Shown: piece after piece, positions 1 through 64,000 of the stretch
How the letters are laid out: each line of letters begins with the position of its first letter
Numbering within the stretch: the first letter of the stretch is position 1
Assembly: GCF_904830925.1 (NCBI RefSeq)
Contig: NZ_LR882967.1
Coordinates: 3,490,106-3,554,105, forward strand
Direction: 5' to 3'
DNA length: 64,000 nt
Source of the DNA: Planktothrix pseudagardhii
GTDB lineage: Bacteria > Cyanobacteriota > Cyanobacteriia > Cyanobacteriales > Microcoleaceae
The notes under the pieces: model-generated
Seen by the model: the letters and a program-made list of their open reading frames with translations, nothing else
The model's database searches: none
What the model was told of the DNA's origin: nothing
Translations under genes and position numbers: made by a program

Positions 1-200
1 TTTTGACACAATTCAATTCCCGATAACCCCGGTAATAACCAATCAAAAATCGCTAAAGTGTATTGTGTCCATTGATTTTCTAAATAATCCCAAGCTTCTA
101 TCCCATCCTGAACCCAATCTACAACGTAGGCTTTTTGGGTTAATATGCGTTTAATCGCTTCTCCTAAATCGGGCTCATCTTCCACTAATAAAATTCTCAT
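1..200 (-). CDS. Response regulator receiver domain protein (OmpR-type), 3'-partial in window; gene starts at 200 and runs off the window edge
   Basis: The reverse complement of 1-200 translates to MRILLVEDEPDLGEAIKRILTQKAYVVDWVQDGIEAWDYLENQWTQYTLAIFDWLLPGLSGIELCQ. This is a classic CheY-like receiver N-terminus with the acidic pocket (EDE) and the phospho-acceptor D in FDWLLPG. Confidence 0.7.
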   Translation of the reverse strand, partial: MRILLVEDEPDLGEAIKRILTQKAYVVDWVQDGIEAWDYLENQWTQYTLAIFDWLLPGLSGIELCQ

Positions 201-260
201 GGGTTACAATCCCTAAAAGGATATAAAATTTTTTCCAGTATAACCCACAAGAATAGTGTT

Positions 261-1163
261 ATGATTCGCCGACGTTCAACCCCTTGGATTCAGCAAAAAT
301 CCAGATTTATCATTGCTAGTCTCGGAGCCTTTGGTGCAGTAATTACTGCCTATTTAACCTTTGTTAAACTAACAGGGGGAACTGCGGCTTGTCCCGTCAC
401 AGGTTGTGATAAAGTTCTGGAAAGTCCCTATGCGGTTGTCTTTGGTTTACCTCTAGCTTTGTTTGGATTTTTAGCGTATACAATCATGGCTGGGATGGCT
501 GTTTCGCCTTGGTTAATTAACCCAGAAACGCACAAAAGTTTAAGAACAAAAACCGAAGATTGGACATGGCTGTTGATATTTGCTCAAGCGTCCGCCATGA
601 TGGTTTTCAGTGGCTATCTCATGTATTTAATGGCATTTGTCATTAAATCTTTATGTATTTATTGTATTGCTTCTGCTGTTTGTTCAATCAGTTTATTCGT
701 TTTAGCTTTATTAGGTCGAGATTGGGAAGATCGAGGTCAACTCTTTTTTCTTACCGTTGTTGTGGGAATGATCACATTAATTGGAACCTTAGCCGTTTAT
801 TCCCCCATTAATAGCCCTCGTGCTGAAAAAAGTCCCTTTAATATCACAACCACTTCTAACCCGGCAAATATCGAACTGGCTCAATATTTAACGCAGTCTG
901 GAGCAAAAATGTATGGGGCATTTTGGTGCGGTCACTGTCATGAACAAAAAGAATTATTTGGTAAACAAGCGGTGGAAAAATTGCCTTATATTGAATGTGA
1001 GAAAGGAGGGAAAAATCCTCAGCCTGATTTGTGTAAATCTAAGAATATTCAAGGCTATCCGACCTGGGAAGTTAAGGGTCAAATGTATTCAGGAGTCCAA
1101 AGTTTAGAAAAGTTAGCAGAGGTTTCAGGATATCCTGGAACTCGTGATTTTGGTTCGCGTTAA
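261..1163 (+). CDS. Vitamin K epoxide reductase (VKOR) homologue fused to a C-terminal thioredoxin-like domain (cyanobacterial DsbB-like disulfide oxidoreductase)
   Basis: The N-terminal membrane domain carries CPVTGC and the CIYC active site. The C-terminal soluble domain carries a WCGHC thioredoxin motif. The architecture matches cyanobacterial VKOR-Trx proteins. Confidence 0.8.
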   Translation: MIRRRSTPWIQQKSRFIIASLGAFGAVITAYLTFVKLTGGTAACPVTGCDKVLESPYAVVFGLPLALFGFLAYTIMAGMAVSPWLINPETHKSLRTKTEDWTWLLIFAQASAMMVFSGYLMYLMAFVIKSLCIYCIASAVCSISLFVLALLGRDWEDRGQLFFLTVVVGMITLIGTLAVYSPINSPRAEKSPFNITTTSNPANIELAQYLTQSGAKMYGAFWCGHCHEQKELFGKQAVEKLPYIECEKGGKNPQPDLCKSKNIQGYPTWEVKGQMYSGVQSLEKLAEVSGYPGTRDFGSR

Positions 1164-1173
1164 TAGACATAAA

Positions 1174-1225
1174 GTAGAGACGTGCCTGGGCGGAGCCATG
1201 CCGTAGGCTTTTGGCGCGTCTCTAC
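1174..1225. repeat. 52-bp palindromic intergenic element with termini GTAGAGACGTGCC...GGCGCGTCTCTAC (long form of a repeat family)
   Basis: It has perfect 13-bp terminal inverted repeats around a core CTGGGCGGAGCCATGCCGTAGGCTTTTGGC. A near-identical copy lies at 12917-12968 and short 28-bp forms at 28468, 48411 and 51427. It sits between two convergent genes. Confidence 0.8.
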
Positions 1226-1294
1226 AAGAACCTATTGTGTGAAAATGCGAGTTAAATGAGATGAAAATCCTGAATAGCTTGGGATTTTAAGCGT

Positions 1295-2329
1295 TTATTT
1301 TTGAGAAGCCATTTGAGTTTGCAGTTGTTTTTTAGCTTCTTTGAACTGAGTCGCTAACTGCTCTTGTTCACTGGTTGAGAAATTGCGCCGAATTACAGCA
1401 AAGACATCATTTTCTTCCTCACGAGTATGGTGATTTACCATATCTTTGACTTGTTTAATTTTATCTTTGAACAGTGCGGACGTTGGACTCAAAGATTTAA
1501 GTTCTTCTAAAACCACTTTCAACTCAGCTTGTTCATTATACAGATTTTGAGTATCATCATAGAAAGAACGAACTTGAGGATAAAGGACTTGTTCTTCAGC
1601 TTCGGAATGGACACTTAAATCTTTGTATAATTGTCCGAAATATTCTTGAATTTTTTGAGAATCATTGCAATTTTCAATTTCAGCAATTAACGTTTTAGCC
1701 TTCTGATGATCCATCCGAATTACATCTTGAATATTCATATCGGACTTATCAGAACTTTGGGTAACAGCACTTCCCATCACCCCAGATAAGGCTGCAATCG
1801 CATCTTGAACTCGTCCCCAAATACTTTGATCAGGAGCTTGACCCGTTAATTCTTGGGTTCCTAAATATTCTAAAATTCCTTTGAGTTTTTCTTGATGAGC
1901 GCGGTTTTCAAAGTTAACTGTATTTAAAGGTGTAATAGCAGCTTCCACATCAGCACCGACCACTTGAGCCGCTTTATGAACCAATAAACCAGACATGACT
2001 TGTCCATGCTTCAGCAGTTCATGTTGAGCCACTTTTTCATAGAAAGTTAAGTCAGATTTGTTCATCATCTCTTTGGCGAGATCAATCATTTTCGTGGCTT
2101 GTTCTTTCGGTTGAGATTGAATGCCATATTGGGTAATAACGGTATCAATGATGCCAATATTTTTGTTGTCATCATCTAACATTTCTTGGAATTGTTGACG
2201 AATTTCAGGAACATTACACTCCCGAATAAACATCTGTTCTGTTTCGATTAACAGTTGTTGGACAGATTTCATGGTTGCCAGTTTTTGACCAATTGCTTCC
2301 CGTTTTGCATCCGTTAAAGTCGTTACCAT
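1295..2329 (-). CDS. Hemerythrin HHE cation-binding domain protein (two-part; N-terminal region possibly ferritin-like)
   Basis: The C-terminal half carries H...E / HSEAEEQVLYP / NHHTREEENDVF motifs typical of hemerythrin-like HHE domains. The ORF has no internal stops. Confidence 0.45.
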   Translation of the reverse strand: MVTTLTDAKREAIGQKLATMKSVQQLLIETEQMFIRECNVPEIRQQFQEMLDDDNKNIGIIDTVITQYGIQSQPKEQATKMIDLAKEMMNKSDLTFYEKVAQHELLKHGQVMSGLLVHKAAQVVGADVEAAITPLNTVNFENRAHQEKLKGILEYLGTQELTGQAPDQSIWGRVQDAIAALSGVMGSAVTQSSDKSDMNIQDVIRMDHQKAKTLIAEIENCNDSQKIQEYFGQLYKDLSVHSEAEEQVLYPQVRSFYDDTQNLYNEQAELKVVLEELKSLSPTSALFKDKIKQVKDMVNHHTREEENDVFAVIRRNFSTSEQEQLATQFKEAKKQLQTQMASQK

Positions 2330-2553
2330 GTTGTGTTCTCCAAACTTCTAAATTTCATTTTCATAGATTCTAATTTTGCATAGAAAAAAAAGGAATTCCT
2401 CATCCATAAGGCAGATCTAATGTTCAAGTTTTTACAAATGGATTGTTCAGTTTGTTTTAAATAACAACCGAAATCAGATTTTCAGATAAAATCCTTCAAT
2501 ATTTCGTAATTTCCCAACAGATAACTAATAACTGCCCATTACCCCTTCCCTTG

Positions 2554-4698
2554 TTACTTGAGCACTCTGGTTGCATTAAAGATTGCCAGTAGTGCCACTC
2601 CCACATCAGCAAATACTGCCTCCCACAAGGTTGCTATCCCAATCACACCCAAACCGATAAACAACCCTTTAATTCCCATTGCCAGTACAATATTCTGCAC
2701 CACAATCTGGCGAGTATTTTTAGCAACTTGAATCGCCTCCGCTACTTTAGACGGAGCATCCGTCATAATCACCACATCCGCCGTTTCAATTGCTGCATCT
2801 GATCCCAATCCTCCCATCGCCATACCGATATCCGCCCTAGCAATCACAGGCGTATCGTTGATGCCATCCCCGACAAACGCAACTTTGCTGTTTCCAGATC
2901 GACTCAGCAAAGCCTCAATTGCCTCTACTTTTCCTTCGGGTAACAATTCAGCCTTATAGGAATCTACACCCAACTGCTCTGCAATGCTTTTAGCAACAAT
3001 GCCGTTGTCACCCGTCAGCATCACTGTATGTTCAACACCAACAGCTTTAAGGTCTTGAATTGCTTTAACGGCATCGTCCTTAATTTCATCGGCAATTAAA
3101 ATATAGCCTGCATAGCGTCCCTCAACAGCGAGATGAACAACAGTACCCTCAACATTGCAGGTATCGTGGTCAATGTTTTCTCGATGCAAAAGCCGATCAT
3201 TTCCGGCGAGAACAACTTGATTGTTCACCGTCGCCCGAATGCCATAACCCGCAATTTCTTCATAGTTCGTGACATCGGCATCATCAATGGGTTGACCATA
3301 AGCTTCTCGAATTGATTCTGCAATTGGGTGGCTAGAATGGGATTCAGTTTGAGCCGCTATCTTCAGCAGTTCTAATTCGGAAAAATTGTTTTGAGTTACA
3401 ATTTTCGCCACTTTAAACACACCTTTAGTTAAGGTTCCAGTTTTATCAAAAACAACGGTTTTAACTGCTGTTAGAATATCCAGAAATATCGAACCTTTAA
3501 CTAAAATTCCTCGTTTAGCAGCGCCTCCAATACCACCAAAGTAACCCAAAGGAATACTAATAACGAGTCCGCAGGGGCAGGAAATTACCAGCAGAATTAG
3601 GGCGCGGTAAACCCATTCCGTGTGAGTTGCACTGGGAATGAAGAGTGGCGGTAGAAGGGCTACAGCTAGGGACAGAACAACGACAACGGGGGTGTAATAA
3701 CGAGCAAATTGGGTAATAAATTTCTCAGTTTCTGCTTTTTTGCTAGTCGCGTTTTCAACTAAATCGAGAATTTTAGCAATGGAAGATTCCCCAAAGGGTT
3801 TGGTGACTTGTACAGTCAGCACACCCGTTTGATTAATCATTCCTGCAAGAACGACTTCTCCGACCTTCACTGTCCGGGGAACGGATTCTCCGGTTAATGC
3901 TGAAGTATCGATTTGAGAATAGCCTTCGAGAATTTCACCATCTAAGGGAATCTTTTCTCCAGGTTTGACAATAATAATATCCCCCACATTAACAATTTCT
4001 GGGGAGACTGCTTTGAGAGTGCCATTGAGTTTCAGATTAGCCGTGTCGGGGCGAACTTCCAGCACAGATTTGATAGAACGACGAGAACGACCCACTGCGT
4101 ATTCTTGAAACAATTCTCCGATGCGGAAAAACAGCATAACGGCGACGGCTTCAGGAAGTTGATGAATGGCGATCGCCCCGACCGTCGCAATGGTCATCAA
4201 AAAGTTCTCATCAAACACCTGTCCCCGGAGAATGTTCCGTCCCGCCGCTTTTAATACTGTTGAGCCACTGATCAAATAAGCGGGAATGAACACGGCATAC
4301 TCAGCAATGCTGTAGGGTGTATGGTGAAGTGGCTGTTCAAAGACTATTCCTAGCACAAGCAGGACAACTACTCCGAACACGGGAATCAGTTCTTGTTTCA
4401 GGTTAAACTCCCCTGAGCCGTGATGATGGCTGTGGTCATGGTCATGGTTATGGTTATGGTCATGAGCCTCTGGGCTGATGATGGTGAAGCCTAGAGAGAT
4501 GACGCGATCACGGATTTCCTGTTCACTCACCTGCTTTGGGTCATAGGTCACACTTAAACGTTCCGTCGCCACACTCACAGATATATGTGCCACACCCGGT
4601 ATTTTCTGTACACCTGCCTCGATCTTGGCTGCACAGCTACCGCAATCCATACCACCGACCTGCATCTGTTGAGTTTTCACCGAAGGAGTTTGAGTCAT
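2554..4698 (-). CDS. Heavy-metal translocating P1B-type ATPase, Zn/Cd/Pb type (ZiaA/ZntA/CadA-like)
   Basis: It has an N-terminal HMA domain (GMDCGSCAAKIE), a His-rich stretch (HDHNHNHDHDHSHHH), a CPC transmembrane motif (SCPCGLVIS), the DKTGTLT phosphorylation site and a GDGINDTP hinge. Confidence 0.9.
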   Translation of the reverse strand: MTQTPSVKTQQMQVGGMDCGSCAAKIEAGVQKIPGVAHISVSVATERLSVTYDPKQVSEQEIRDRVISLGFTIISPEAHDHNHNHDHDHSHHHGSGEFNLKQELIPVFGVVVLLVLGIVFEQPLHHTPYSIAEYAVFIPAYLISGSTVLKAAGRNILRGQVFDENFLMTIATVGAIAIHQLPEAVAVMLFFRIGELFQEYAVGRSRRSIKSVLEVRPDTANLKLNGTLKAVSPEIVNVGDIIIVKPGEKIPLDGEILEGYSQIDTSALTGESVPRTVKVGEVVLAGMINQTGVLTVQVTKPFGESSIAKILDLVENATSKKAETEKFITQFARYYTPVVVVLSLAVALLPPLFIPSATHTEWVYRALILLVISCPCGLVISIPLGYFGGIGGAAKRGILVKGSIFLDILTAVKTVVFDKTGTLTKGVFKVAKIVTQNNFSELELLKIAAQTESHSSHPIAESIREAYGQPIDDADVTNYEEIAGYGIRATVNNQVVLAGNDRLLHRENIDHDTCNVEGTVVHLAVEGRYAGYILIADEIKDDAVKAIQDLKAVGVEHTVMLTGDNGIVAKSIAEQLGVDSYKAELLPEGKVEAIEALLSRSGNSKVAFVGDGINDTPVIARADIGMAMGGLGSDAAIETADVVIMTDAPSKVAEAIQVAKNTRQIVVQNIVLAMGIKGLFIGLGVIGIATLWEAVFADVGVALLAIFNATRVLK

Positions 4699-4911
4699 TG
4701 CTCGTTTGCTGAATTAATCGTAATGATCAGCATTGTAGTCAAATTCTTGAAAGATCTGAGCCGTTTTTTTCTAATAAAAATGATTCTCATTCTAAGCTGC
4801 TTAGGTCAATCAATTACATTGATAGGAATTAGTTATAATTAAACTAACGTCTAGGTCAATAATGTTGAGCCAATGAAAGCTCTACATCAGAGAACGTTGT
4901 GAGGTGAAATT

Positions 4912-5256
4912 ATGAATCGTAAGTCTATTTTCTACACATTGATGATTGAACTTCTAACGGGTGGTACTGCCACAACTTTAGCCTTAGTCCTCGCCTTTAA
5001 GACCTTTTCTCAGACTTCTCAAGCCTCACCGATTCCTTCTCCATCGACTCAATTTCCTCAAGCCGTTCCTGGGATGGGGGGGATGATGGGGCAACCGGAT
5101 CAACACTTCACCGTGATGATGATTCCCCATCACGAAGGAGCGATCGCAATGGCAGACCTAGCACTTCAGCGATCGCAGCATCCCGAAATCCTTACCCTTG
5201 CCCAATTCATCAAAGACAGTCAAACCCGTGAGATCGAGAAGATGCGAACTTGGTAA
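4912..5256 (+). CDS. DUF305-family protein (single MIPHHEGAIAMA repeat; possibly C-terminally truncated)
   Basis: It has a signal/TM segment, a Pro/Ser/Gln/Met-rich linker, then the MMIPHHEGAIAMADLAL...EIEKMRTW motif characteristic of DUF305. It is only 114 aa, whereas DUF305 proteins usually carry two such repeats. Confidence 0.55.
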   Translation: MNRKSIFYTLMIELLTGGTATTLALVLAFKTFSQTSQASPIPSPSTQFPQAVPGMGGMMGQPDQHFTVMMIPHHEGAIAMADLALQRSQHPEILTLAQFIKDSQTREIEKMRTW

Positions 5257-5339
5257 AATGAGATTTGATGGCATCAGGTAATTCTTCTAAACTTTGATAG
5301 GGCATTAATTCCCCCTTCTCTTCCTAAAATAAACACTAT

Positions 5340-5702
5340 TTACCACCAAATTCGATTTCCATTTTCATCCATCCTAGCTTGACGAATAACATCAGAAATT
5401 TCTTCCGCATCTCTAACATGATGAAGAGCTTTTCTTTCTCCATCAGGATATTCAACCATAAAATAAGTCGGAACAACAATATGATCTCCGGTAATATCTG
5501 GAGCATCCACCGCAACTTGTTTAGCTTTTTCAGCTAAGGTTTTAGACTCATCAATCCGGTCTCCAGGATTAGCTGTGAGTGTTTTTCCATTTTTTTCTAA
5601 CTCTTCCTTTTGCCAACGTTTTTGTTGAGGATCAACTTCCTGAGCATTCATCGGTTGTTCAAATTCTTTTAAATTCGCTCTAGGTTCAGAATCACGATTC
5701 AT
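5340..5702 (-). CDS. Hypothetical protein
   Basis: It is a 120-aa ORF on the strand of its neighbours with no recognisable motif. It is acidic and hydrophilic. Confidence 0.4.
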   Translation of the reverse strand: MNRDSEPRANLKEFEQPMNAQEVDPQQKRWQKEELEKNGKTLTANPGDRIDESKTLAEKAKQVAVDAPDITGDHIVVPTYFMVEYPDGERKALHHVRDAEEISDVIRQARMDENGNRIWW

Positions 5703-5902
5703 TTTAAATCTCCTTATATAATTTTTAAACCTATTTATACTTTAATTAGTCCTACCTCTAACCTTCATCTTTCCCTAGGAATAACCTAAACAAGTTCTAC
5801 AATTATTGAGCAAAAATTGAGGTTTGGAGATCAAACGTGAAAATCAAAAACCCGATTTCTTCAAGAAACCGGGTTTTTATAATTAATAGACTCTCACAAA
5901 CT

Positions 5903-7594
5903 TTAACTTCCTAATACCGAATTTGTAATGGATTTAAGCGATTGATAAGCTTCTGTCAAAGTTTGAGAAACGGGTTGTTGATGGTGTAAAAATACTCTGG
6001 CACAATTGCGACCCGGTAAGCCAGAAATTGAACCACCTGGATGGGTTCCTGCTCCGGTTAAAAATAGCCCTTTAATGGGAGTGTGATAATTAGCGATTTC
6101 GGGTAAAGGGCGGAAGAACATCATTTGTTCTAAAGTCATATCAATGTGATAATAATTGCCATTAAAAGCTCCTAATCTTTCTCCTAATTCTGCCGGACTT
6201 TCAACTCGACGAGCAATAATTGATTGTTTTAAATTCGGAGAATAGTCCGCTAATTTATCTAAAACTCGATCCGCCACTTTATTCTTTAATTCATCTGTCC
6301 AACCTGTTCCTTTTAATCCCGTTCCTTCGGCTCCCTCAATTTTATAAGGGGCAAAAAATTCAATCCAAAGGGTATGTTTTCCTTCAGGAGCCATCGTTGG
6401 ATCAAGCATTGTTGGAACCACAACATACATCGAAGGATCAGCATCAGGAATTTTGCCTAAAGTAGTATCATGGTGAGCAATTTCCACCTGTTTAACGGAG
6501 TCTGCAATTAATACAGAACCTATCAAATATTCGTCTCGATGATCATGATGTTCAAAACGCAAAGGTTCCGATAATGCACAATCAATTTTAAGAATAGTTT
6601 CATTATTATTAACAATCCGCCGTTCTAACCGTTCTCGCAATTCAGAATCTGCATCATCGACATCCGCAGCATCCATTAAATTCAAAAACAAGCGTTTAGC
6701 ATCAATATTAGAAATTACCCCTTTATTCGCTCGATATTCTTTGCCATTGGCGACTCTAACTCCTATCGCTTTTCCATCATCAACTAATACTTTTTCAACG
6801 TGTTGATCCGTTAAAATCATACCGCCATGAGCTTGAATTAAATTTAATAAGGCTTGAACTAATGCTCCTGTTCCGCCTTTGGGTCTTGCCATTCCTGGAT
6901 GGTGTCGCATGGTCATCATCATCGCACCGACGGCGAGATTTTTTTGTGAAGGAGGCGTTCCTAATTCTGAGGCTAACCGAGCTAAAGGTGCTTTGAGAAA
7001 TTCCTCATCAAACCATTCATTTAATAAGTCCTCAGCACTGGTTAACATGGTTCGAGCAAAATCCAGAGCTTTTTCGGGAGAACCCAGAACAGAAAACAAA
7101 TCTTTCAGTTTACTAATATTGTAATTTCCAGCAATATCAATAACAGATTGAGGAGGAGCGCTAAAAATTGGAATCGCAGCATTAATAAACCGTTGCCAAA
7201 ATCCGACAAAATCTCGATATTTAGCGGCATCTCTGGAGTTATATCGTCCAATTTCAGCACAGGTTTCTTCAATGGATTTATGAGCTAAAAAGTATTTGCC
7301 ATCAGGATGAGGACAAAATACAATCGGATCACAAAATAAATATTCTAAGCCATATTTATGCAGTTCTAATTCCTCCACTACTGGCCCTAAATGAATAAAT
7401 TCATGATCAATCGCACACAGATTAAATTTAAACCCTGGAGCTTCTTGGGGAAGGGCTTCTTCTGTGGTAGCTGCTCCCCCAGGAACAGAACGTTTTTCGA
7501 GTAATAAAACACTGTATCCTGCTTTTAAAAGATAGGAAGCACAAGTTAAACCGTTGTGACCTGCTCCAATAATAATAACGTCGTAAGTTTCCAT
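5903..7594 (-). CDS. Phytoene-desaturase-family NAD(P)/FAD-dependent oxidoreductase (CrtI/CrtH-like, COG1233)
   Basis: It has an N-terminal Rossmann dinucleotide fold (YDVIIIGAGHNGLTCASYLLKAGYSVLLLEKR) and a C-terminal LFLTGAGTHPGGSISGLPG motif typical of the CrtI family. It is 563 aa. Confidence 0.75.
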   Translation of the reverse strand: METYDVIIIGAGHNGLTCASYLLKAGYSVLLLEKRSVPGGAATTEEALPQEAPGFKFNLCAIDHEFIHLGPVVEELELHKYGLEYLFCDPIVFCPHPDGKYFLAHKSIEETCAEIGRYNSRDAAKYRDFVGFWQRFINAAIPIFSAPPQSVIDIAGNYNISKLKDLFSVLGSPEKALDFARTMLTSAEDLLNEWFDEEFLKAPLARLASELGTPPSQKNLAVGAMMMTMRHHPGMARPKGGTGALVQALLNLIQAHGGMILTDQHVEKVLVDDGKAIGVRVANGKEYRANKGVISNIDAKRLFLNLMDAADVDDADSELRERLERRIVNNNETILKIDCALSEPLRFEHHDHRDEYLIGSVLIADSVKQVEIAHHDTTLGKIPDADPSMYVVVPTMLDPTMAPEGKHTLWIEFFAPYKIEGAEGTGLKGTGWTDELKNKVADRVLDKLADYSPNLKQSIIARRVESPAELGERLGAFNGNYYHIDMTLEQMMFFRPLPEIANYHTPIKGLFLTGAGTHPGGSISGLPGRNCARVFLHHQQPVSQTLTEAYQSLKSITNSVLGS

Positions 7595-7683
7595 GATTAA
7601 TATCTTTGTGTTGAAGTTTTTTGATAGAATTATAGGGGGGCATTAAGACTCTAAAAAAATGCACCCCTAGTCCGAAAAAATAT

Positions 7684-8205
7684 TTAAGCTTGGTGAGGAT
7701 TTCCATCCCCAATAACAGCAATTTTATGGCGATAGACTAATTCACCTCCATACCATCCTGTAATTCCTAAAAGTCCAGCTACAACTAAAGACAGAATAAT
7801 TCCCCAAGGAGCAATACTATCAATAACATTATCCCACCGTAAAAATAAACTAATTCCTGATAATACTAAAGCAGCAATATTACCGACCATGTGAATCCAT
7901 CCTGCTTTATGTTCTCGGACTCGATGAATTTTAAAGAAATCTAACATTCCTGTTAATCCGGCTAAAAGCCCGGTTATAATGCCACCTACAATTAACCAAA
8001 ATGATGCGGTTGCCCAAAATGAGGAATGGGTGAATAAAAATAGAATATCTGTCAATAAAGCTGTTGTTAAAAATGCAACGGGAAAGGTGACAATAAGAGG
8101 ATGCAGAGGATGTCCTAAAATCGCCACAGTGCTAGGAATTCCACTATCATAATATTCCCGTTCGTTGCCTTCAATTAAAGGTTCTAAATGAGTAATGCGG
8201 GTCAT
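7684..8205 (-). CDS. Membrane protein, DUF2231-like (His/Pro motif HPLHPLIVTFPVAF)
   Basis: It has four or five predicted TM helices. The start was chosen at MTRITHLEP. The upstream extension to 8262 has no support and overlaps nothing conserved. Confidence 0.45.
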   Translation of the reverse strand: MTRITHLEPLIEGNEREYYDSGIPSTVAILGHPLHPLIVTFPVAFLTTALLTDILFLFTHSSFWATASFWLIVGGIITGLLAGLTGMLDFFKIHRVREHKAGWIHMVGNIAALVLSGISLFLRWDNVIDSIAPWGIILSLVVAGLLGITGWYGGELVYRHKIAVIGDGNPHQA

Positions 8206-8268
8206 GAGTTGATCTCCAATTGAAAATGTAGGTAAATGTCTGAGGTTGAGCAGAAACTTCAACCAAAA

Positions 8269-9015
8269 CTAACTAGCGGATGGAAAAGACTCAACATCGG
8301 CTTCTGCTAACAAGGTGATTTTTTGATGCTCTAAATTTAAGCGTTGAATGCGAAGATTTACCCCTTTCAAGTTAAAATTATCTAAATTTAAGAGTTCGCT
8401 AGATTCCTCAATTAACGCCTGAGTTAATTCAGGAGAAACCTTCTCTCCTTGAGAATATTGAATATCCTTAAGTTGAATCGTTTTGCGATCTAAACTGACC
8501 TCCGGTAAAGCTGTAAATGCAATTTTTGAGGATTCTCCCTTGGGGCGTGAAATCAGATAAGCTTGGAGAAAAAATCGACCATCTCCAGGGAGTTTGAATT
8601 CAACAGCTTGAGTATCAATGGTGTTCTGATTTCCCTCAACTGCTATTTCTAAACCTTGCAGTTTTTTGAGAATATAATCAGAATTAAAAGCGCGATTAAT
8701 ATCAACTTCTGTTAACACAACTTCAGCCGTTGCTTGGGTCGGATGTTTAAGTTCAATTTGTCCGAAAGCAACACTCAAGGGATTAATAGAAATTGCAGAA
8801 GTTTTCATCTCCATTTTTTCCATTCTCAAGTCGCTTTTCATCACCATTCCCGTTCCTGAAATTGTGGCTGAGTCAACTTGACCCTGAACTAACTTAATCG
8901 GATCAGTATTAACATTGACATCCAGTTCTTCAACTTCATCTAATTGACTAGCTAGAGTCATTTCTGCTAGTTTGCTTAAAGCTTGTTCTCCTAAACCATT
9001 GTCTTTCTGACTCAC
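8269..9015 (-). CDS. Hypothetical protein (possibly DUF2993/LmeA-like)
   Basis: It is a 248-aa hydrophilic ORF. The N-terminal LSKLAEMTLASQLDEVEELDVNV pattern resembles the DUF2993 family. This call is weak. Confidence 0.4.
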   Translation of the reverse strand: MSQKDNGLGEQALSKLAEMTLASQLDEVEELDVNVNTDPIKLVQGQVDSATISGTGMVMKSDLRMEKMEMKTSAISINPLSVAFGQIELKHPTQATAEVVLTEVDINRAFNSDYILKKLQGLEIAVEGNQNTIDTQAVEFKLPGDGRFFLQAYLISRPKGESSKIAFTALPEVSLDRKTIQLKDIQYSQGEKVSPELTQALIEESSELLNLDNFNLKGVNLRIQRLNLEHQKITLLAEADVESFPSAS

Positions 9016-9185
9016 TCAAATTATCCTCAGTCTGGGTTTAGGATATTGTATGAAATTGGCTCAAACTGTTGTATCTATATTTAGGTAGAGAACCGGATTA
9101 AGTTTATACCTCCTGATGGAAAAATATCTCGATATTTGTCATAATCTATTCCTGAAGAAAGAGGAGAACAATATTTTTTTTGATA

Positions 9186-9316
9186 ATATAGCAATCCCAA
9201 ATAGGTTGTGATAATTTAAAACTGATATGAAACAGCTAGAAGTATTACCCCTGTTCCCTGTTCCCTGTTCCCTTTTGAGCAGAAATTTTGGATACAACTC
9301 AAATAGGATTGCTATA
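9186..9316. mobile_element. MITE-like element sharing terminal inverted repeats with the IS630-family element at 17.8 kb (TATAGCAATCCCAAATAGG ... CAAATAGGATTGCTATAG); contains an internal heptamer array
   Basis: The left end ATATAGCAATCCCAAATAGGTTGTG matches the sequence next to the transposase at 17835-17859 at 24 of 25 positions. The right end is the inverted complement. The internal CCCTGTT x3 array lies at 9247-9273. Confidence 0.5.
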
Positions 9317-9327
9317 GTAGTTTTAGT

Positions 9328-9550
9328 AATGTTTATTTCTATTGGACAACTATGTTGGACAATTGCAGGGTTTATGAGTCGTGGTTCCCGCTTTATTGCG
9401 CCTCTGTGTCGGACTTGTTTAGAAATTTGTGAAGCTTGCGCTAAAGAATGTCAAAAACACAATAATACTCACTGTCAAAGCTGTGCTACAGCTTGCCAAA
9501 ATGCAGCCGAAGAATACCGGAAAATTGCAATGGTGGGTGCTGCGATTTAA
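9328..9550 (+). CDS. Cys-rich four-helix-bundle copper-binding protein family (DUF326), C-terminal half only
   Basis: CRTCLEICEACAKECQKHNNTHCQSCATACQNAAEEY matches the repeated CxxC-x3-CxxC pattern of DUF326. The 9227 start of the listed ORF reads through the MITE and heptamer repeat, so a later ATG at 9328 is preferred. The N-terminal half typical of the family is missing. Confidence 0.5.
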
Positions 9551-9591
9551 GGTTGTCTTTTAATCATAATAACGAAATCTCTAGCTATTCT

Positions 9592-11430
9592 CTAACTCTG
9601 TTTCCAAATTTTAATGCTTCCATCTCCATGACTACTAGCGAAAGTATGACCATCGGGGGTAATAAAAGTAACGGAATAAATTGCACCGCCTTGAGGGTTT
9701 AAACTCTCGATTAATTCTCCAGTGTGTAGATTCCAGATATTCAGGGTTTGATCAGCGCTACCACTGACAATTCTATTGCCATCGGGACTAATTGCAACGG
9801 TATAAACCCAATTTTTATGATGATTTAACGTGCGAATAAGTTGACCTTTTTGCAGATTCCAAATAAAGAGTTTACCGTCATCGCTACTGGTGACAATAAA
9901 TTGATTATCGGGACTAATAGCTAAAGATCGAATATAAAATCGTTGAATTAAAGTTCGGCAAATTTTCATATTTCTCAAGTCCCAAATAATCACTTTTCTA
10001 TCCCTTCCCCCACTAACAATAAAATCCCAATTGGAAGTCATATCGACACAATCAACACCCCCAGAATGTTTATAAAGGGTTCTGAGGTTTTCTCCAGTGG
10101 CGACTTTCCATAACTGCACGCTATAATCCCAACAGCCACTAATTAAGTTTTCGCCATCGGGAGTAAATTTTAAACTGGTAATATAATGGGAATTAAGCTT
10201 AATAGTTTTGATTAATGCTCCGGTTTGTAAATTCCAGAGTTTTATAGTATTATCACAACTCCCACTGGCAATTATAGAAGAATTGGGACTAATAGCAACG
10301 GCATAAATATGATCGTGATGTCCGATAAAACTGTGCAATAGTTCTCCAGTTTGAGGATTTAAAACCTTAACGGTTTTATCTTTACTTCCGGTGACTAAAA
10401 TTTGACCGTTGGTGCTGATAGTACAGCAAAAAATATTAGCGGAATGGAGTTTTAGAGTTTGGATACAATTCCATTTTTCGACTGTTGAGAGAGGTTCATT
10501 GATTTTTTGAACATCTCGAATCATGAAATTAATTTCTTGAACTGCCTTAATATTCCCTTGTTTAGAATATAAATCGGAAGCATCTAATAAATTATCAATG
10601 GCTGCCTGTTTTTGACCTATTTTAAAATAAGCTATTCCGCGATAACGATAGGCATCTGCATAAGTAGGTTGTAGTTGTAATGCTTTCGTATAATTTTTAA
10701 TGGCGGTTTGATAATCTCCCTGTTGTTCAGCACAATTTAACCCAGATTCTAGGTAAAAATCAGGATTATTGGTTAAGCCTTTTAAGAAATTCCTTAGACC
10801 GTCGCCATAATGTAAGTCATTAATCTGCAATTTAACAATACTGTGATTTTGATAATATTCTAAACTGATTTCTTTTTGTTCAATGCGCTTCTGAAGTAAA
10901 CGAGCGGGAAGAAACCCAGCAATAATAGCAGAATATTCGGATTTAAACTCATCAAATTTAACAATAGTCTGAGAATTAGAATAAATTAAGATACAAACAA
11001 TAGCTTGATTTTTAGTAATTTCTTCCCAACTCACCCACCATTGCGCCATTGTTGGAGAACTATAGCGAGTTTTCACTTGAATTCCAATCGAATAATCCGT
11101 ACTAATACGGAGATCGATCAGACCATCGCCAGTTTCTGGGATAATTTCATAGTTAATATTACCGACAAAATCTCCTAAATATTTCTTAACGATTTCTTCT
11201 CCCAGTTTTCCCATCATCGTATTTCTGAAAACCACTTGAGGGTCAGCTTTGCGATATTTTCTAACCATATCCCAAGCGTGTTGACGAATGGGGTTTAAGT
11301 CCTGACCCGAAAGGGTTTTAATCTCTCCATAAATTCCCGGTCTTTCATAAAAGAGTAAACTATTTAATCCATTTTTGAGGCGATGAATAAACTCAGCTTG
11401 TTTGTCTTTAAGATAATCATTCATGTACAT
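9592..11430 (-). CDS. WD40-repeat protein with TPR segment and an N-terminal ~200-aa domain of unknown function (possible PD-(D/E)xK-like)
   Basis: The C-terminal about 330 aa form seven WD40 blades (repeated GH...WD / SGS.D.T.K.W patterns). The central TPR is YQTAIKNYTKALQLQPTYADAYRYRGIAYFKIGQ. The N-terminal region carries DGLIDLRI...IGIQVKTR. Confidence 0.85.
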   Translation of the reverse strand: MYMNDYLKDKQAEFIHRLKNGLNSLLFYERPGIYGEIKTLSGQDLNPIRQHAWDMVRKYRKADPQVVFRNTMMGKLGEEIVKKYLGDFVGNINYEIIPETGDGLIDLRISTDYSIGIQVKTRYSSPTMAQWWVSWEEITKNQAIVCILIYSNSQTIVKFDEFKSEYSAIIAGFLPARLLQKRIEQKEISLEYYQNHSIVKLQINDLHYGDGLRNFLKGLTNNPDFYLESGLNCAEQQGDYQTAIKNYTKALQLQPTYADAYRYRGIAYFKIGQKQAAIDNLLDASDLYSKQGNIKAVQEINFMIRDVQKINEPLSTVEKWNCIQTLKLHSANIFCCTISTNGQILVTGSKDKTVKVLNPQTGELLHSFIGHHDHIYAVAISPNSSIIASGSCDNTIKLWNLQTGALIKTIKLNSHYITSLKFTPDGENLISGCWDYSVQLWKVATGENLRTLYKHSGGVDCVDMTSNWDFIVSGGRDRKVIIWDLRNMKICRTLIQRFYIRSLAISPDNQFIVTSSDDGKLFIWNLQKGQLIRTLNHHKNWVYTVAISPDGNRIVSGSADQTLNIWNLHTGELIESLNPQGGAIYSVTFITPDGHTFASSHGDGSIKIWKQS

Positions 11431-11665
11431 AGGTCTTGTGATTCCTTTTGAATTGGTGCAATCCCTAGTGTGATTTTAATTGATTAAGGTTATAAATAAA
11501 AAATAAAGTTAAGCGTAGTTTAAATTGTAAAATAAATTCTGTCTTTCCTCCCTAACCCCTTCAGTATCCGCCCGGGTCATTCCCCAAATGCCCCTTTTAT
11601 GGCAATCTATTAGTTAATAGGAGACACAATTCTGATCGCTGATTGACAGAAATCTATTATTAACT

Positions 11666-12886
11666 ATGCAAACTTTACCTGTTCCAACTCAACCGACATC
11701 CGATCAAACTCCGGTGGATACGATGATTCACCGTCGCAAGACTCGTCCTGTCCAGGTGGGGACGGTGACCATTGGTGGGGGTTATCCCGTTGTTGTCCAA
11801 TCGATGATTAATGAAGATACGATGGATATTGATGGGGCGACGGCGGCGGTACGTCGTTTGCATGAAATTGGGTGTGAAATTGTGCGGGTGACGGTTCCGA
11901 GTGTGGGTCATGCGACGGCTGTTGGCAAAATTAAACAGAAATTAGCCGAAACATATCAACCTGTTCCCTTAGTGGCGGATGTTCATCACAATGGCATGAA
12001 AATCGCCCTGGAAGTGGCAAAATATGTCGATAAAGTGCGAATTAATCCAGGGTTATATGTGTTTGAAAAACCGAAAAGCGATCGCACCGAATATACTCAA
12101 TCTGAATTTGATGAAATTGGCGATAAAATTAGGCAAACCTTAGAACCTTTAGTGGTTTCTTTGCGTGATCAAGGAAAAGCCATGCGAATTGGTGTGAATC
12201 ATGGTTCTTTAGCAGAACGAATGTTATTTACTTATGGCGATACTCCCGAAGGCATGGTGGAATCGGCGTTAGAATTTATTAAAATATGTGAATCTTTGGA
12301 TTTTCAAAATATTGTGATTTCCCTCAAGGCGTCACGGGTTCCGGTGATGGTCGCAGCGAACCGTTTAATGGTCAAACGGATGGATGAATTAGGGATGGAT
12401 TATCCCTTACATTTAGGGGTGACAGAAGCCGGAGATGGAGAATATGGTCGGATTAAATCAACGGCTGGAATTGGTACATTATTAGCTGGAGGAATTGGCG
12501 ATACCATTCGGGTTTCTTTAACCGAAGCACCTGAAAAAGAAATTCCCGTTTGTTATAGTATTCTGCAAGCGTTAGGGCTGCGGAAAACGATGGTGGAATA
12601 TGTCGCTTGTCCGTCCTGCGGTCGCACTTTATTTAACTTAGAAGAAGTTTTACATCAAGTCCGCGAAGCCACAAAACATTTAACCGGGTTAGATATTGCG
12701 GTGATGGGATGTATTGTCAATGGCCCCGGAGAAATGGCCGATGCAGACTATGGTTATGTGGGTAAACAACCCGGTTTTATTTCTCTTTATCGCGGTCGAG
12801 AAGAGATTAAAAAAGTCCCTGAAACCCAAGGGGTAGAAGAATTAATTAACTTAATTAAAGCGGATGGCCGTTGGGTTGATCCTTAA
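11666..12886 (+). CDS. ispG: 4-hydroxy-3-methylbut-2-en-1-yl diphosphate synthase (flavodoxin), MEP pathway
   Basis: [24 protein letters not shown], the TIM-barrel and the C-terminal CPSCGRT 4Fe-4S motif are present. It is 406 aa. Confidence 0.9.
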
Positions 12887-12916
12887 TTTAATTCATGTAG
12901 AGACAATTTAATTCAT

Positions 12917-12968
12917 GTAGAGACGCGCCTGGGCCCAGCCATGCCGTAGGCTTTTGGCACGTCTCTAC
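12917..12968. repeat. 52-bp palindromic element (second long-form copy), preceded by a 20-bp tandem duplication AATTTAATTCATGTAGAGAC at 12886-12924
   Basis: GTAGAGACGCGCCTGGGCCCAGCCATGCCGTAGGCTTTTGGCACGTCTCTAC is about 90% identical to the copy at 1174-1225. It lies directly after the ispG stop. Confidence 0.8.
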
Positions 12969-13092
12969 TAAATCCTGTTCCCAGTTCACAGTTCCCTAGC
13001 TCTACGCGCTATAACGGTCAACAGTCAACTGAAACCTGTGCTACATTGGGCGTATTGATATTGAAATTTATATTTTCTGGTTCAACAAACAG

Positions 13093-14379
13093 ATGGTTAT
13101 TTCAAGAAGTGGGCTTGTTCTTGGTGCAACGGCAGTGATGTTAACGGCTGTAGCGGTTGCAGGGGCGGGAATTCATCTTTCGAGTCAAGCATCCTTTCGG
13201 GAAAGTCCCAAGGAGTTAATTGACGAAGTTTGGCAGGTGATCCATAAAAGTTATGTCGATGGAACCTTTAATCAAGTGGACTGGACGGCTGTTCGCACTG
13301 AATATTTAAACCGCAACTACACCAGCGACGAACAAGCCTACACCGCTATTCGGGAAATGTTGAAGAAGCTCGACGACCCCTACACGCGCTTCATGAACCC
13401 CGAAGAATTCAAAAATATGCAAATTGATACTTCTGGGGAATTAACCGGGGTCGGCATTCAATTAACCCAAGATGAAAAGACGAAAAAGTTAGTGGTGATT
13501 TCTCCCATTGAAGGTTCTCCCGCCTTTACCGCCGGAGTTCAAGCTCAAGATATTATTAGTGAAATTGATGGTCGCACCACTGAGGGAATGGATATTAATG
13601 AAGCGGTGAGTTTAATTCGGGGGCCGGTGGGAACAAAAGTTAATATTAAAATATTACGGGGAGATAAACCTTTAGATTTTAATATTACTCGCGATCGCAT
13701 TGAAATTCATCCGGTTCGTTCGTCTAAAAATCCCAGTTCGGCGGGAGAAATTGGTTATATTCGCTTAAATACTTTTAGCGCTAATGCCGCCGAAGAAATG
13801 CGCGAAGCCATTAATGATTTAGAGAAACAAAATGTGGCGGGTTATATCCTTGATTTACGTTCAAATCCAGGGGGATTACTGTATTCTAGCATTGAAATTG
13901 CTCGGATGTGGTTAAATCAAGGCGATATTGTTTCTACGGTTGATCGTCAAGGGGAAACAGACCGTCAAAAAGCAAATAATCGCGCTTTAACCAATAAACC
14001 TTTAGTGGTTTTAGTAGATGGAGGTTCAGCCAGCGCCAGTGAAATTTTATCCGGTGCTTTACAAGATAACAAACGGGCGGTTTTAGTGGGAACAAAAACC
14101 TTTGGGAAAGGGTTAGTTCAATCTGTCCGAGGGGTGGGAAATGGTTCAGGTTTAGCCGTAACCATTGCGAAATATTTTACTCCCAGTGGTCGAGATATTA
14201 ACCATGAAGGAATTCAACCAGATATTAAAGTTGAACTCACCGAAGCCCAACGAGATGAGTTAAGAAAAGATCGGACAAAAGTAGGAACAACGGATGATCC
14301 TCAATATGTTAAAGGGTTAGAAATTCTCAAGGGTGAAATTGCTAAAACAAAACAAGGAACCCAAGCTCAATCTAAATAA
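13093..14379 (+). CDS. ctpA: Carboxyl-terminal processing protease (S41 family, D1/tail-specific protease)
   Basis: It has a signal anchor, a PDZ domain (GVGIQL...VVISPIEGSPA) and the S41 catalytic region (GGSASASEIL...TFGKGLVQS). Confidence 0.85.
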   Translation: MVISRSGLVLGATAVMLTAVAVAGAGIHLSSQASFRESPKELIDEVWQVIHKSYVDGTFNQVDWTAVRTEYLNRNYTSDEQAYTAIREMLKKLDDPYTRFMNPEEFKNMQIDTSGELTGVGIQLTQDEKTKKLVVISPIEGSPAFTAGVQAQDIISEIDGRTTEGMDINEAVSLIRGPVGTKVNIKILRGDKPLDFNITRDRIEIHPVRSSKNPSSAGEIGYIRLNTFSANAAEEMREAINDLEKQNVAGYILDLRSNPGGLLYSSIEIARMWLNQGDIVSTVDRQGETDRQKANNRALTNKPLVVLVDGGSASASEILSGALQDNKRAVLVGTKTFGKGLVQSVRGVGNGSGLAVTIAKYFTPSGRDINHEGIQPDIKVELTEAQRDELRKDRTKVGTTDDPQYVKGLEILKGEIAKTKQGTQAQSK

Positions 14380-14499
14380 TTAGAAGCGAGAATATAGGGG
14401 CGGGAACACTCGCCCTTAATGATTAATGATAACATTTTCTGTGAAAATTCTACGAAAATTGAAGATGAAATCCTTAAAGGGGCGCTACAGATAAAATTT

Positions 14500-14889
14500 A
14501 TGGCTAGCAAGTTCCGCCAATCTGGTTATCATCCGATTCGCAAGCTAAAAGTAATCTTAGCAGGTCTTCATATTGCGATCGCAACGGAGTTTAGTGTTGC
14601 TTACAAAGTCATTGTATCTGTCGTCGTCTTAGTCATTGCTGTGATTTTTAGTCAATGGCAGGATCTAATGTTGATTTTTCTAGCTACAGGCCTAATGTTA
14701 ATCGCTGAATTATTCAATAGTAGCATTGAAGGTTTATGTGATTTTTTGGAACAACAGTATGATGAGAGAATTCGCGCTATCAAAGACATTTCTGCTGCTG
14801 CTGTTGGCATCAGTATTTTAATTTGGGCAGTAGCTTTAATTTTTGAAAGCCACCATCTGTGGTCGTTATTCAATTTGTTTATTCCCTAG
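14500..14889 (+). CDS. dgkA: Diacylglycerol kinase (prokaryotic DgkA family)
   Basis: KFRQSGYHPIRKLK...AELFNSSIE matches the DgkA signature (E..NSAIE) and there are three TM helices. The start was moved to the ATG at 14500, giving a family-typical 129 aa. Confidence 0.75.
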   Translation: MASKFRQSGYHPIRKLKVILAGLHIAIATEFSVAYKVIVSVVVLVIAVIFSQWQDLMLIFLATGLMLIAELFNSSIEGLCDFLEQQYDERIRAIKDISAAAVGISILIWAVALIFESHHLWSLFNLFIP

Positions 14890-16282
14890 AAAATTTTTCA
14901 AACAACAAAACCTCATCTCGATAATATTTTAATTGAAAATTAGGGTTATTTTGCAAACGTTTTACTAACCCAATGATTAATTCAGGAGAACTCGGCCATC
15001 CGGGGTGACGTTGGTTTAATAAGACGTATTGAAAGGGTTCTAAATCAAGTTTTTCTCGTCCTTGAATAGCGAGTTCTAAATGGGGACGATGGGTGAGATG
15101 GGGGGCAATTTTATCGGTTGTTAAGATATTATCCTTCGTTTTAATATAGCCGAGGGCTTCCCGTGTTGCTTGCCAATTATCCAGGGTTGTTAAATATTTA
15201 GAGGTAAAATAACCATATTTTGCTAAAGCAAAAAAGGCAATTAAAGACCATAAAATTATCCATTTTTTCTGTTTAAACCATCCTTCACTGTGCGCCAAAT
15301 TCTCAATAACTGCTAACATCAGAAAGGGTAAAATCGCCAAGGAATATTGTTGCGTTAAGTTCTTCATTTGCAGATTTTCAGCTAACAGATTTAAAAATAA
15401 AATTGGTGTGGCAGAAATTAGGGGGGTTAAATGTCGTCCCCATAGGCCCCAAATTAGGGGAATTAGAAGTAAAATTAAGTATTCTAAATTGGCTAAGGTG
15501 AAAATTTTACTTAATACTAATCCCGGTTTTAAGATAATATTTAAAGTAATTTCTCCGAGAGAATTACCGAGGAAACTATAAACGCCAACGGCGATAGGAG
15601 GGGCTTGGGAAAAGTGGGGGATAATGAATTCTGTAGATAGGAAAAACCAGAAGAGTCCTAAAATGATTGAGACAATAGCATAACGGGTTTTTTTCTCAAA
15701 GATGAATAACCAAACTCCCATTGCGATTAATAATAAAGATAAAACTTCTTTGCAACCTAAAATAATAAAAATTGTGAAAATAAATCCTAAAATCTTATTG
15801 CTTCTAGCAAATAAAACTGCATATAAAATTGCAGGTAAAGCAATCACTTCGGGGTGAAAATCAAATAAATTAACATTAAAAATTAATGGATATAATAAAT
15901 ACACAAAAGCTAAGGTTTGAGCTTTGGTTTCCTTTAAACTTGCTTGTAACGATAGCTGATAAGTCGGTAACGCACCCAGGGACAGGGAAAAAGCTTGAAT
16001 CGCAAATAACCAATGAACATCAGGATAAAGTTTATAAAATAAGGCAATAATATACAAAATATAAGCAGCATGATCCCCTAAAATATGTAATCCTCGAAAA
16101 GAGACAAAGGGTTCTTTTCCTTGGCTAATTAAGTAAATACCATTATCAAAAATTCCTAAATCATAAGCATTGGATTGAAATAAAGCATGACGTAAACTGC
16201 TAAAAGCAAATAAAAGGAAGCTATTAATAATGATTGCTGTTATGACTGGATGAATTTTAATTGTTTTAAATAAAATATTCAT
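14879..16282 (-). CDS. Integral membrane protein, DUF2079-like (polysaccharide-related)
   Basis: It has about 12 TM helices and an N-terminal SNAYDLGIFDNGIYLISQG motif. It is adjacent to a polysaccharide deacetylase, as DUF2079 genes commonly are. Confidence 0.5.
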   Translation of the reverse strand: MNILFKTIKIHPVITAIIINSFLLFAFSSLRHALFQSNAYDLGIFDNGIYLISQGKEPFVSFRGLHILGDHAAYILYIIALFYKLYPDVHWLFAIQAFSLSLGALPTYQLSLQASLKETKAQTLAFVYLLYPLIFNVNLFDFHPEVIALPAILYAVLFARSNKILGFIFTIFIILGCKEVLSLLLIAMGVWLFIFEKKTRYAIVSIILGLFWFFLSTEFIIPHFSQAPPIAVGVYSFLGNSLGEITLNIILKPGLVLSKIFTLANLEYLILLLIPLIWGLWGRHLTPLISATPILFLNLLAENLQMKNLTQQYSLAILPFLMLAVIENLAHSEGWFKQKKWIILWSLIAFFALAKYGYFTSKYLTTLDNWQATREALGYIKTKDNILTTDKIAPHLTHRPHLELAIQGREKLDLEPFQYVLLNQRHPGWPSSPELIIGLVKRLQNNPNFQLKYYRDEVLLFEKFSRE

Positions 16283-16286
16283 ATTA

Positions 16287-17042
16287 TTATGGTTTAATTT
16301 TGTTCATCCAGTCGGAAATTGTTGAAAATTCGGCTTGCTTTTTTAGCCAAATTAAATACTTTTCTAGTCGATTTAATAAATGAATTCCTGATAAACGTTT
16401 CACGGAATTGGGAAGTTTAAATTTAGAAATATCGGTAAATTCCCAAGGATGAAAATTGAGATTGAGATAGCGATCGCTATCGAGGGTAATTTGAGAGGCG
16501 AACTGAATTAAAGGAAAGGGAAGATTTTTGAAACTTAACCCGAAGAGGGGAAAGCGGACAAAGGGTGTTACGGAGATGGGAAGATTGAGTAAATGATCAC
16601 AATAATGAACTGTGCGACGTTTACCCTGATAATAATTAGAATTGAAGGAAGAATGGTATTGATATCCTGATGCTAAAATCGCTTGTTCATTAATAATTTG
16701 CTGTTCCCCCATACGGAACCCAGAAACCATTTGTCCCGAAATTTCTTCTAACACTTGTTTGGATTTCCACAAATCTTCCGGGGAGAATTGGGAATGATAG
16801 AAACCGTGAGAGGCGATTTCATGGGTTCTAGCGATCGCTTCAATTAATTCAGGATGGTGTAAGGCAAAATTTGCCGTTACAAAAAATGTCGCCCGAATCT
16901 TCAAATGTTCCAGTAAAGACAGAATATTTCTTAATCCCATTAACGAGATATCAAACTGGACAGAAGGTTTTATTTTTTCTCCATATTTCAGGGGAGCATC
17001 AAATTCTTCTACATCAAAATTTAGGAGAATATACTTCCTCAT
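16287..17042 (-). CDS. Polysaccharide deacetylase family protein (NodB-like/DUF3473)
   Basis: It has the N-terminal LLNFDVEEFD motif and HGFYH histidines. It is 251 aa. Confidence 0.7.
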   Translation of the reverse strand: MRKYILLNFDVEEFDAPLKYGEKIKPSVQFDISLMGLRNILSLLEHLKIRATFFVTANFALHHPELIEAIARTHEIASHGFYHSQFSPEDLWKSKQVLEEISGQMVSGFRMGEQQIINEQAILASGYQYHSSFNSNYYQGKRRTVHYCDHLLNLPISVTPFVRFPLFGLSFKNLPFPLIQFASQITLDSDRYLNLNFHPWEFTDISKFKLPNSVKRLSGIHLLNRLEKYLIWLKKQAEFSTISDWMNKIKP

Positions 17043-17057
17043 AACACCCTAAAAAAT

Positions 17058-17843
17058 CTAATTAAGCTGTTGTACAATGACTTCTATATTATTCGGATTT
17101 CCCCCCGTAATCACCCGATCTTGACCCATATTTGCCCAAGTTAATCGACCATCAACATAAATTTCTGCCCGAATTCTATAAATCCCATTCTGTTGAATTT
17201 GGGCGGGATTATAAATCAAAGAAAAAGGAATTGGAACCTGTTGACCGCGTAAGGGAATGGTTTGTTGAGCAATATTTCTCGGCGCACGATTTGGACTGGT
17301 TGTATCTTGTAATGTAACAACAACAGTTGAATTTGAGGGTAATGCAATGCGTTGACGGTAAGTGATTGTTCCAGTTACTTTTGATTCTTGGGGTCTTTGA
17401 TTTCCTTGGGTTCTGAGTACCCGTTCTGTAATTGGTCTTTGATTATTATTCGGTTGAATTGTGAAGCTTCTGGAGTTCACTTGATAGGATGCTTTTTGAG
17501 AATTTCCTGCATAACCTTCTCGCTGTTGTTGTACAGAAAACCGATCAAATAGTTGTCCATTACGATAACTTACCGCCATGAATAAACCCGATTGTCCTTG
17601 ACAAATATTAATGTGATAATTCTCTGTCATAAAATACGCTTCCTGGGGAACACCACGACAACCTTGGGTAGCAAAATCTATTTCTCGTTGTGCGAGGACG
17701 GGAGGAATAATATTAAGGGCTGATGTTAGAGTTAATAATGTAGACGTTAGGAATAAACGGACAAGAAATGGACTTTTTTGTTGATTTTGGGTGCTGATCA
17801 TCTTTTTCCATTGTAATTTGCTCAAATTGATATTATATAGCAA
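17058..17843 (-). CDS. Hypothetical secreted protein
   Basis: It has a signal peptide (LVRLFLTSTLLTLTSALNIIPPVLA) followed by a Gln/Asn-rich soluble domain. No family was recognised. The true start is probably at MISTQNQ. Confidence 0.4.
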   Translation of the reverse strand: MLYNINLSKLQWKKMISTQNQQKSPFLVRLFLTSTLLTLTSALNIIPPVLAQREIDFATQGCRGVPQEAYFMTENYHINICQGQSGLFMAVSYRNGQLFDRFSVQQQREGYAGNSQKASYQVNSRSFTIQPNNNQRPITERVLRTQGNQRPQESKVTGTITYRQRIALPSNSTVVVTLQDTTSPNRAPRNIAQQTIPLRGQQVPIPFSLIYNPAQIQQNGIYRIRAEIYVDGRLTWANMGQDRVITGGNPNNIEVIVQQLN

Positions 17844-17845
17844 TC

Positions 17846-18712
17846 CTAAATAGGTTGTGGCAAAATCCCATACATAAAAATTTTGGGGAAATCAAAAATT
17901 TGACCCTGAGCGAAAAACTCGAATAGCCACTTAATTACTTTAAAAGATGGGCATAAATGATAAAATTTTCTCACGAAATTTTTGGTTTGTAACCAAATAT
18001 CTTCTACAGGATTTTGTTCAGGTGCATTGGGGGCAAAATTTAGACAAGTAATCCGCCATTCTTCTTCCGATAAATTTTGATTAACTTCAGTTAAATAATC
18101 TCTAAACTTTTGAGAACAATGATAAGTGGCATTATCCCAGACTATAGCTAACCTTTTCCCCGGATTTTGCTGCTGTAAATACTGGATAAAGTCTACGGTA
18201 TTTTCTGTATTTCCCGCCGCATAACCTTTGATAATAAATTCTTTCGTTTGGTAATCTAAAGCTCCATAATAAGTTTGCCTTTCTTTTTGATTTTTGATCG
18301 GAATTTCTATTCTTCTATCTGTTCTTCCCCACACATACCCTAAAATATCTCCCCAGAGAAGATGACATTCATCAATCATAAACACCGTCAGCTTTCCCGC
18401 CTCTATTTCTTCTTTCCAACTCGCTAACTTTTTTTCAATTTCTTCCTTTTTCTCTTGGACTAACTGCTCATTCTTAGCCGGATTCTTCTTTTGGCTTTTT
18501 TTCCAACTGATGCCAGCCTCTTCCAGCAAGCTATAATAACTTTGATGGGATTGAAACACGACTCCATACTCCCTTTCTAACAAAACTTGTAAATCAGACA
18601 ATCTTAACCAATCTCTTTCCCTTAATTCTTCAATAACTTTCTGTTTATCTTCGGGACTTAGATAGCCTTTTCTTCCTTTATATTGGAGTTTTAAACTCTC
18701 TACTCCTTCCAC
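17846..18712 (-). CDS. IS630-family transposase, DDE catalytic part (orfB)
   Basis: FMIDECHLLWGD...AIVWDNATYHCS...LNFAPNAPEQNPVEDIW gives the DDE(34-35) triad and spacing typical of IS630/Tc1 transposases. Confidence 0.8.
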   Translation of the reverse strand: MEGVESLKLQYKGRKGYLSPEDKQKVIEELRERDWLRLSDLQVLLEREYGVVFQSHQSYYSLLEEAGISWKKSQKKNPAKNEQLVQEKKEEIEKKLASWKEEIEAGKLTVFMIDECHLLWGDILGYVWGRTDRRIEIPIKNQKERQTYYGALDYQTKEFIIKGYAAGNTENTVDFIQYLQQQNPGKRLAIVWDNATYHCSQKFRDYLTEVNQNLSEEEWRITCLNFAPNAPEQNPVEDIWLQTKNFVRKFYHLCPSFKVIKWLFEFFAQGQIFDFPKIFMYGILPQPI

Positions 18713-18882
18713 AAGAACCCGATTTTTCCACTGGCTAATAAATCCTTTATAACTTGTAATAAGTCTTGAATTTCCCGGTAGGCTTTCCCTTGTAATTTGA
18801 GTTTGACAGCGATCGCTCTTTTAATTTCTCTAGGATCTTTTGTCTGATTGATAAAATTGTCTATTTCGTTGATTAGATTCAT
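18700..18882 (-). CDS. IS630-family transposase, N-terminal HTH part (orfA); overlaps orfB by 13 nt, consistent with programmed -1/+1 frameshifting
   Basis: It is a short helix-turn-helix ORF (KRAIAVKLKLQGKAYREIQDLLQV) immediately upstream of and overlapping the DDE ORF. Confidence 0.6.
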   Translation of the reverse strand: MNLINEIDNFINQTKDPREIKRAIAVKLKLQGKAYREIQDLLQVIKDLLASGKIGFLWKE

Positions 18883-18977
18883 TTTCCGTTGCCAGCTTTG
18901 GAGGATTATTGCTAACCTTACATTTATTATAACTCATTTGGAAGTGCTATATCATTATTTTTTCATACCATAAACCC

Positions 18978-20297
18978 TTAAGCTACCCAAAGATGTTGAG
19001 CAAAGCGAAGTGAAAAACTAATCAGTAACAGGGTGAAAAATCCCAAGGTCACATAACCCCAACGGCGATGATGGGATAGCATTACTCCTAAAGCTAAACT
19101 AACAGAAACAATCCCATAAGCTAAACGACTGAGGGAAATTGTACCGCCAGACGCTAATAATAAACCCAAGGCACAAAAACCATAGTTCACTGCTAATAAA
19201 CTAAGTTCATGGCGTAAATACCACAGTAAATAACCACCCCCTAAAATAATCGATGTATTGAGTAAGGGATCACCTGCAATTAACCATAAAATAAACAGTA
19301 AAAAACAGAAACTATAATCAAATTTTACCTCTCCTAATTGATCACGATATCGCCAAAGTAAATAACCTATTATAGCAATAATTATAACTAAAAGTGGATG
19401 CCAAGGATCAACAATTGCACCTTTTTTCCAATTTTGAGAACCGATTAAAATTTGCATCACCATTTTCAACCAGCCTTGACTATCAAATCCGGTTTGGCGT
19501 TGCCATTGGGTGTGTTGAACAGTAATAAAGGCAATGGGATTATTAAATTTTAGCCAACAATAGAGGCTATAAAATAATAAACCACAGCCACTTAATAAAC
19601 CCGACAAATAAGCGATCACAGGTTTTCGTTTTTGCCAAGCTGTAATTAGAAAAGCTGGAATTAAAGCGATTCCAGTAATGCGCGTTGCTGTGGCTAAACT
19701 CCCCCATAAAATCACTTGAGGATATTTTTCTAAATCAAAGGCTTTTAAGGCAGCAATACTCAAAAATAAAAATAAACCTTCCGTATAAATAACAGTGCCA
19801 AAAATCGATAAAGGACACCAAGCTAATATAGCCGTTGCCCAACGGGCAGCCTGAGAATTATTGGTGATTTCCACCCATTGATACAGTAAAATTAAAGCTC
19901 CCAAAAAAGCTAAATTATTAATTAAAATGCCTGCTACTTCAAAGGATAAACCTAAATTCATTAATCCTCGAATTAATAACGGAAATAATGGAAAAAATGC
20001 CACATTTCCGCCCGGTTCTGTCTGATTAATGACTTCATATCCAGAGGTGGCAATAATTTGGTAGAGGGGACTATCCCAAGCTGAAAAAACCTCCCAACCC
20101 CACTGAGAAGAAACAGGAGAAAAGAAAGCAATTGCAAAAAACGTCAACAGAATAATGCTGCGACTCAGTATCCCCATTGTTAAGGCAAAAATAATCCCAT
20201 TAGATTGACAAACATTGGCAATTTTAGTTAAAAAATCTTGTGATTTAGCAAAAAGTTGAGTTAGCACCTTCTGAGAATTCATGGGTTGTTCTTTCAC
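18978..20297 (-). CDS. Polytopic membrane protein, probable glycosyltransferase (PMT/ArnT/DUF2029-like fold)
   Basis: It has about 11 TM helices and the pattern FFPLFPLLIRGL. The family assignment is tentative. Confidence 0.45.
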   Translation of the reverse strand: MKEQPMNSQKVLTQLFAKSQDFLTKIANVCQSNGIIFALTMGILSRSIILLTFFAIAFFSPVSSQWGWEVFSAWDSPLYQIIATSGYEVINQTEPGGNVAFFPLFPLLIRGLMNLGLSFEVAGILINNLAFLGALILLYQWVEITNNSQAARWATAILAWCPLSIFGTVIYTEGLFLFLSIAALKAFDLEKYPQVILWGSLATATRITGIALIPAFLITAWQKRKPVIAYLSGLLSGCGLLFYSLYCWLKFNNPIAFITVQHTQWQRQTGFDSQGWLKMVMQILIGSQNWKKGAIVDPWHPLLVIIIAIIGYLLWRYRDQLGEVKFDYSFCFLLFILWLIAGDPLLNTSIILGGGYLLWYLRHELSLLAVNYGFCALGLLLASGGTISLSRLAYGIVSVSLALGVMLSHHRRWGYVTLGFFTLLLISFSLRFAQHLWVA

Positions 20298-20495
20298 GCC
20301 TTTATTTACAATTCAATTAAAAATCAACTTTAATTTACAATTAGAGAAATTCTACCAAGGATCAGGCAAAATTGAAATTCTTAAGAAAAATGGCAGATTC
20401 CGATAAACTATGCTAGAAAAATGAACAAGAGAAGAAAAAGCTGACCACTGCTTTCTCTGTAACTCAAAACCTCGATTTGTGCCAGGAAATGTCCT

Positions 20496-21350
20496 ATGTT
20501 TTTCAATGCAACTCAACTTTTAATTGATAACTTTGTTGAACAACTTCGCTCAGGATATCATCATACCTATGGGGGATTTAATGCCCATTATGGGGATATT
20601 GTCGCTTGGGCTGGAGGGATGGCTTTAGAAAATATTGCCAATAGCGATGCCCTCTATCATGATGTTGAACATACAATTATCGTTACATTAGTCGGTCAAG
20701 AAATTTTACGCGGAAAACATATCCGCGAAGGTGGGGTTTCTAGCGAAGATTGGCTACATTTTATGCTCTCTCTAGTTTGTCATGATATTGGTTATGTTAA
20801 AGGGGTTTGTCGCCAAGATCGAGAGGGATATTATGCTACAGGATGTGATGAAAACAGGGTACTTTTGCCCTTTGGATGTACAGATGCGAGTTTAATGCCT
20901 TATCATGTTGATCGAGCTAAATTGTTTATTCGAGAACGATTTGGGGGACATCCTTTAATTAAGTCAGATGTGATTCAATCTAATATTGAACTGACACGAT
21001 TTCCGGTTCCTCAAAAATCCGATCATCAAGATACAATACATTATCCCGGTTTAGTGCGGGCGGCGGATTTAATTGGTCAATTGAGTGATCCTCGATATCT
21101 TCAAAAAATTAGTGCCTTATTTTATGAGTTTGAAGAAACAGGATTTAATCAAAAAGCAGGCTATCATAATGCCGGAGAGTTGCGAAGAAATTACCCTCAA
21201 TTTTATTGGCATAAAGTGTATCCCTATATTAAAGATAGTCTACGGTACTTATCTTTAACTCAGCAAGGCCAACAAATTATTGCTAACCTGCACGCCAATG
21301 TCTTCCTGGTTGAACATGAGGAAACCATCAAGGAGGTCGTCATGGTTTAA
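20496..21350 (+). CDS. HD-domain metal-dependent phosphohydrolase-like protein
   Basis: YHDVEHT...VCHDIGY provides the H...HD...H...D spacing of HD domains. Confidence 0.5.
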   Translation: MFFNATQLLIDNFVEQLRSGYHHTYGGFNAHYGDIVAWAGGMALENIANSDALYHDVEHTIIVTLVGQEILRGKHIREGGVSSEDWLHFMLSLVCHDIGYVKGVCRQDREGYYATGCDENRVLLPFGCTDASLMPYHVDRAKLFIRERFGGHPLIKSDVIQSNIELTRFPVPQKSDHQDTIHYPGLVRAADLIGQLSDPRYLQKISALFYEFEETGFNQKAGYHNAGELRRNYPQFYWHKVYPYIKDSLRYLSLTQQGQQIIANLHANVFLVEHEETIKEVVMV

Positions 21351-21440
21351 TCTGTTTAATCGTTGAAGGATAAAATTTTAATGTTCCATCAGGTCATCTA
21401 TCCCAAAATAGGGTAAACTACTTTATATTTTAAATTTTCT

Positions 21441-22583
21441 ATGAGTTCCATGACGAATTCTGTTTTTTCGCCTTTACAAAGTCGTTTACTCACGGGTTTA
21501 CTGATTTTAGTCGTGAGTTGGTTAAGCTTTCAATTTTTAGGTTATGTTGGCGAATTAATCAGTATATTAGTTACCTCTGGATTAATTGCCTTTCTTCTGA
21601 ACTACGCTGTGGCAAAATTAGAACGCTTTATTCCGCGAGGAATTGCCGCCGCTTTAGTGTATTTAATTGCGATTGTAACCTTTGTAATTATTGCCTTAAC
21701 TCTTGTCCCGCCTGTCTTTAATCAAGGACGACAATTAATTACTCGATTACCCGAATTAATAGAATCAGGACGGCAACAGTTAGCGGAATTTCAAGTTTGG
21801 AGTGCTGACCGAAATTTACCCTTTGATGTCGGAATTTTACAACAGCAACTTTTGTCTCGAATTCAAGGAACCATTGAACCGATTCTCACCGGAAGTTTAG
21901 GTTTAGTGCTAGGAACCTTTAATTGGTTTTTTGACTTAATTTTTATTTTGGTCATTGCCTTTTATATGTTATTAGATGGGGAACGGTTGTGGAACCTCCT
22001 GATCACTATTTTATCCCCCCAAATTCGAGAGGTTTTAACCTTTTCCTTAGAGCGGAATTTGAAAAAATTTGTCTTAGGACAAACCTTGCAGGGAATTTTT
22101 ATGGCTGTCACCTTAACCGTTGCCTTTTTAATGTTAAAAGTTCCCTATTTCCTATTATTTGCCGTTGTGATTGGATTATTGGAAATTATCCCCTTTGTGG
22201 GAGCCACATTAGGGATTGGAACTGTCACTATTATTGTGGCTTTTATTGATTGGTGGCTGGCATTACAAGTGTTAGCCGTTGCCGTTGCAATTCAACAAGT
22301 TAAGGATAATATTGTTGCTCCTCGAATTATGGGAGATTTAACCGGATTAAGCCCTGTGATTATTTTTAGTGCTTTATTATTAGGGGGAAAAATAGGAGGA
22401 TTATTAGGATTTATTCTGGCGATTCCCATGGCAGGGGTGATTAAAAGTATTATTGAAGTGGTTGTTGATCCCACTTTACCTCCTCAAACCGGTTCCTTCT
22501 TTTATAATCCTTTAGATTCAAAAATTGACTTAACGCCAACGGAAACTTTATCTCTAGCTGAACAGGAACGCTTGAAGGTGTAA
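21441..22583 (+). CDS. AI-2E family transporter (UPF0118/PerM-like)
   Basis: It has eight TM helices. The C-terminal conserved block is LSPVIIFSALLLGGKIGGLLGFILAIPMAGVIKSI. Confidence 0.8.
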   Translation: MSSMTNSVFSPLQSRLLTGLLILVVSWLSFQFLGYVGELISILVTSGLIAFLLNYAVAKLERFIPRGIAAALVYLIAIVTFVIIALTLVPPVFNQGRQLITRLPELIESGRQQLAEFQVWSADRNLPFDVGILQQQLLSRIQGTIEPILTGSLGLVLGTFNWFFDLIFILVIAFYMLLDGERLWNLLITILSPQIREVLTFSLERNLKKFVLGQTLQGIFMAVTLTVAFLMLKVPYFLLFAVVIGLLEIIPFVGATLGIGTVTIIVAFIDWWLALQVLAVAVAIQQVKDNIVAPRIMGDLTGLSPVIIFSALLLGGKIGGLLGFILAIPMAGVIKSIIEVVVDPTLPPQTGSFFYNPLDSKIDLTPTETLSLAEQERLKV

Positions 22584-22648
22584 AATAAAAAAATAGAGAC
22601 ACAATTCTACAAGTTTTTCAACAATTCTTTGAGTGCAAAATCTGACTT

Positions 22649-23716
22649 ATGAAATGGTGGCAACGACTTAAAACTAATCCTTTAGCTCAATTTGGAGCCG
22701 GAATTTTATTGTTATTTTATGTGATCGTCATTGCAGCAGATTTTGTTGCGCCTTATAGTCCTTATGAATCGCAACTGAACGCTTCATTATTGCCACCGAC
22801 TCAAATTTATTGGTATAACCAAAAAGGGCAATGGATTGGCCCCCATGTTTACCCCACAACTCAAGGCCCGGTGGATATTGAAACTGGAATTCGTAAACTT
22901 AATGTTGATAAAACTCAGCCAAGTCCTGTCCGATTTTTCGTTCAGGGAGAACCCTATAAAATATTAGGAATTATCCCGTTTGATCGTCATTTATTTGGAA
23001 CAATCGGAGCCGGACAAATTAATTTACTGGGAACCGATGAACAAGCCAGAGATCAATTTAGCCGGATTGTTTTTGGAGGTCGAATTAGTCTCAGTATTGG
23101 ATTAGTGGGAATTCTAATTTCGTTCCCGTTAGGAATGATTATTGGAGGAATTTCCGGTTATTTTGGCGGATGGTTAGATACTTTTACCATGCGAATTGTT
23201 GAAGTATTAATGACGATTCCAGGATTATATTTATTAGTAGCTTTAGCCGCCGTATTACCCCCACAAATAACCAGTAGCCAGCGTTTTCTATTGATTGTGG
23301 TGATTATTTCTTTTATTAGTTGGGCTGGGTTAGCACGAGTGATTCGAGGACAAGTTTTATCCATTAAAGAACAACAATTTGTTCAAGCTTCACGGGCTAT
23401 TGGAGCTAATTCTTTATATATTATTGCTCGTCATGTTCTACCCCAAACCGCAACCTATCTGATTATTTCAGCAACATTATCAATTCCCGGTTTTATTATT
23501 GCAGAATCGGTTTTAAGTTTGATTGGCTTAGGCATTCAACAACCCGATCCCTCTTGGGGAAATTTACTCTCTTCAGCAACAAACGCCTCAATTTTAGTGT
23601 TACAACCTTGGTTAATTTGGCCGCCCGCTATTTTAATTATTTTAACGGTCTTAGCTTTTAATTTATTAGGAGATGGGTTAAGAGATGCCCTTGATCCTCG
23701 GAGTCTCCAACGATAA
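22649..23716 (+). CDS. ABC transporter permease, oligopeptide/dipeptide type (OppC/DppC-like), no adjacent ATPase or binding protein
   Basis: It has the OppC N-terminal domain and the EAA-like loop (ASRAIGANSLYIIARHVLP), and the C-terminal LGDGLRDALDPR is diagnostic. Confidence 0.85.
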   Translation: MKWWQRLKTNPLAQFGAGILLLFYVIVIAADFVAPYSPYESQLNASLLPPTQIYWYNQKGQWIGPHVYPTTQGPVDIETGIRKLNVDKTQPSPVRFFVQGEPYKILGIIPFDRHLFGTIGAGQINLLGTDEQARDQFSRIVFGGRISLSIGLVGILISFPLGMIIGGISGYFGGWLDTFTMRIVEVLMTIPGLYLLVALAAVLPPQITSSQRFLLIVVIISFISWAGLARVIRGQVLSIKEQQFVQASRAIGANSLYIIARHVLPQTATYLIISATLSIPGFIIAESVLSLIGLGIQQPDPSWGNLLSSATNASILVLQPWLIWPPAILIILTVLAFNLLGDGLRDALDPRSLQR

Positions 23717-23757
23717 TGGATGATTATTATAACAACAATTGAATTCAAGTTCTACCG

Positions 23758-25212
23758 ATGTTAACTAATAAATCTGGATGTCGAAATGTTGTGATTGTTG
23801 GAGGCGGCCCATCGGGACTGGCGATCGCTTTAATGTTAGCAAAACGTGGCTGGACAGAAATTACTGTTTTAGAAAAAAGAAAAACGGCTGACTATTACGA
23901 ACCGGATAAAGCGTTTAACTATCAAATTGATGGTCGAGGTCAAAAAATATTGGATTGGCTGGGATTAACCCCAAACTTAGCAGGAATGAGTGTTTCCAGC
24001 CAAGAATTTTACTTAACGGTAATTCAACTTAATGGAAAGCGAAAAACGATAAAATTACCCTTTATTAATCCTAATCGAAAAACAGCTTATTGGTTGCCTC
24101 GAAGAGCTTTTGTCTCTCTACTCTATGAAGAAATTGAACGCAATTGCCAACAGCAAATTACCGTTTTATTTGAAACTAAATGTATTGAACTAAATCATAA
24201 ACAGGAACAATTAGAGGTAATTGTTGAATCAAGAAATGGCAAATTAAGGAGTTTTACACCTGCTTTTGTAGTTGGTTGTGATGGTTTAAATTCTATTGTT
24301 CGTCAAACCCTACACGACTGGGAAAAACCTGATAATCATCGCTTTGAAATGCAATATTTTCCCTCGCCTAGTTCAGGACTGCGCTATCAAGTATTAACCT
24401 TACCGCCTCAATTTCCGCTTTCAAACCAGCTAGATGATCAATCTGTCTGTACAATGGCTTATGCAATTCGGGGTAAAGCTGTAGAAGGTCAGAAAAAGAT
24501 TTCTTTGGGTTTATTACCGATGAAAAATCCCGATGAACCTCGAACCGCTAATATTATTACTTATCCTAATCATAAAATTTGGACTTTTAAAACCAATGAA
24601 GAATTATATCGTTTTTTAGAACAATCTTTCCCTCAATTATCCATTCGTGATATTATTTCCGAGTCTGAAATTACACGATTTGTCAACAGTCAAGGCGGTG
24701 TTTTTCCTGTTCCTCAATTTTGTTCGGGATTACACTTTTTATTGAAATCTGATCAAACTTTCTCTGCCATCCTCTTATTAGGAGATGCAGTCCATTGTTT
24801 TCCCCCCGATATTGGTCAAGGGGTCAACTCAGCGTTAGAAGATGTTTATATTTTACAGCAAGTTCTCGAAGAAACCCAGGATGATCTGTTATTGGCTTTA
24901 CCCCTATATGAAGCTCGACGTTCTGGAGATATTGAAGCGTTAATTCATTTAGCTCAAACAACATTTCCTTGGCAATATAACCAAAATTGGTTCCGTCGAA
25001 AGTTATGGGATATCAACTTTTTAATCGGACTGCTTCTGAATCGGTTTTTGCCTTTCTTTTTCAGCCCTCCTGCATTTTTGATGATTCAAGATTATCAACT
25101 CAGTTATCAAGAAATTTGGCATCAAAACCAACGCACAAACCAACGTTTGTTCATTTTCAGTGTAACGCTATTAGGCATATTATTTGTTCTGGGATTCAGT
25201 TTTAACGTCTAA
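23758..25212 (+). CDS. FAD-dependent aromatic-ring monooxygenase (kynurenine 3-monooxygenase-like) with C-terminal membrane anchor
   Basis: It has GxGxxG (VVIVGGGPSGLAIALMLAKRG), DG (VGCDGLNSIVR) and GD (LLGDAVHCFPPDIGQGVNSALED) fingerprints. The C-terminal hydrophobic helices resemble those of KMO. Confidence 0.8.
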   Translation: MLTNKSGCRNVVIVGGGPSGLAIALMLAKRGWTEITVLEKRKTADYYEPDKAFNYQIDGRGQKILDWLGLTPNLAGMSVSSQEFYLTVIQLNGKRKTIKLPFINPNRKTAYWLPRRAFVSLLYEEIERNCQQQITVLFETKCIELNHKQEQLEVIVESRNGKLRSFTPAFVVGCDGLNSIVRQTLHDWEKPDNHRFEMQYFPSPSSGLRYQVLTLPPQFPLSNQLDDQSVCTMAYAIRGKAVEGQKKISLGLLPMKNPDEPRTANIITYPNHKIWTFKTNEELYRFLEQSFPQLSIRDIISESEITRFVNSQGGVFPVPQFCSGLHFLLKSDQTFSAILLLGDAVHCFPPDIGQGVNSALEDVYILQQVLEETQDDLLLALPLYEARRSGDIEALIHLAQTTFPWQYNQNWFRRKLWDINFLIGLLLNRFLPFFFSPPAFLMIQDYQLSYQEIWHQNQRTNQRLFIFSVTLLGILFVLGFSFNV

Positions 25213-25231
25213 CTCAACTGGGATTGAGAAG

Positions 25232-25558
25232 CTAACTTCTACCTTGTTCACCCAGGTAAGAAGTTAAAGTTTGATAATCCGAAAAATCTGAACAGTTAAT
25301 GGCTTGTTCCGTTAACGCAATTTTGGGATTAATGGTACACTTTAATTGATAATTTCCGGTAAAAAATTTACAGGTTGAACAAGGAATTTTATGTAATTCT
25401 TTAACGCTGGTTATTCCTTGTGTCAGTGTTCTATAGGTACTCCAGATTAACGAAAAAACGAATAACCAAGCAACACTAAAGCAAACAATCTGCAATAGCA
25501 TCGGTGAAACTTGATTAAAAATATATAAAATTTGAGACATGGCAGTTAGGAATAACAA
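25232..25558 (-). CDS. Hypothetical small membrane protein with Cys motif (CSTCKFF...C...C)
   Basis: It is 108 aa with two TM helices followed by a Cys-containing tail. No family was recognised. Confidence 0.35.
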   Translation of the reverse strand: MLFLTAMSQILYIFNQVSPMLLQIVCFSVAWLFVFSLIWSTYRTLTQGITSVKELHKIPCSTCKFFTGNYQLKCTINPKIALTEQAINCSDFSDYQTLTSYLGEQGRS

Positions 25559-26114
25559 AGAGGTAAGCTAAAGCTAATACTCATCTATTCTGAAGGGATG
25601 ACTGTTTCCCCTCATCTAACTTCAGCATGATCTGTTTGTGAATTCGGTTTGTAAATTAAGCGATAAAACTCATCCATTGAAGAAGTCTCATCATTGATTA
25701 CAAGCGAAATTAACAAAATCTCTACCTTAAGTTAGAAAATGAATTGATCAGAAATCGGTAAAGTATTGATTACTTCTCTATGAAGTTAAGCTTGGGAATT
25801 GAAATTTTCTGGATTCATATTGCTAAATATCCCTTAACTCCTTTTTGGATTATTTAATGGGATTTTTAAGTAAAAAATGTCCTCTTTTGAGGGTTGAGAT
25901 TGCCATCTTTATCGATAAAGTTGGTGATGAATTGTAGCGTTTCGTTTCAACGCTGAAACACAATTTCTCCAAAGTTGGGTGTTGCTAGTGCAGTCGGGTT
26001 TGATTTTTTTCTATCCCTTTCTGTGATTAATGAATGGGTTTTTTTTAATATTAACCCGGATGCACTGGCTCATCTTTAGCAACTTGGATTCGCTCTGATG
26101 GAGTCAGTAAATAC

Positions 26115-28346
26115 ATGGCAGCGAAATTCCCAAAATTTGATCAAGGTCTGGCTCAAGACCCAACCACTCGCCGAATTTGGTACGGGATTGCCACGGCCCA
26201 TGATTTTGAAAGCCATGATGGCATGAACGAGGAAAATCTCTATCAAAAGATTTTTGCCTCCCATTTTGGTCATTTGGCAATTATCTTTTTATGGACATCC
26301 GGCAACCTGTTCCATGTCGCTTGGCAAGGAAATTTTGAACAGTGGATTCGAGATCCCCTGCACATTCGTCCCATTGCCCATGCCATTTGGGATCCTCAAT
26401 TTGGCAAACCGGCGGTGGAAGCCTTCTCCCAAGCCGGAGCTATAAACCCCGTTAATATTGCCTATTCGGGCGTTTATCATTGGTGGTATACCATTGGGAT
26501 GAGAACTAACGCCGAGCTTTATCAAGGCGCTGTGTTCCTCCTGCTTTTGGCGGCATTGTTTTTGTTTGCGGGCTGGTTACACCTTCAACCCAAGTATCGT
26601 CCGAGTTTGTCTTGGTTTAAGAATGCGGAGTCTCGCTTAAACCACCACTTAGCGGGTTTATTTGGGGTCAGTTGTCTAGCGTGGACAGGCCATTTAGTTC
26701 ATGTTGCCATCCCTGAATCCCGTGGCCAGCACGTCGGATGGGATAACTTCTTGACCACGTTACCCCATCCAGCCGGACTCAAACCCTTCTTTACTGCAAA
26801 TTGGGGGGTTTATGCCCAAAATCCTGATACAGCACGGCACGTTTTTGGCTCATCGGACGGGGCAGGAACGGCGATTTTAACGTTTTTGGGTGGGTTTCAT
26901 CCCCAAACTGAATCGTTATGGTTGACGGATATTGCCCATCACCATTTAGCGATCGCAGTCATCTTTATTATTGCGGGTCATATGTACCGAACCAACTTCG
27001 GTATTGGCCACAGTATTAAAGAGATGTTGAACTCGAAAGATCCGTTGTTTGGGGTTCCCACCGAAGGACAGTTCAACTTACCCCACCAAGGTTTGTATGA
27101 TACCTACAACAACTCCCTGCACTTCCAGTTAGGAATTCACCTGGCTGCGTTGGGTGTGGTGACATCGCTGGTGGCGCAGCATATGTATTCGATGCCACCC
27201 TATGCGTTTATCGCCAGGGATTATACAACCCAAGCGGCGCTGTATACCCATCATCAATATATTGCTGGGTTCCTCATGGTCGGAGCCTTTGCCCATGCTG
27301 CCATCTTCTGGGTACGGGACTATGACCCCGACCAAAACAAAGGCAACGTTTTAGATCGGGTTTTGAATCACAAAGAAGCGATTATTTCTCATTTAAGTTG
27401 GGTGTCTCTGTTTTTGGGATTCCATACCCTGGGTATATACGTTCACAATGATGTGGTTGTCGCCTTTGGGACACCGGAAAAGCAAATCTTGATTGAACCT
27501 GTATTTGCTCAGTTCATTCAAGCGGCTCACGGTAAAGCCCTCTATGCAATGGATGTGTTACTGGCGAACCCTGACAGTATTGCCCATACCGCTTGGCCGA
27601 ATAATGGGAACGTTTGGTTGCCGGGTTGGTTAGCAGCGATTAATTCCGGTAAGAATTCATTGTTTTTAACCATTGGCCCTGGTGATTTCCTCGTTCACCA
27701 TGCCATCGCCCTGGGTCTGCATACCACCACATTAATTTGTGTGAAAGGTGCGTTAGATGCTCGTGGTACTAAACTGATGCCTGATAAAAAAGACTTCGGT
27801 TTTACCTTCCCTTGTGATGGCCCTGGACGGGGTGGCACTTGTCAAACATCCGCTTGGGAGCAATCCTTCTTCCTGGCGACTTTCTGGATGTTGAATACCC
27901 TCGGTTGGGTAACGTTCTATTTCCATTGGAAGCATTTAGGGGTGTGGCAAGGAAACGTTGCTCAATTTAATGAAAGCTCCACCTATATTATGGGTTGGTT
28001 GCGGGATTACCTCTGGCTCTATTCAGCCCAGGTGATCAATGGTTACAACCCCTACGGAACCAGTAACCTCTCGGTTTGGGCTTGGATGTTCCTGTTCGGA
28101 CATTTGGTATGGGCCACTGGGTTTATGTTCCTGATTAGTTGGCGAGGTTATTGGCAAGAACTGATTGAAACGTTAGTTTGGGCGCATGAACGCACCCCTC
28201 TGGCGAACCTCGTGATCTGGAAAGATAAACCAGTTTCGCTGTCAATTGTTCAAGGATGGTTAACGGGTTTAGTTCACTTTACGGTGGGCTATATCCTCAC
28301 CTATGCTGCGTTTCTACTGGCTTCAACGGCTGGGAAATTTGGCTGA
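26115..28346 (+). CDS. psaB: Photosystem I P700 chlorophyll a apoprotein A2 (PsaB); no psaA upstream
   Basis: It is near-identical to canonical PsaB throughout ([42 protein letters not shown] Fx-cluster loop, C-terminal [14 protein letters not shown]). The 555 nt upstream are non-coding. Confidence 0.95.
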
Positions 28347-28373
28347 TCATCCCTGAAAGGGTGAATGATTAAC

Positions 28374-28406
28374 CATAGGGGTGGCGAAAGTTGCCCCTAT
28401 GTTTTT
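28374..28406 (+). terminator. Rho-independent terminator downstream of psaB
   Basis: The hairpin CATAGGGGTGGCGAAAGTTGCCCCTATG is followed by TTTTT, 28 nt after the psaB stop. Confidence 0.55.
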
Positions 28407-28437
28407 GGGCTTCAGTCCTCTGTGAATTATATGAAAT

Positions 28438-28548
28438 CTTTAAATGTTTGCTACGCATATGTTTTCTGTAGAGACGCGCCATGGCGCGTCTCTACGTGGG
28501 GTTTAGGCAATTATCTGTAGTATCAATTTCAGGATTTCATATTATTAG
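28438..28548. repeat. Composite MITE-like repeat: CTTAAATGTTTGCTACGCAT + 28-bp perfect palindrome GTAGAGACGCGCCATGGCGCGTCTCTAC + ATCTGTAGTATCAATTTCAGGATTT module
   Basis: The same three-module arrangement recurs at 51398-51602 with an extra insert. The palindrome at 28468-28495 is perfect. Confidence 0.6.
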
Positions 28549-28594
28549 AAATCAGGTTAGGTATGATAGGGATGAACCCTGTTGTAACACCACA

Positions 28595-28849
28595 ATGAGC
28601 ATCAATCTCACCTCTGACCAAGAACAATTTATTCAAACTCAACTGGAATCTGGGAAATATCAAACCCCTGAACAAGTCATCTCAACTGCGTTGCGCCTAC
28701 TGGATGAATGGCAAAGGGCTGAGGCAGAATGGGTTAAAGATGTGGCTGATAAAATCGATGCTGCTGTATCCGCTACTGAAGAAAATCCTCCCCTTGATGG
28801 TGAAACTTTTATCAATGGGATTTTAGAACGGTTTAAGCCAAACCATTAG
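28595..28849 (+). CDS. parD: Type II antitoxin, ParD/RHH family (COG3609-like)
   Basis: MSINLTSDQEQFIQTQLESGKYQTPEQVISTALRLLDEWQR is a ribbon-helix-helix N-terminus typical of ParD. It is 84 aa and directly followed by a ParE-like start. The 5' part of the listed ORF from 28481 lies in the MITE and is rejected. Confidence 0.65.
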   Translation: MSINLTSDQEQFIQTQLESGKYQTPEQVISTALRLLDEWQRAEAEWVKDVADKIDAAVSATEENPPLDGETFINGILERFKPNH

Positions 28850-28858
28850 GATGCAACG

Positions 28859-28945
28859 ATGAGTCGCTATGTTATCAACATTCTAGCCAGCCATGACCTC
28901 AACGAGATTGCTGAGTATTTTGCCAACCACTATTTAACAGTTAGA
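28859..28945 (+). pseudogene. parE: ParE/RelE-family toxin, 5' remnant (first ~28 codons) truncated by the AT-rich insertion
   Basis: MSRYVINILASHDLNEIAEYFANH fits the ParE N-terminal consensus (M..Y.v.....A..DL..I..YIA). Beyond about codon 29 the reading frame is simply antisense to the C-terminus of the 28934-30451 gene and loses ParE similarity. Confidence 0.5.
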
Positions 28946-39500: not shown

Positions 39501-42500
39501 ATGATAGGTTGTAAAAATTAATAGTTCTGACGGAGATTTAAAATTTTGTAACTGATTTAAACACCGACTCAATTCAAGCTCCAATTCAGAGACATCGTTT
39601 CCCGTGAAATAAGCGATTTCAAGATAAGCTTGAGCAAGACAATAAGCTTCATCAATTCTCCCGGCTTCTTGAGCTTGTAAATAGCAAGTTTTGAGAGGAG
39701 ATAAAATCTGCTTTAAGGAAGTTTTCCAAGGTTTAATAAACCGATAAACCAGTTGTTTAACTTTGATAATTATTGCAAAATTTGCTTGTTTTTGCGATAA
39801 TTCTAAAGCTAATTCTCCCATTTGATTTCCGAACTCAATTTCCCCTTGCGTACAAAGAATAAATCCAAATACAGCATAGACAAAACTTGATAACGTTGTA
39901 TTTCCTTGTTGATAGGATAAATGAACCAGTTTTAAAACCCAAAATGGGAATTGTTTGGGAATTACCCGATAAGCAGAAGGAAAAGCAGAGGTTAAAATTC
40001 TAAATAAATTTACTAAATTAGTATTAGATAATTCGGGTAAATCTAATAATGCTAAGGGTGTTCTTCCCCCTAAATTTTTAATAAAATTATGCTTGAATTC
40101 CTGCCAACTTTCTTCACTAAAATTATCACCCCAGGTGAACCCTAATTGTTGACAAACAGCTAACGCAAGATTGACCGCATTGTGATCTTGATTTTGGCTC
40201 CTATAAGCTTGAATCATTAATTCATAAATTCTTACTTTATGCCCGAATATTTTAACATTTTCTAAAACAATATTTCCCCACTTGTGTAAATTTTCCCAAT
40301 CTTGGCTGAGATAAGCAATTTCTGCTGCTTCTGTGTATAATTCTAATGTTAATTGATAGTCTCGTTCCCAACTCTCCGTTACCAATAACCCCAGACCAAT
40401 CGCTAAATGTCCAATAGCTGTCGGATAGGCGGTGGCAATTTTCGCTTTTTGTCCGGCTATTAAATTAAATAAGGCTAATTGATCTCGTTCTTTTTGATCC
40501 TGAATTAAGCCTACTCCTAAATTGAGTTGATTAATGATATTTAATAAAACTTCGGTTGAAATTATATGTAAAATAATCTTAATGGATTGATTAAAATATT
40601 GTTTTTTGATTTGATTTAAAAGCGAATTTCCGATTTTTAAATGAGTCGCTTGTCGTTGATGAGTTGGAATTAAAAGATAAGCAGCTTGTTGAACTCGGTC
40701 ATGAATAAATTGGTATTTATCAATACCGGGCTGTAACAACGGTAAGGTTTCATTTGGATCAAAGTGTGGAGGGGAAAATACTTCAGTTTCTAAGGAATAA
40801 AAGGGATAAATATCTCTAGCAATAACAATAAATTGAGCCTGTAAAGCAATTTCTAAAGCTTTTAATGTTTCTAAATAAGTTTTTTCAGTTACGGTAGCTA
40901 AATCTACGGCATTAAATTGATTTCCTAAACAAGCCGCAATTTTTAAAATTTCTTGGGTGTCTGGAGGTAATTGTTGTAATTGATGAAGAATTAAATCTAA
41001 AATATTAGAGTTAATCGAACGGGTTTTAATTTGAGTTAAATTACATTGCCAACCTCCGAATAAATTTCGATTTTTTAAGGAAGATTGAGGCGGATTAAAC
41101 CAAATTAGTTCTTCTGTATATAAGGTTTGTAGAAATTGACGAACAAAAAAAGGATTTCCTTGAGTTTTTTGACTGACTAATTCTGCCAAAGGTTTAGCCC
41201 GGTCTAAGGAACAAACTAATGTTTCTGCTATTAGTTGATTAATCGCAGAATCTTCTAAAGCATTTAAAGGAATTCGATGTAAGGGAATTCCTGAATTTTC
41301 TAAGGTTTCTAAGATTTTAATTAAAGGATGTGTTTCCCCGATCTCGTCATCCCGATACGCTAAAATTAGCACTAAGGTTGGAGGTGTAGAATAAATATTT
41401 TGTTCAGGACTCATCAAAACCTGAATTAATCGTAAGGATTCAACATCTGCCCATTGTAAATCATCTAAAAAAATGACTAAGGGATGATGAGGTTTGGCAA
41501 AAGTTTGAATTAGCTTTTGAATTAAACGATTAAATTGATTCAGGTCAAGATTAACCTCTGATTCAGTCAGGGAAGACTGTTGATTTAATAAAACTTTCAG
41601 TTCAGGAATAACAGCCATTAAAACCGGGGCTTGATCTCCGAGTCCATTTAAAAGTTTCTTTTTCCAAGCTTCTACCTGTTCCAAAGGTTCAGTTAATACT
41701 TGTTGAATTAATTGTTTAATCCCTTGTACCCATCCCCAAAAAGGCGTATTCGTTTTAAATTGATCAAATTTGCCTGTGATAAAATAACTGTCTAAGGTGA
41801 CACAATGAGTTATAGGCAAAACTCCTGTTCCACAATATGCAACGGTTTGATAGAATTCTTGAACCAGGGAAGACTTGCCAATTCCTGATTGACCTGTAAT
41901 TACAATAATTTCTGATTGAGCCGTGTTCACAATCGAATTTAAACGCTCAATTTCTGGCTCTCGTCCATAAAATTTATTGGGAATAATAAATCGATCATTT
42001 AAGTCAATCGTCGCCAAAGGAAACGGAGGAATATCCCCCAGTTTTTCCCATTGTTCTAAACAATTTTCTAAATCATAGCGCAGTCCTAATGGAGTTTGAT
42101 AACGCTCCTCTGGATTTTTAGCCATCAATTTTAAAATAATATTATTGAGCATTATCGGTAAGGTCGGTTTAATTTCGCTTAAAGGCTGAGGAAGCAGGGC
42201 TAAATGAGCATGAATTAATTCTAGGGGATCAGAAGATGGAAACGGAAGTTTTCGAGTTAATAATTGATAAAGTGTTACGCCTAAAGAATACAAATCTGTG
42301 CGATAATCAATACCCCGATGGGTTCGTCCGGTTTGTTCGGGAGACATATAAGCTAAAGTTCCTTCTAATCCTTGAGAATTAACAACTTCTTGATGGGAAT
42401 GATTCAGTTGAATAGAAATACTAAAATCAATCAGTTGAACTTTCAAAGTTTCCGGGTGAATTAAAATATTTTGCAGTTTAACATCTTTATGAATCACCCG

Positions 42501-42866
42501 ATGTTGATACAATTGTTCTAAAATTTGAGTAATTTCAATGGCAATTTTTAATAATTCACTTAAGGTTAGTTCTCGCTGTACTAAATAATCGGCTAGTGAA
42601 ATATAGCCTTGATCAGCCATAATCAAGGCAAACCCATTACAATAGGGTTCCAAATCCAGAATCGGAACAATACCGGATATATTAAGAGCTTTGGCAATGC
42701 GATATTGATTTCTAAATTCAATCAAAGAGGGTACGGTTGGATATTCACTGCGTAATAGTTTAATCACAACCGGGTAACCATCAGACAAACGAATCCCACG
42801 ATAAACCAGTGTTCTCGAACCATTATAGATCGGGTTAAGAATCTGATAGCCAGGTAAAGTGATCAT
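36540..42866 (-). CDS. Giant multidomain signalling protein: Ser/Thr-kinase-like domain, AAA/STAND NTPase, TPR-like helical region, GAF, two PAS, class III adenylate/guanylate cyclase
   Basis: The kinase-like N-terminus (VVIKLL, HKDVKLQN, DFS, SPE), the P-loop ITGQSGIGKSSL and the GAF and PAS blocks are present. The C-terminal cyclase homology domain is FADIRDFTSLSE...GDEIMALFG...VNVASRIE. It is 2108 aa with no internal stops. Confidence 0.85.
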   Translation of the reverse strand: MITLPGYQILNPIYNGSRTLVYRGIRLSDGYPVVIKLLRSEYPTVPSLIEFRNQYRIAKALNISGIVPILDLEPYCNGFALIMADQGYISLADYLVQRELTLSELLKIAIEITQILEQLYQHRVIHKDVKLQNILIHPETLKVQLIDFSISIQLNHSHQEVVNSQGLEGTLAYMSPEQTGRTHRGIDYRTDLYSLGVTLYQLLTRKLPFPSSDPLELIHAHLALLPQPLSEIKPTLPIMLNNIILKLMAKNPEERYQTPLGLRYDLENCLEQWEKLGDIPPFPLATIDLNDRFIIPNKFYGREPEIERLNSIVNTAQSEIIVITGQSGIGKSSLVQEFYQTVAYCGTGVLPITHCVTLDSYFITGKFDQFKTNTPFWGWVQGIKQLIQQVLTEPLEQVEAWKKKLLNGLGDQAPVLMAVIPELKVLLNQQSSLTESEVNLDLNQFNRLIQKLIQTFAKPHHPLVIFLDDLQWADVESLRLIQVLMSPEQNIYSTPPTLVLILAYRDDEIGETHPLIKILETLENSGIPLHRIPLNALEDSAINQLIAETLVCSLDRAKPLAELVSQKTQGNPFFVRQFLQTLYTEELIWFNPPQSSLKNRNLFGGWQCNLTQIKTRSINSNILDLILHQLQQLPPDTQEILKIAACLGNQFNAVDLATVTEKTYLETLKALEIALQAQFIVIARDIYPFYSLETEVFSPPHFDPNETLPLLQPGIDKYQFIHDRVQQAAYLLIPTHQRQATHLKIGNSLLNQIKKQYFNQSIKIILHIISTEVLLNIINQLNLGVGLIQDQKERDQLALFNLIAGQKAKIATAYPTAIGHLAIGLGLLVTESWERDYQLTLELYTEAAEIAYLSQDWENLHKWGNIVLENVKIFGHKVRIYELMIQAYRSQNQDHNAVNLALAVCQQLGFTWGDNFSEESWQEFKHNFIKNLGGRTPLALLDLPELSNTNLVNLFRILTSAFPSAYRVIPKQFPFWVLKLVHLSYQQGNTTLSSFVYAVFGFILCTQGEIEFGNQMGELALELSQKQANFAIIIKVKQLVYRFIKPWKTSLKQILSPLKTCYLQAQEAGRIDEAYCLAQAYLEIAYFTGNDVSELELELSRCLNQLQNFKSPSELLIFTTYHQSLQILNGKLEGDTSLNFTGHAENGTIGTTEIGYSSQEIPFELSLNFMVLNYRLDRLQQAKEWSQQAECYLNKDTYFVLQPFFYCYQSLIDLAIYPELSSEDQVKISEKVTQNQEKLKAFSQGTPMNFSHLFYLVEAEFNHIQGDYIKAIEAYEQAIMLAKTYQFIQEEALAEELAAKFYLDWGKEKIARVYLIDAYYSYAHWGAFAKVKDLESRYPQLLNSILAQLVIPTTGTTISNNTTETIISSSHGGSAALDLATVTKASQALSQEIDLEQLLKRLIQVVIENAGAEKCCILLSKSGKLAIEAIASLNPINGGSIEIESLLKSVSVEQSNALPLLILNTVIQTQEFMILADARQESRYRNDPYLIEHQSKSILMTPIQNRGKLIGILYLENNLATAVFTPERLEVLKILFSQAAISIDNAKLYSQVRNNEQQMTQFLEGIPVGVAVLDPTGKPYFTNQKAQQLLKTKVTPGLFCEALSNIYQAYLNWCQQHQFDQLTPYCDLYNPTPDTTFILEVNQGEQTILLENWVTPTYDEEGDLMYAILAFQDITKRQQTELALRQAEEKYRSIFENASEGLFQTTREGHYISANPALAKILGYDSPWDLMSTVRNVEEQIYVDSQRRLDFIQLIDQQGEVSGFEFKAYRKDGSIIWISENARAVFNDKNELLYYEGFVVDITERKTAEEERLQFMAKLSELNHHLDEALDSEFELTDAAARFVPHEFLSFLGYESIVEVQLGAAVQKEMSILFADIRDFTSLSEDMTPEDNFKFINAFLSRMEPAIVENYGFIDKYIGDEIMALFGGSADDAVRAGISMISRLNEYNETRQRPERPPIKIGIGINTGGLMLGIVGGKNRLDSTVISDSVNVASRIENLTKNYGVSLLITHPTFMALENANEYAIRIIDRVKVKGKSDAVTVYEVFDSDLPEIKAGKLRTKTTFEYGLMQYYLERYSEAARLFQECLHHLPMDKVAQIYLERCLSKMF

Positions 42867-43060
42867 AGCGGGGTTCTTGTTTATCGAAACCGGGAAAGGG
42901 TGTCATCTGGAAATAGGACGTGTGGTGATTAACACCTCACTCCTTCACATCAGAAAGGCAAGTTACGAAGCGGTTTGTTGAGTACGCGGTGGCGGGTGGA
43001 GGTAGCGGGTGTCAGAACATACAACGGTCAACTCTCAGCGCTCAACATCCTCAACTCTTT

Positions 43061-45970
43061 TCATGATAATTGATTCAGTGAGGGTCGTCCGATAGCCCCT
43101 GCAAATATCCAACCATCGGGTAATATTGCCCCTGTTAGGATTACTTCTGTGCCGTTGGCCTCATTAACAACAGCACCCTGAAGAGTAGCATAGGAAAGAT
43201 CAGCCTGTGTTAAATTTGTCCCACTCAAATTAGCATCCTTCAAATTAGCACGAACCAATTGCGCCTGACTCAAATCAGCATGACTGAGATCTGCACGACT
43301 CAAATCACAAGAATTCAATCGAGTCTGTTGTAAATTAGTGCCAACACATTTGACTCGCTGTAGATTAGCACCTGTCATGTTAGCTTGGCTTAAATTCGCC
43401 ACTACTAATTTAGCGTAATTTAAGTTAGCATGGGTGAGGTTGGTTTGTTGAAGATTCGCTCCAATTAAATTAGCATGACTTAAATTCACCCCCGTTAAAT
43501 CGAGAGCGGATAGATTTGCGCCTTGAAAATTGCGATCGCCATTCTTATATCTTCGCAGCAGTTCTCCGCCATCGGTGATGCTAATATCCCGTTGGGGGGG
43601 AAACCGTAAACGAAACGTTAAAGTATTTCCGCTTTCAATGACTCGTGCTAATTCTTCATAAAAAGGATAGGAACCTAAACCGCTTAACCTCAGCCAACCC
43701 CGTGAACGAGTCATCGCCACAAATAATTGATTACGGAAATTAAGATTATTTTCAGCAACCGCAATTTGATCTAAACCCACCAAATAAACCATATCAGCTT
43801 CATGTCCTTTCGCTCGATGAATACGAGAAATAGTTACCCCGCCTTCACACCAAAATTGATTCGCATGGGCATTATTAGAAGTCGGTTTGAGAATATTACA
43901 GTCCGGTGTTCCAGGGATAAAAATATCAATTCCTTGCTGCATTAAAAAGTTAGCAATCTTGGTTTCAAGTTCTATCGCTTCCCATCCCATTCCTAAAACA
44001 ATGACTAAAATTTCTCGACTGGGACGCAAGCCATCAATTTTTAAGTTATATAGAATGCGATCGCTTAAGGCGGTTAATTCTTCGGAACGAGAACGATAAG
44101 CTTCAAATTCAATTAAAGGTTTTTTCCATAACGCTGATACAGGATTAGGTGAATTGTGTTCAGGACGATAAAGGGTAATCGTTTCGCCCAATTTTAAAGG
44201 AGAATTGTGGGGATCATTTTCTGGTTCTTTCAAATTTGTTAATATGACTTTATACCCCATCGTTTCCCAATCTTCTGCCCACTTCATTCCGGTTAATAAT
44301 CCTTGCGGACGCAATAACCCCAAACCAATCCCATGAGCCGCCGTTAAAATCGGGGCTGGAATCCGATAACATCGAGACATAATCTCTGTTTTTTTAATTC
44401 CGTTGCCATATTCTCCCGTAACTAATTGTCCCCACTCATCTCCAAATAATTCACTCGCCGTCGGCACTTTTAAACTTTCTAAACTTTGAACTTCATCATA
44501 AGCCCAAATCAAGCGTTTTTGAGGAATTTCAGAATTATTGTCTTCTTCCCGATGAACAGGACGTAAGGCTTGATACGCCATCCAATAAAAGGGCTGTTTT
44601 CCCTCAAATTTTAGATCTTCCTCAACAATAAAATCCTGACCTTCATCAATTAAAATAGCATCAAAAATAGCGGGAATCGTTGCCGATGCTAATAAATGAT
44701 AACAAGCTTCTGCTAAGGCTTCATTCGCGTTTGAACGAGTTGTTTGTTGAACACTTTGGCTCCAAACTCCCGCAGCTTGACAAATGGTGCGATAAAAACC
44801 GGGTTGATCCTTTGCCCCCCAAGCATGAAGAACTTTTAATTTAGAATTCTGGGGATCATACCTGATTTGATTGCAACTAAATCGCCTTAACCATTGATCA
44901 ATTTGTTGTAAAATTGGATCATATAAACTCCGACTAAAAAATACAAACGCAATATCCCATTCAGGATTTTTCAGGTGCATTTGTGCTGCTTTTTGACACA
45001 GTAACACCGTTTTTCCTGAACCCGCAATTCCCCGAATTCGTTGTGGCCCTGGGGGGATCACTTTGGCAATTTGTTCCTGTTGTAAATCCAGTTCAGAAAT
45101 ACGTTGTCTAGCAATAGCTAAGACCGCACTGCGGGTTAAAGCGGTTTCTAAATCATCCGTTTGGCTGAAAAAAAAGCGACGAGTCGGTGGACGAAATAAC
45201 GGTGTTCCACTAATGACCGCCTTTAACAGTCCCCATTGTTCCTCAGAAAGTTCACTTCCCCGCGTGACTAACGGTGCATTCTCAATTTTTTCAATTAAAC
45301 TGGAATCTTGACCGTTGACAGGTGACGGTTCCGAGAAAAAGGGTGTGTTTGCTGTGATCGAAGATTCGACCCCCTTAAACCCCAGATCCTCTTGAAATAG
45401 AATAGGAGGAGAACTCGGCAACCGATCAAATCCCCGGCATTGCCATTGAGAGTGAAGAATGCGAGGTAAGGCGACGAGGACACGACCCGGAACCTTCTGA
45501 TGCAGAATCTCTTCTAAATTGCAATAGTCCAGTAGGGCAAAGAGTTGATGTTCTGCCTGTTGATAGGGGTTCGCCTGGGTCGTATAAAATTCTTGGAGTT
45601 CCCAACGATGACCTGTAATTCCCAGAATTTGCTCAATCGTTATTGATTTCACCTCAATAATAATTAATCCCAATTCTGCATCTACGATTAAAATATCCGG
45701 TTCTTTCCGAAAGGTTCCCAATTTTGAGAAAATCGGATAACGCCAATAGGCAATACAATCTCGTGGCTCAAAGCTTTGACAAATCGCCATCCAGACTTGA
45801 GATTCGGCTTTTTCTCCTGCCATAAACAGGGGTTCAGTAGTAATAAATTTACGATCTGGGGACAAAGATTCTCCCATTATTTTTAGGGTGTTGGGAACAG
45901 AGGAAAGGAGGAGACAAGGAGTAGGGTGCATCAGCGCGACTCGCCCACACCAACAACAGTCAACCCTCAA
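43061..45970 (-). CDS. NERD nuclease-related domain / SF1 (UvrD-like) helicase protein with C-terminal pentapeptide-repeat domain
   Basis: The N-terminal NERD-like block is EPDILIVDAELGLIIIEVKS. The helicase has motif I GIAGSGKT, motif II ILIDEGQDF and motif VI LFVAMTRSRGWLRLSG. The last about 170 aa are tandem A(N/D)L(S/T)x pentapeptide repeats. The true start is probably near 45878 (MGESLSPD). Confidence 0.75.
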   Translation of the reverse strand: MRVDCCWCGRVALMHPTPCLLLSSVPNTLKIMGESLSPDRKFITTEPLFMAGEKAESQVWMAICQSFEPRDCIAYWRYPIFSKLGTFRKEPDILIVDAELGLIIIEVKSITIEQILGITGHRWELQEFYTTQANPYQQAEHQLFALLDYCNLEEILHQKVPGRVLVALPRILHSQWQCRGFDRLPSSPPILFQEDLGFKGVESSITANTPFFSEPSPVNGQDSSLIEKIENAPLVTRGSELSEEQWGLLKAVISGTPLFRPPTRRFFFSQTDDLETALTRSAVLAIARQRISELDLQQEQIAKVIPPGPQRIRGIAGSGKTVLLCQKAAQMHLKNPEWDIAFVFFSRSLYDPILQQIDQWLRRFSCNQIRYDPQNSKLKVLHAWGAKDQPGFYRTICQAAGVWSQSVQQTTRSNANEALAEACYHLLASATIPAIFDAILIDEGQDFIVEEDLKFEGKQPFYWMAYQALRPVHREEDNNSEIPQKRLIWAYDEVQSLESLKVPTASELFGDEWGQLVTGEYGNGIKKTEIMSRCYRIPAPILTAAHGIGLGLLRPQGLLTGMKWAEDWETMGYKVILTNLKEPENDPHNSPLKLGETITLYRPEHNSPNPVSALWKKPLIEFEAYRSRSEELTALSDRILYNLKIDGLRPSREILVIVLGMGWEAIELETKIANFLMQQGIDIFIPGTPDCNILKPTSNNAHANQFWCEGGVTISRIHRAKGHEADMVYLVGLDQIAVAENNLNFRNQLFVAMTRSRGWLRLSGLGSYPFYEELARVIESGNTLTFRLRFPPQRDISITDGGELLRRYKNGDRNFQGANLSALDLTGVNLSHANLIGANLQQTNLTHANLNYAKLVVANLSQANMTGANLQRVKCVGTNLQQTRLNSCDLSRADLSHADLSQAQLVRANLKDANLSGTNLTQADLSYATLQGAVVNEANGTEVILTGAILPDGWIFAGAIGRPSLNQLS

Positions 45971-46156
45971 CCCTCCCTAGTTCTACCTTAAAATCTAAGG
46001 AAAAAAGTGATTTTTTGGAAGATAATAACTAGGAGCAAAACTCTTGCAACAACAGGACATCTTTACTATTCACCCTAAAATTGTTTCTGACACCATTCTG
46101 ATGATCTAGGTTTTGACCTTCCTCAGAGTGTCAACTTATCTCAACCTCTGTTAACT

Positions 46157-47314
46157 TTGTTTTACCTGATATCCACTAAGCGTCGATCACAAACTCAATT
46201 GAGTCTCATGGCTCCTTTTTATCGCCTGACCTTATTTGTATTCGCTTGTATTGCCTACTGTGGTGGAACGTTCTGCTTCAGTGGGAGTGCGGTTGCGAAG
46301 GTTGAGAACGAAACCCAACATCTCACAGACACAAACAGCCATCTCTTTACCCGACCCCTCACGGCTGGGTCAGATTTAGAGCGTTCTGCTTTATCCTGGC
46401 AAATTGCCCAAAGCAACCCTGAAAAACCACCAGCCAAAAAGCCTCAAAAACAGCCCCCTAAAAAATCATCTTTCCGCTTCCCCTCACGGATGTTAATCCT
46501 AGGGGTAGGAGCTTTAGTGATTACGGTCGGAGCCATTTTAATCTTAATTCGGCTGATCAGTCCTCCTAATGAGGATGAAGGTACAGTGGTGGATATTGAG
46601 GCGCAAACGGTTCCAGAAAATCTCCCTGAACCCCCAAAAATACCATCTCCCCCACCATCGGTACAGGTTAAAGCCATTACCCAGGGACAGATGCAAGTTT
46701 CTCCCACCGTTCTCCAACGGTCACAGCCTCCGGCTCCTGTAGAACAGAATGGTTATCGAGACGCGACATTACAGGTTTCTACCCCCGATACCCCATCCGA
46801 TCAACCGACGACCTCTGAAAACCCCCTAGGAGCGAATATCCCTGTAACGGATACGGTCAATCTTCACCCACCCTCCTATGGACTGAGGCTTGATCCCCAG
46901 GAACGATGGATTAATGATTTAAAACAGACCAGTCCTGATATTAGAAGTAATGCAATTTGGGAACTGGCACAAGCAGGAGATTCGAGAGCCATTCAACCGT
47001 TATTAGAGTTATTAATCTATTCTGATTCTAATCAACGCAGTTTAGTTTTAGCTGCCCTCTCAGAAATTGGAACTCGCACGTTAAAACCCCTGAGCCGCGC
47101 CTTAAGTTTGTCTCTCCAAGATGAAAATGCCGAAGTTAGAAAAAATGCTATTCGAGATTTAACCCGAATTTATGATTTAGCAACACAAATGAATCAAATC
47201 TTACAGCGAGCTATGGATGATCCTGATCCTGAAGTTAAAGAACTAGCTAAATGGGCAACCAATCGATTAAGCCGCCTCCGTTCTGTTTCGACCCACGATG
47301 AACCTCCGAATTGA
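46157..47314 (+). CDS. Membrane-anchored Pro-rich protein with C-terminal HEAT/PBS-lyase-type repeats
   Basis: It has an N-terminal TM/signal segment, a Pro/Gln-rich linker, a second TM segment, then HEAT-like repeats (DIRSNAIWELAQAGDSRAIQPLLELL...DPDPEVKELAKWA). Confidence 0.6.
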   Translation: MFYLISTKRRSQTQLSLMAPFYRLTLFVFACIAYCGGTFCFSGSAVAKVENETQHLTDTNSHLFTRPLTAGSDLERSALSWQIAQSNPEKPPAKKPQKQPPKKSSFRFPSRMLILGVGALVITVGAILILIRLISPPNEDEGTVVDIEAQTVPENLPEPPKIPSPPPSVQVKAITQGQMQVSPTVLQRSQPPAPVEQNGYRDATLQVSTPDTPSDQPTTSENPLGANIPVTDTVNLHPPSYGLRLDPQERWINDLKQTSPDIRSNAIWELAQAGDSRAIQPLLELLIYSDSNQRSLVLAALSEIGTRTLKPLSRALSLSLQDENAEVRKNAIRDLTRIYDLATQMNQILQRAMDDPDPEVKELAKWATNRLSRLRSVSTHDEPPN

Positions 47315-47366
47315 AGGTAAGGCGGTAGAACAGGGAATTTCAAGCTAGTTTTTTCTGAAAAAAATT

Positions 47367-47440
47367 ATATAGCAATACGCATTACAGTCAGGACACTTTT
47401 AAATCCTATTCCCTGTTGCCTCTTGCCTGTTGCCTGTTCT
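47367..47440. repeat. Chimeric small repeat (ATATAGCAAT + ACGCATTACAGTCAGGACAC module + CCTGTTG heptamer-like array)
   Basis: The modules are shared with 9186, 17835 and 51462-51481. The heptamer-like run is CCCTGTTGCCTCTTGCCTGTTGCCTGTTC. Confidence 0.45.
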
Positions 47441-47445
47441 CTTCT

Positions 47446-48291
47446 CTAAACCACCGTTTTCCGCAAAAATAAGATTAAAGCTTCACTGATTTCTTGAGGC
47501 CAATGTTCTTGGGGATAATGTCCGGCTTTTTCTAATGTCACAATTTCAGCCCCAGAAATTCCGTTTGCAAAGGTTTTAACATCGGTAAACTCTAACCAAG
47601 GATCGATTAATCCCCAAATAATTTGAGTCGGATGATGCCAATTTTTAAACCCAGATTCAATTTCAGTTAGGGCATCTTTTAACCGTAAATTTTTTAAGGT
47701 TGCTAAGAGCGATCGCCCCGCAGCAGATGCTTTTAAAAAGGGACTCCTATAAACTTCTAAAACTTTATCCTCAATCACATATTTACTGCCACCTTCCAAA
47801 GTACGATCCACTAATAACGGATCTTGAGTCATCATATCTCCCACAAACGGTAACGCCATTTGTTGTAATTTCCAGGGAAGTTTAGCAGAAGTTGAAATCG
47901 GAGTATTGAGAATAATTAATTTTTCAATTTGTTCAGGATGACGGAGCGCATATTGTAATCCCATTGAACCTAAAAATCCTTGCACAACTAAAGAAAATTT
48001 TTCTACTTTTAATTGTTTTAAAAATTCCTCTAACCCTTGAATAAAGGCATCAGGAGTATAAGCAAAATCTCGTTTATCCGGTTTTCCTGAATATCCCGAT
48101 CCAATCCAGTCCGGTGCGATCGCTTTATATCCTTGTTTTTCTAATTCATCCATCACCACCAACCAACTATAACTCTGAGAAACTAATCCATGCAAAAACA
48201 CCACAGGAATTTTATCAGTATTTTCCGGATTTGTTTCCCGATAAAACCACTCTAAAGATCCAACTTTAATCTCATTTTTAGTAATTGACAT
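47446..48291 (-). CDS. Alpha/beta-fold hydrolase
   Basis: It has the VVFLHGLVSQSYSW oxyanion/HG motif, a GxSxG-type nucleophile elbow and a C-terminal His. It is 281 aa. Confidence 0.8.
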   Translation of the reverse strand: MSITKNEIKVGSLEWFYRETNPENTDKIPVVFLHGLVSQSYSWLVVMDELEKQGYKAIAPDWIGSGYSGKPDKRDFAYTPDAFIQGLEEFLKQLKVEKFSLVVQGFLGSMGLQYALRHPEQIEKLIILNTPISTSAKLPWKLQQMALPFVGDMMTQDPLLVDRTLEGGSKYVIEDKVLEVYRSPFLKASAAGRSLLATLKNLRLKDALTEIESGFKNWHHPTQIIWGLIDPWLEFTDVKTFANGISGAEIVTLEKAGHYPQEHWPQEISEALILFLRKTVV

Positions 48292-48334
48292 GATAGTTTT
48301 AAACCCTAAATTAAATTAAATTACCTATTGCCTA

Positions 48335-48438
48335 TTCGTAATTCGTAATTCGTAATTCGTAATTCCCTATTCCCTATTCCCTGTTCCCTGTTCCCTTCCC
48401 CAAAACAGCTGTAGAGACGCTGGATTCAACGTCTCTAC
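48335..48438. repeat. Tandem heptamer arrays (TAATTCG x4; CCCTATT/CCCTGTT x4) followed by a 28-bp palindromic element GTAGAGACGC..GCGTCTCTAC
   Basis: It was read directly from the sequence. It lies between convergent genes and downstream of petA, so it may terminate transcription. Confidence 0.7.
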
Positions 48439-48469
48439 ACAGGTTGAAATCATGAAAATGAATCAAAAT

Positions 48470-49483
48470 TTAGAAGTTCATTTCAGCCGCTTGAACTTTC
48501 TCAATCTGTTTCTTCTTCATCACCAGCATTACTTGAGCTAACATCACCAAGGCGATAAAAGCAATTAACCCAGTAACACGAGTGGAACTTTGCAGAACGA
48601 TTTCGGTATCATGTTGACCAAAGCCACCGACGTTGGGGTTATTGGTTAAAGCATCACCGGCGGCAACAGTTTGGCCTTCAGACACAATCACAGAAGGGCC
48701 AGGAGGAATTTCATCCACAACGGTTTGACCGTCCGCCGTTTGAATCGTCACCTGGGAACCCGCTCCCTCTTCGGTGGTCACTTGGGTAACGGTTCCAGCA
48801 ACGGAAGCTTTATAAAGCGTATTATTGCTAGAATTTCCAGCCGGATAGACTTGACCGCGACCCCGGTTTCCTCCGACATGAATCGCAAATTTACCATAGT
48901 GAACAGATTTATCCGTTGCTGGGTCAGGAGACAACACCGGGAAGATAATTTCCTGATGTTCTTCCCCAGGTAACGGCCCCACAATGACCACATTTTCTTG
49001 ATCTTCGCGATAGGGTTGGAAATAAAGATCCCCAATTTCCTCTTTCCATTCTTCAGGAATGCGATCTTCAGGAGCAATCTTAAAGCCTTCGGGCAGCATT
49101 AACACCGCACCGACGTTTAAACCTCCTTTGCTACCATCTCCAAGCACTTGCTGAACATTGGTATCGTAAGGAACTTTAACAACCGCTTTAAAAACAGTAT
49201 CCGGTAAAACAGAATGGGGGACTTCAATTTCTGTCGGCTTGGACGCTAAATGGCAGTTCGCACAAACAATTCGTCCCGTCGGTTCACGGGGGGTCAGGGG
49301 TGCTGTTTCTTGCGCCCAAAAGGGATAAGCCGCAGCAGACTGGGGTAGAGCAAAATCACCCCCAAAGAAGAAAGCGACGGCAGCAACAGCAACCCACACT
49401 AACTTCCACAGCCTAGAACGGCGTACAGTTAGGCATTGATCAATTTGTCGCATAAAAGATTGTTCTATCTCTCTCAAAGTCAA
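48470..49483 (-). CDS. petA: Cytochrome f (apocytochrome f, cytochrome b6f complex)
   Basis: The mature N-terminus is [10 protein letters not shown], and the CANCH heme-binding motif and C-terminal TM anchor are present. Confidence 0.9.
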
Positions 49484-49555
49484 CCTACTGTTTCATATTT
49501 AGATTTAGATTCCAGATTTTAGAAACCCAAGCCCAAATCTAAAGCCTAAAATTTA

Positions 49556-50098
49556 TTAAGACCACCAGGGATTTTCACCCGTGCGGAAGTCGGTTTCTGT
49601 CCAAGGAGTAAAGTTCAATTTGTCGTCATCCGTAACGGTGGCGTGAACCAATGCTAAGGATAACGGTGCTGGCCCACGAACAACTTTACCCGTCTCGTTA
49701 TATTGAGAGCCGTGACAGGGACACATAAATTTATTTTCGCTGGCGTTCCAAGGCACCACACAACCTAAGTGGGTACAAACCGCATTGATTCCATAGTCCG
49801 CTAAGGAGGAATCCTTTTCAACCACCATGTAGGTTGGATCGCCTTTCAAGCCTTGGGCTAAAACACGATCACCGGGTTTATGGGTGGATAAAAATTCACT
49901 AACGATAACATCGTTACCCAGAGCATCTTTAGCCGTAACGCCACCACCTGCGGCACCACTAGCGGGAGGTAGAAAATATTTGACCACCGGATACAGTGCA
50001 CCGACAGCAACGCCTGTGACTGAACCGAAGGTTAGTAAGTTCATGAATTGACGACGCCCCATGCTTGGAGCATCCGAGGTTCCTGAAATTTGAGTCAT
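49556..50098 (-). CDS. petC: Cytochrome b6f complex Rieske iron-sulfur subunit
   Basis: It has the Rieske boxes CTHLGCV and CPCHGSQY. It lies upstream of petA, as in the conserved petCA operon. Confidence 0.9.
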
Positions 50099-50431
50099 CT
50101 CAACCTTACTGGAGAACGGAAACCGCGATTTTAACTCGCGGAGGAAGTATTATTTGCAGTTTTTCAACTGCGTCCCCTTTTTCAGGGGTAGATCGAAAGA
50201 GATACGGAGATCAATCACAAAAAGGATTGCATCTGATTGACTGGAAAACCTGACTCACTCCGCTTGACAACGGCAAGCCCGATCTTCGTTCACTAAGCAT
50301 TATCACATTATTTGTACCGCTCAACGAAACTTAAGTTAATGATTTCCCCTCCCTCTGCTTCTGCTTTTCTCACCCTGCTTCCCTGGCTCTGTTTTTGGTA
50401 ATCTAATGTCAAACACAACATCTTAAAGTTA

Positions 50432-51307
50432 ATGAGTGTTACATCTTTTCGCCCTTTGAGGGGGTTTCAGGTTCCTTCTGTGTCAACGGCTATGACTTTT
50501 TGTGGATTAGTCCTGACCGTTTTATTTTTATTAATCGCAGTATTATCCCCGTTATTTTCAACTTGGGGATGGATACAAAGTCCTACAGAATTTCTGTCTA
50601 ATCCTATCCATCAACCGCCTTCTCCGCAACATTGGTTTGGAACCAGTCGCTTAGGATATGATGTCTTTTCTCGGACGTTATTTGGAACTCAAGTGGCTTG
50701 GCAAGTGGTGTTATTAGCAACGCTTTTGAGTGTGGGAATTGGGGTTCCTTTGGGAATGGTGAGTGGATATTTAGGAGGAAAAATAGATCGGGTTTTATTA
50801 TTTTTAATGGATACGATTTATACGTTACCTGGATTATTACTTTCCATTACTTTAGCATTTGTTGTTGGCAAAGGGGTTTTGAATGCAGCGCTGGCTTTAA
50901 GTGTCGCTTATGTGCCTCAATATTATCGAGTGGTTCGTAATCATACGACTTCGGTTAAAACCGAGTTATTTATTGAAGCCGCCCAAGCATTAGGAGCAAA
51001 TACTTGGACAATTTTAACTCGTTATTTATTTTTAAATGTCATCCAAAGTGTTCCTGTCCTCTTTACATTAAATGCGGCGGATGCAATTTTAACGTTAGGA
51101 GGATTAGGCTTTTTAGGGTTAGGTTTACCGGATGAAGTTCCCGAATGGGGTCATGATTTAAGAATTGCGTTAGAAGCGTTACCCACTGGAATTTGGTGGA
51201 CAACCTTATTTCCAGGTTTGGCGTTAACAATTATGGTCGTTGGTTTATCTCTATTAGGAGAAGGATTAAATGATTTTCTTAATCCTCGTCTTCGCAATCA
51301 ACGTTAA
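50432..51307 (+). CDS. ABC transporter permease (DppC/NikC-like), no adjacent ATPase or binding protein
   Basis: It has six TM helices, an EAA-like loop (AAQALGANTWTILTRYLFLN) and a C-terminal LGEGLNDFLNPRLR. Confidence 0.85.
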   Translation: MSVTSFRPLRGFQVPSVSTAMTFCGLVLTVLFLLIAVLSPLFSTWGWIQSPTEFLSNPIHQPPSPQHWFGTSRLGYDVFSRTLFGTQVAWQVVLLATLLSVGIGVPLGMVSGYLGGKIDRVLLFLMDTIYTLPGLLLSITLAFVVGKGVLNAALALSVAYVPQYYRVVRNHTTSVKTELFIEAAQALGANTWTILTRYLFLNVIQSVPVLFTLNAADAILTLGGLGFLGLGLPDEVPEWGHDLRIALEALPTGIWWTTLFPGLALTIMVVGLSLLGEGLNDFLNPRLRNQR

Positions 51308-51397
51308 CCAAATCAGAACATTTCCCTTCTTCATCATTCCCTAAAAAAATAGCTGTCTTCGATTAAGTGGGACAGCTTTGAAAATTAATATTAAATC

Positions 51398-51602
51398 CTT
51401 AAATGTTTGCTACGCATCTAGTCGCTGTAGAGACGTGCCATGGCGCGTCTCTACAAAGGTTTATAGCACTACGCATTACGGTTAGGACATTTATGAATTC
51501 TCAAACCCTTTCACTTCTTACTGTTCCCTGTTCCCTGTTTCCTGTTCCCTTGCGCGTAGCGCTATAGGATAATAATCTGTAGCATCGATTTCAGGATTTA
51601 AT
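51398..51602. repeat. Composite MITE-like repeat (second copy of the 28438 element) carrying a nested ~100-bp insert with its own heptamer array
   Basis: It shares CTTAAATGTTTGCTACGCAT plus the palindrome (51427-51454) plus ATCTGTAGCATCGATTTCAGGATTT with the 28438 copy. The extra ACGCATTACGGTTAGGACA...CTGTTCCCTGTTCCC segment is absent from the other copy. Confidence 0.6.
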
Positions 51603-51750
51603 ATAAGAATTTCTACTTTTTAAATTTTGATTAAAACACTGTTTTTTACCCTAAAATTATCTCCCGCTAACCCTAGTGGGTATAGCGGGAGTCAAGAACG
51701 CTGTAATTTAGATAGGGTTTTTATTCTAAGCTCACATAAGATGGCTTGAA

Positions 51751-51948
51751 TCACGATTCTACGGTTTCCTCCGAAACTTCTGTATCTAAGTTATCAGGAT
51801 CAACGTAATAACAAACGGTATCATCAACGCAGATCAAGGCCCAGCCCGATTCATCAATAGTTTTCAATTTATAGGCTCCTTGTTTAACAAAAAAGCCTTT
51901 GTGATTACGGGTTTCGGGTTTGACAAAAACTTGGCTATCCATAGTCAT
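51751..51948 (-). CDS. Hypothetical small protein (65 aa)
   Basis: It is an isolated ORF in a repeat-rich intergenic stretch with no recognisable motifs. Confidence 0.3.
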   Translation of the reverse strand: MTMDSQVFVKPETRNHKGFFVKQGAYKLKTIDESGWALICVDDTVCYYVDPDNLDTEVSEETVES

Positions 51949-52241
51949 CTCATCTCCTTAATTTAACTATCAAGTTTTTTGTGAACGGTTGATTATGATT
52001 GTTAATGACTGAAGTTACCAAATACTATCACTGTTTTTTGCTTTTGTTTATGAATTTATGTAATTTTTTGTTACATTTTCTCAATACTTCCTAAGAGTTC
52101 CTGGATTTTTAGCCCTTTTCAGTCATTAACAGCCATTTTCCCCCAATTCACCGCAACCGAAATTTCTCAAATATTGCCTGAGTTTCTGTGCATAATTACC
52201 TAGATTATTTCATCAGATGCACAAAAATAGGTAAAAGTTCC

Positions 52242-52661
52242 TTAACCTCCAAACAACCATTGTTTAACTTTTATTAAGGATTTCCAATTTGGTTTGCGAG
52301 TTAATCCATCTTCAAAATTTTTAGTGATTTCCTGCTGCCAATCCGTATCGACTAATACCAGTTGACTCGCAAGTTCAACGTGGGAACGCACCCCCGTTTT
52401 CCCTAACTCCAACATCGCCGTCGCTAAATTCACTCTGGCTTGAGGATCATGGGGATTGAGTTTAACGGCTGATTTTGCCGCGTTATAAGCTAATTTGGGT
52501 TTATCTGCTAACAAATATAACCACGCTAAACTTGTCCAAGCATTACTATTTTTAGGAGCCTGATTACAAATTTCTTTAAACACCGGAATCAATGTTTCTG
52601 GGTCTTCACCCGCTTGATACCGTTCAAAACCTTCCTTAAATAATTCTTCTGGAGTTGTCAT
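52242..52661 (-). CDS. TPR-repeat protein
   Basis: Two or three TPR-like helices are present (AWTSLAWLYLLADKPKLAYNAAKSAVKLNPHDPQARVNLA). Confidence 0.6.
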   Translation of the reverse strand: MTTPEELFKEGFERYQAGEDPETLIPVFKEICNQAPKNSNAWTSLAWLYLLADKPKLAYNAAKSAVKLNPHDPQARVNLATAMLELGKTGVRSHVELASQLVLVDTDWQQEITKNFEDGLTRKPNWKSLIKVKQWLFGG

Positions 52662-53267
52662 CGAAAATTTTGGGTAGAAACCCCGTCCTAGAAGGACGGC
52701 TTTACGTTAATTTGAACTAGGATTAGAATAATTAAAGCCACGATGACCTTAATTGACGGGTGAGATTCCCAGTGGTGGGACGCTCTAGTTAAAGGGCGTT
52801 TAACCGAAATGGTTGAACCGGTGTTGACACTCTAGTTCTAGCCCCCACAAGCAGAAACGATTAAGCGAGTGAGTGAAAAACGACTTAAAAGTAGGCTCAG
52901 ACCCTGCGGGGCGAGAGAGTAGAGGCAATTGGCATCGCCTGTCGCACGACACTAGAACACGCCTAAGAAGGGTTTTGGGAGTTGTGGTTCGAGCAATGAC
53001 CATCGGGTTATCTCCTTCTAAAGAATCCTCGCACTTATAGGGCGAGGTGTGTCAAGAGTCGTTGTACATTCAAAATATAGCGATAGGTTAAACCGGTTGA
53101 TTTCTGCCGGATTCATGACCTATCGCTAATTGCCAATCTTTAATTATAATCTAAAACGCGAAAGCAATCTATAAAAATTTTGATGACTCAGACAGAAACT
53201 GGGTTTCTGAATCAGAAAGGTTGATGCTCATCAAACAACAACTGCTAGAAACCCGGTTTCTTAACTC

Positions 53268-53624
53268 TTAGGTCGCAAAGGATTTACCACAACCACAGGT
53301 TTGAGTGGCTTGAGGATTTGTAAACTGGAACCCACCCCCAATCAAAGCATCTGTATAATCGAGGACTAGGCCGTAAATGTAGAGTAAGCTTTTGCGATCG
53401 CAAACGACCTGAAACCCTTCATAATCAAAGACTTCATCATCCTCGCGAATGGTGCTAGGGTCAGCAAAATCCATTGCATAGGACATTCCAGAACAACCGC
53501 CTTGGCGGACTCCCACGCGCAGACAAAGATCTTTTCCTTGCTTTTCGCGCAGAAATTGAACTTGCTTAATCGCTGATTCCGTCATCTGAACCCCTTGCGT
53601 TGGGGTTTGAGTCGCTTGTGTCAT
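53268..53624 (-). CDS. Iron-sulfur cluster assembly accessory protein (HesB/IscA/SufA family)
   Basis: The three conserved cysteines are present (C at GGCSGMSY, and the C-terminal CGCGKSF). The probable true start is MTESAIKQV. Confidence 0.85.
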   Translation of the reverse strand: MTQATQTPTQGVQMTESAIKQVQFLREKQGKDLCLRVGVRQGGCSGMSYAMDFADPSTIREDDEVFDYEGFQVVCDRKSLLYIYGLVLDYTDALIGGGFQFTNPQATQTCGCGKSFAT

Positions 53625-54043
53625 GGGTTGGCCTGACTCCTTTTGTAAAGTTTTAACTGATCAAAAAATAATGGTGTTTTGATCCGGCTTCTGTATTCCT
53701 GATATTTTATCGCAGACCACCGTTGCCGGGTAATGGATCTCTAATTAGGGATAAATCGGTTTGGAGACTTTCCCTCATTAGTTGTGCTGAATTCTCGAAT
53801 CGTTATTATAGTAAATATCACTTATAAAAATCTTCTATATGTCTGAAGCCCTGCTAGATAGCCGATTAAAAAGAAAAATTAATAAGCTTTTAGACAACTT
53901 TACTGTAAAAAACGTTAATGCCATTATTGAGTTTATTCAAAAAAATGATAGTATTATCCCATTGCTTTAACAAAGTATTTCAAAAATAGGAAACCTCTCC
54001 GATTCCGAACCCGCCGCCCATACAATAAGACGGTAGGGATATT

Positions 54044-54243
54044 AACTCTACCATCTACCCTAAATTTTTAAGACAGGCGCAAATTTCGATGATTCAAGGT
54101 CAAGCCAACATTGAACTTGAGGCGTTACAAGGATATTATATACAAGTGGATGAAAAGTCTCCGATTCAGTTACCTGACATGAACCGAGATTTTTCCCATC
54201 CCTACTATTGGTCAGGGTTTACAATCGTTGGGAGTCCTTGGTA
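54044..54243 (+). pseudogene. C-terminal remnant (~65 aa) of a CHAT-domain protein
   Basis: FLRQAQISMIQG...HPYYWSGFTIVGSPW matches the characteristic CHAT-protein C-terminus (ALRQAQL...HPYYWAAFxLIG). The frame is closed by a stop about 15 codons upstream and no N-terminal CHAT domain is present. Confidence 0.55.
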
Positions 54244-54378
54244 AGGGTGTGGTGTAAGATTTTGGCTCTCCTGGCCTAAAGTGACGGAGTTTTCAGGAAT
54301 TTTTCTTATAAGATGGAGAAAGCATTGCATTACAATATGGCAGGTTCAGCCATTGGTTGTGCGGCATCATCATAACTG

Positions 54379-56052
54379 GTGAAACTACCCAACAAGAAGA
54401 TTAATTTGATGGCACGTCTCAATCACTCAACCCTTCGTCGGCTTCAAAATTTACCCCAAATTCCCAGTGTGTGGGAAGGGGATCGACGTCCCATGGCGAC
54501 GGATACGAATCCTAGTATTGATGCAGACTCCGAAGCACCGGGCGAATGTATTATTTGGGTGGACGGTTCTCAGGGGATGGTGCGAGCAATGGATATGGTT
54601 CCAACGGATATGGGGCCAGAAGCAATTGTGCGGACGTTATTACGAGCAATGGAACATCCCCAAAGTCCCGCACCTGTCGCTCGTCCTCAAAAAATAGTCG
54701 TTAAAGATCGCGAAATTCAATTTTTCCTGCGGGGTGTTCTGCAAGATTTAGAAATTGTGATTGAATATGTCCCGGATTTACCTCTAATTGATGAAATTTT
54801 TCGGGGGTTGCAAGAAGTGGCGGAAAGTCGCCCCCCTCAACTCCCTCTGCAATATGCGGAAATTGTTACAGAAAAAGCTTATCAGATTTGGAAAGATGCG
54901 CCTTGGGAACGCTTAGGAGAACATCAAATTATTTCCATTGAATTGAATCTCTTTGGAATTGATACCTTATATATCTCTACCTTGGGTAAACTGGGGATGG
55001 ATTATGGGGTATTAATGTATCGTTCTTTGGACTCGTTAAAACGGTTTCGAGAGCGAGTTGTGAAAAATAAATCCTATGATAATTTAGAAGAAGCTTTTTT
55101 AACTCAAGATTGTTTATTTGTCACCTTTGATCGAGAAGATGATTTGGATGAAGACGAAGATGAAGATGATTTTATTAACCTCGCCAGCTTACCTTTATCG
55201 GAAATTCAACCGAATTTTGGTAATCTTCATCCCTTAGAAGGATTACGTTCAATTTTGTATGATGAAGAAGCGGCTGTTGTTTTAGTGGCATTAGAAGCAC
55301 TACATCGATTTTTACGCGATAATACTCAAAAATTAGTTCGATATCAATTCCCCAGTCTTAACCGTCGGTATCGGATTCCGATTAATTTACCCGATGGGGA
55401 GAAAAAACAGGTATCGGTGAAGGTGGAAACCTTACCTGATATTGCCGATGAATTAGCTGCAATGACCTCTGATGACGAATCAGAAGAAGAAGAACTAGAG
55501 GTAGAAGTTCCTCGGTTACGCGATGATTTAGTTCCTCCTAAATCGTTCTTAAGTTTAGGTGTTGTTCCTTGGGAAACTGCCAAATATTTACGAAGTAATA
55601 CCCAATTTCATCAAGCCGCCGAGGGGGAAATTCCTGAAATTGGAGATGGTTTACCAGTGGTTGTTATTCAAACCTCTAAACCCAAAGCAGAACTGTTGAT
55701 TCGCAGTTTACAAGAAGCGGGAGGACTCGAAGGTATTTGTTTTAATCCGGGTGAAGACCCCATGGCGGGACGCAATTATGATTTAGGAATTTTGAAAACC
55801 GAAGATGGAGATTTACATTTATTTGGAGAGTTTATCGAAGATGATCCCGTTCATCAAGAAGCGCGCAAAAAATGGGAACAACGGTGTAAAAAAACCAAAG
55901 GTTGGTGTGGTTTAATTATTGCGATGGGATTAACCGGAGCTTCACGGGGTCAACCTCAATTTAAGGATATGATGGCATTGTTAGAAGTTCGTTCTATTCC
56001 TTCTCAAGAGTTAGGTTTAGGGCCATTACAATTAATTCCAGCCCCGTTTTAA
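54379..56052 (+). CDS. Hypothetical protein with acidic low-complexity segments
   Basis: It is a 557-aa ORF with no internal stops. It has acidic runs (DEDEDEDD, DDESEEEELE) and no family motif was recognised. The start may be at MARLNHS (54409). Confidence 0.5.
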   Translation: MKLPNKKINLMARLNHSTLRRLQNLPQIPSVWEGDRRPMATDTNPSIDADSEAPGECIIWVDGSQGMVRAMDMVPTDMGPEAIVRTLLRAMEHPQSPAPVARPQKIVVKDREIQFFLRGVLQDLEIVIEYVPDLPLIDEIFRGLQEVAESRPPQLPLQYAEIVTEKAYQIWKDAPWERLGEHQIISIELNLFGIDTLYISTLGKLGMDYGVLMYRSLDSLKRFRERVVKNKSYDNLEEAFLTQDCLFVTFDREDDLDEDEDEDDFINLASLPLSEIQPNFGNLHPLEGLRSILYDEEAAVVLVALEALHRFLRDNTQKLVRYQFPSLNRRYRIPINLPDGEKKQVSVKVETLPDIADELAAMTSDDESEEEELEVEVPRLRDDLVPPKSFLSLGVVPWETAKYLRSNTQFHQAAEGEIPEIGDGLPVVVIQTSKPKAELLIRSLQEAGGLEGICFNPGEDPMAGRNYDLGILKTEDGDLHLFGEFIEDDPVHQEARKKWEQRCKKTKGWCGLIIAMGLTGASRGQPQFKDMMALLEVRSIPSQELGLGPLQLIPAPF

Positions 56053-56138
56053 AAATATCTCCCAAACCCCCCTAAAAAAGGGGGGAATTGATGGATTAAG
56101 AGTTAGGAAAATCAATATTTTCCTATTAATTCCTGTTT

Positions 56139-57101
56139 CTAAAAATCCCACATCACCGGATTATCATCTAAATGATCTGTAACAGTCCGCCCAATTTTGT
56201 CGATTTTTGCTAAATCTTCGGGGGTGATTTTAATAGTACCAGCATGAGTATTTTGTTCAGCTTGTTCTGCATTTCTGAACCCGACAATTGCATGAGTTTG
56301 GGGTTGGGAAATTAACCAAGCGATCGCTAATTGCCCTAATGTACATTGATAACGTTCTGCAATGGGTCGTAATTGTTCTAAGGCATTTTGTACCCGTTGA
56401 TAATGGTCTTTATTCGCAAATAATTTATTTTTAGATCGATGATCTCCTTCCGCAAATTGATGATTGGGGCTGAATTTTCCCGTTAATAATCCTTGAGCTA
56501 AGGGAGAATAAGCTAAAATAGAAATCTTTTGTTCAATGCAATAAGACATGGCATCTTGTTCGACCTTTCGCCAGAATAAAGAATAAGGAGGCTGTAAACT
56601 TTCAATTCTTCCATATTGGCTGGCTTCTTCCAATTGTGTTCGGGAAAAATTAGAAACCCCAATCCCTCGAATTTTTCCTTGTTCTTTTAAGTGATTTAAG
56701 GCTTTCATTGTTTCTTCAATCGGGACTATTTCTGAATTGAAAGAGCCTGATGGCCAGTGTATTTGATATAAATCAATATAATCGGTATTCAGATTTTTTA
56801 AAGATTGTTCACAAGCTGCAATCACTTGATCATATTTCAAATGATTAGCAAATACTTTACTCGCATAAACGACTTGATCTCGGACATCAGATAAAGCTTG
56901 GGCTACAATTTGTTCCGAGTGCCCTTCTCCATAGACTTCTGCTGTATCAATGGTTGTAATTCCCGCCTCAAAACCAGCACGAATTGCTTTAATGGTTTCT
57001 GCATCTTCAATTCCTACCCACATTCGTTTTCCGGCTTGCCAAGTTCCGATTAAAAGGGGAGTAATTAGAATATCAGATTGACCTAGAGTTCGTTTTTCCA
57101 T
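56139..57101 (-). CDS. Aldo/keto reductase family oxidoreductase
   Basis: It has the AKR catalytic tetrad context (DTAEVYG, ...K..., IHWP) and the (a/b)8 barrel. It is 320 aa. Confidence 0.85.
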   Translation of the reverse strand: MEKRTLGQSDILITPLLIGTWQAGKRMWVGIEDAETIKAIRAGFEAGITTIDTAEVYGEGHSEQIVAQALSDVRDQVVYASKVFANHLKYDQVIAACEQSLKNLNTDYIDLYQIHWPSGSFNSEIVPIEETMKALNHLKEQGKIRGIGVSNFSRTQLEEASQYGRIESLQPPYSLFWRKVEQDAMSYCIEQKISILAYSPLAQGLLTGKFSPNHQFAEGDHRSKNKLFANKDHYQRVQNALEQLRPIAERYQCTLGQLAIAWLISQPQTHAIVGFRNAEQAEQNTHAGTIKITPEDLAKIDKIGRTVTDHLDDNPVMWDF

Positions 57102-57168
57102 ATTGAGTTTCCTAGTTTCAGGTTATTATTATATATAATATAATAGAAAATCAGCATCTATAATTATA

Positions 57169-57753
57169 ATGATGAAAACTGTAACAAATCATGCTCTTAA
57201 AGAATGGAATATTACCATTCAAGCCTTAGAACAAGGTGAAACAATTATGTTATTGAGAAAAGGAGGAATTCGGGAACACAACGGGAAATTCAAGGTTGAT
57301 CAGAACAAAATTCTGCTCTATCCCACCTTTGAACATCAAAAACCCACTTTATTAAAACCTGAATATGCTCATCTTGTAAAATCTGTTTCTTCGGGTTGGC
57401 ATCCTGAAACCGTTAAAATTAGTAGTTTTGCAGAAATTACTCATATTTTATCATGGAATAATTCTCAAGATGAGTCTTTGATTCATTCATTAATCAAGTT
57501 TCATATTTGGAATGAAACCTTTGTGCGCGATCGCATCCAATTTAAACCTCAACAGCCTCTTTATATTCTATTATTGAGAACCTATAAACTTTCTCAAGTT
57601 CATGAAATTCCTTATCATCCTAGTTATGGCGGATGTCGTTCTTGGATTGATTTACAGCAACCGATTTCATTAGACAATAAAGTTCCTGTTTTAACTCAAA
57701 AAGACTACGACCAAAAAGTATCAATGATTGCTCAAATTCTTCAAGCTTCGTAG
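57169..57753 (+). CDS. DUF1802-family protein
   Basis: The N-terminus ALKEWNITIQALEQGETIMLLRKGGIRE matches the DUF1802 consensus. Confidence 0.55.
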   Translation: MMKTVTNHALKEWNITIQALEQGETIMLLRKGGIREHNGKFKVDQNKILLYPTFEHQKPTLLKPEYAHLVKSVSSGWHPETVKISSFAEITHILSWNNSQDESLIHSLIKFHIWNETFVRDRIQFKPQQPLYILLLRTYKLSQVHEIPYHPSYGGCRSWIDLQQPISLDNKVPVLTQKDYDQKVSMIAQILQAS

Positions 57754-58401
57754 TGAGGGCTTTAGCCCTAAATCCAGATTAATAAGGTTTTAAAGACATA
57801 ATTTCTGAAAAACATTAAAGATTCATATTCAATCGATAGAATTCCCCAATCAAACCCTCTGTATAAAAACATACCGCAAATAAAAAACTCTGATCAAAAA
57901 TCAGATTTGGGTTGAGGATAATCCTCATGGTTATTTCAGATTATTCATACTGTTGAAGAATAAGAATCAAAGGATCAATCTTTGTAATTTTAACAACTTT
58001 TAATCGTGAAATTGATGAGTTTATATAGCTATAAAACCGTTTATTTTCGAGGATATGATGCTAGAATTGACTCCTAGCAGGGTCAGTTTTTCAAGGCTAT
58101 CTTGATTGCAGAACTGCTACTCATTGGGTGTAAGGAGGTGAGACAATTCAGGAAATCAAACCTAAGACAGCCAAATAAGTGTAAGAAAACGATTTTTAAA
58201 CCAATCTCATCTAAAACTATCAGATCAGGAAATCAGACTGTAAATTTTTGGAAGCATTATCTCTTTTAGATTTGAGCTTCTACAAAATTTAGGTTTTGTA
58301 ATTTCCCCAAAATTTCATCGGTTTATTATCCTTTTTTTGAATTTCAGTTGTTTGGCTTTTATTCCTGACGGTAATGGATATCGCATCTACCCCCGTTTAA
58401 C

Positions 58402-59469
58402 ATGAAAAATTCTCGATCGCCTTCCAGAACCGATACCTGGGTTGGAAAAGTAATAGATCAATTTCCTACTTTTATTATCGGATTTTTTACTGGATCACTG
58501 ATCACGGTTTATGGAACTTTGACTCAGATTGATTTATTAAGCCATCTGAATGCTGATCCTAATATCCTGAATTTCTATCAACAATTATTGGGGTTATCTA
58601 ATGATATATCAGAACAAAATAAACAATATAGAGGATATATTGAAAAGCTTAATATTAGTGTAAATCCCAATACATTAATCATTCATGTTTTGCCCAAATC
58701 TATTTGTGAATCTGCTATTTCTGAAGGAGATCGTGTACAAGTTTTACCTCCTGTTGAGGTGATTGGTCAACAAAATTCTGCTCAAGATACAGAATTTAAT
58801 TTATTTAAACAGCGAATCAATCAAATTATTAGTGATGGGTTTGGGTCTATTGAAGTTGTCACTCCTGAAAATCAATTAGCACAAATTGAAATTAATCTAC
58901 TCAATGAAGAACAAAATTGTGTGAGGAAACCTAAATATATTCAAGAGTTAGAAAAACTCCTAGAGCAGAAAAAGTGGAAAGCCGCCGATCAAAAAACAAA
59001 TCAGGTTTTACTGAAAATTACGAATCGAGAAAGTGTTGGTTATTTGGATGAAGATGCTATTCAAAAAATGTCTTGTTCCTATTTAAGAACGATTGATCAG
59101 TTATGGAAAAAATACTCAGGAGGGTTATTTGGATTTAGTGTTCAAAAGCGAATTTTCGTGGAAACCGAAAATCAATTAAAGGAGGATGCTTTAAACCGAT
59201 ATGATCCCAATGCTTATATTCATTTTACGGATTTAGTTCGATGGATTGAATCGGGAAAAAATGGCAAGGAGAAATGGAAAAATTATAATGAATTAACTTT
59301 TTCTTTAGAAGCACCAGAAGGCCATCTTCCTCGTCTAAATCAACTTGAGAAAGGAATGAAAATGGAATCCAATTATCAGCTTTTTTCTCCCAATGCGCTT
59401 CCCTTGTCTTCTCAAGAAATTAAAGCCAGAACTTTATTTTTTGCACGAGTTGATACTTGTAAACTTTAG
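58402..59469 (+). CDS. GUN4-domain protein with N-terminal membrane segment
   Basis: The C-terminal region SCSYLRTIDQLWKKYSGGLFGFSVQKRIF matches the GUN4 core (RTIDQLW..YS.G.FGFSVQ). Confidence 0.7.
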   Translation: MKNSRSPSRTDTWVGKVIDQFPTFIIGFFTGSLITVYGTLTQIDLLSHLNADPNILNFYQQLLGLSNDISEQNKQYRGYIEKLNISVNPNTLIIHVLPKSICESAISEGDRVQVLPPVEVIGQQNSAQDTEFNLFKQRINQIISDGFGSIEVVTPENQLAQIEINLLNEEQNCVRKPKYIQELEKLLEQKKWKAADQKTNQVLLKITNRESVGYLDEDAIQKMSCSYLRTIDQLWKKYSGGLFGFSVQKRIFVETENQLKEDALNRYDPNAYIHFTDLVRWIESGKNGKEKWKNYNELTFSLEAPEGHLPRLNQLEKGMKMESNYQLFSPNALPLSSQEIKARTLFFARVDTCKL

Positions 59470-59588
59470 ATTCATCTCAGAATGTGAGGAGGTAGGGGAA
59501 CTTAGGGGGGATGAATTCATCTTCTGAGTTAGTTACTATAGAAAGGCATCTATAAAATTAGTTCATTTGAGGTTAAAGTGATCGCAGT

Positions 59589-61208
59589 ATGCCTATTTCT
59601 CGCTATTTACTGTTAATTTTTGGGATTTGCTTGATTTTAGGGTTAATGATTTGGCTGATTAGTTCCCTATCGGCTCTTTATACTCAGGTAATTTGGTCAG
59701 CGAATCCGATTTTAGCCAATTTGCTGCTCTTATTATTAATTGTATTATTAGGATTGGCTATTTTTGCCTTTTTTTATTATACTCGATTATTCCAAAAATC
59801 AGGAAAATCTACCAAAAAACGGCGACCTTTAAAAATTCCTTTAGATAAAACCGAAGCGGCGGAAGAATCCCTTAAATCGTTAAGACAACAGGTGACTCAA
59901 ATTCAAGATGAAGTTGCCAAACAAGCGTTATTAAGTCGTTCTCAAGATATCGCTTCCGAATTAGCGAAAGGGAATATTCAAGTGGTCGTATTTGGAACAG
60001 GTTCGGCGGGAAAAACTTCTTTAGTGAATGCTTTAATGGGTCGAATGGTGGGAAAAGTTAACGCACCCATGGGAACCACAGAAGTTGGAGAAACCTATCA
60101 TTTACAATTAGAAGAAATTGAACGGGAAATTTTAATTACAGATACCCCTGGAATTTTAGAAGCGGGAATGGGGGGTTCTGAACGAGGAACATTAGCACGT
60201 TCGTTAGCAACGGATGCTAATTTATTAATCTTTGTTGTGGATAATGATTTAAGACAATCAGAATATCATTCCTTACAAGCATTAGTTGAAATTGGCAAGC
60301 GATCGCTGATTCTTTTAAATAAAACTGATTTATATCCTGAAAGCGATAAAACCCTGATTTTAGCTAAACTTCGAGAGCGAGTCAAGACGTTTTTAGATCC
60401 CAGTGATGTTATTGCTGTAGCTGCAAATCCGCAATCAATTCAATTAGAAACGGAAGAAATGATACAACCAGAACCAGATATTATGCCCTTAATTCGACGA
60501 ATGGCAATGATTTTAAGAGCAGAAGGAGAAGAATTAATTGCTGATAATATTTTACTACAATCTCAGCGATTAGGAGAAGAAGCACGACGATTAATTGATA
60601 GCCAAAGAAAACGGGAAGCTGAAAAAATTGTGGAGCGATTTCAATGGATTGGTGCAGGAGTCATTGCTGTAACGCCTTTACCTGTAATTGATTTAATTGC
60701 AACAGCAGCAGTCAATACCCAAATGGTGATAGAAATTGGTAAAATATATGGCTGTGAATTAAATATAGATCGGGGTCGAGAATTAGCATTATCTTTAGCC
60801 AAAACTTTAGGCAGTTTAGGAGTGGTGAAAGGAGTGATTCAGTTAGTCTCAACAGCGTTACAATTAAATATAGCAACCTTAGTGGTCGGACGTGCGATTC
60901 AAGCGGTGAGTGCCGCTTATTTAACCCGCATTGCAGGGAAAAGTTTTATTGAATATTTCCGCCATGATCAAGATTGGGGAGATGGAGGAATGACGGAAGT
61001 AGTACAACGACAATTTCAGTTAACTCGCCGGGATGAATTTGTAAAACAATTTGTTCAAGATGCCTTTGCTAAAATTATTGAACCCCTGAATTTAACGCCA
61101 GAAGCAGAAGAGGAAGAATTGGAGATGGAAGTGAATCCAGAACCTTTATTAAAGCGTTATATAGAAGATTGGGATGAGGGAAATACGGTTGATCGTCCTG
61201 ATTGGTAA
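59589..61208 (+). CDS. Membrane-associated GTPase with C-terminal DUF697 (YcjF-like) domain
   Basis: It has an N-terminal TM region, the GTPase G1 motif VVFGTGSAGKTSLVNAL and G3 motif DTPG, and a C-terminal hydrophobic DUF697-like block. Confidence 0.7.
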   Translation: MPISRYLLLIFGICLILGLMIWLISSLSALYTQVIWSANPILANLLLLLLIVLLGLAIFAFFYYTRLFQKSGKSTKKRRPLKIPLDKTEAAEESLKSLRQQVTQIQDEVAKQALLSRSQDIASELAKGNIQVVVFGTGSAGKTSLVNALMGRMVGKVNAPMGTTEVGETYHLQLEEIEREILITDTPGILEAGMGGSERGTLARSLATDANLLIFVVDNDLRQSEYHSLQALVEIGKRSLILLNKTDLYPESDKTLILAKLRERVKTFLDPSDVIAVAANPQSIQLETEEMIQPEPDIMPLIRRMAMILRAEGEELIADNILLQSQRLGEEARRLIDSQRKREAEKIVERFQWIGAGVIAVTPLPVIDLIATAAVNTQMVIEIGKIYGCELNIDRGRELALSLAKTLGSLGVVKGVIQLVSTALQLNIATLVVGRAIQAVSAAYLTRIAGKSFIEYFRHDQDWGDGGMTEVVQRQFQLTRRDEFVKQFVQDAFAKIIEPLNLTPEAEEEELEMEVNPEPLLKRYIEDWDEGNTVDRPDW

Positions 61209-61287
61209 TCCGCCGAAAATTCTCGATAATAGTCGATTTGCAGATCCCCCTAAATCCGCCTTTCCCAAATTCATAATTCGTAATTCC

Positions 61288-62346
61288 CTATTCCAATTGC
61301 AGTTGTCGTTGAACTTTAACTAAAGTGCGATCGCCTCTGATTAATTGATATTCAGCCTTCCAAGTTCCGGGGGTTAAAGGGGATTGAGGATTATTTTTTT
61401 TCCCCACATAACCAATCCAAGTTTTACTCGATTCATTCACAAAACTTTCATTATTAACAACTTTTATTCCCTGGGAATCATAAAGATTAAAAATCATTTT
61501 ATCTCCTGTTAATACCCCATAAACCTGTACCCAAAATAACAATGCTGGACTATCTTGGGGTAAAATAGTTTCGTTAAATTTACCCTGCCATAATTCATCC
61601 ATTGTCGGAGGTTGGGTCGAAAATCCAGCCCGAATTAACCCCGTTGGAATATAAGCTAAAGATTGTTCCCAAATGGGGTTACGAGTCACGTTACATCCGG
61701 CTGTTGCTCCTGGCCCCACAAAGGGATCAATCACTTCGCCGTTATAACGAATGGTGAGATGAACATGGGGAAAGGATGCTAACCCAGAAGCGCCAACTGA
61801 TCCTAAAATTGTCCCTTTCTCAACGGTATCCCCCGGTTTAACCCGCAGGCTTCCCTGTCGCAAATGACAATATTGAGTTTCCCACCCCGCACCATTGGGC
61901 ACAGAGCGATGGTCAATAACAACCCCATTGCCACATTCTGTGCCTTCTACGGCGGTTTTATCCGCTTCCTGTGCAATGCGTTTGTCAACCACGCCATCTC
62001 GGACTCGTAACACTGTCCCCGCCGCCGACGCCACCACCGGAACCCCTCTGGCCATGGCTTGTTCGTCTGGTATGGCAAAATCCGTGCCTTGATGACCATC
62101 ATAGGTTTGCCGTCCACAGCCAAAATCAACGGCATTGGGACTAGGATCTCGATCTGGGTATAACAAAATAAAGCAATCTTCACCCAGTTGGCAATCAATG
62201 GGTTGACCAAAACGGGGGGTTTGAGGCGTTTGGGTAATCAGTTGTTGGGTCATCCCTTCCGCCATCGTCTGAGCTTGTTGCAGAGAAGACTCAGCCGTTT
62301 GTGTGACATGAGGACTCCAACAACTGACTAATACCATTAACCCCAA
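61288..62346 (-). CDS. M23-family metallopeptidase (LytM-like)
   Basis: HQGTDFA and HVHLTIRYNG provide the HxxxD and HxH zinc ligands. Confidence 0.8.
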   Translation of the reverse strand: MGLMVLVSCWSPHVTQTAESSLQQAQTMAEGMTQQLITQTPQTPRFGQPIDCQLGEDCFILLYPDRDPSPNAVDFGCGRQTYDGHQGTDFAIPDEQAMARGVPVVASAAGTVLRVRDGVVDKRIAQEADKTAVEGTECGNGVVIDHRSVPNGAGWETQYCHLRQGSLRVKPGDTVEKGTILGSVGASGLASFPHVHLTIRYNGEVIDPFVGPGATAGCNVTRNPIWEQSLAYIPTGLIRAGFSTQPPTMDELWQGKFNETILPQDSPALLFWVQVYGVLTGDKMIFNLYDSQGIKVVNNESFVNESSKTWIGYVGKKNNPQSPLTPGTWKAEYQLIRGDRTLVKVQRQLQLE

Positions 62347-62419
62347 AGTCAGGAAGAATGCAACCCCGTATTTTTTAGCGTTTGATATCCTTATTAATTT
62401 CTAGGATTGAATTTATAAT

Positions 62420-63073
62420 TTACCGGAAAAGAATATCCGATTGTAAGGTTAAATTCAGGTCTTCACTGGGACGAACCACCACAACATCAACTTTCCGACG
62501 TCCAACGAATACTCCGGTAATGGCACCGAGTCCCGCACCGCCTAACACTTCTTCAGTAGCGATCGCATTATCCCCCACAACGGCACTAATCGCCGTCGCT
62601 GCGGCTGCTCCAATAGCTGCTCCCCCTAGAATAGACCGGGCTGAAGCTCCTTTGCGAATGGTTTCTGTGCGAGTCACCACTTGAGAATTAGCATCTAAGC
62701 GGAACCTTTGGCTGGCACTAATAATCACTTCATTAGCGACAAATTGAGATCCCCCGGAAGCGGGTTTTAATTGTCCGACAATTTCAGCCCCTGCGGGAAT
62801 CCAGACCCGTCCCTGAGTTGTAACCACATCCTGTGCTACGGTGATAGTTAAGGGTACGGTTTCATTGGGCATGACGACAATTTTTTCAGCTTCGGGATAT
62901 TCGACTGAAATTACAGTTCCTGCTAAGATTCTATCCCGTTGTAAGGTATTGGGAAAGGATTGAGCCGTGGCTGTAATTCCGGGCAGTAAAGGTATAGCCA
63001 CCGCCGTTGTTAAACCGAATGCTAGGAAAATTGACAATCCTGAACGCGAAAATTGAGAACTGAACATAAACAC
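62420..63073 (-). CDS. Hypothetical secreted protein with C-terminal Gly/Ala-rich (glycine-zipper-like) segment
   Basis: It has a signal peptide, a beta-rich region and GGAAIGAAAATAISAVVG. Confidence 0.4.
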   Translation of the reverse strand: MFMFSSQFSRSGLSIFLAFGLTTAVAIPLLPGITATAQSFPNTLQRDRILAGTVISVEYPEAEKIVVMPNETVPLTITVAQDVVTTQGRVWIPAGAEIVGQLKPASGGSQFVANEVIISASQRFRLDANSQVVTRTETIRKGASARSILGGAAIGAAAATAISAVVGDNAIATEEVLGGAGLGAITGVFVGRRKVDVVVVRPSEDLNLTLQSDILFR

Positions 63074-63239
63074 AACATCCTTATTTGTTCTTGAGATTTG
63101 GATTCATCCTTATATAACCTAAAGTCGATAGAATTGCTGTATTGTTCCTTTTGGAATCCTGTTTGACCCGAAAAACTACGGTTGTCAAGATTTATACTTG
63201 CCTTTTATCGTTAATTATATTTTCAAATAGGATTGCTAT

Positions 63240-63983
63240 ATGATGACCCAAAGACTCAGGATCGTTACTTGGAATTTGGAGCATCCAAAACCAAAAAGCT
63301 GGAAAAAGACACCAGCAGTATTAGATCAAATTCAAACTATAAATGCTGATGTTTGGATCTTGACGGAAACCAATAATCTTGCTGTTGATTTATCAAAACA
63401 GGGCTACTTCAAGTTCTCATCAATTGAATATCAAGATAAAAGATTGGAGCAAAATGCTTACACCACAATCTGGTCAAGAATACAGGCTCCTACTGAAATG
63501 CTCACAACATTTGATCCCATTCTAGCTGTCTGTATCAAAGTCAATTTACAAGGTTACAACCTGTTAATTTATGGGACAATTATTACCTGGCACGGTGATC
63601 GCGGAATAGATGGAAAATCAAAAAACTGGGAAGAACATTACCGATCAATTGAACAACATGGAAATGATTGGGAGCATCTGGTGAAAACCAACTCTGATTG
63701 CAAACTCATAACTGTCGGAGATTTCAATCAAGCCAGAGATGGTTCACGTTGGTATGGAACTCAAAAAGGAATTACTTTATTAACGCAGGAGCTAAAACGT
63801 AACAATCTCGTTTGTTTAACTGATGAAGTTAAGCCCAAAGAACGACATAATATTGACCACATCTGTGTCAGTTATGAATTGCAACCCTATTGCCAAGTTG
63901 GCTTTTGGGAAAATATTTCCGATAGCAATGTAACCATGAGCGATCATAACGGCGTTTTTGTTGATGTGGAATTGCAAGTATAA
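63240..63983 (+). CDS. Endonuclease/exonuclease/phosphatase (EEP) family protein
   Basis: RIVTWNLE, WILTETNN, VGDFNQARDG and SDHNGVFVDV are the EEP catalytic motifs. Confidence 0.8.
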   Translation: MMTQRLRIVTWNLEHPKPKSWKKTPAVLDQIQTINADVWILTETNNLAVDLSKQGYFKFSSIEYQDKRLEQNAYTTIWSRIQAPTEMLTTFDPILAVCIKVNLQGYNLLIYGTIITWHGDRGIDGKSKNWEEHYRSIEQHGNDWEHLVKTNSDCKLITVGDFNQARDGSRWYGTQKGITLLTQELKRNNLVCLTDEVKPKERHNIDHICVSYELQPYCQVGFWENISDSNVTMSDHNGVFVDVELQV

Positions 63984-64000
63984 CGTCAGTAAACAACATT

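Follow-up and report, generated by a model that had tools for sequence, protein, structure and literature searches.

A stand-alone psaB gene of Planktothrix pseudagardhii very probably encodes the alternative photosystem I core subunit PsaB3

The psaB gene that stands alone in a 64-kb stretch of the Planktothrix pseudagardhii chromosome (hereafter the window, which means the whole stretch of DNA analyzed) very probably encodes the alternative photosystem I (PSI) core subunit PsaB3, and is probably transcribed as a monocistronic unit (Table 1). This is the paralogue that Ekman 2011 and Magnuson 2011 named PsaB2 and that Gisriel et al. 2023 (PMC10694217) renamed PsaB3. The window gene is already known as a member of this described paralogue class; since its protein is already annotated and already placed in a published tree, it is not new. 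It does constitute a clean example of the occurrence of PsaB3 also in non-heterocystous, non-far-red Oscillatoriales such as Planktothrix. Judging from the aligned sequences, the residues in which its protein departs from the standard copy are concentrated near FX and the B-branch phylloquinone.

Table 1. Features of the stand-alone psaB locus, in window coordinates
Feature	Position	Strand	Evidence
Small protein ORF, 108 aa from TTG, about 102 aa from a conserved Met	25232..25558	-	tblastn/synteny
Divergent intergenic region, 556 nt	25559..26114	.	no ORF >=50 aa wholly inside; no Rfam family
psaB paralogue, PsaB3 type, probably monocistronic, 743 aa	26115..28346	+	PF00223, TIGR01336, FX-region signature, dN/dS 0.023
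FX-binding loop, then QTSAWEQS (D575Q, I576T, D580E, inserted Gln)	27807..27866, codons 565-584	+	alignment of 84 PsaB
Intrinsic-terminator-like hairpin, 12-bp stem with 6 G-C pairs, then TTTTT	28374..28411	+	terminator scan, consensus match only

The list of ORFs and their translations revealed an intact psaB reading frame. Its product matches the Pfam model PF00223 over positions 1-711 of 711 (1287 bits) and the NCBIfam equivalog for PsaB, TIGR01336, with 1522 bits against a cutoff of 922, while its score of 662 bits with the PsaA model TIGR01335 is under the cutoff of 863. Full-length alignments were obtained with the PsaB chains of solved structures (~1530-1560 bits). When aligned to chain B of 1JB0, the 12 residues of the FX motif showed no difference, and the same was true of a 24-residue helix that carries His B660, Met B668, Trp B673 and Trp B677 (T. 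elongatus numbering). From what is known of PSI structure, we take this helix to be the site of the P700 histidine, the A0 methionine and the A1 tryptophan. Among the cofactor residues checked, the two FX cysteines and the P700/A0/A1 helix are therefore kept. The original prediction had described the ORF as complete and canonical. Completeness is borne out by the 743-residue product and its full-length matches to PF00223 and TIGR01336, but the protein is not canonical, given its substitutions and a one-residue insertion around FX.

The protein is identical (100%) to WP_254174066.1 of P. pseudagardhii, for which the only contig on record is 6,601,744 bp long, and differs at 2 residues from WP_072719439.1 of P. 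tepida PCC 9214, the stand-alone copy of that species, named "apoprotein A2 2" in one source. The DNA of the window as a whole is 97.8-99.96% identical, with equal gene order, to two loci (L170 and L172) of the P. tepida chromosome LR882970.1 (6,266,439 bp), and the cytochrome f (PetA) that it encodes is 100% identical to that of P. tepida. The other genes identified in the window are ordinary chromosomal genes, including ispG, ctpA, petC-petA and a GUN4-like gene. A homologue of the major vault protein is also encoded there, and a DDE transposase gene is located at positions 17846-18712.

The comparison of PsaB sequences was based on loci, both psaA-linked and stand-alone, drawn from PsaB scans of genome and metagenome contigs; among the matches listed in these scans there was no Planktothrix locus and none above 91% identity. 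The fetched loci provided 84 distinct PsaB sequences for alignment, including 66 standard copies and 10 stand-alone copies from Nostocales. The Nostocales copies have in common 16 states that are absent or nearly so in the 66 standard copies. The window PsaB carries eight or nine of these 16, eight of them in the C-terminal region of FX and the quinone: C542, F563, T564, Q577, T578, E582, the inserted Q583 and W715. By way of 1JB0 chain B, these correspond to L540C, Y561F, A562T, D575Q, I576T, D580E, the Gln insertion and R712W in T. elongatus numbering. The ninth state, A395, is also present in a few standard copies, and six Nostocales-specific states (Y5, W226, S340, I389, G396 and L595) are missing from the window protein. 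The seven substitutions are common to 10 of 10 Nostocales stand-alone copies, the PsaB3 state occurring at each position in at most 5% of standard copies. Around the insertion, the window protein reads AWEQSF as opposed to AWD-[SA][FMV] in standard copies, and the column of the inserted Gln is a gap in all 66 of them. None of the five best PDB matches inspected has the insertion.

All PsaB3 proteins, as delimited by Gisriel et al. 2023 (PMC10694217), carry the Gln insertion together with changes near FX and phylloquinone. The window PsaB has this insertion, and its substitutions cluster around FX/phylloquinone. Comparison of the FX-loop residues with psaB clades, a check recommended in the original prediction, thus revealed a signature of the PsaB3 type in the window copy. 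The same signature was found in about 18 of the 20 best cyanobacterial matches to the window PsaB, and its eight states are conserved across orders. It is also present in psaB genes linked to psaA, in Coleofasciculaceae (L001, L005 and L010), in Allocoleopsis (L013) and in Scytonema PCC 10023 (L045); consequently, 'PsaB3' defines a sequence type and not a clean locus type. The PsaB of locus L173, which belongs to the same 90% cluster as the PsaB of the stand-alone locus L009, is likewise psaA-linked. In a less probable reading, the FX/A1 patch itself has been exchanged between psaB copies by gene conversion, which would explain the psaA-linked psaB genes with a PsaB3 patch in Coleofasciculaceae.

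Our neighbor-joining (NJ) tree recovered a clade of Nostocales stand-alone copies (bootstrap 96) that excludes the window PsaB, which was itself placed with a bootstrap of only 38-46. Given this weak support, its assignment to the PsaB3 clade draws on the published maximum likelihood (ML) tree (Gisriel et al. 2023, PMC10694217) together with the signature residues. In the ML tree, the representative of the window sequence is sister to Desertifilum (97.4/100). The same group holds the PsaB3 of L. ohadii and that of Cyanothece PCC 7425, the latter cited by these authors as an example of horizontal transfer of PsaB3, and it adjoins the Nostocales PsaB3 clade; the PsaB1 of P. tepida groups with P. 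serta within the standard sequences. As far as it is printed, the collapsed representative of the second PsaB in the alignment accompanying that study matches the window protein except at three positions. At the level of 90% clusters, the window PsaB is grouped with L. ohadii WP_088891388.1, Desertifilum and P. mougeotii.

The existence of a second, standard copy is central to this reading. The original prediction had called for a search for psaA and further psaB copies elsewhere in the genome, and a look-up of the standard PsaB protein led to psaA and a standard psaB1 in the sister chromosome LR882970.1. In this P. tepida locus (L183), a psaA gene of 751 aa at 7654-9909 (1590 bits with TIGR01335) is followed after a gap of 91 nt by a psaB1 gene of 742 aa at 10001-12229, and the operon lies ~1.9 Mb away from the stand-alone psaB. 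While the DNA of the psaA-psaB1 operon was read in the sister chromosome, the presence of a standard PsaB in P. pseudagardhii is taken from the record of its exact sequence: the protein WP_072718156.1 (P0303) is on record on three contigs, two of them >1 Mb and the longest of 6,601,744 bp. The second contig >1 Mb is reported to carry it with mostly the same neighbor genes as in L183. P. agardhii and P. rubescens have a psaA-psaB1 operon arranged as in L183. In the alignments that supplement Gisriel et al. 2023 (PMC10694217), P. tepida is represented by one PsaA (WP_072718157.1) and by two PsaB proteins, the standard WP_072718156.1 and, in addition, WP_072719439.1. The stand-alone gene therefore coexists with a standard psaA-psaB operon and without an extra psaA, as found in L183, in the P0303 record and in the published alignments. 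The window PsaB is 87.2% identical to the standard PsaB WP_072718156.1. For calibration, P. tepida and P. serta share 97.4% identity in PsaB1 and 86.2% in PetA.

The original prediction had offered two explanations for the isolated gene, a second psaB paralogue or a split operon. Under the latter, the window psaB would be the sole psaB of the genome, parted from psaA by rearrangement. The lack of psaA over 26 kb on the upstream side and 36 kb on the downstream side, and the DDE transposase gene of the window, are in its favor, but the standard psaB1 directly follows psaA in LR882970.1, the P0303 record includes a 6,601,744-bp contig just as that of the window PsaB does, and the published data set gives P. 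tepida two PsaB and a single PsaA (PMC10694217). The position of psaB1 directly after psaA, together with the P0303 record, refutes the split operon, to which we grant practically no chance, and the window psaB is consequently a second paralogue. Such a paralogue might also be a FaRLiP PsaB2 that had become detached from its far-red cluster, as FaRLiP strains do have extra psaB copies according to the literature. However, when the ORFs from about 140 aa upward across the 64 kb were scanned for FaRLiP-type families (second PsaA, PsaL, allophycocyanin, PsbA-like ChlF and RfpA phytochrome), none of them was found, in agreement with the earlier statement that no FaRLiP genes are nearby, and the window has no second gene of the PsaA/PsaB family. 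Moreover, FaRLiP PsaB2 and PsaB3 arose from separate duplications according to the literature, and the published tree puts the window sequence in the neighborhood of PsaB3 (PMC10694217). Since the scanned ORFs of the window include no FaRLiP-type family and the duplications are separate, the copy is not a FaRLiP PsaB2, and a detached origin of this kind is extremely improbable. What was predicted as a possible psaB2-type paralogue therefore holds as a second paralogue, the 'PsaB2' of Magnuson and now PsaB3, but not as a FaRLiP copy.

The window psaB could also be a redundant or decaying duplicate, or a xenologue, with no distinct role, either not expressed or able to stand in for psaB1. PsaB3 has no established condition-specific role in any organism, and the GC3 of the gene is below that of psaB1 (0.50 vs 0.57), both of which would agree with redundancy. 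Against it, the reading frame is intact and the cofactor residues checked are kept, and the comparison with the P. tepida copy revealed 48 synonymous and 4 nonsynonymous differences, a dN/dS of 0.023 between the two species. The window psaB is under strong purifying selection. At least four lineages of Planktothrix have kept the stand-alone copy (P. tepida, P. pseudagardhii, P. mougeotii and FACHB-1365), the eight signature states persist across orders, and Gisriel et al. 2023 (PMC10694217) report constitutive expression of PsaB3 and its incorporation into PSI for both L. ohadii and Chlorogloeopsis. We therefore regard a redundant duplicate as very unlikely. When the window psaB is compared with psaB1, dS is saturated; the two genes are anciently diverged, and recent gene conversion within the P. 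pseudagardhii genome has not taken place between them.

The organization of the locus is in line with a gene that would be expressed on its own. The original prediction held that there is no psaA-psaB operon at this place and that some 555 nt upstream of psaB are non-coding, and both statements agree with our results. A tblastn search with a PsaA query (E<=10) found in the entire 64 kb only a cross-match to psaB itself, so the window contains neither psaA nor a psaA remnant; the properties of the upstream spacer are given in Table 1, and Rfam families are absent from the entire 64-kb window. Locus L172 of P. tepida carries an identical spacer, and the distant locus L009 shares with it only one conserved block, at about 25595-25665. 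The promoter and 5' untranslated region of psaB, as well as the promoter of the small ORF, probably lie within this spacer. In a scan with a promoter consensus, sigma-70-like matches (e.g., 25894-25921) were no commoner than in shuffled sequence, so the position of the psaB promoter is one that we infer. A search for repeats of the HLR1/RpaB type returned 60 matches vs 56 expected by chance, with one weak match of 3 mismatches at 25721 as the only one in the spacer, and these repeats were rejected as regulatory evidence for psaB. Downstream, the terminator-like hairpin begins 28 nt past the stop codon of psaB.

The gene upstream of the spacer had been predicted to be a small convergent membrane ORF. 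A small ORF is indeed there, but its location on the minus strand makes it divergent from psaB, head to head with it; it is convergent only with a FAD-monooxygenase gene at 23758..25212. Its product has an N-terminal hydrophobic segment and four conserved cysteines, and no Pfam or NCBIfam model matched it. Among the fetched loci, tblastn detected homologues upstream of a stand-alone psaB in P. tepida (L172), in Desertifilum (L184) and in L009, where the homologue at 119-406(-) is 45% identical (E 2e-31), and in no other fetched locus, the PsaB3 loci of Nostocales included. The stand-alone arrangement of psaB is likewise common to P. tepida, Desertifilum and L009. The pair formed by psaB3 and the divergent small Cys-rich ORF is the only synteny common to Planktothrix, Desertifilum and L009, with all other flanking genes being different. 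Such a pair could be a module of two genes or what is left of an older synteny. A bolder proposal is that the pair is a mobile module spread by horizontal transfer, with the small protein serving PSI centers that contain PsaB3 as a dedicated partner, such as a factor for assembly or regulation controlled jointly with psaB3 from the spacer. We consider this proposal unlikely, as the family of the small ORF is large (615 representative clusters) and is absent from the Nostocales PsaB3 loci, which makes a dedicated functional link with psaB3 improbable.

The features of the locus and of the protein suggest how PsaB3 may work in Planktothrix. The gene would be transcribed from a promoter of its own in the 556-nt spacer, and transcription would end at the hairpin past the stop codon. 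The PsaB3 protein would then pair with the single PsaA, giving a second pool of PSI centers. In these centers, the loss of the Asp that follows the second FX cysteine, the insertion of Gln five residues further on and the replacement of Arg712 by Trp are predicted to alter the electrostatics of A1B and FX, and the simultaneous exchange of one acidic and one basic residue points to the possible loss of an ion pair. Such centers have been proposed to function better at low oxygen (Rutherford et al. 2012, as cited in later literature). Two papers on Planktothrix psaB and on the PSI of L. ohadii do not mention the PsaB3 paralogue. For the PsaB3 class as a whole, the question is why an organism should have two variants of the PSI core that differ mainly around FX and the quinone of the B-branch. 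Planktothrix species with and without the stand-alone psaB define a possible comparative system in which this question could be addressed.

Comparison with known systems helps place the window gene. The PsaB2 of FaRLiP strains is likewise an additional paralogue of PsaB that takes the place of the standard subunit. However, it is encoded with psaA2, psaL2, chlF, rfpABC and apc paralogues inside a far-red cluster, of which the window has no equivalent, and it descends from a separate duplication. The 'PsaB2' of Nostoc punctiforme and Nostoc sp. PCC 7120 belongs to the Nostocales PsaB3 clade and is encoded by a stand-alone gene as in the window (10 Nostocales loci). These Nostocales copies have 8-9 of the 16 diagnostic states in common with the window PsaB, including all eight of the named ones around FX/A1, but they constitute a clade of their own in the NJ tree, carry the six extra states listed above and are without the small divergent ORF; Planktothrix, in addition, forms no heterocysts. 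Outside Planktothrix, no named relative is closer than the second PsaB of Desertifilum (WP_069966280.1), with 91.7% identity. Its stand-alone gene has, as in the window, a homologous small ORF divergently upstream, although the remaining flanking genes all differ and Desertifilum belongs to a different family. A further counterpart is the PsaB3 of L. ohadii (WP_088891388.1), whose expression and incorporation into PSI tetramers have been reported (PMC10694217), whereas the Planktothrix copy is known here from its sequence. The two proteins are 87.2% identical overall and occupy the same 90% cluster and the same part of the published tree, and L. ohadii is, like Planktothrix, a non-heterocystous and non-FaRLiP organism that also encodes a standard PsaB (PMC10694217).

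DNA identity between P. pseudagardhii and the P. tepida PCC 9214 chromosome (LR882970.1) is distributed as a mosaic along the window. The 8 kb segment carrying psaB (20263-28412) is 97.8% identical to its P. tepida counterpart, the 12.7 kb segment at 30606-43316 reaches 99.96%, and a further 21 kb of the window stands at 99.7%. Because identity is partitioned in this manner, the sequence comparison suggests recombination between the two Planktothrix species. The sole stretch without a clean alignment between these genomes is 28413-30605, downstream of psaB, where identity falls to 94.7% or is lost, as compared with 99.96% in the adjoining flanks. It harbors a ParD-like ORF and an AAA_15/AbiEii-like ATPase, the latter being 505 aa long in the window vs 412 aa in the matching P. 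tepida locus, and looks like a variable islet of toxin-antitoxin or defence-like character. A gene 2.3 kb downstream of psaB encodes a protein homologous to the major vault protein (MVP) of eukaryotes; the vault-domain matches of this protein have E-values as low as 2e-66, and P. tepida encodes an identical homologue.

The small protein encoded divergently from psaB belongs to an uncharacterised family: it had no match among Pfam or NCBIfam models, yet at E<=1e-3 it has matches in 615 representative clusters. Within the intervening spacer, a single block, at approximately 25595-25665, is kept in a distant locus with a similar arrangement (stand-alone psaB and a small divergent ORF). The block contains TTACA-like units about 12 nt apart, which form an imperfect direct repeat, and one or both of the divergent genes may be regulated from it.

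Features of the window and psaA-linked psaB genes with the PsaB3 FX signature in comparison loci
Feature	Location	Strand	Description
Small conserved protein	25232-25558	-	Hydrophobic N-terminal segment; motif IPCSxCxFFTGxYxLKC...AINCSD with four Cys
ParD-like ORF	28481-28849	-	Within 28413-30605
AAA_15/AbiEii-like ATPase	28934-30451	-	Within 28413-30605
Major vault protein homologue, 872 aa	30698-33316	+	Vault, Vault_2, Vault_3, Vault_4, MVP_shoulder domains
Multidomain signalling protein, 2108 aa	36540-42866	-	Ser/Thr kinase, AAA_16/STAND NTPase, TPR, GAF, PAS, adenylate/guanylate cyclase domain
psaA-linked psaB	L001 8001-10232
psaA-linked psaB	L005 2970-5201
psaA-linked psaB	L010 10001-12229
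psaA-linked psaB	L013 10001-12214
psaA-linked psaB	L045 10001-12214

On a contig of Scytonema sp. PMC 1070.18 (L047), psaA precedes a tandem pair of psaB genes (10001-12223 and 12638-14860), whose encoded proteins are identical. Another contig (JBLNEP010000098.1), labelled 'Actinomycetota bacterium MAG69', holds a cyanobacterial stand-alone psaB whose product displays a divergent PsaB3-like signature (LPCDGPGRSGTCQISAWQQ); this contig is most likely mis-binned.

The PsaB3 FX signature is also present in psaB genes located directly 3' of psaA in Coleofasciculaceae, Allocoleopsis, and Scytonema PCC 10023. One of these copies (L005) differs from a standard-type Coleofasciculus copy (L014) at just 41 positions, about one third of which fall inside the patch surrounding the FX cluster and the A1 phylloquinone. 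Either this patch was exchanged by gene conversion in the psaA-linked genes, or the PsaB3 type serves in the operons of some lineages.

What the first reader, a model, noticed from the sequence alone, without database searches (positions are those of the whole stretch)
43061..45970. NERD nuclease / SF1 helicase fused to a C-terminal pentapeptide-repeat domain
NERD-plus-UvrD-like helicase proteins occur in anti-phage contexts (Nhi-like nuclease-helicases), but a roughly 170-aa C-terminal pentapeptide-repeat (A(D/N)L(S/T)x) beta-helix is not part of that architecture. Pentapeptide-repeat proteins such as Qnr and MfpA are DNA mimics, so a DNA-shaped domain tethered to a nuclease-helicase could act as an auto-inhibitor or a decoy sensor. 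The gene is adjacent to a giant STAND/kinase/cyclase gene.
Basis: partly seen in the sequence, partly recalled or inferred. Interest (0 to 1): 0.65.

Follow-up and report, generated by a model that had tools for sequence, protein, structure and literature searches.

The report
Cyanobacterial nuclease-helicase with pentapeptide-repeat tail

Summary
The ORF 43061..45970 (-) is real and uninterrupted. Homologues place the start at the ATG at 45877, giving 938 aa. All three domains were confirmed:
- **N-terminal nuclease:** PD-(D/E)xK/NERD fold with invariant D61, E75 and K77.
- **Motor:** SF1A UvrD-like helicase with all ATPase motifs invariant.
- **C-terminal repeats:** 27 uninterrupted pentapeptides forming a beta-helix.

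The window is *Planktothrix pseudagardhii* chromosome. The tri-domain form is not rare. I recovered 246 full-length examples, and 329 species-representative genomes encode a relative, essentially all cyanobacteria. The fusion proteins form one clade nested among about 720-aa repeat-less NERD-helicases, some of which are plasmid-borne in *Deinococcus*, haloarchaea, *Nostoc* and *Leptolyngbya*.

The fused clade is chromosomal, tracks taxonomy and sits among housekeeping genes. All domains are under purifying selection (omega about 0.12-0.21). The giant kinase/cyclase neighbour is specific to the *Planktothrix* clade.

It is not an Nhi-family member, because Nhi has a DUF2075 SF1B motor. The repeat domain is only mildly acidic and carries a conserved lysine ladder and one conserved face. 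That argues for a docking or gating surface rather than a DNA-mimic decoy.

Verdict: a new, uncharacterised variant of a known nuclease-helicase kind, of moderate interest.

The parts
43061..45877 (-). Complete gene as supported by homologues: 938 aa plus stop. The maximal ORF extends to the TTG at 45970.
   Evidence: ORF list. P0001 is 938 aa and 100% identical. Alignments start near MGESLSP.
45383..45856 (-). NERD / PD-(D/E)xK nuclease domain (residues about 8-165 of the 938-aa protein). The catalytic D61...E75-x-K77 is encoded at 45647-45697.
45092..45382 (-). Variable, partly disordered linker (residues 166-262) containing a conserved short helix motif (EQW..L..VISGTP).
   Evidence: Lowest conservation and highest omega, about 0.31. 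Low pLDDT.
43583..45091 (-). SF1A UvrD-like helicase core (residues 263-765). Walker A (GIAGSGKT) is encoded at 45008-45031. Walker B is DEGQD (411-415), motif III is YDEAQS (460-465), and motifs V/VI span 685-728.
43526..43582 (-). Conserved connector and capping helix (residues 766-784; R763, E772, Y777, G780, R782, N783 and F784 are invariant or nearly so) joining helicase domain 2A to the beta-helix.
   Evidence: Alignment invariants. Helix 769-778 in the model.
43121..43525 (-). Pentapeptide-repeat beta-helix: 27 pentads in unbroken register (residues 785-919). The conserved basic ladder is K823 (pentad 8) and R841/K843 (pentad 12).
   Evidence: PF00805 at 116 bits. Register. A beta-strand every 5 residues in the model. 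PDB pentapeptide-repeat protein hits. Face analysis.

Best explanation
The gene encodes a stand-alone, ATP-driven nuclease-helicase. An SF1A (UvrD/Rep/AdnB-like) motor translocates on and unwinds DNA, and an N-terminal PD-(D/E)xK (NERD) domain cuts it.

It belongs to a broad family of about 720-aa NERD-helicases, some of which are carried on plasmids. In one ancestral cyanobacterial lineage, a single fusion event added a C-terminal pentapeptide-repeat beta-helix, taken from the large cyanobacterial pool of such repeats. That fused form has since been inherited vertically as a chromosomal gene under strong purifying selection.

The repeat rod is joined to helicase domain 2A through a short, conserved connector and capping helix. 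Other SF1A helicases (UvrD, PcrA, Rep) carry their partner-binding C-terminal modules at this position. I therefore propose that the rod is a fixed docking or gating surface. It has one conserved face and an adjacent conserved Lys/Arg ladder. It would bind a conserved cellular ligand, either a protein partner or the nucleic-acid backbone, and so target or license the nuclease-helicase. I do not think it is an acidic DNA-mimicking decoy.

Shown: domain identities, intact motifs, single origin, distribution, synteny, selection and surface conservation. Inferred: enzymatic activity, translocation polarity, the ligand, and whether the cellular role is genome maintenance or restriction of foreign DNA.
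For: - Domain identities.
- Catalytic and ATPase motifs are invariant in 84-86 homologues.
- The parent family without repeats gives 408 representative clusters at E<=1e-30, mostly about 700-750 aa.
- Repeat-less copies sit on plasmids among IS elements.
- Fusion proteins are monophyletic in a neighbour-joining tree.
- 329 species-representative genomes hold relatives, all of the top 80 cyanobacterial apart from two probably mis-binned MAGs, and identity falls in step with taxonomy.
- The fusion is also present in unicellular Crocosphaera ATCC 51142, Rippkaea PCC 8801, Gloeothece PCC 7822, Pleurocapsa PCC 7319 and Cyanobacterium aponinum.
- Order-level synteny with housekeeping genes: HEAT and phosphoribosyltransferase flanks in one clade; ahcY-DedA-ExoD upstream in 28-31 of 82 loci.
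- dN/dS is 0.13-0.21 for the repeat domain against 0.12-0.17 for the helicase.
- Outward positions of one beta-helix face are more conserved than those of the other faces (Mann-Whitney p=0.002). K/R occupies the i-1 position of pentads 8 and 12 in 88-98% of 192 non-identical proteins.
- The connector residues are conserved.
- That C-terminal modules of UvrD, PcrA and Rep bind partners is established knowledge and was not tested here.
Against: - No biochemical or genetic data exist for any member (literature searches found nothing).
- The conserved hydrophobic positions on face 0 could be structural, for example a particular corner or turn type, rather than an interface.
- The interdomain geometry of the AlphaFold model could not be inspected, so intramolecular docking (auto-inhibition) is not excluded.
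- The full-length model is only moderate (pLDDT 72.6, pTM 0.62).
- The parent family's plasmid habit and its strong match to a PADLOC 'Helicase' model leave a defence role open.
- The tree is a simple neighbour-joining tree without support values.
Confidence: 0.5

Rival explanations
1. The protein is an anti-phage nuclease-helicase of the single-gene type, as Nhi, Hna and Hhe are. Its repeat domain is a DNA-shaped mimic that plugs the enzyme's own DNA channel (auto-inhibition), or acts as a decoy that a phage DNA-binding protein engages to release the enzyme.
For: - Pentapeptide-repeat proteins such as MfpA and Qnr are DNA-sized rods that mimic DNA (established knowledge). Weak sub-threshold NCBIfam similarity to Qnr and MfpA was found.
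- The parent family is carried on mobile elements.
- There are strong PADLOC hits to 'Helicase' PDLC03002 and to the candidate 'NERD+UvrD' model.
- Nhi also carries an accessory C-terminal domain.
- Pentapeptide repeats are fused to Orc/Cdc6 proteins in predicted conflict systems (PMC10853773).
- RM genes lie downstream in about 10 of 82 loci.
Against: - The repeat domain is only mildly acidic (median -3) and has a conserved basic ladder.
- It is under purifying selection equal to that on the catalytic domains, with about 68% pairwise identity across orders. That is not what is expected of a surface in an arms race.
- The fused clade is chromosomal, vertically inherited and flanked by housekeeping genes, not defence genes.
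- There is no Nhi or PF09848 match.
- The connector is conserved and short rather than a flexible tether.
Confidence: 0.2
2. The repeat domain works as Qnr and MfpA do, binding DNA gyrase or topoisomerase IV. It thereby recruits the nuclease-helicase to topoisomerase-DNA complexes, for example to process trapped cleavage complexes or to couple unwinding to supercoil relief.
For: - The only mechanistically understood bacterial pentapeptide-repeat proteins (Qnr, MfpA, AlbG, McbG) act on gyrase (established knowledge).
- Their structures are detectable sequence relatives of this domain (QnrB1 1e-10, MfpA 3.5e-10).
- High conservation of the repeat surface fits a conserved housekeeping partner.
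Against: - All Qnr and MfpA NCBIfam scores are far below their cut-offs (36 against 240; 32 against 360).
- The closest repeat relatives are generic cyanobacterial proteins (HetL/All3740, Np275/276, Alr5209).
- The 27 pentads run without the loop insertions that QnrB1 needs for activity (the loop requirement is from established knowledge).
- The protein ends shortly after the last pentads, so no C-terminal dimerisation helix is evident.
- There is no gyrase gene linkage in any locus.
Confidence: 0.12
3. The repeat domain is a passive structural element, such as an oligomerisation module, a spacer or a stabiliser, with no specific ligand. The enzyme behaves like its repeat-less relatives.
For: - Repeat number varies from 16 to 30 pentads across the clade.
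- Repeat-less relatives are evidently functional as a family.
- Pentapeptide repeats are extremely abundant and promiscuously fused in cyanobacteria (established knowledge).
Against: - Specific outward-facing residues (K823, K843 and the face-0 positions) are conserved in 88-98% of members, in both the short and the long forms.
- omega is as low as for the catalytic domains.
- All 246 full-length members of the fused clade recovered here retain the domain.
Confidence: 0.13

Closest known systems
Repeat-less 'nuclease-related domain-containing DEAD/DEAH box helicase' (NERD + UvrD-like helicase, about 720 aa; e.g. WP_017870386 on a Deinococcus wulumuqiensis plasmid, WP_017291580 on Leptolyngbya boryana pLBX, WP_014030751 on Haloarcula pHH126)
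   Same: Same N-terminal NERD domain, linker and SF1A core over the full length, at 27-51% identity. Stand-alone gene.
   Different: No pentapeptide-repeat domain. Scattered across phyla and archaea, with copies on plasmids among IS elements. The window's protein belongs to a derived, monophyletic, chromosomal cyanobacterial clade.
Nhi (SERP2475, nuclease-helicase immunity, Staphylococcus epidermidis)
   Same: A single polypeptide with an N-terminal PD-(D/E)xK nuclease, an SF1 helicase and an extra, poorly understood C-terminal domain. Works alone.
   Different: The Nhi motor is DUF2075/PF09848, SF1B (Dda/Upf1/DNA2-like). This one is SF1A UvrD-like, with no PF09848 hit and no PADLOC model named Nhi among its hits. 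Nhi homologues are horizontally spread and 72% have a defence-gene neighbour within 20 genes. This clade is vertical and sits in housekeeping context.
AddA / RecB / AdnB helicase-nucleases
   Different: In those enzymes the nuclease is a C-terminal RecB-family domain, and they act in hetero-oligomers (AddAB, RecBCD, AdnAB). Here the nuclease is an N-terminal NERD domain, no partner gene is conserved, and no sequence-level match to them was found.
Cyanobacterial stand-alone pentapeptide-repeat proteins (HetL/All3740, Np275/Np276, Alr5209, Rfr32)
   Same: Closest sequence relatives of the repeat domain (All3740 6e-40, Np275/276 4e-39). Consensus A(D/N)LXX type.
   Different: Those are small, single-domain proteins. 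All NCBIfam equivalog cut-offs are missed. This domain is fused to an enzyme and has its own conserved Lys ladder.
Qnr / MfpA / AlbG DNA-mimic pentapeptide-repeat proteins
   Same: Same right-handed quadrilateral beta-helix fold. Weak sequence similarity.
   Different: Scores are far below the family cut-offs. There are no loop insertions, no evident dimerisation helix, only mild acidity and a conserved basic patch.
GajB (Gabija) and PADLOC 'Helicase' PDLC03002 / 'C3a187 NERD+UvrD' models
   Same: UvrD-like helicase homology. PDLC03002 matches residues 276-787 of the 969-aa ORF at 8.6e-78.
   Different: GajB matches cover only the C-terminal 50-60 residues of the motor, and no GajA is nearby. 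I could not establish which system PDLC03002 belongs to, and no defence partner gene is adjacent.

Membership tests
NERD / PD-(D/E)xK nuclease superfamily | Restriction-endonuclease-like alpha/beta fold | tested here: met
NERD / PD-(D/E)xK nuclease superfamily | Catalytic E...D...(D/E)xK residues present and conserved | tested here: met
   E25, D61, E75 and K77 are invariant in 84-86 homologues.
NERD / PD-(D/E)xK nuclease superfamily | Match to Pfam PF08378 (NERD) | tested here: inconclusive
   No hit for this sequence at E<=0.1. Three of 15 aligned homologues hit, best 2.5e-8, and precomputed hits are present on many homologues. PADLOC RTasNERD-Hel matches at 2.5e-7 over the catalytic core.
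NERD / PD-(D/E)xK nuclease superfamily | Metal-dependent nuclease activity | not testable with these tools
   Needs biochemistry.
SF1A UvrD/Rep/PcrA-like helicases | Walker A, Walker B (DExx), motif III, motifs V and VI | tested here: met
   GIAGSGKT, DEGQD, YDEAQS, RIHRAKG.EA and TR..GW are invariant.
SF1A UvrD/Rep/PcrA-like helicases | Pfam or structural match to the UvrD-like core | tested here: met
SF1A UvrD/Rep/PcrA-like helicases | 3'-5' translocation or unwinding | not testable with these tools
   Inferred from the structural neighbours only.
Pentapeptide-repeat proteins (PF00805) | Tandem A(D/N)LXX pentads scoring above the Pfam threshold | tested here: met
   116 bits against a cut-off of 20.2. 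27 pentads in register.
Pentapeptide-repeat proteins (PF00805) | Right-handed quadrilateral beta-helix | tested here: met
Nhi (nuclease-helicase immunity) | DUF2075/PF09848 SF1B helicase domain | tested here: not met
   No PF09848 hit at E<=0.1. No PADLOC model named Nhi among the hits. The best structural neighbours are SF1A.
Nhi (nuclease-helicase immunity) | Horizontal spread and defence-gene neighbourhood | tested here: not met
   Housekeeping flanks and taxonomy-tracking identity.
Nhi (nuclease-helicase immunity) | Protection against phage | not testable with these tools
   Needs infection assays.
Qnr / MfpA DNA-mimic pentapeptide-repeat proteins | Score above the NCBIfam equivalog cut-off | tested here: not met
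   Qnr 35.9 against 240; MfpA 32.2 against 360.
Qnr / MfpA DNA-mimic pentapeptide-repeat proteins | Strongly electronegative, DNA-like surface | tested here: inconclusive
   Net charge has a median of -3 (IQR -4 to -1), with a conserved K/R ladder. No electrostatic surface could be computed without coordinates.
Qnr / MfpA DNA-mimic pentapeptide-repeat proteins | Binding to or protection of DNA gyrase | not testable with these tools
   Needs biochemistry.
Gabija (GajA/GajB) | Full-length GajB match plus an adjacent GajA OLD-family nuclease | tested here: not met
   Only 50-60-residue C-terminal matches to GajB models. No GajA is adjacent. The nearest ABC/OLD-like ATPase lies about 12.6 kb from the gene's stop, with four genes between.

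The most novel reading that the evidence does not exclude
The pentapeptide-repeat rod is a cis-acting targeting or licensing module. Through its conserved face and lysine ladder, it would couple a nuclease-helicase to a specific conserved cellular machine or DNA structure, for example gyrase or topoisomerase, a replisome or SSB complex, or a branched or supercoiled DNA. That would give the first enzymatically anchored function for the very large and mostly unexplained cyanobacterial pentapeptide-repeat family. It would also be an example of a mobile defence-type nuclease-helicase domesticated into a lineage-wide genome-maintenance enzyme.
Probability: 0.2. Interest if true: 0.7.

Novelty: new variant of a known kind. 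Interest (0 to 1): 0.42.

Why it matters
Cyanobacteria encode dozens of pentapeptide-repeat proteins per genome, and almost none has a known function. The only well-understood bacterial examples act on DNA gyrase.

This fusion is conserved, vertically inherited and under purifying selection. It links such a repeat rod covalently to a DNA motor and a nuclease, which ties the fold to DNA transactions in a new enzymatic context. It also supplies concrete, mutable residues (K823, K843 and the conserved face) for testing what the rod binds.

The finding also shows how a plasmid-borne, defence-like nuclease-helicase family can give rise to a stable chromosomal lineage. The practical value is modest, because the proteins are already in the databases under domain-level names. 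The architecture is a variation on known themes rather than a new principle.

Tried and rejected
1. **Frameshift or separate genes: rejected.** The ORF is uninterrupted, and 246 independent proteins have the same three domains.
2. **Nhi membership: rejected.** The helicase class differs, and there is no PF09848 or Nhi hit.
3. **Functional link to the giant kinase/cyclase gene: rejected.** The neighbour is present only in the Planktothrix clade.
4. **Defence island: not supported.** PADLOC on eight neighbours gave only generic kinase, cyclase and HEAT domain matches, plus one AriA/PtuA-like ATPase about 12.6 kb away.
5. **Conserved operon partner: none found.** De novo clustering of flanking ORFs in 82 loci gave only housekeeping synteny.
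6. **Sequence search of the PDB.** It hit only pentapeptide-repeat proteins and no helicase.
7. **Phage genomes.** There was no tblastn match to the nuclease-helicase core.
8. **Promoter and terminator scan.** It found no more sites than expected by chance.
9. **Literature.** Four searches for a description of the fusion found nothing.
10. **AFDB Foldseek comparison.** I wanted to see whether independent models agree on interdomain geometry, but the library was unavailable.
11. **Docking of the beta-helix in the DNA channel.** This could not be examined, because the structure tool returns no coordinates or PAE.
12. **Identity of the system behind PADLOC PDLC03002 'Helicase'.** This could not be established.
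Full report
**1. Observation**

The minus-strand ORF 43061..45970 exists exactly as reported: 969 aa from a TTG, with no internal stop. The database protein for this gene (P0001, *Planktothrix pseudagardhii*, from a 6.6-Mb contig) is 938 aa and 100% identical. All homologue alignments begin near MGESLSP, and an ATG lies at 45877. I therefore take 43061..45877 as the gene and number residues on the 938-aa protein, which is the ORF numbering minus 31.

**2. The three domains**

*Pentapeptide repeats.*
- PF00805 scores 116 bits against a cut-off of 20.2.
- There are 27 pentads in unbroken register, residues 785-919.
- The AlphaFold model has a beta-strand every five residues at pLDDT 85-96.
- Thirty solved pentapeptide-repeat proteins are sequence relatives. 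The best natural ones are All3740/HetL and Np275/276.
- The domain is about 135 aa, not about 170.

*Helicase.*
- UvrD_C_2 is above its cut-off.
- Walker A (GIAGSGKT), Walker B (DEGQD), motif III (YDEAQS) and motifs V/VI are invariant in 84 homologues.
- No solved helicase is detectable by sequence alone.

*Nuclease.*
- Pfam NERD does not hit this sequence at E<=0.1. It does hit 3 of 15 aligned homologues, best 2.5e-8, and it is precomputed on many others.
- A PADLOC NERD-helicase model matches the catalytic core.
- E25, D61, E75 and K77 are invariant.

All three domain assignments are confirmed, and both catalytic centres look intact.

**3. How common the fusion is and where it came from**

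- The 120 best hits of the first homology search all have the same architecture, at 55-85% identity, in Oscillatoriales, Coleofasciculales, *Microcoleus*, *Symploca* and others.
- A scan of one genome per species found 329 genomes with a relative. The best 80 are cyanobacteria of several orders, apart from two MAGs labelled otherwise that are probably mis-binned. Identity falls in step with taxonomy: *Planktothrix* 74-84%, *Limnoraphis*/*Lyngbya* about 60%, Coleofasciculaceae and *Microcoleus* about 57%, Pleurocapsales, Chroococcales and *Spirulina* 53-56%.
- Searching with the most divergent fused member (*Cyanobacterium aponinum*, UniProt K9Z892, 'NERD domain protein') recovers the fusion in *Crocosphaera subtropica* ATCC 51142 (annotated 'rfrA family pentapeptide repeat'), *Rippkaea* PCC 8801, *Gloeothece* PCC 7822, *Pleurocapsa* PCC 7319, *Gloeocapsa* PCC 73106 and *Geminocystis*.
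- In all, I recovered 246 full tri-domain proteins.
- An exhaustive search with only the nuclease-helicase part found 1689 representative clusters, 408 of them at E<=1e-30. Most full-length ones are about 700-750 aa and have no repeats.
- In a neighbour-joining tree of the nuclease-helicase region, all repeat-bearing proteins form one clade nested among repeat-less ones. That indicates a single fusion event.
- Repeat-less relatives lie on plasmids of *Deinococcus*, haloarchaea, *Nostoc*, *Leptolyngbya* and *Calothrix*. They are often next to IS elements or other nucleases and helicases, and PGAP names them 'nuclease-related domain-containing DEAD/DEAH box helicase'.
- No relative was found in 50,697 phage records.

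**4. Context**

The window is ordinary chromosome. It contains a psaA/psaB-family gene, ispG, ctpA and a metal ATPase. Around the gene lie petC, petA, an alpha/beta hydrolase, a divergently transcribed HEAT-repeat gene, and downstream a phosphoribosyltransferase.

It is Pkinase + AAA_16 + GAF + PAS + class III cyclase.

Comparing 82 loci gave the following:
- The HEAT and phosphoribosyltransferase flanks are shared by *Planktothrix*, *Limnoraphis*, *Lyngbya* and *Capilliphycus*.
- The giant gene is present only in the *Planktothrix* clade. It is an insertion into an older syntenic block, not a partner.
- In other orders the upstream side is ahcY-DedA-(ExoD), in 28-31 loci, and the downstream side is variable. 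That variable side includes a C5 methylase, with or without a Bse634I-like enzyme, in about 10 loci.
- No gene family accompanies the fusion throughout, so it is a stand-alone unit.
- PADLOC on eight neighbours found no adjacent defence component.
- Promoter and terminator scans were uninformative.

**5. Selection and surface of the repeat domain**

Nei-Gojobori dN/dS between clean *Planktothrix*-clade pairs gave the values below.

| Region | omega |
|---|---|
| Nuclease | 0.12-0.19 |
| Linker | about 0.31 |
| Helicase | 0.12-0.17 |
| Cap + repeats | 0.13-0.21 |

Mean pairwise identity of the repeat domain among non-*Planktothrix* members is 68%, close to the nuclease (71%) and the helicase (76%). 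This does not look like an arms-race surface.

I used the known geometry of the fold (four pentads per coil; positions i-1, i+1 and i+2 face outward). On that basis:
- The face formed by pentads 1, 5, 9 and 13 has lower outward-position entropy than the other faces. Values are 1.44-1.82 bits, against 1.69-2.32 for the adjacent face and 1.92-2.79 for the other two (Mann-Whitney p=0.002).
- The adjacent face carries K/R at the i-1 position of pentads 8 and 12 in 88-98% of 192 non-identical proteins, in both the short (unicellular) and long (filamentous) forms. These residues are K823 and K843 here, and R841 is also basic.
- Net charge after the cap has a median of -3 (IQR -4 to -1).
- The connector between helicase domain 2A and the first coil is short and conserved (R763, E772, Y777, G780, R782, N783, F784).

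**6. Interpretation**

*What is shown.* This is a single ancient fusion of a generic cyanobacterial pentapeptide-repeat rod onto a NERD-UvrD-type nuclease-helicase. It has been retained vertically under purifying selection, with intact catalytic motifs and a specifically conserved repeat surface.

*What I infer.* The enzyme unwinds and cuts DNA. The rod is rigidly attached at the position where UvrD, PcrA and Rep carry their partner-binding C-terminal modules (established knowledge). I propose that it is a docking or gating surface for a conserved ligand, either a protein or a nucleic-acid backbone.

- The charge is mild and a basic ladder is conserved.
- Selection is purifying.
- The context is housekeeping.
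- Nhi itself is a different helicase class, DUF2075/SF1B (bioRxiv 10.1101/776245).

Whether the cellular role is genome maintenance or restriction of foreign DNA cannot be decided here. The plasmid habit of the parent family and its strong match to a PADLOC 'Helicase' model (8.6e-78) keep defence on the table. The vertical, conserved behaviour of the fused clade argues for domestication.

**7. Limits**

- No coordinates or PAE were available, so docking of the rod on the motor is untested.
- The full-length model is only moderate (pLDDT 72.6, pTM 0.62).
- The AFDB comparison could not be run.
- The tree has no support values.
- The conserved hydrophobic positions on one face may be structural rather than an interface.
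- No literature on the fusion was found. That reflects the held library only.

**8. Verdict**

The protein is a new, uncharacterised variant of a known kind of nuclease-helicase. It is already present in many databases under domain-level names. It is of moderate interest, mainly as a handle on pentapeptide-repeat function.

Noticed in passing
window 30698-33316 (+): An 872-aa protein with strong matches to eukaryotic Major Vault Protein domains (Vault repeats 2.3e-66, MVP shoulder 1.1e-53, Vault_2, Vault_3 and Vault_4). A full-length MVP homologue in a cyanobacterium is unusual and may deserve its own look.
   Followed up: no
window 28934-30451 (-): A 505-aa AAA_15/AAA_21 ABC-type ATPase matching PADLOC AriA (3.5e-27), PtuA and mad3 models. 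It may be a fragment or component of a PARIS- or Septu-like defence system, about 12.6 kb from the finding. Its partner gene was not examined.
   Followed up: partly
window 36540-42866 (-): The 2108-aa Pkinase + AAA_16 + GAF + PAS + class III cyclase gene lies between the nuclease-helicase gene and the phosphoribosyltransferase gene only in the Planktothrix clade. Related genera have the same flanks without it, so it looks like a lineage-specific insertion.
   Followed up: yes
L001 10778-12894; also L017, L023, L033, L040, L046, L062: A C5 DNA methylase lies within 5 kb downstream of the fusion gene in about 10 of 82 loci, and 5 loci have a Bse634I-like restriction enzyme. This may be a local hotspot for RM insertion, or one inherited event. 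I did not resolve which.
   Followed up: partly
plasmid records AP018319.1 281309-283510 (L083), AP018205.1, AP018291.1: Repeat-less paralogues of about 730 aa on Nostoc, Leptolyngbya and Calothrix plasmids are annotated 'pentapeptide repeat protein' or 'rfrA'. Their lengths leave no room for the repeat domain, so the name was probably transferred from the fused chromosomal relatives.
   Followed up: partly
L007 (Planktothrix sp. GU0601_MAG3), L011 (Lyngbya aestuarii BL J), L068 (Planktothrix sp. UBA8402): In these assemblies the longest ORF over the gene is only 761, 524 and 563 aa, although tblastn covers nearly the whole protein. These are frameshifts, pseudogenes or assembly errors. I excluded them from the dN/dS conclusions.
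   Followed up: no
L006 (labelled Candidatus Obscuribacterales) and L069 (labelled Candidatus Gracilibacteria): Contigs in MAGs assigned to non-cyanobacterial taxa carry a 54-75% identical copy of this cyanobacterial gene. These are most likely mis-binned cyanobacterial contigs rather than horizontal transfer.
   Followed up: no
window 26115-28346 (+): A 743-aa PsaA/PsaB-family photosystem I core gene. The only ORF of 120 aa or more immediately after it is 122 aa, so it may be a lone psaB-like paralogue, unless its partner lies upstream beyond the region I listed at that threshold.
   Followed up: no
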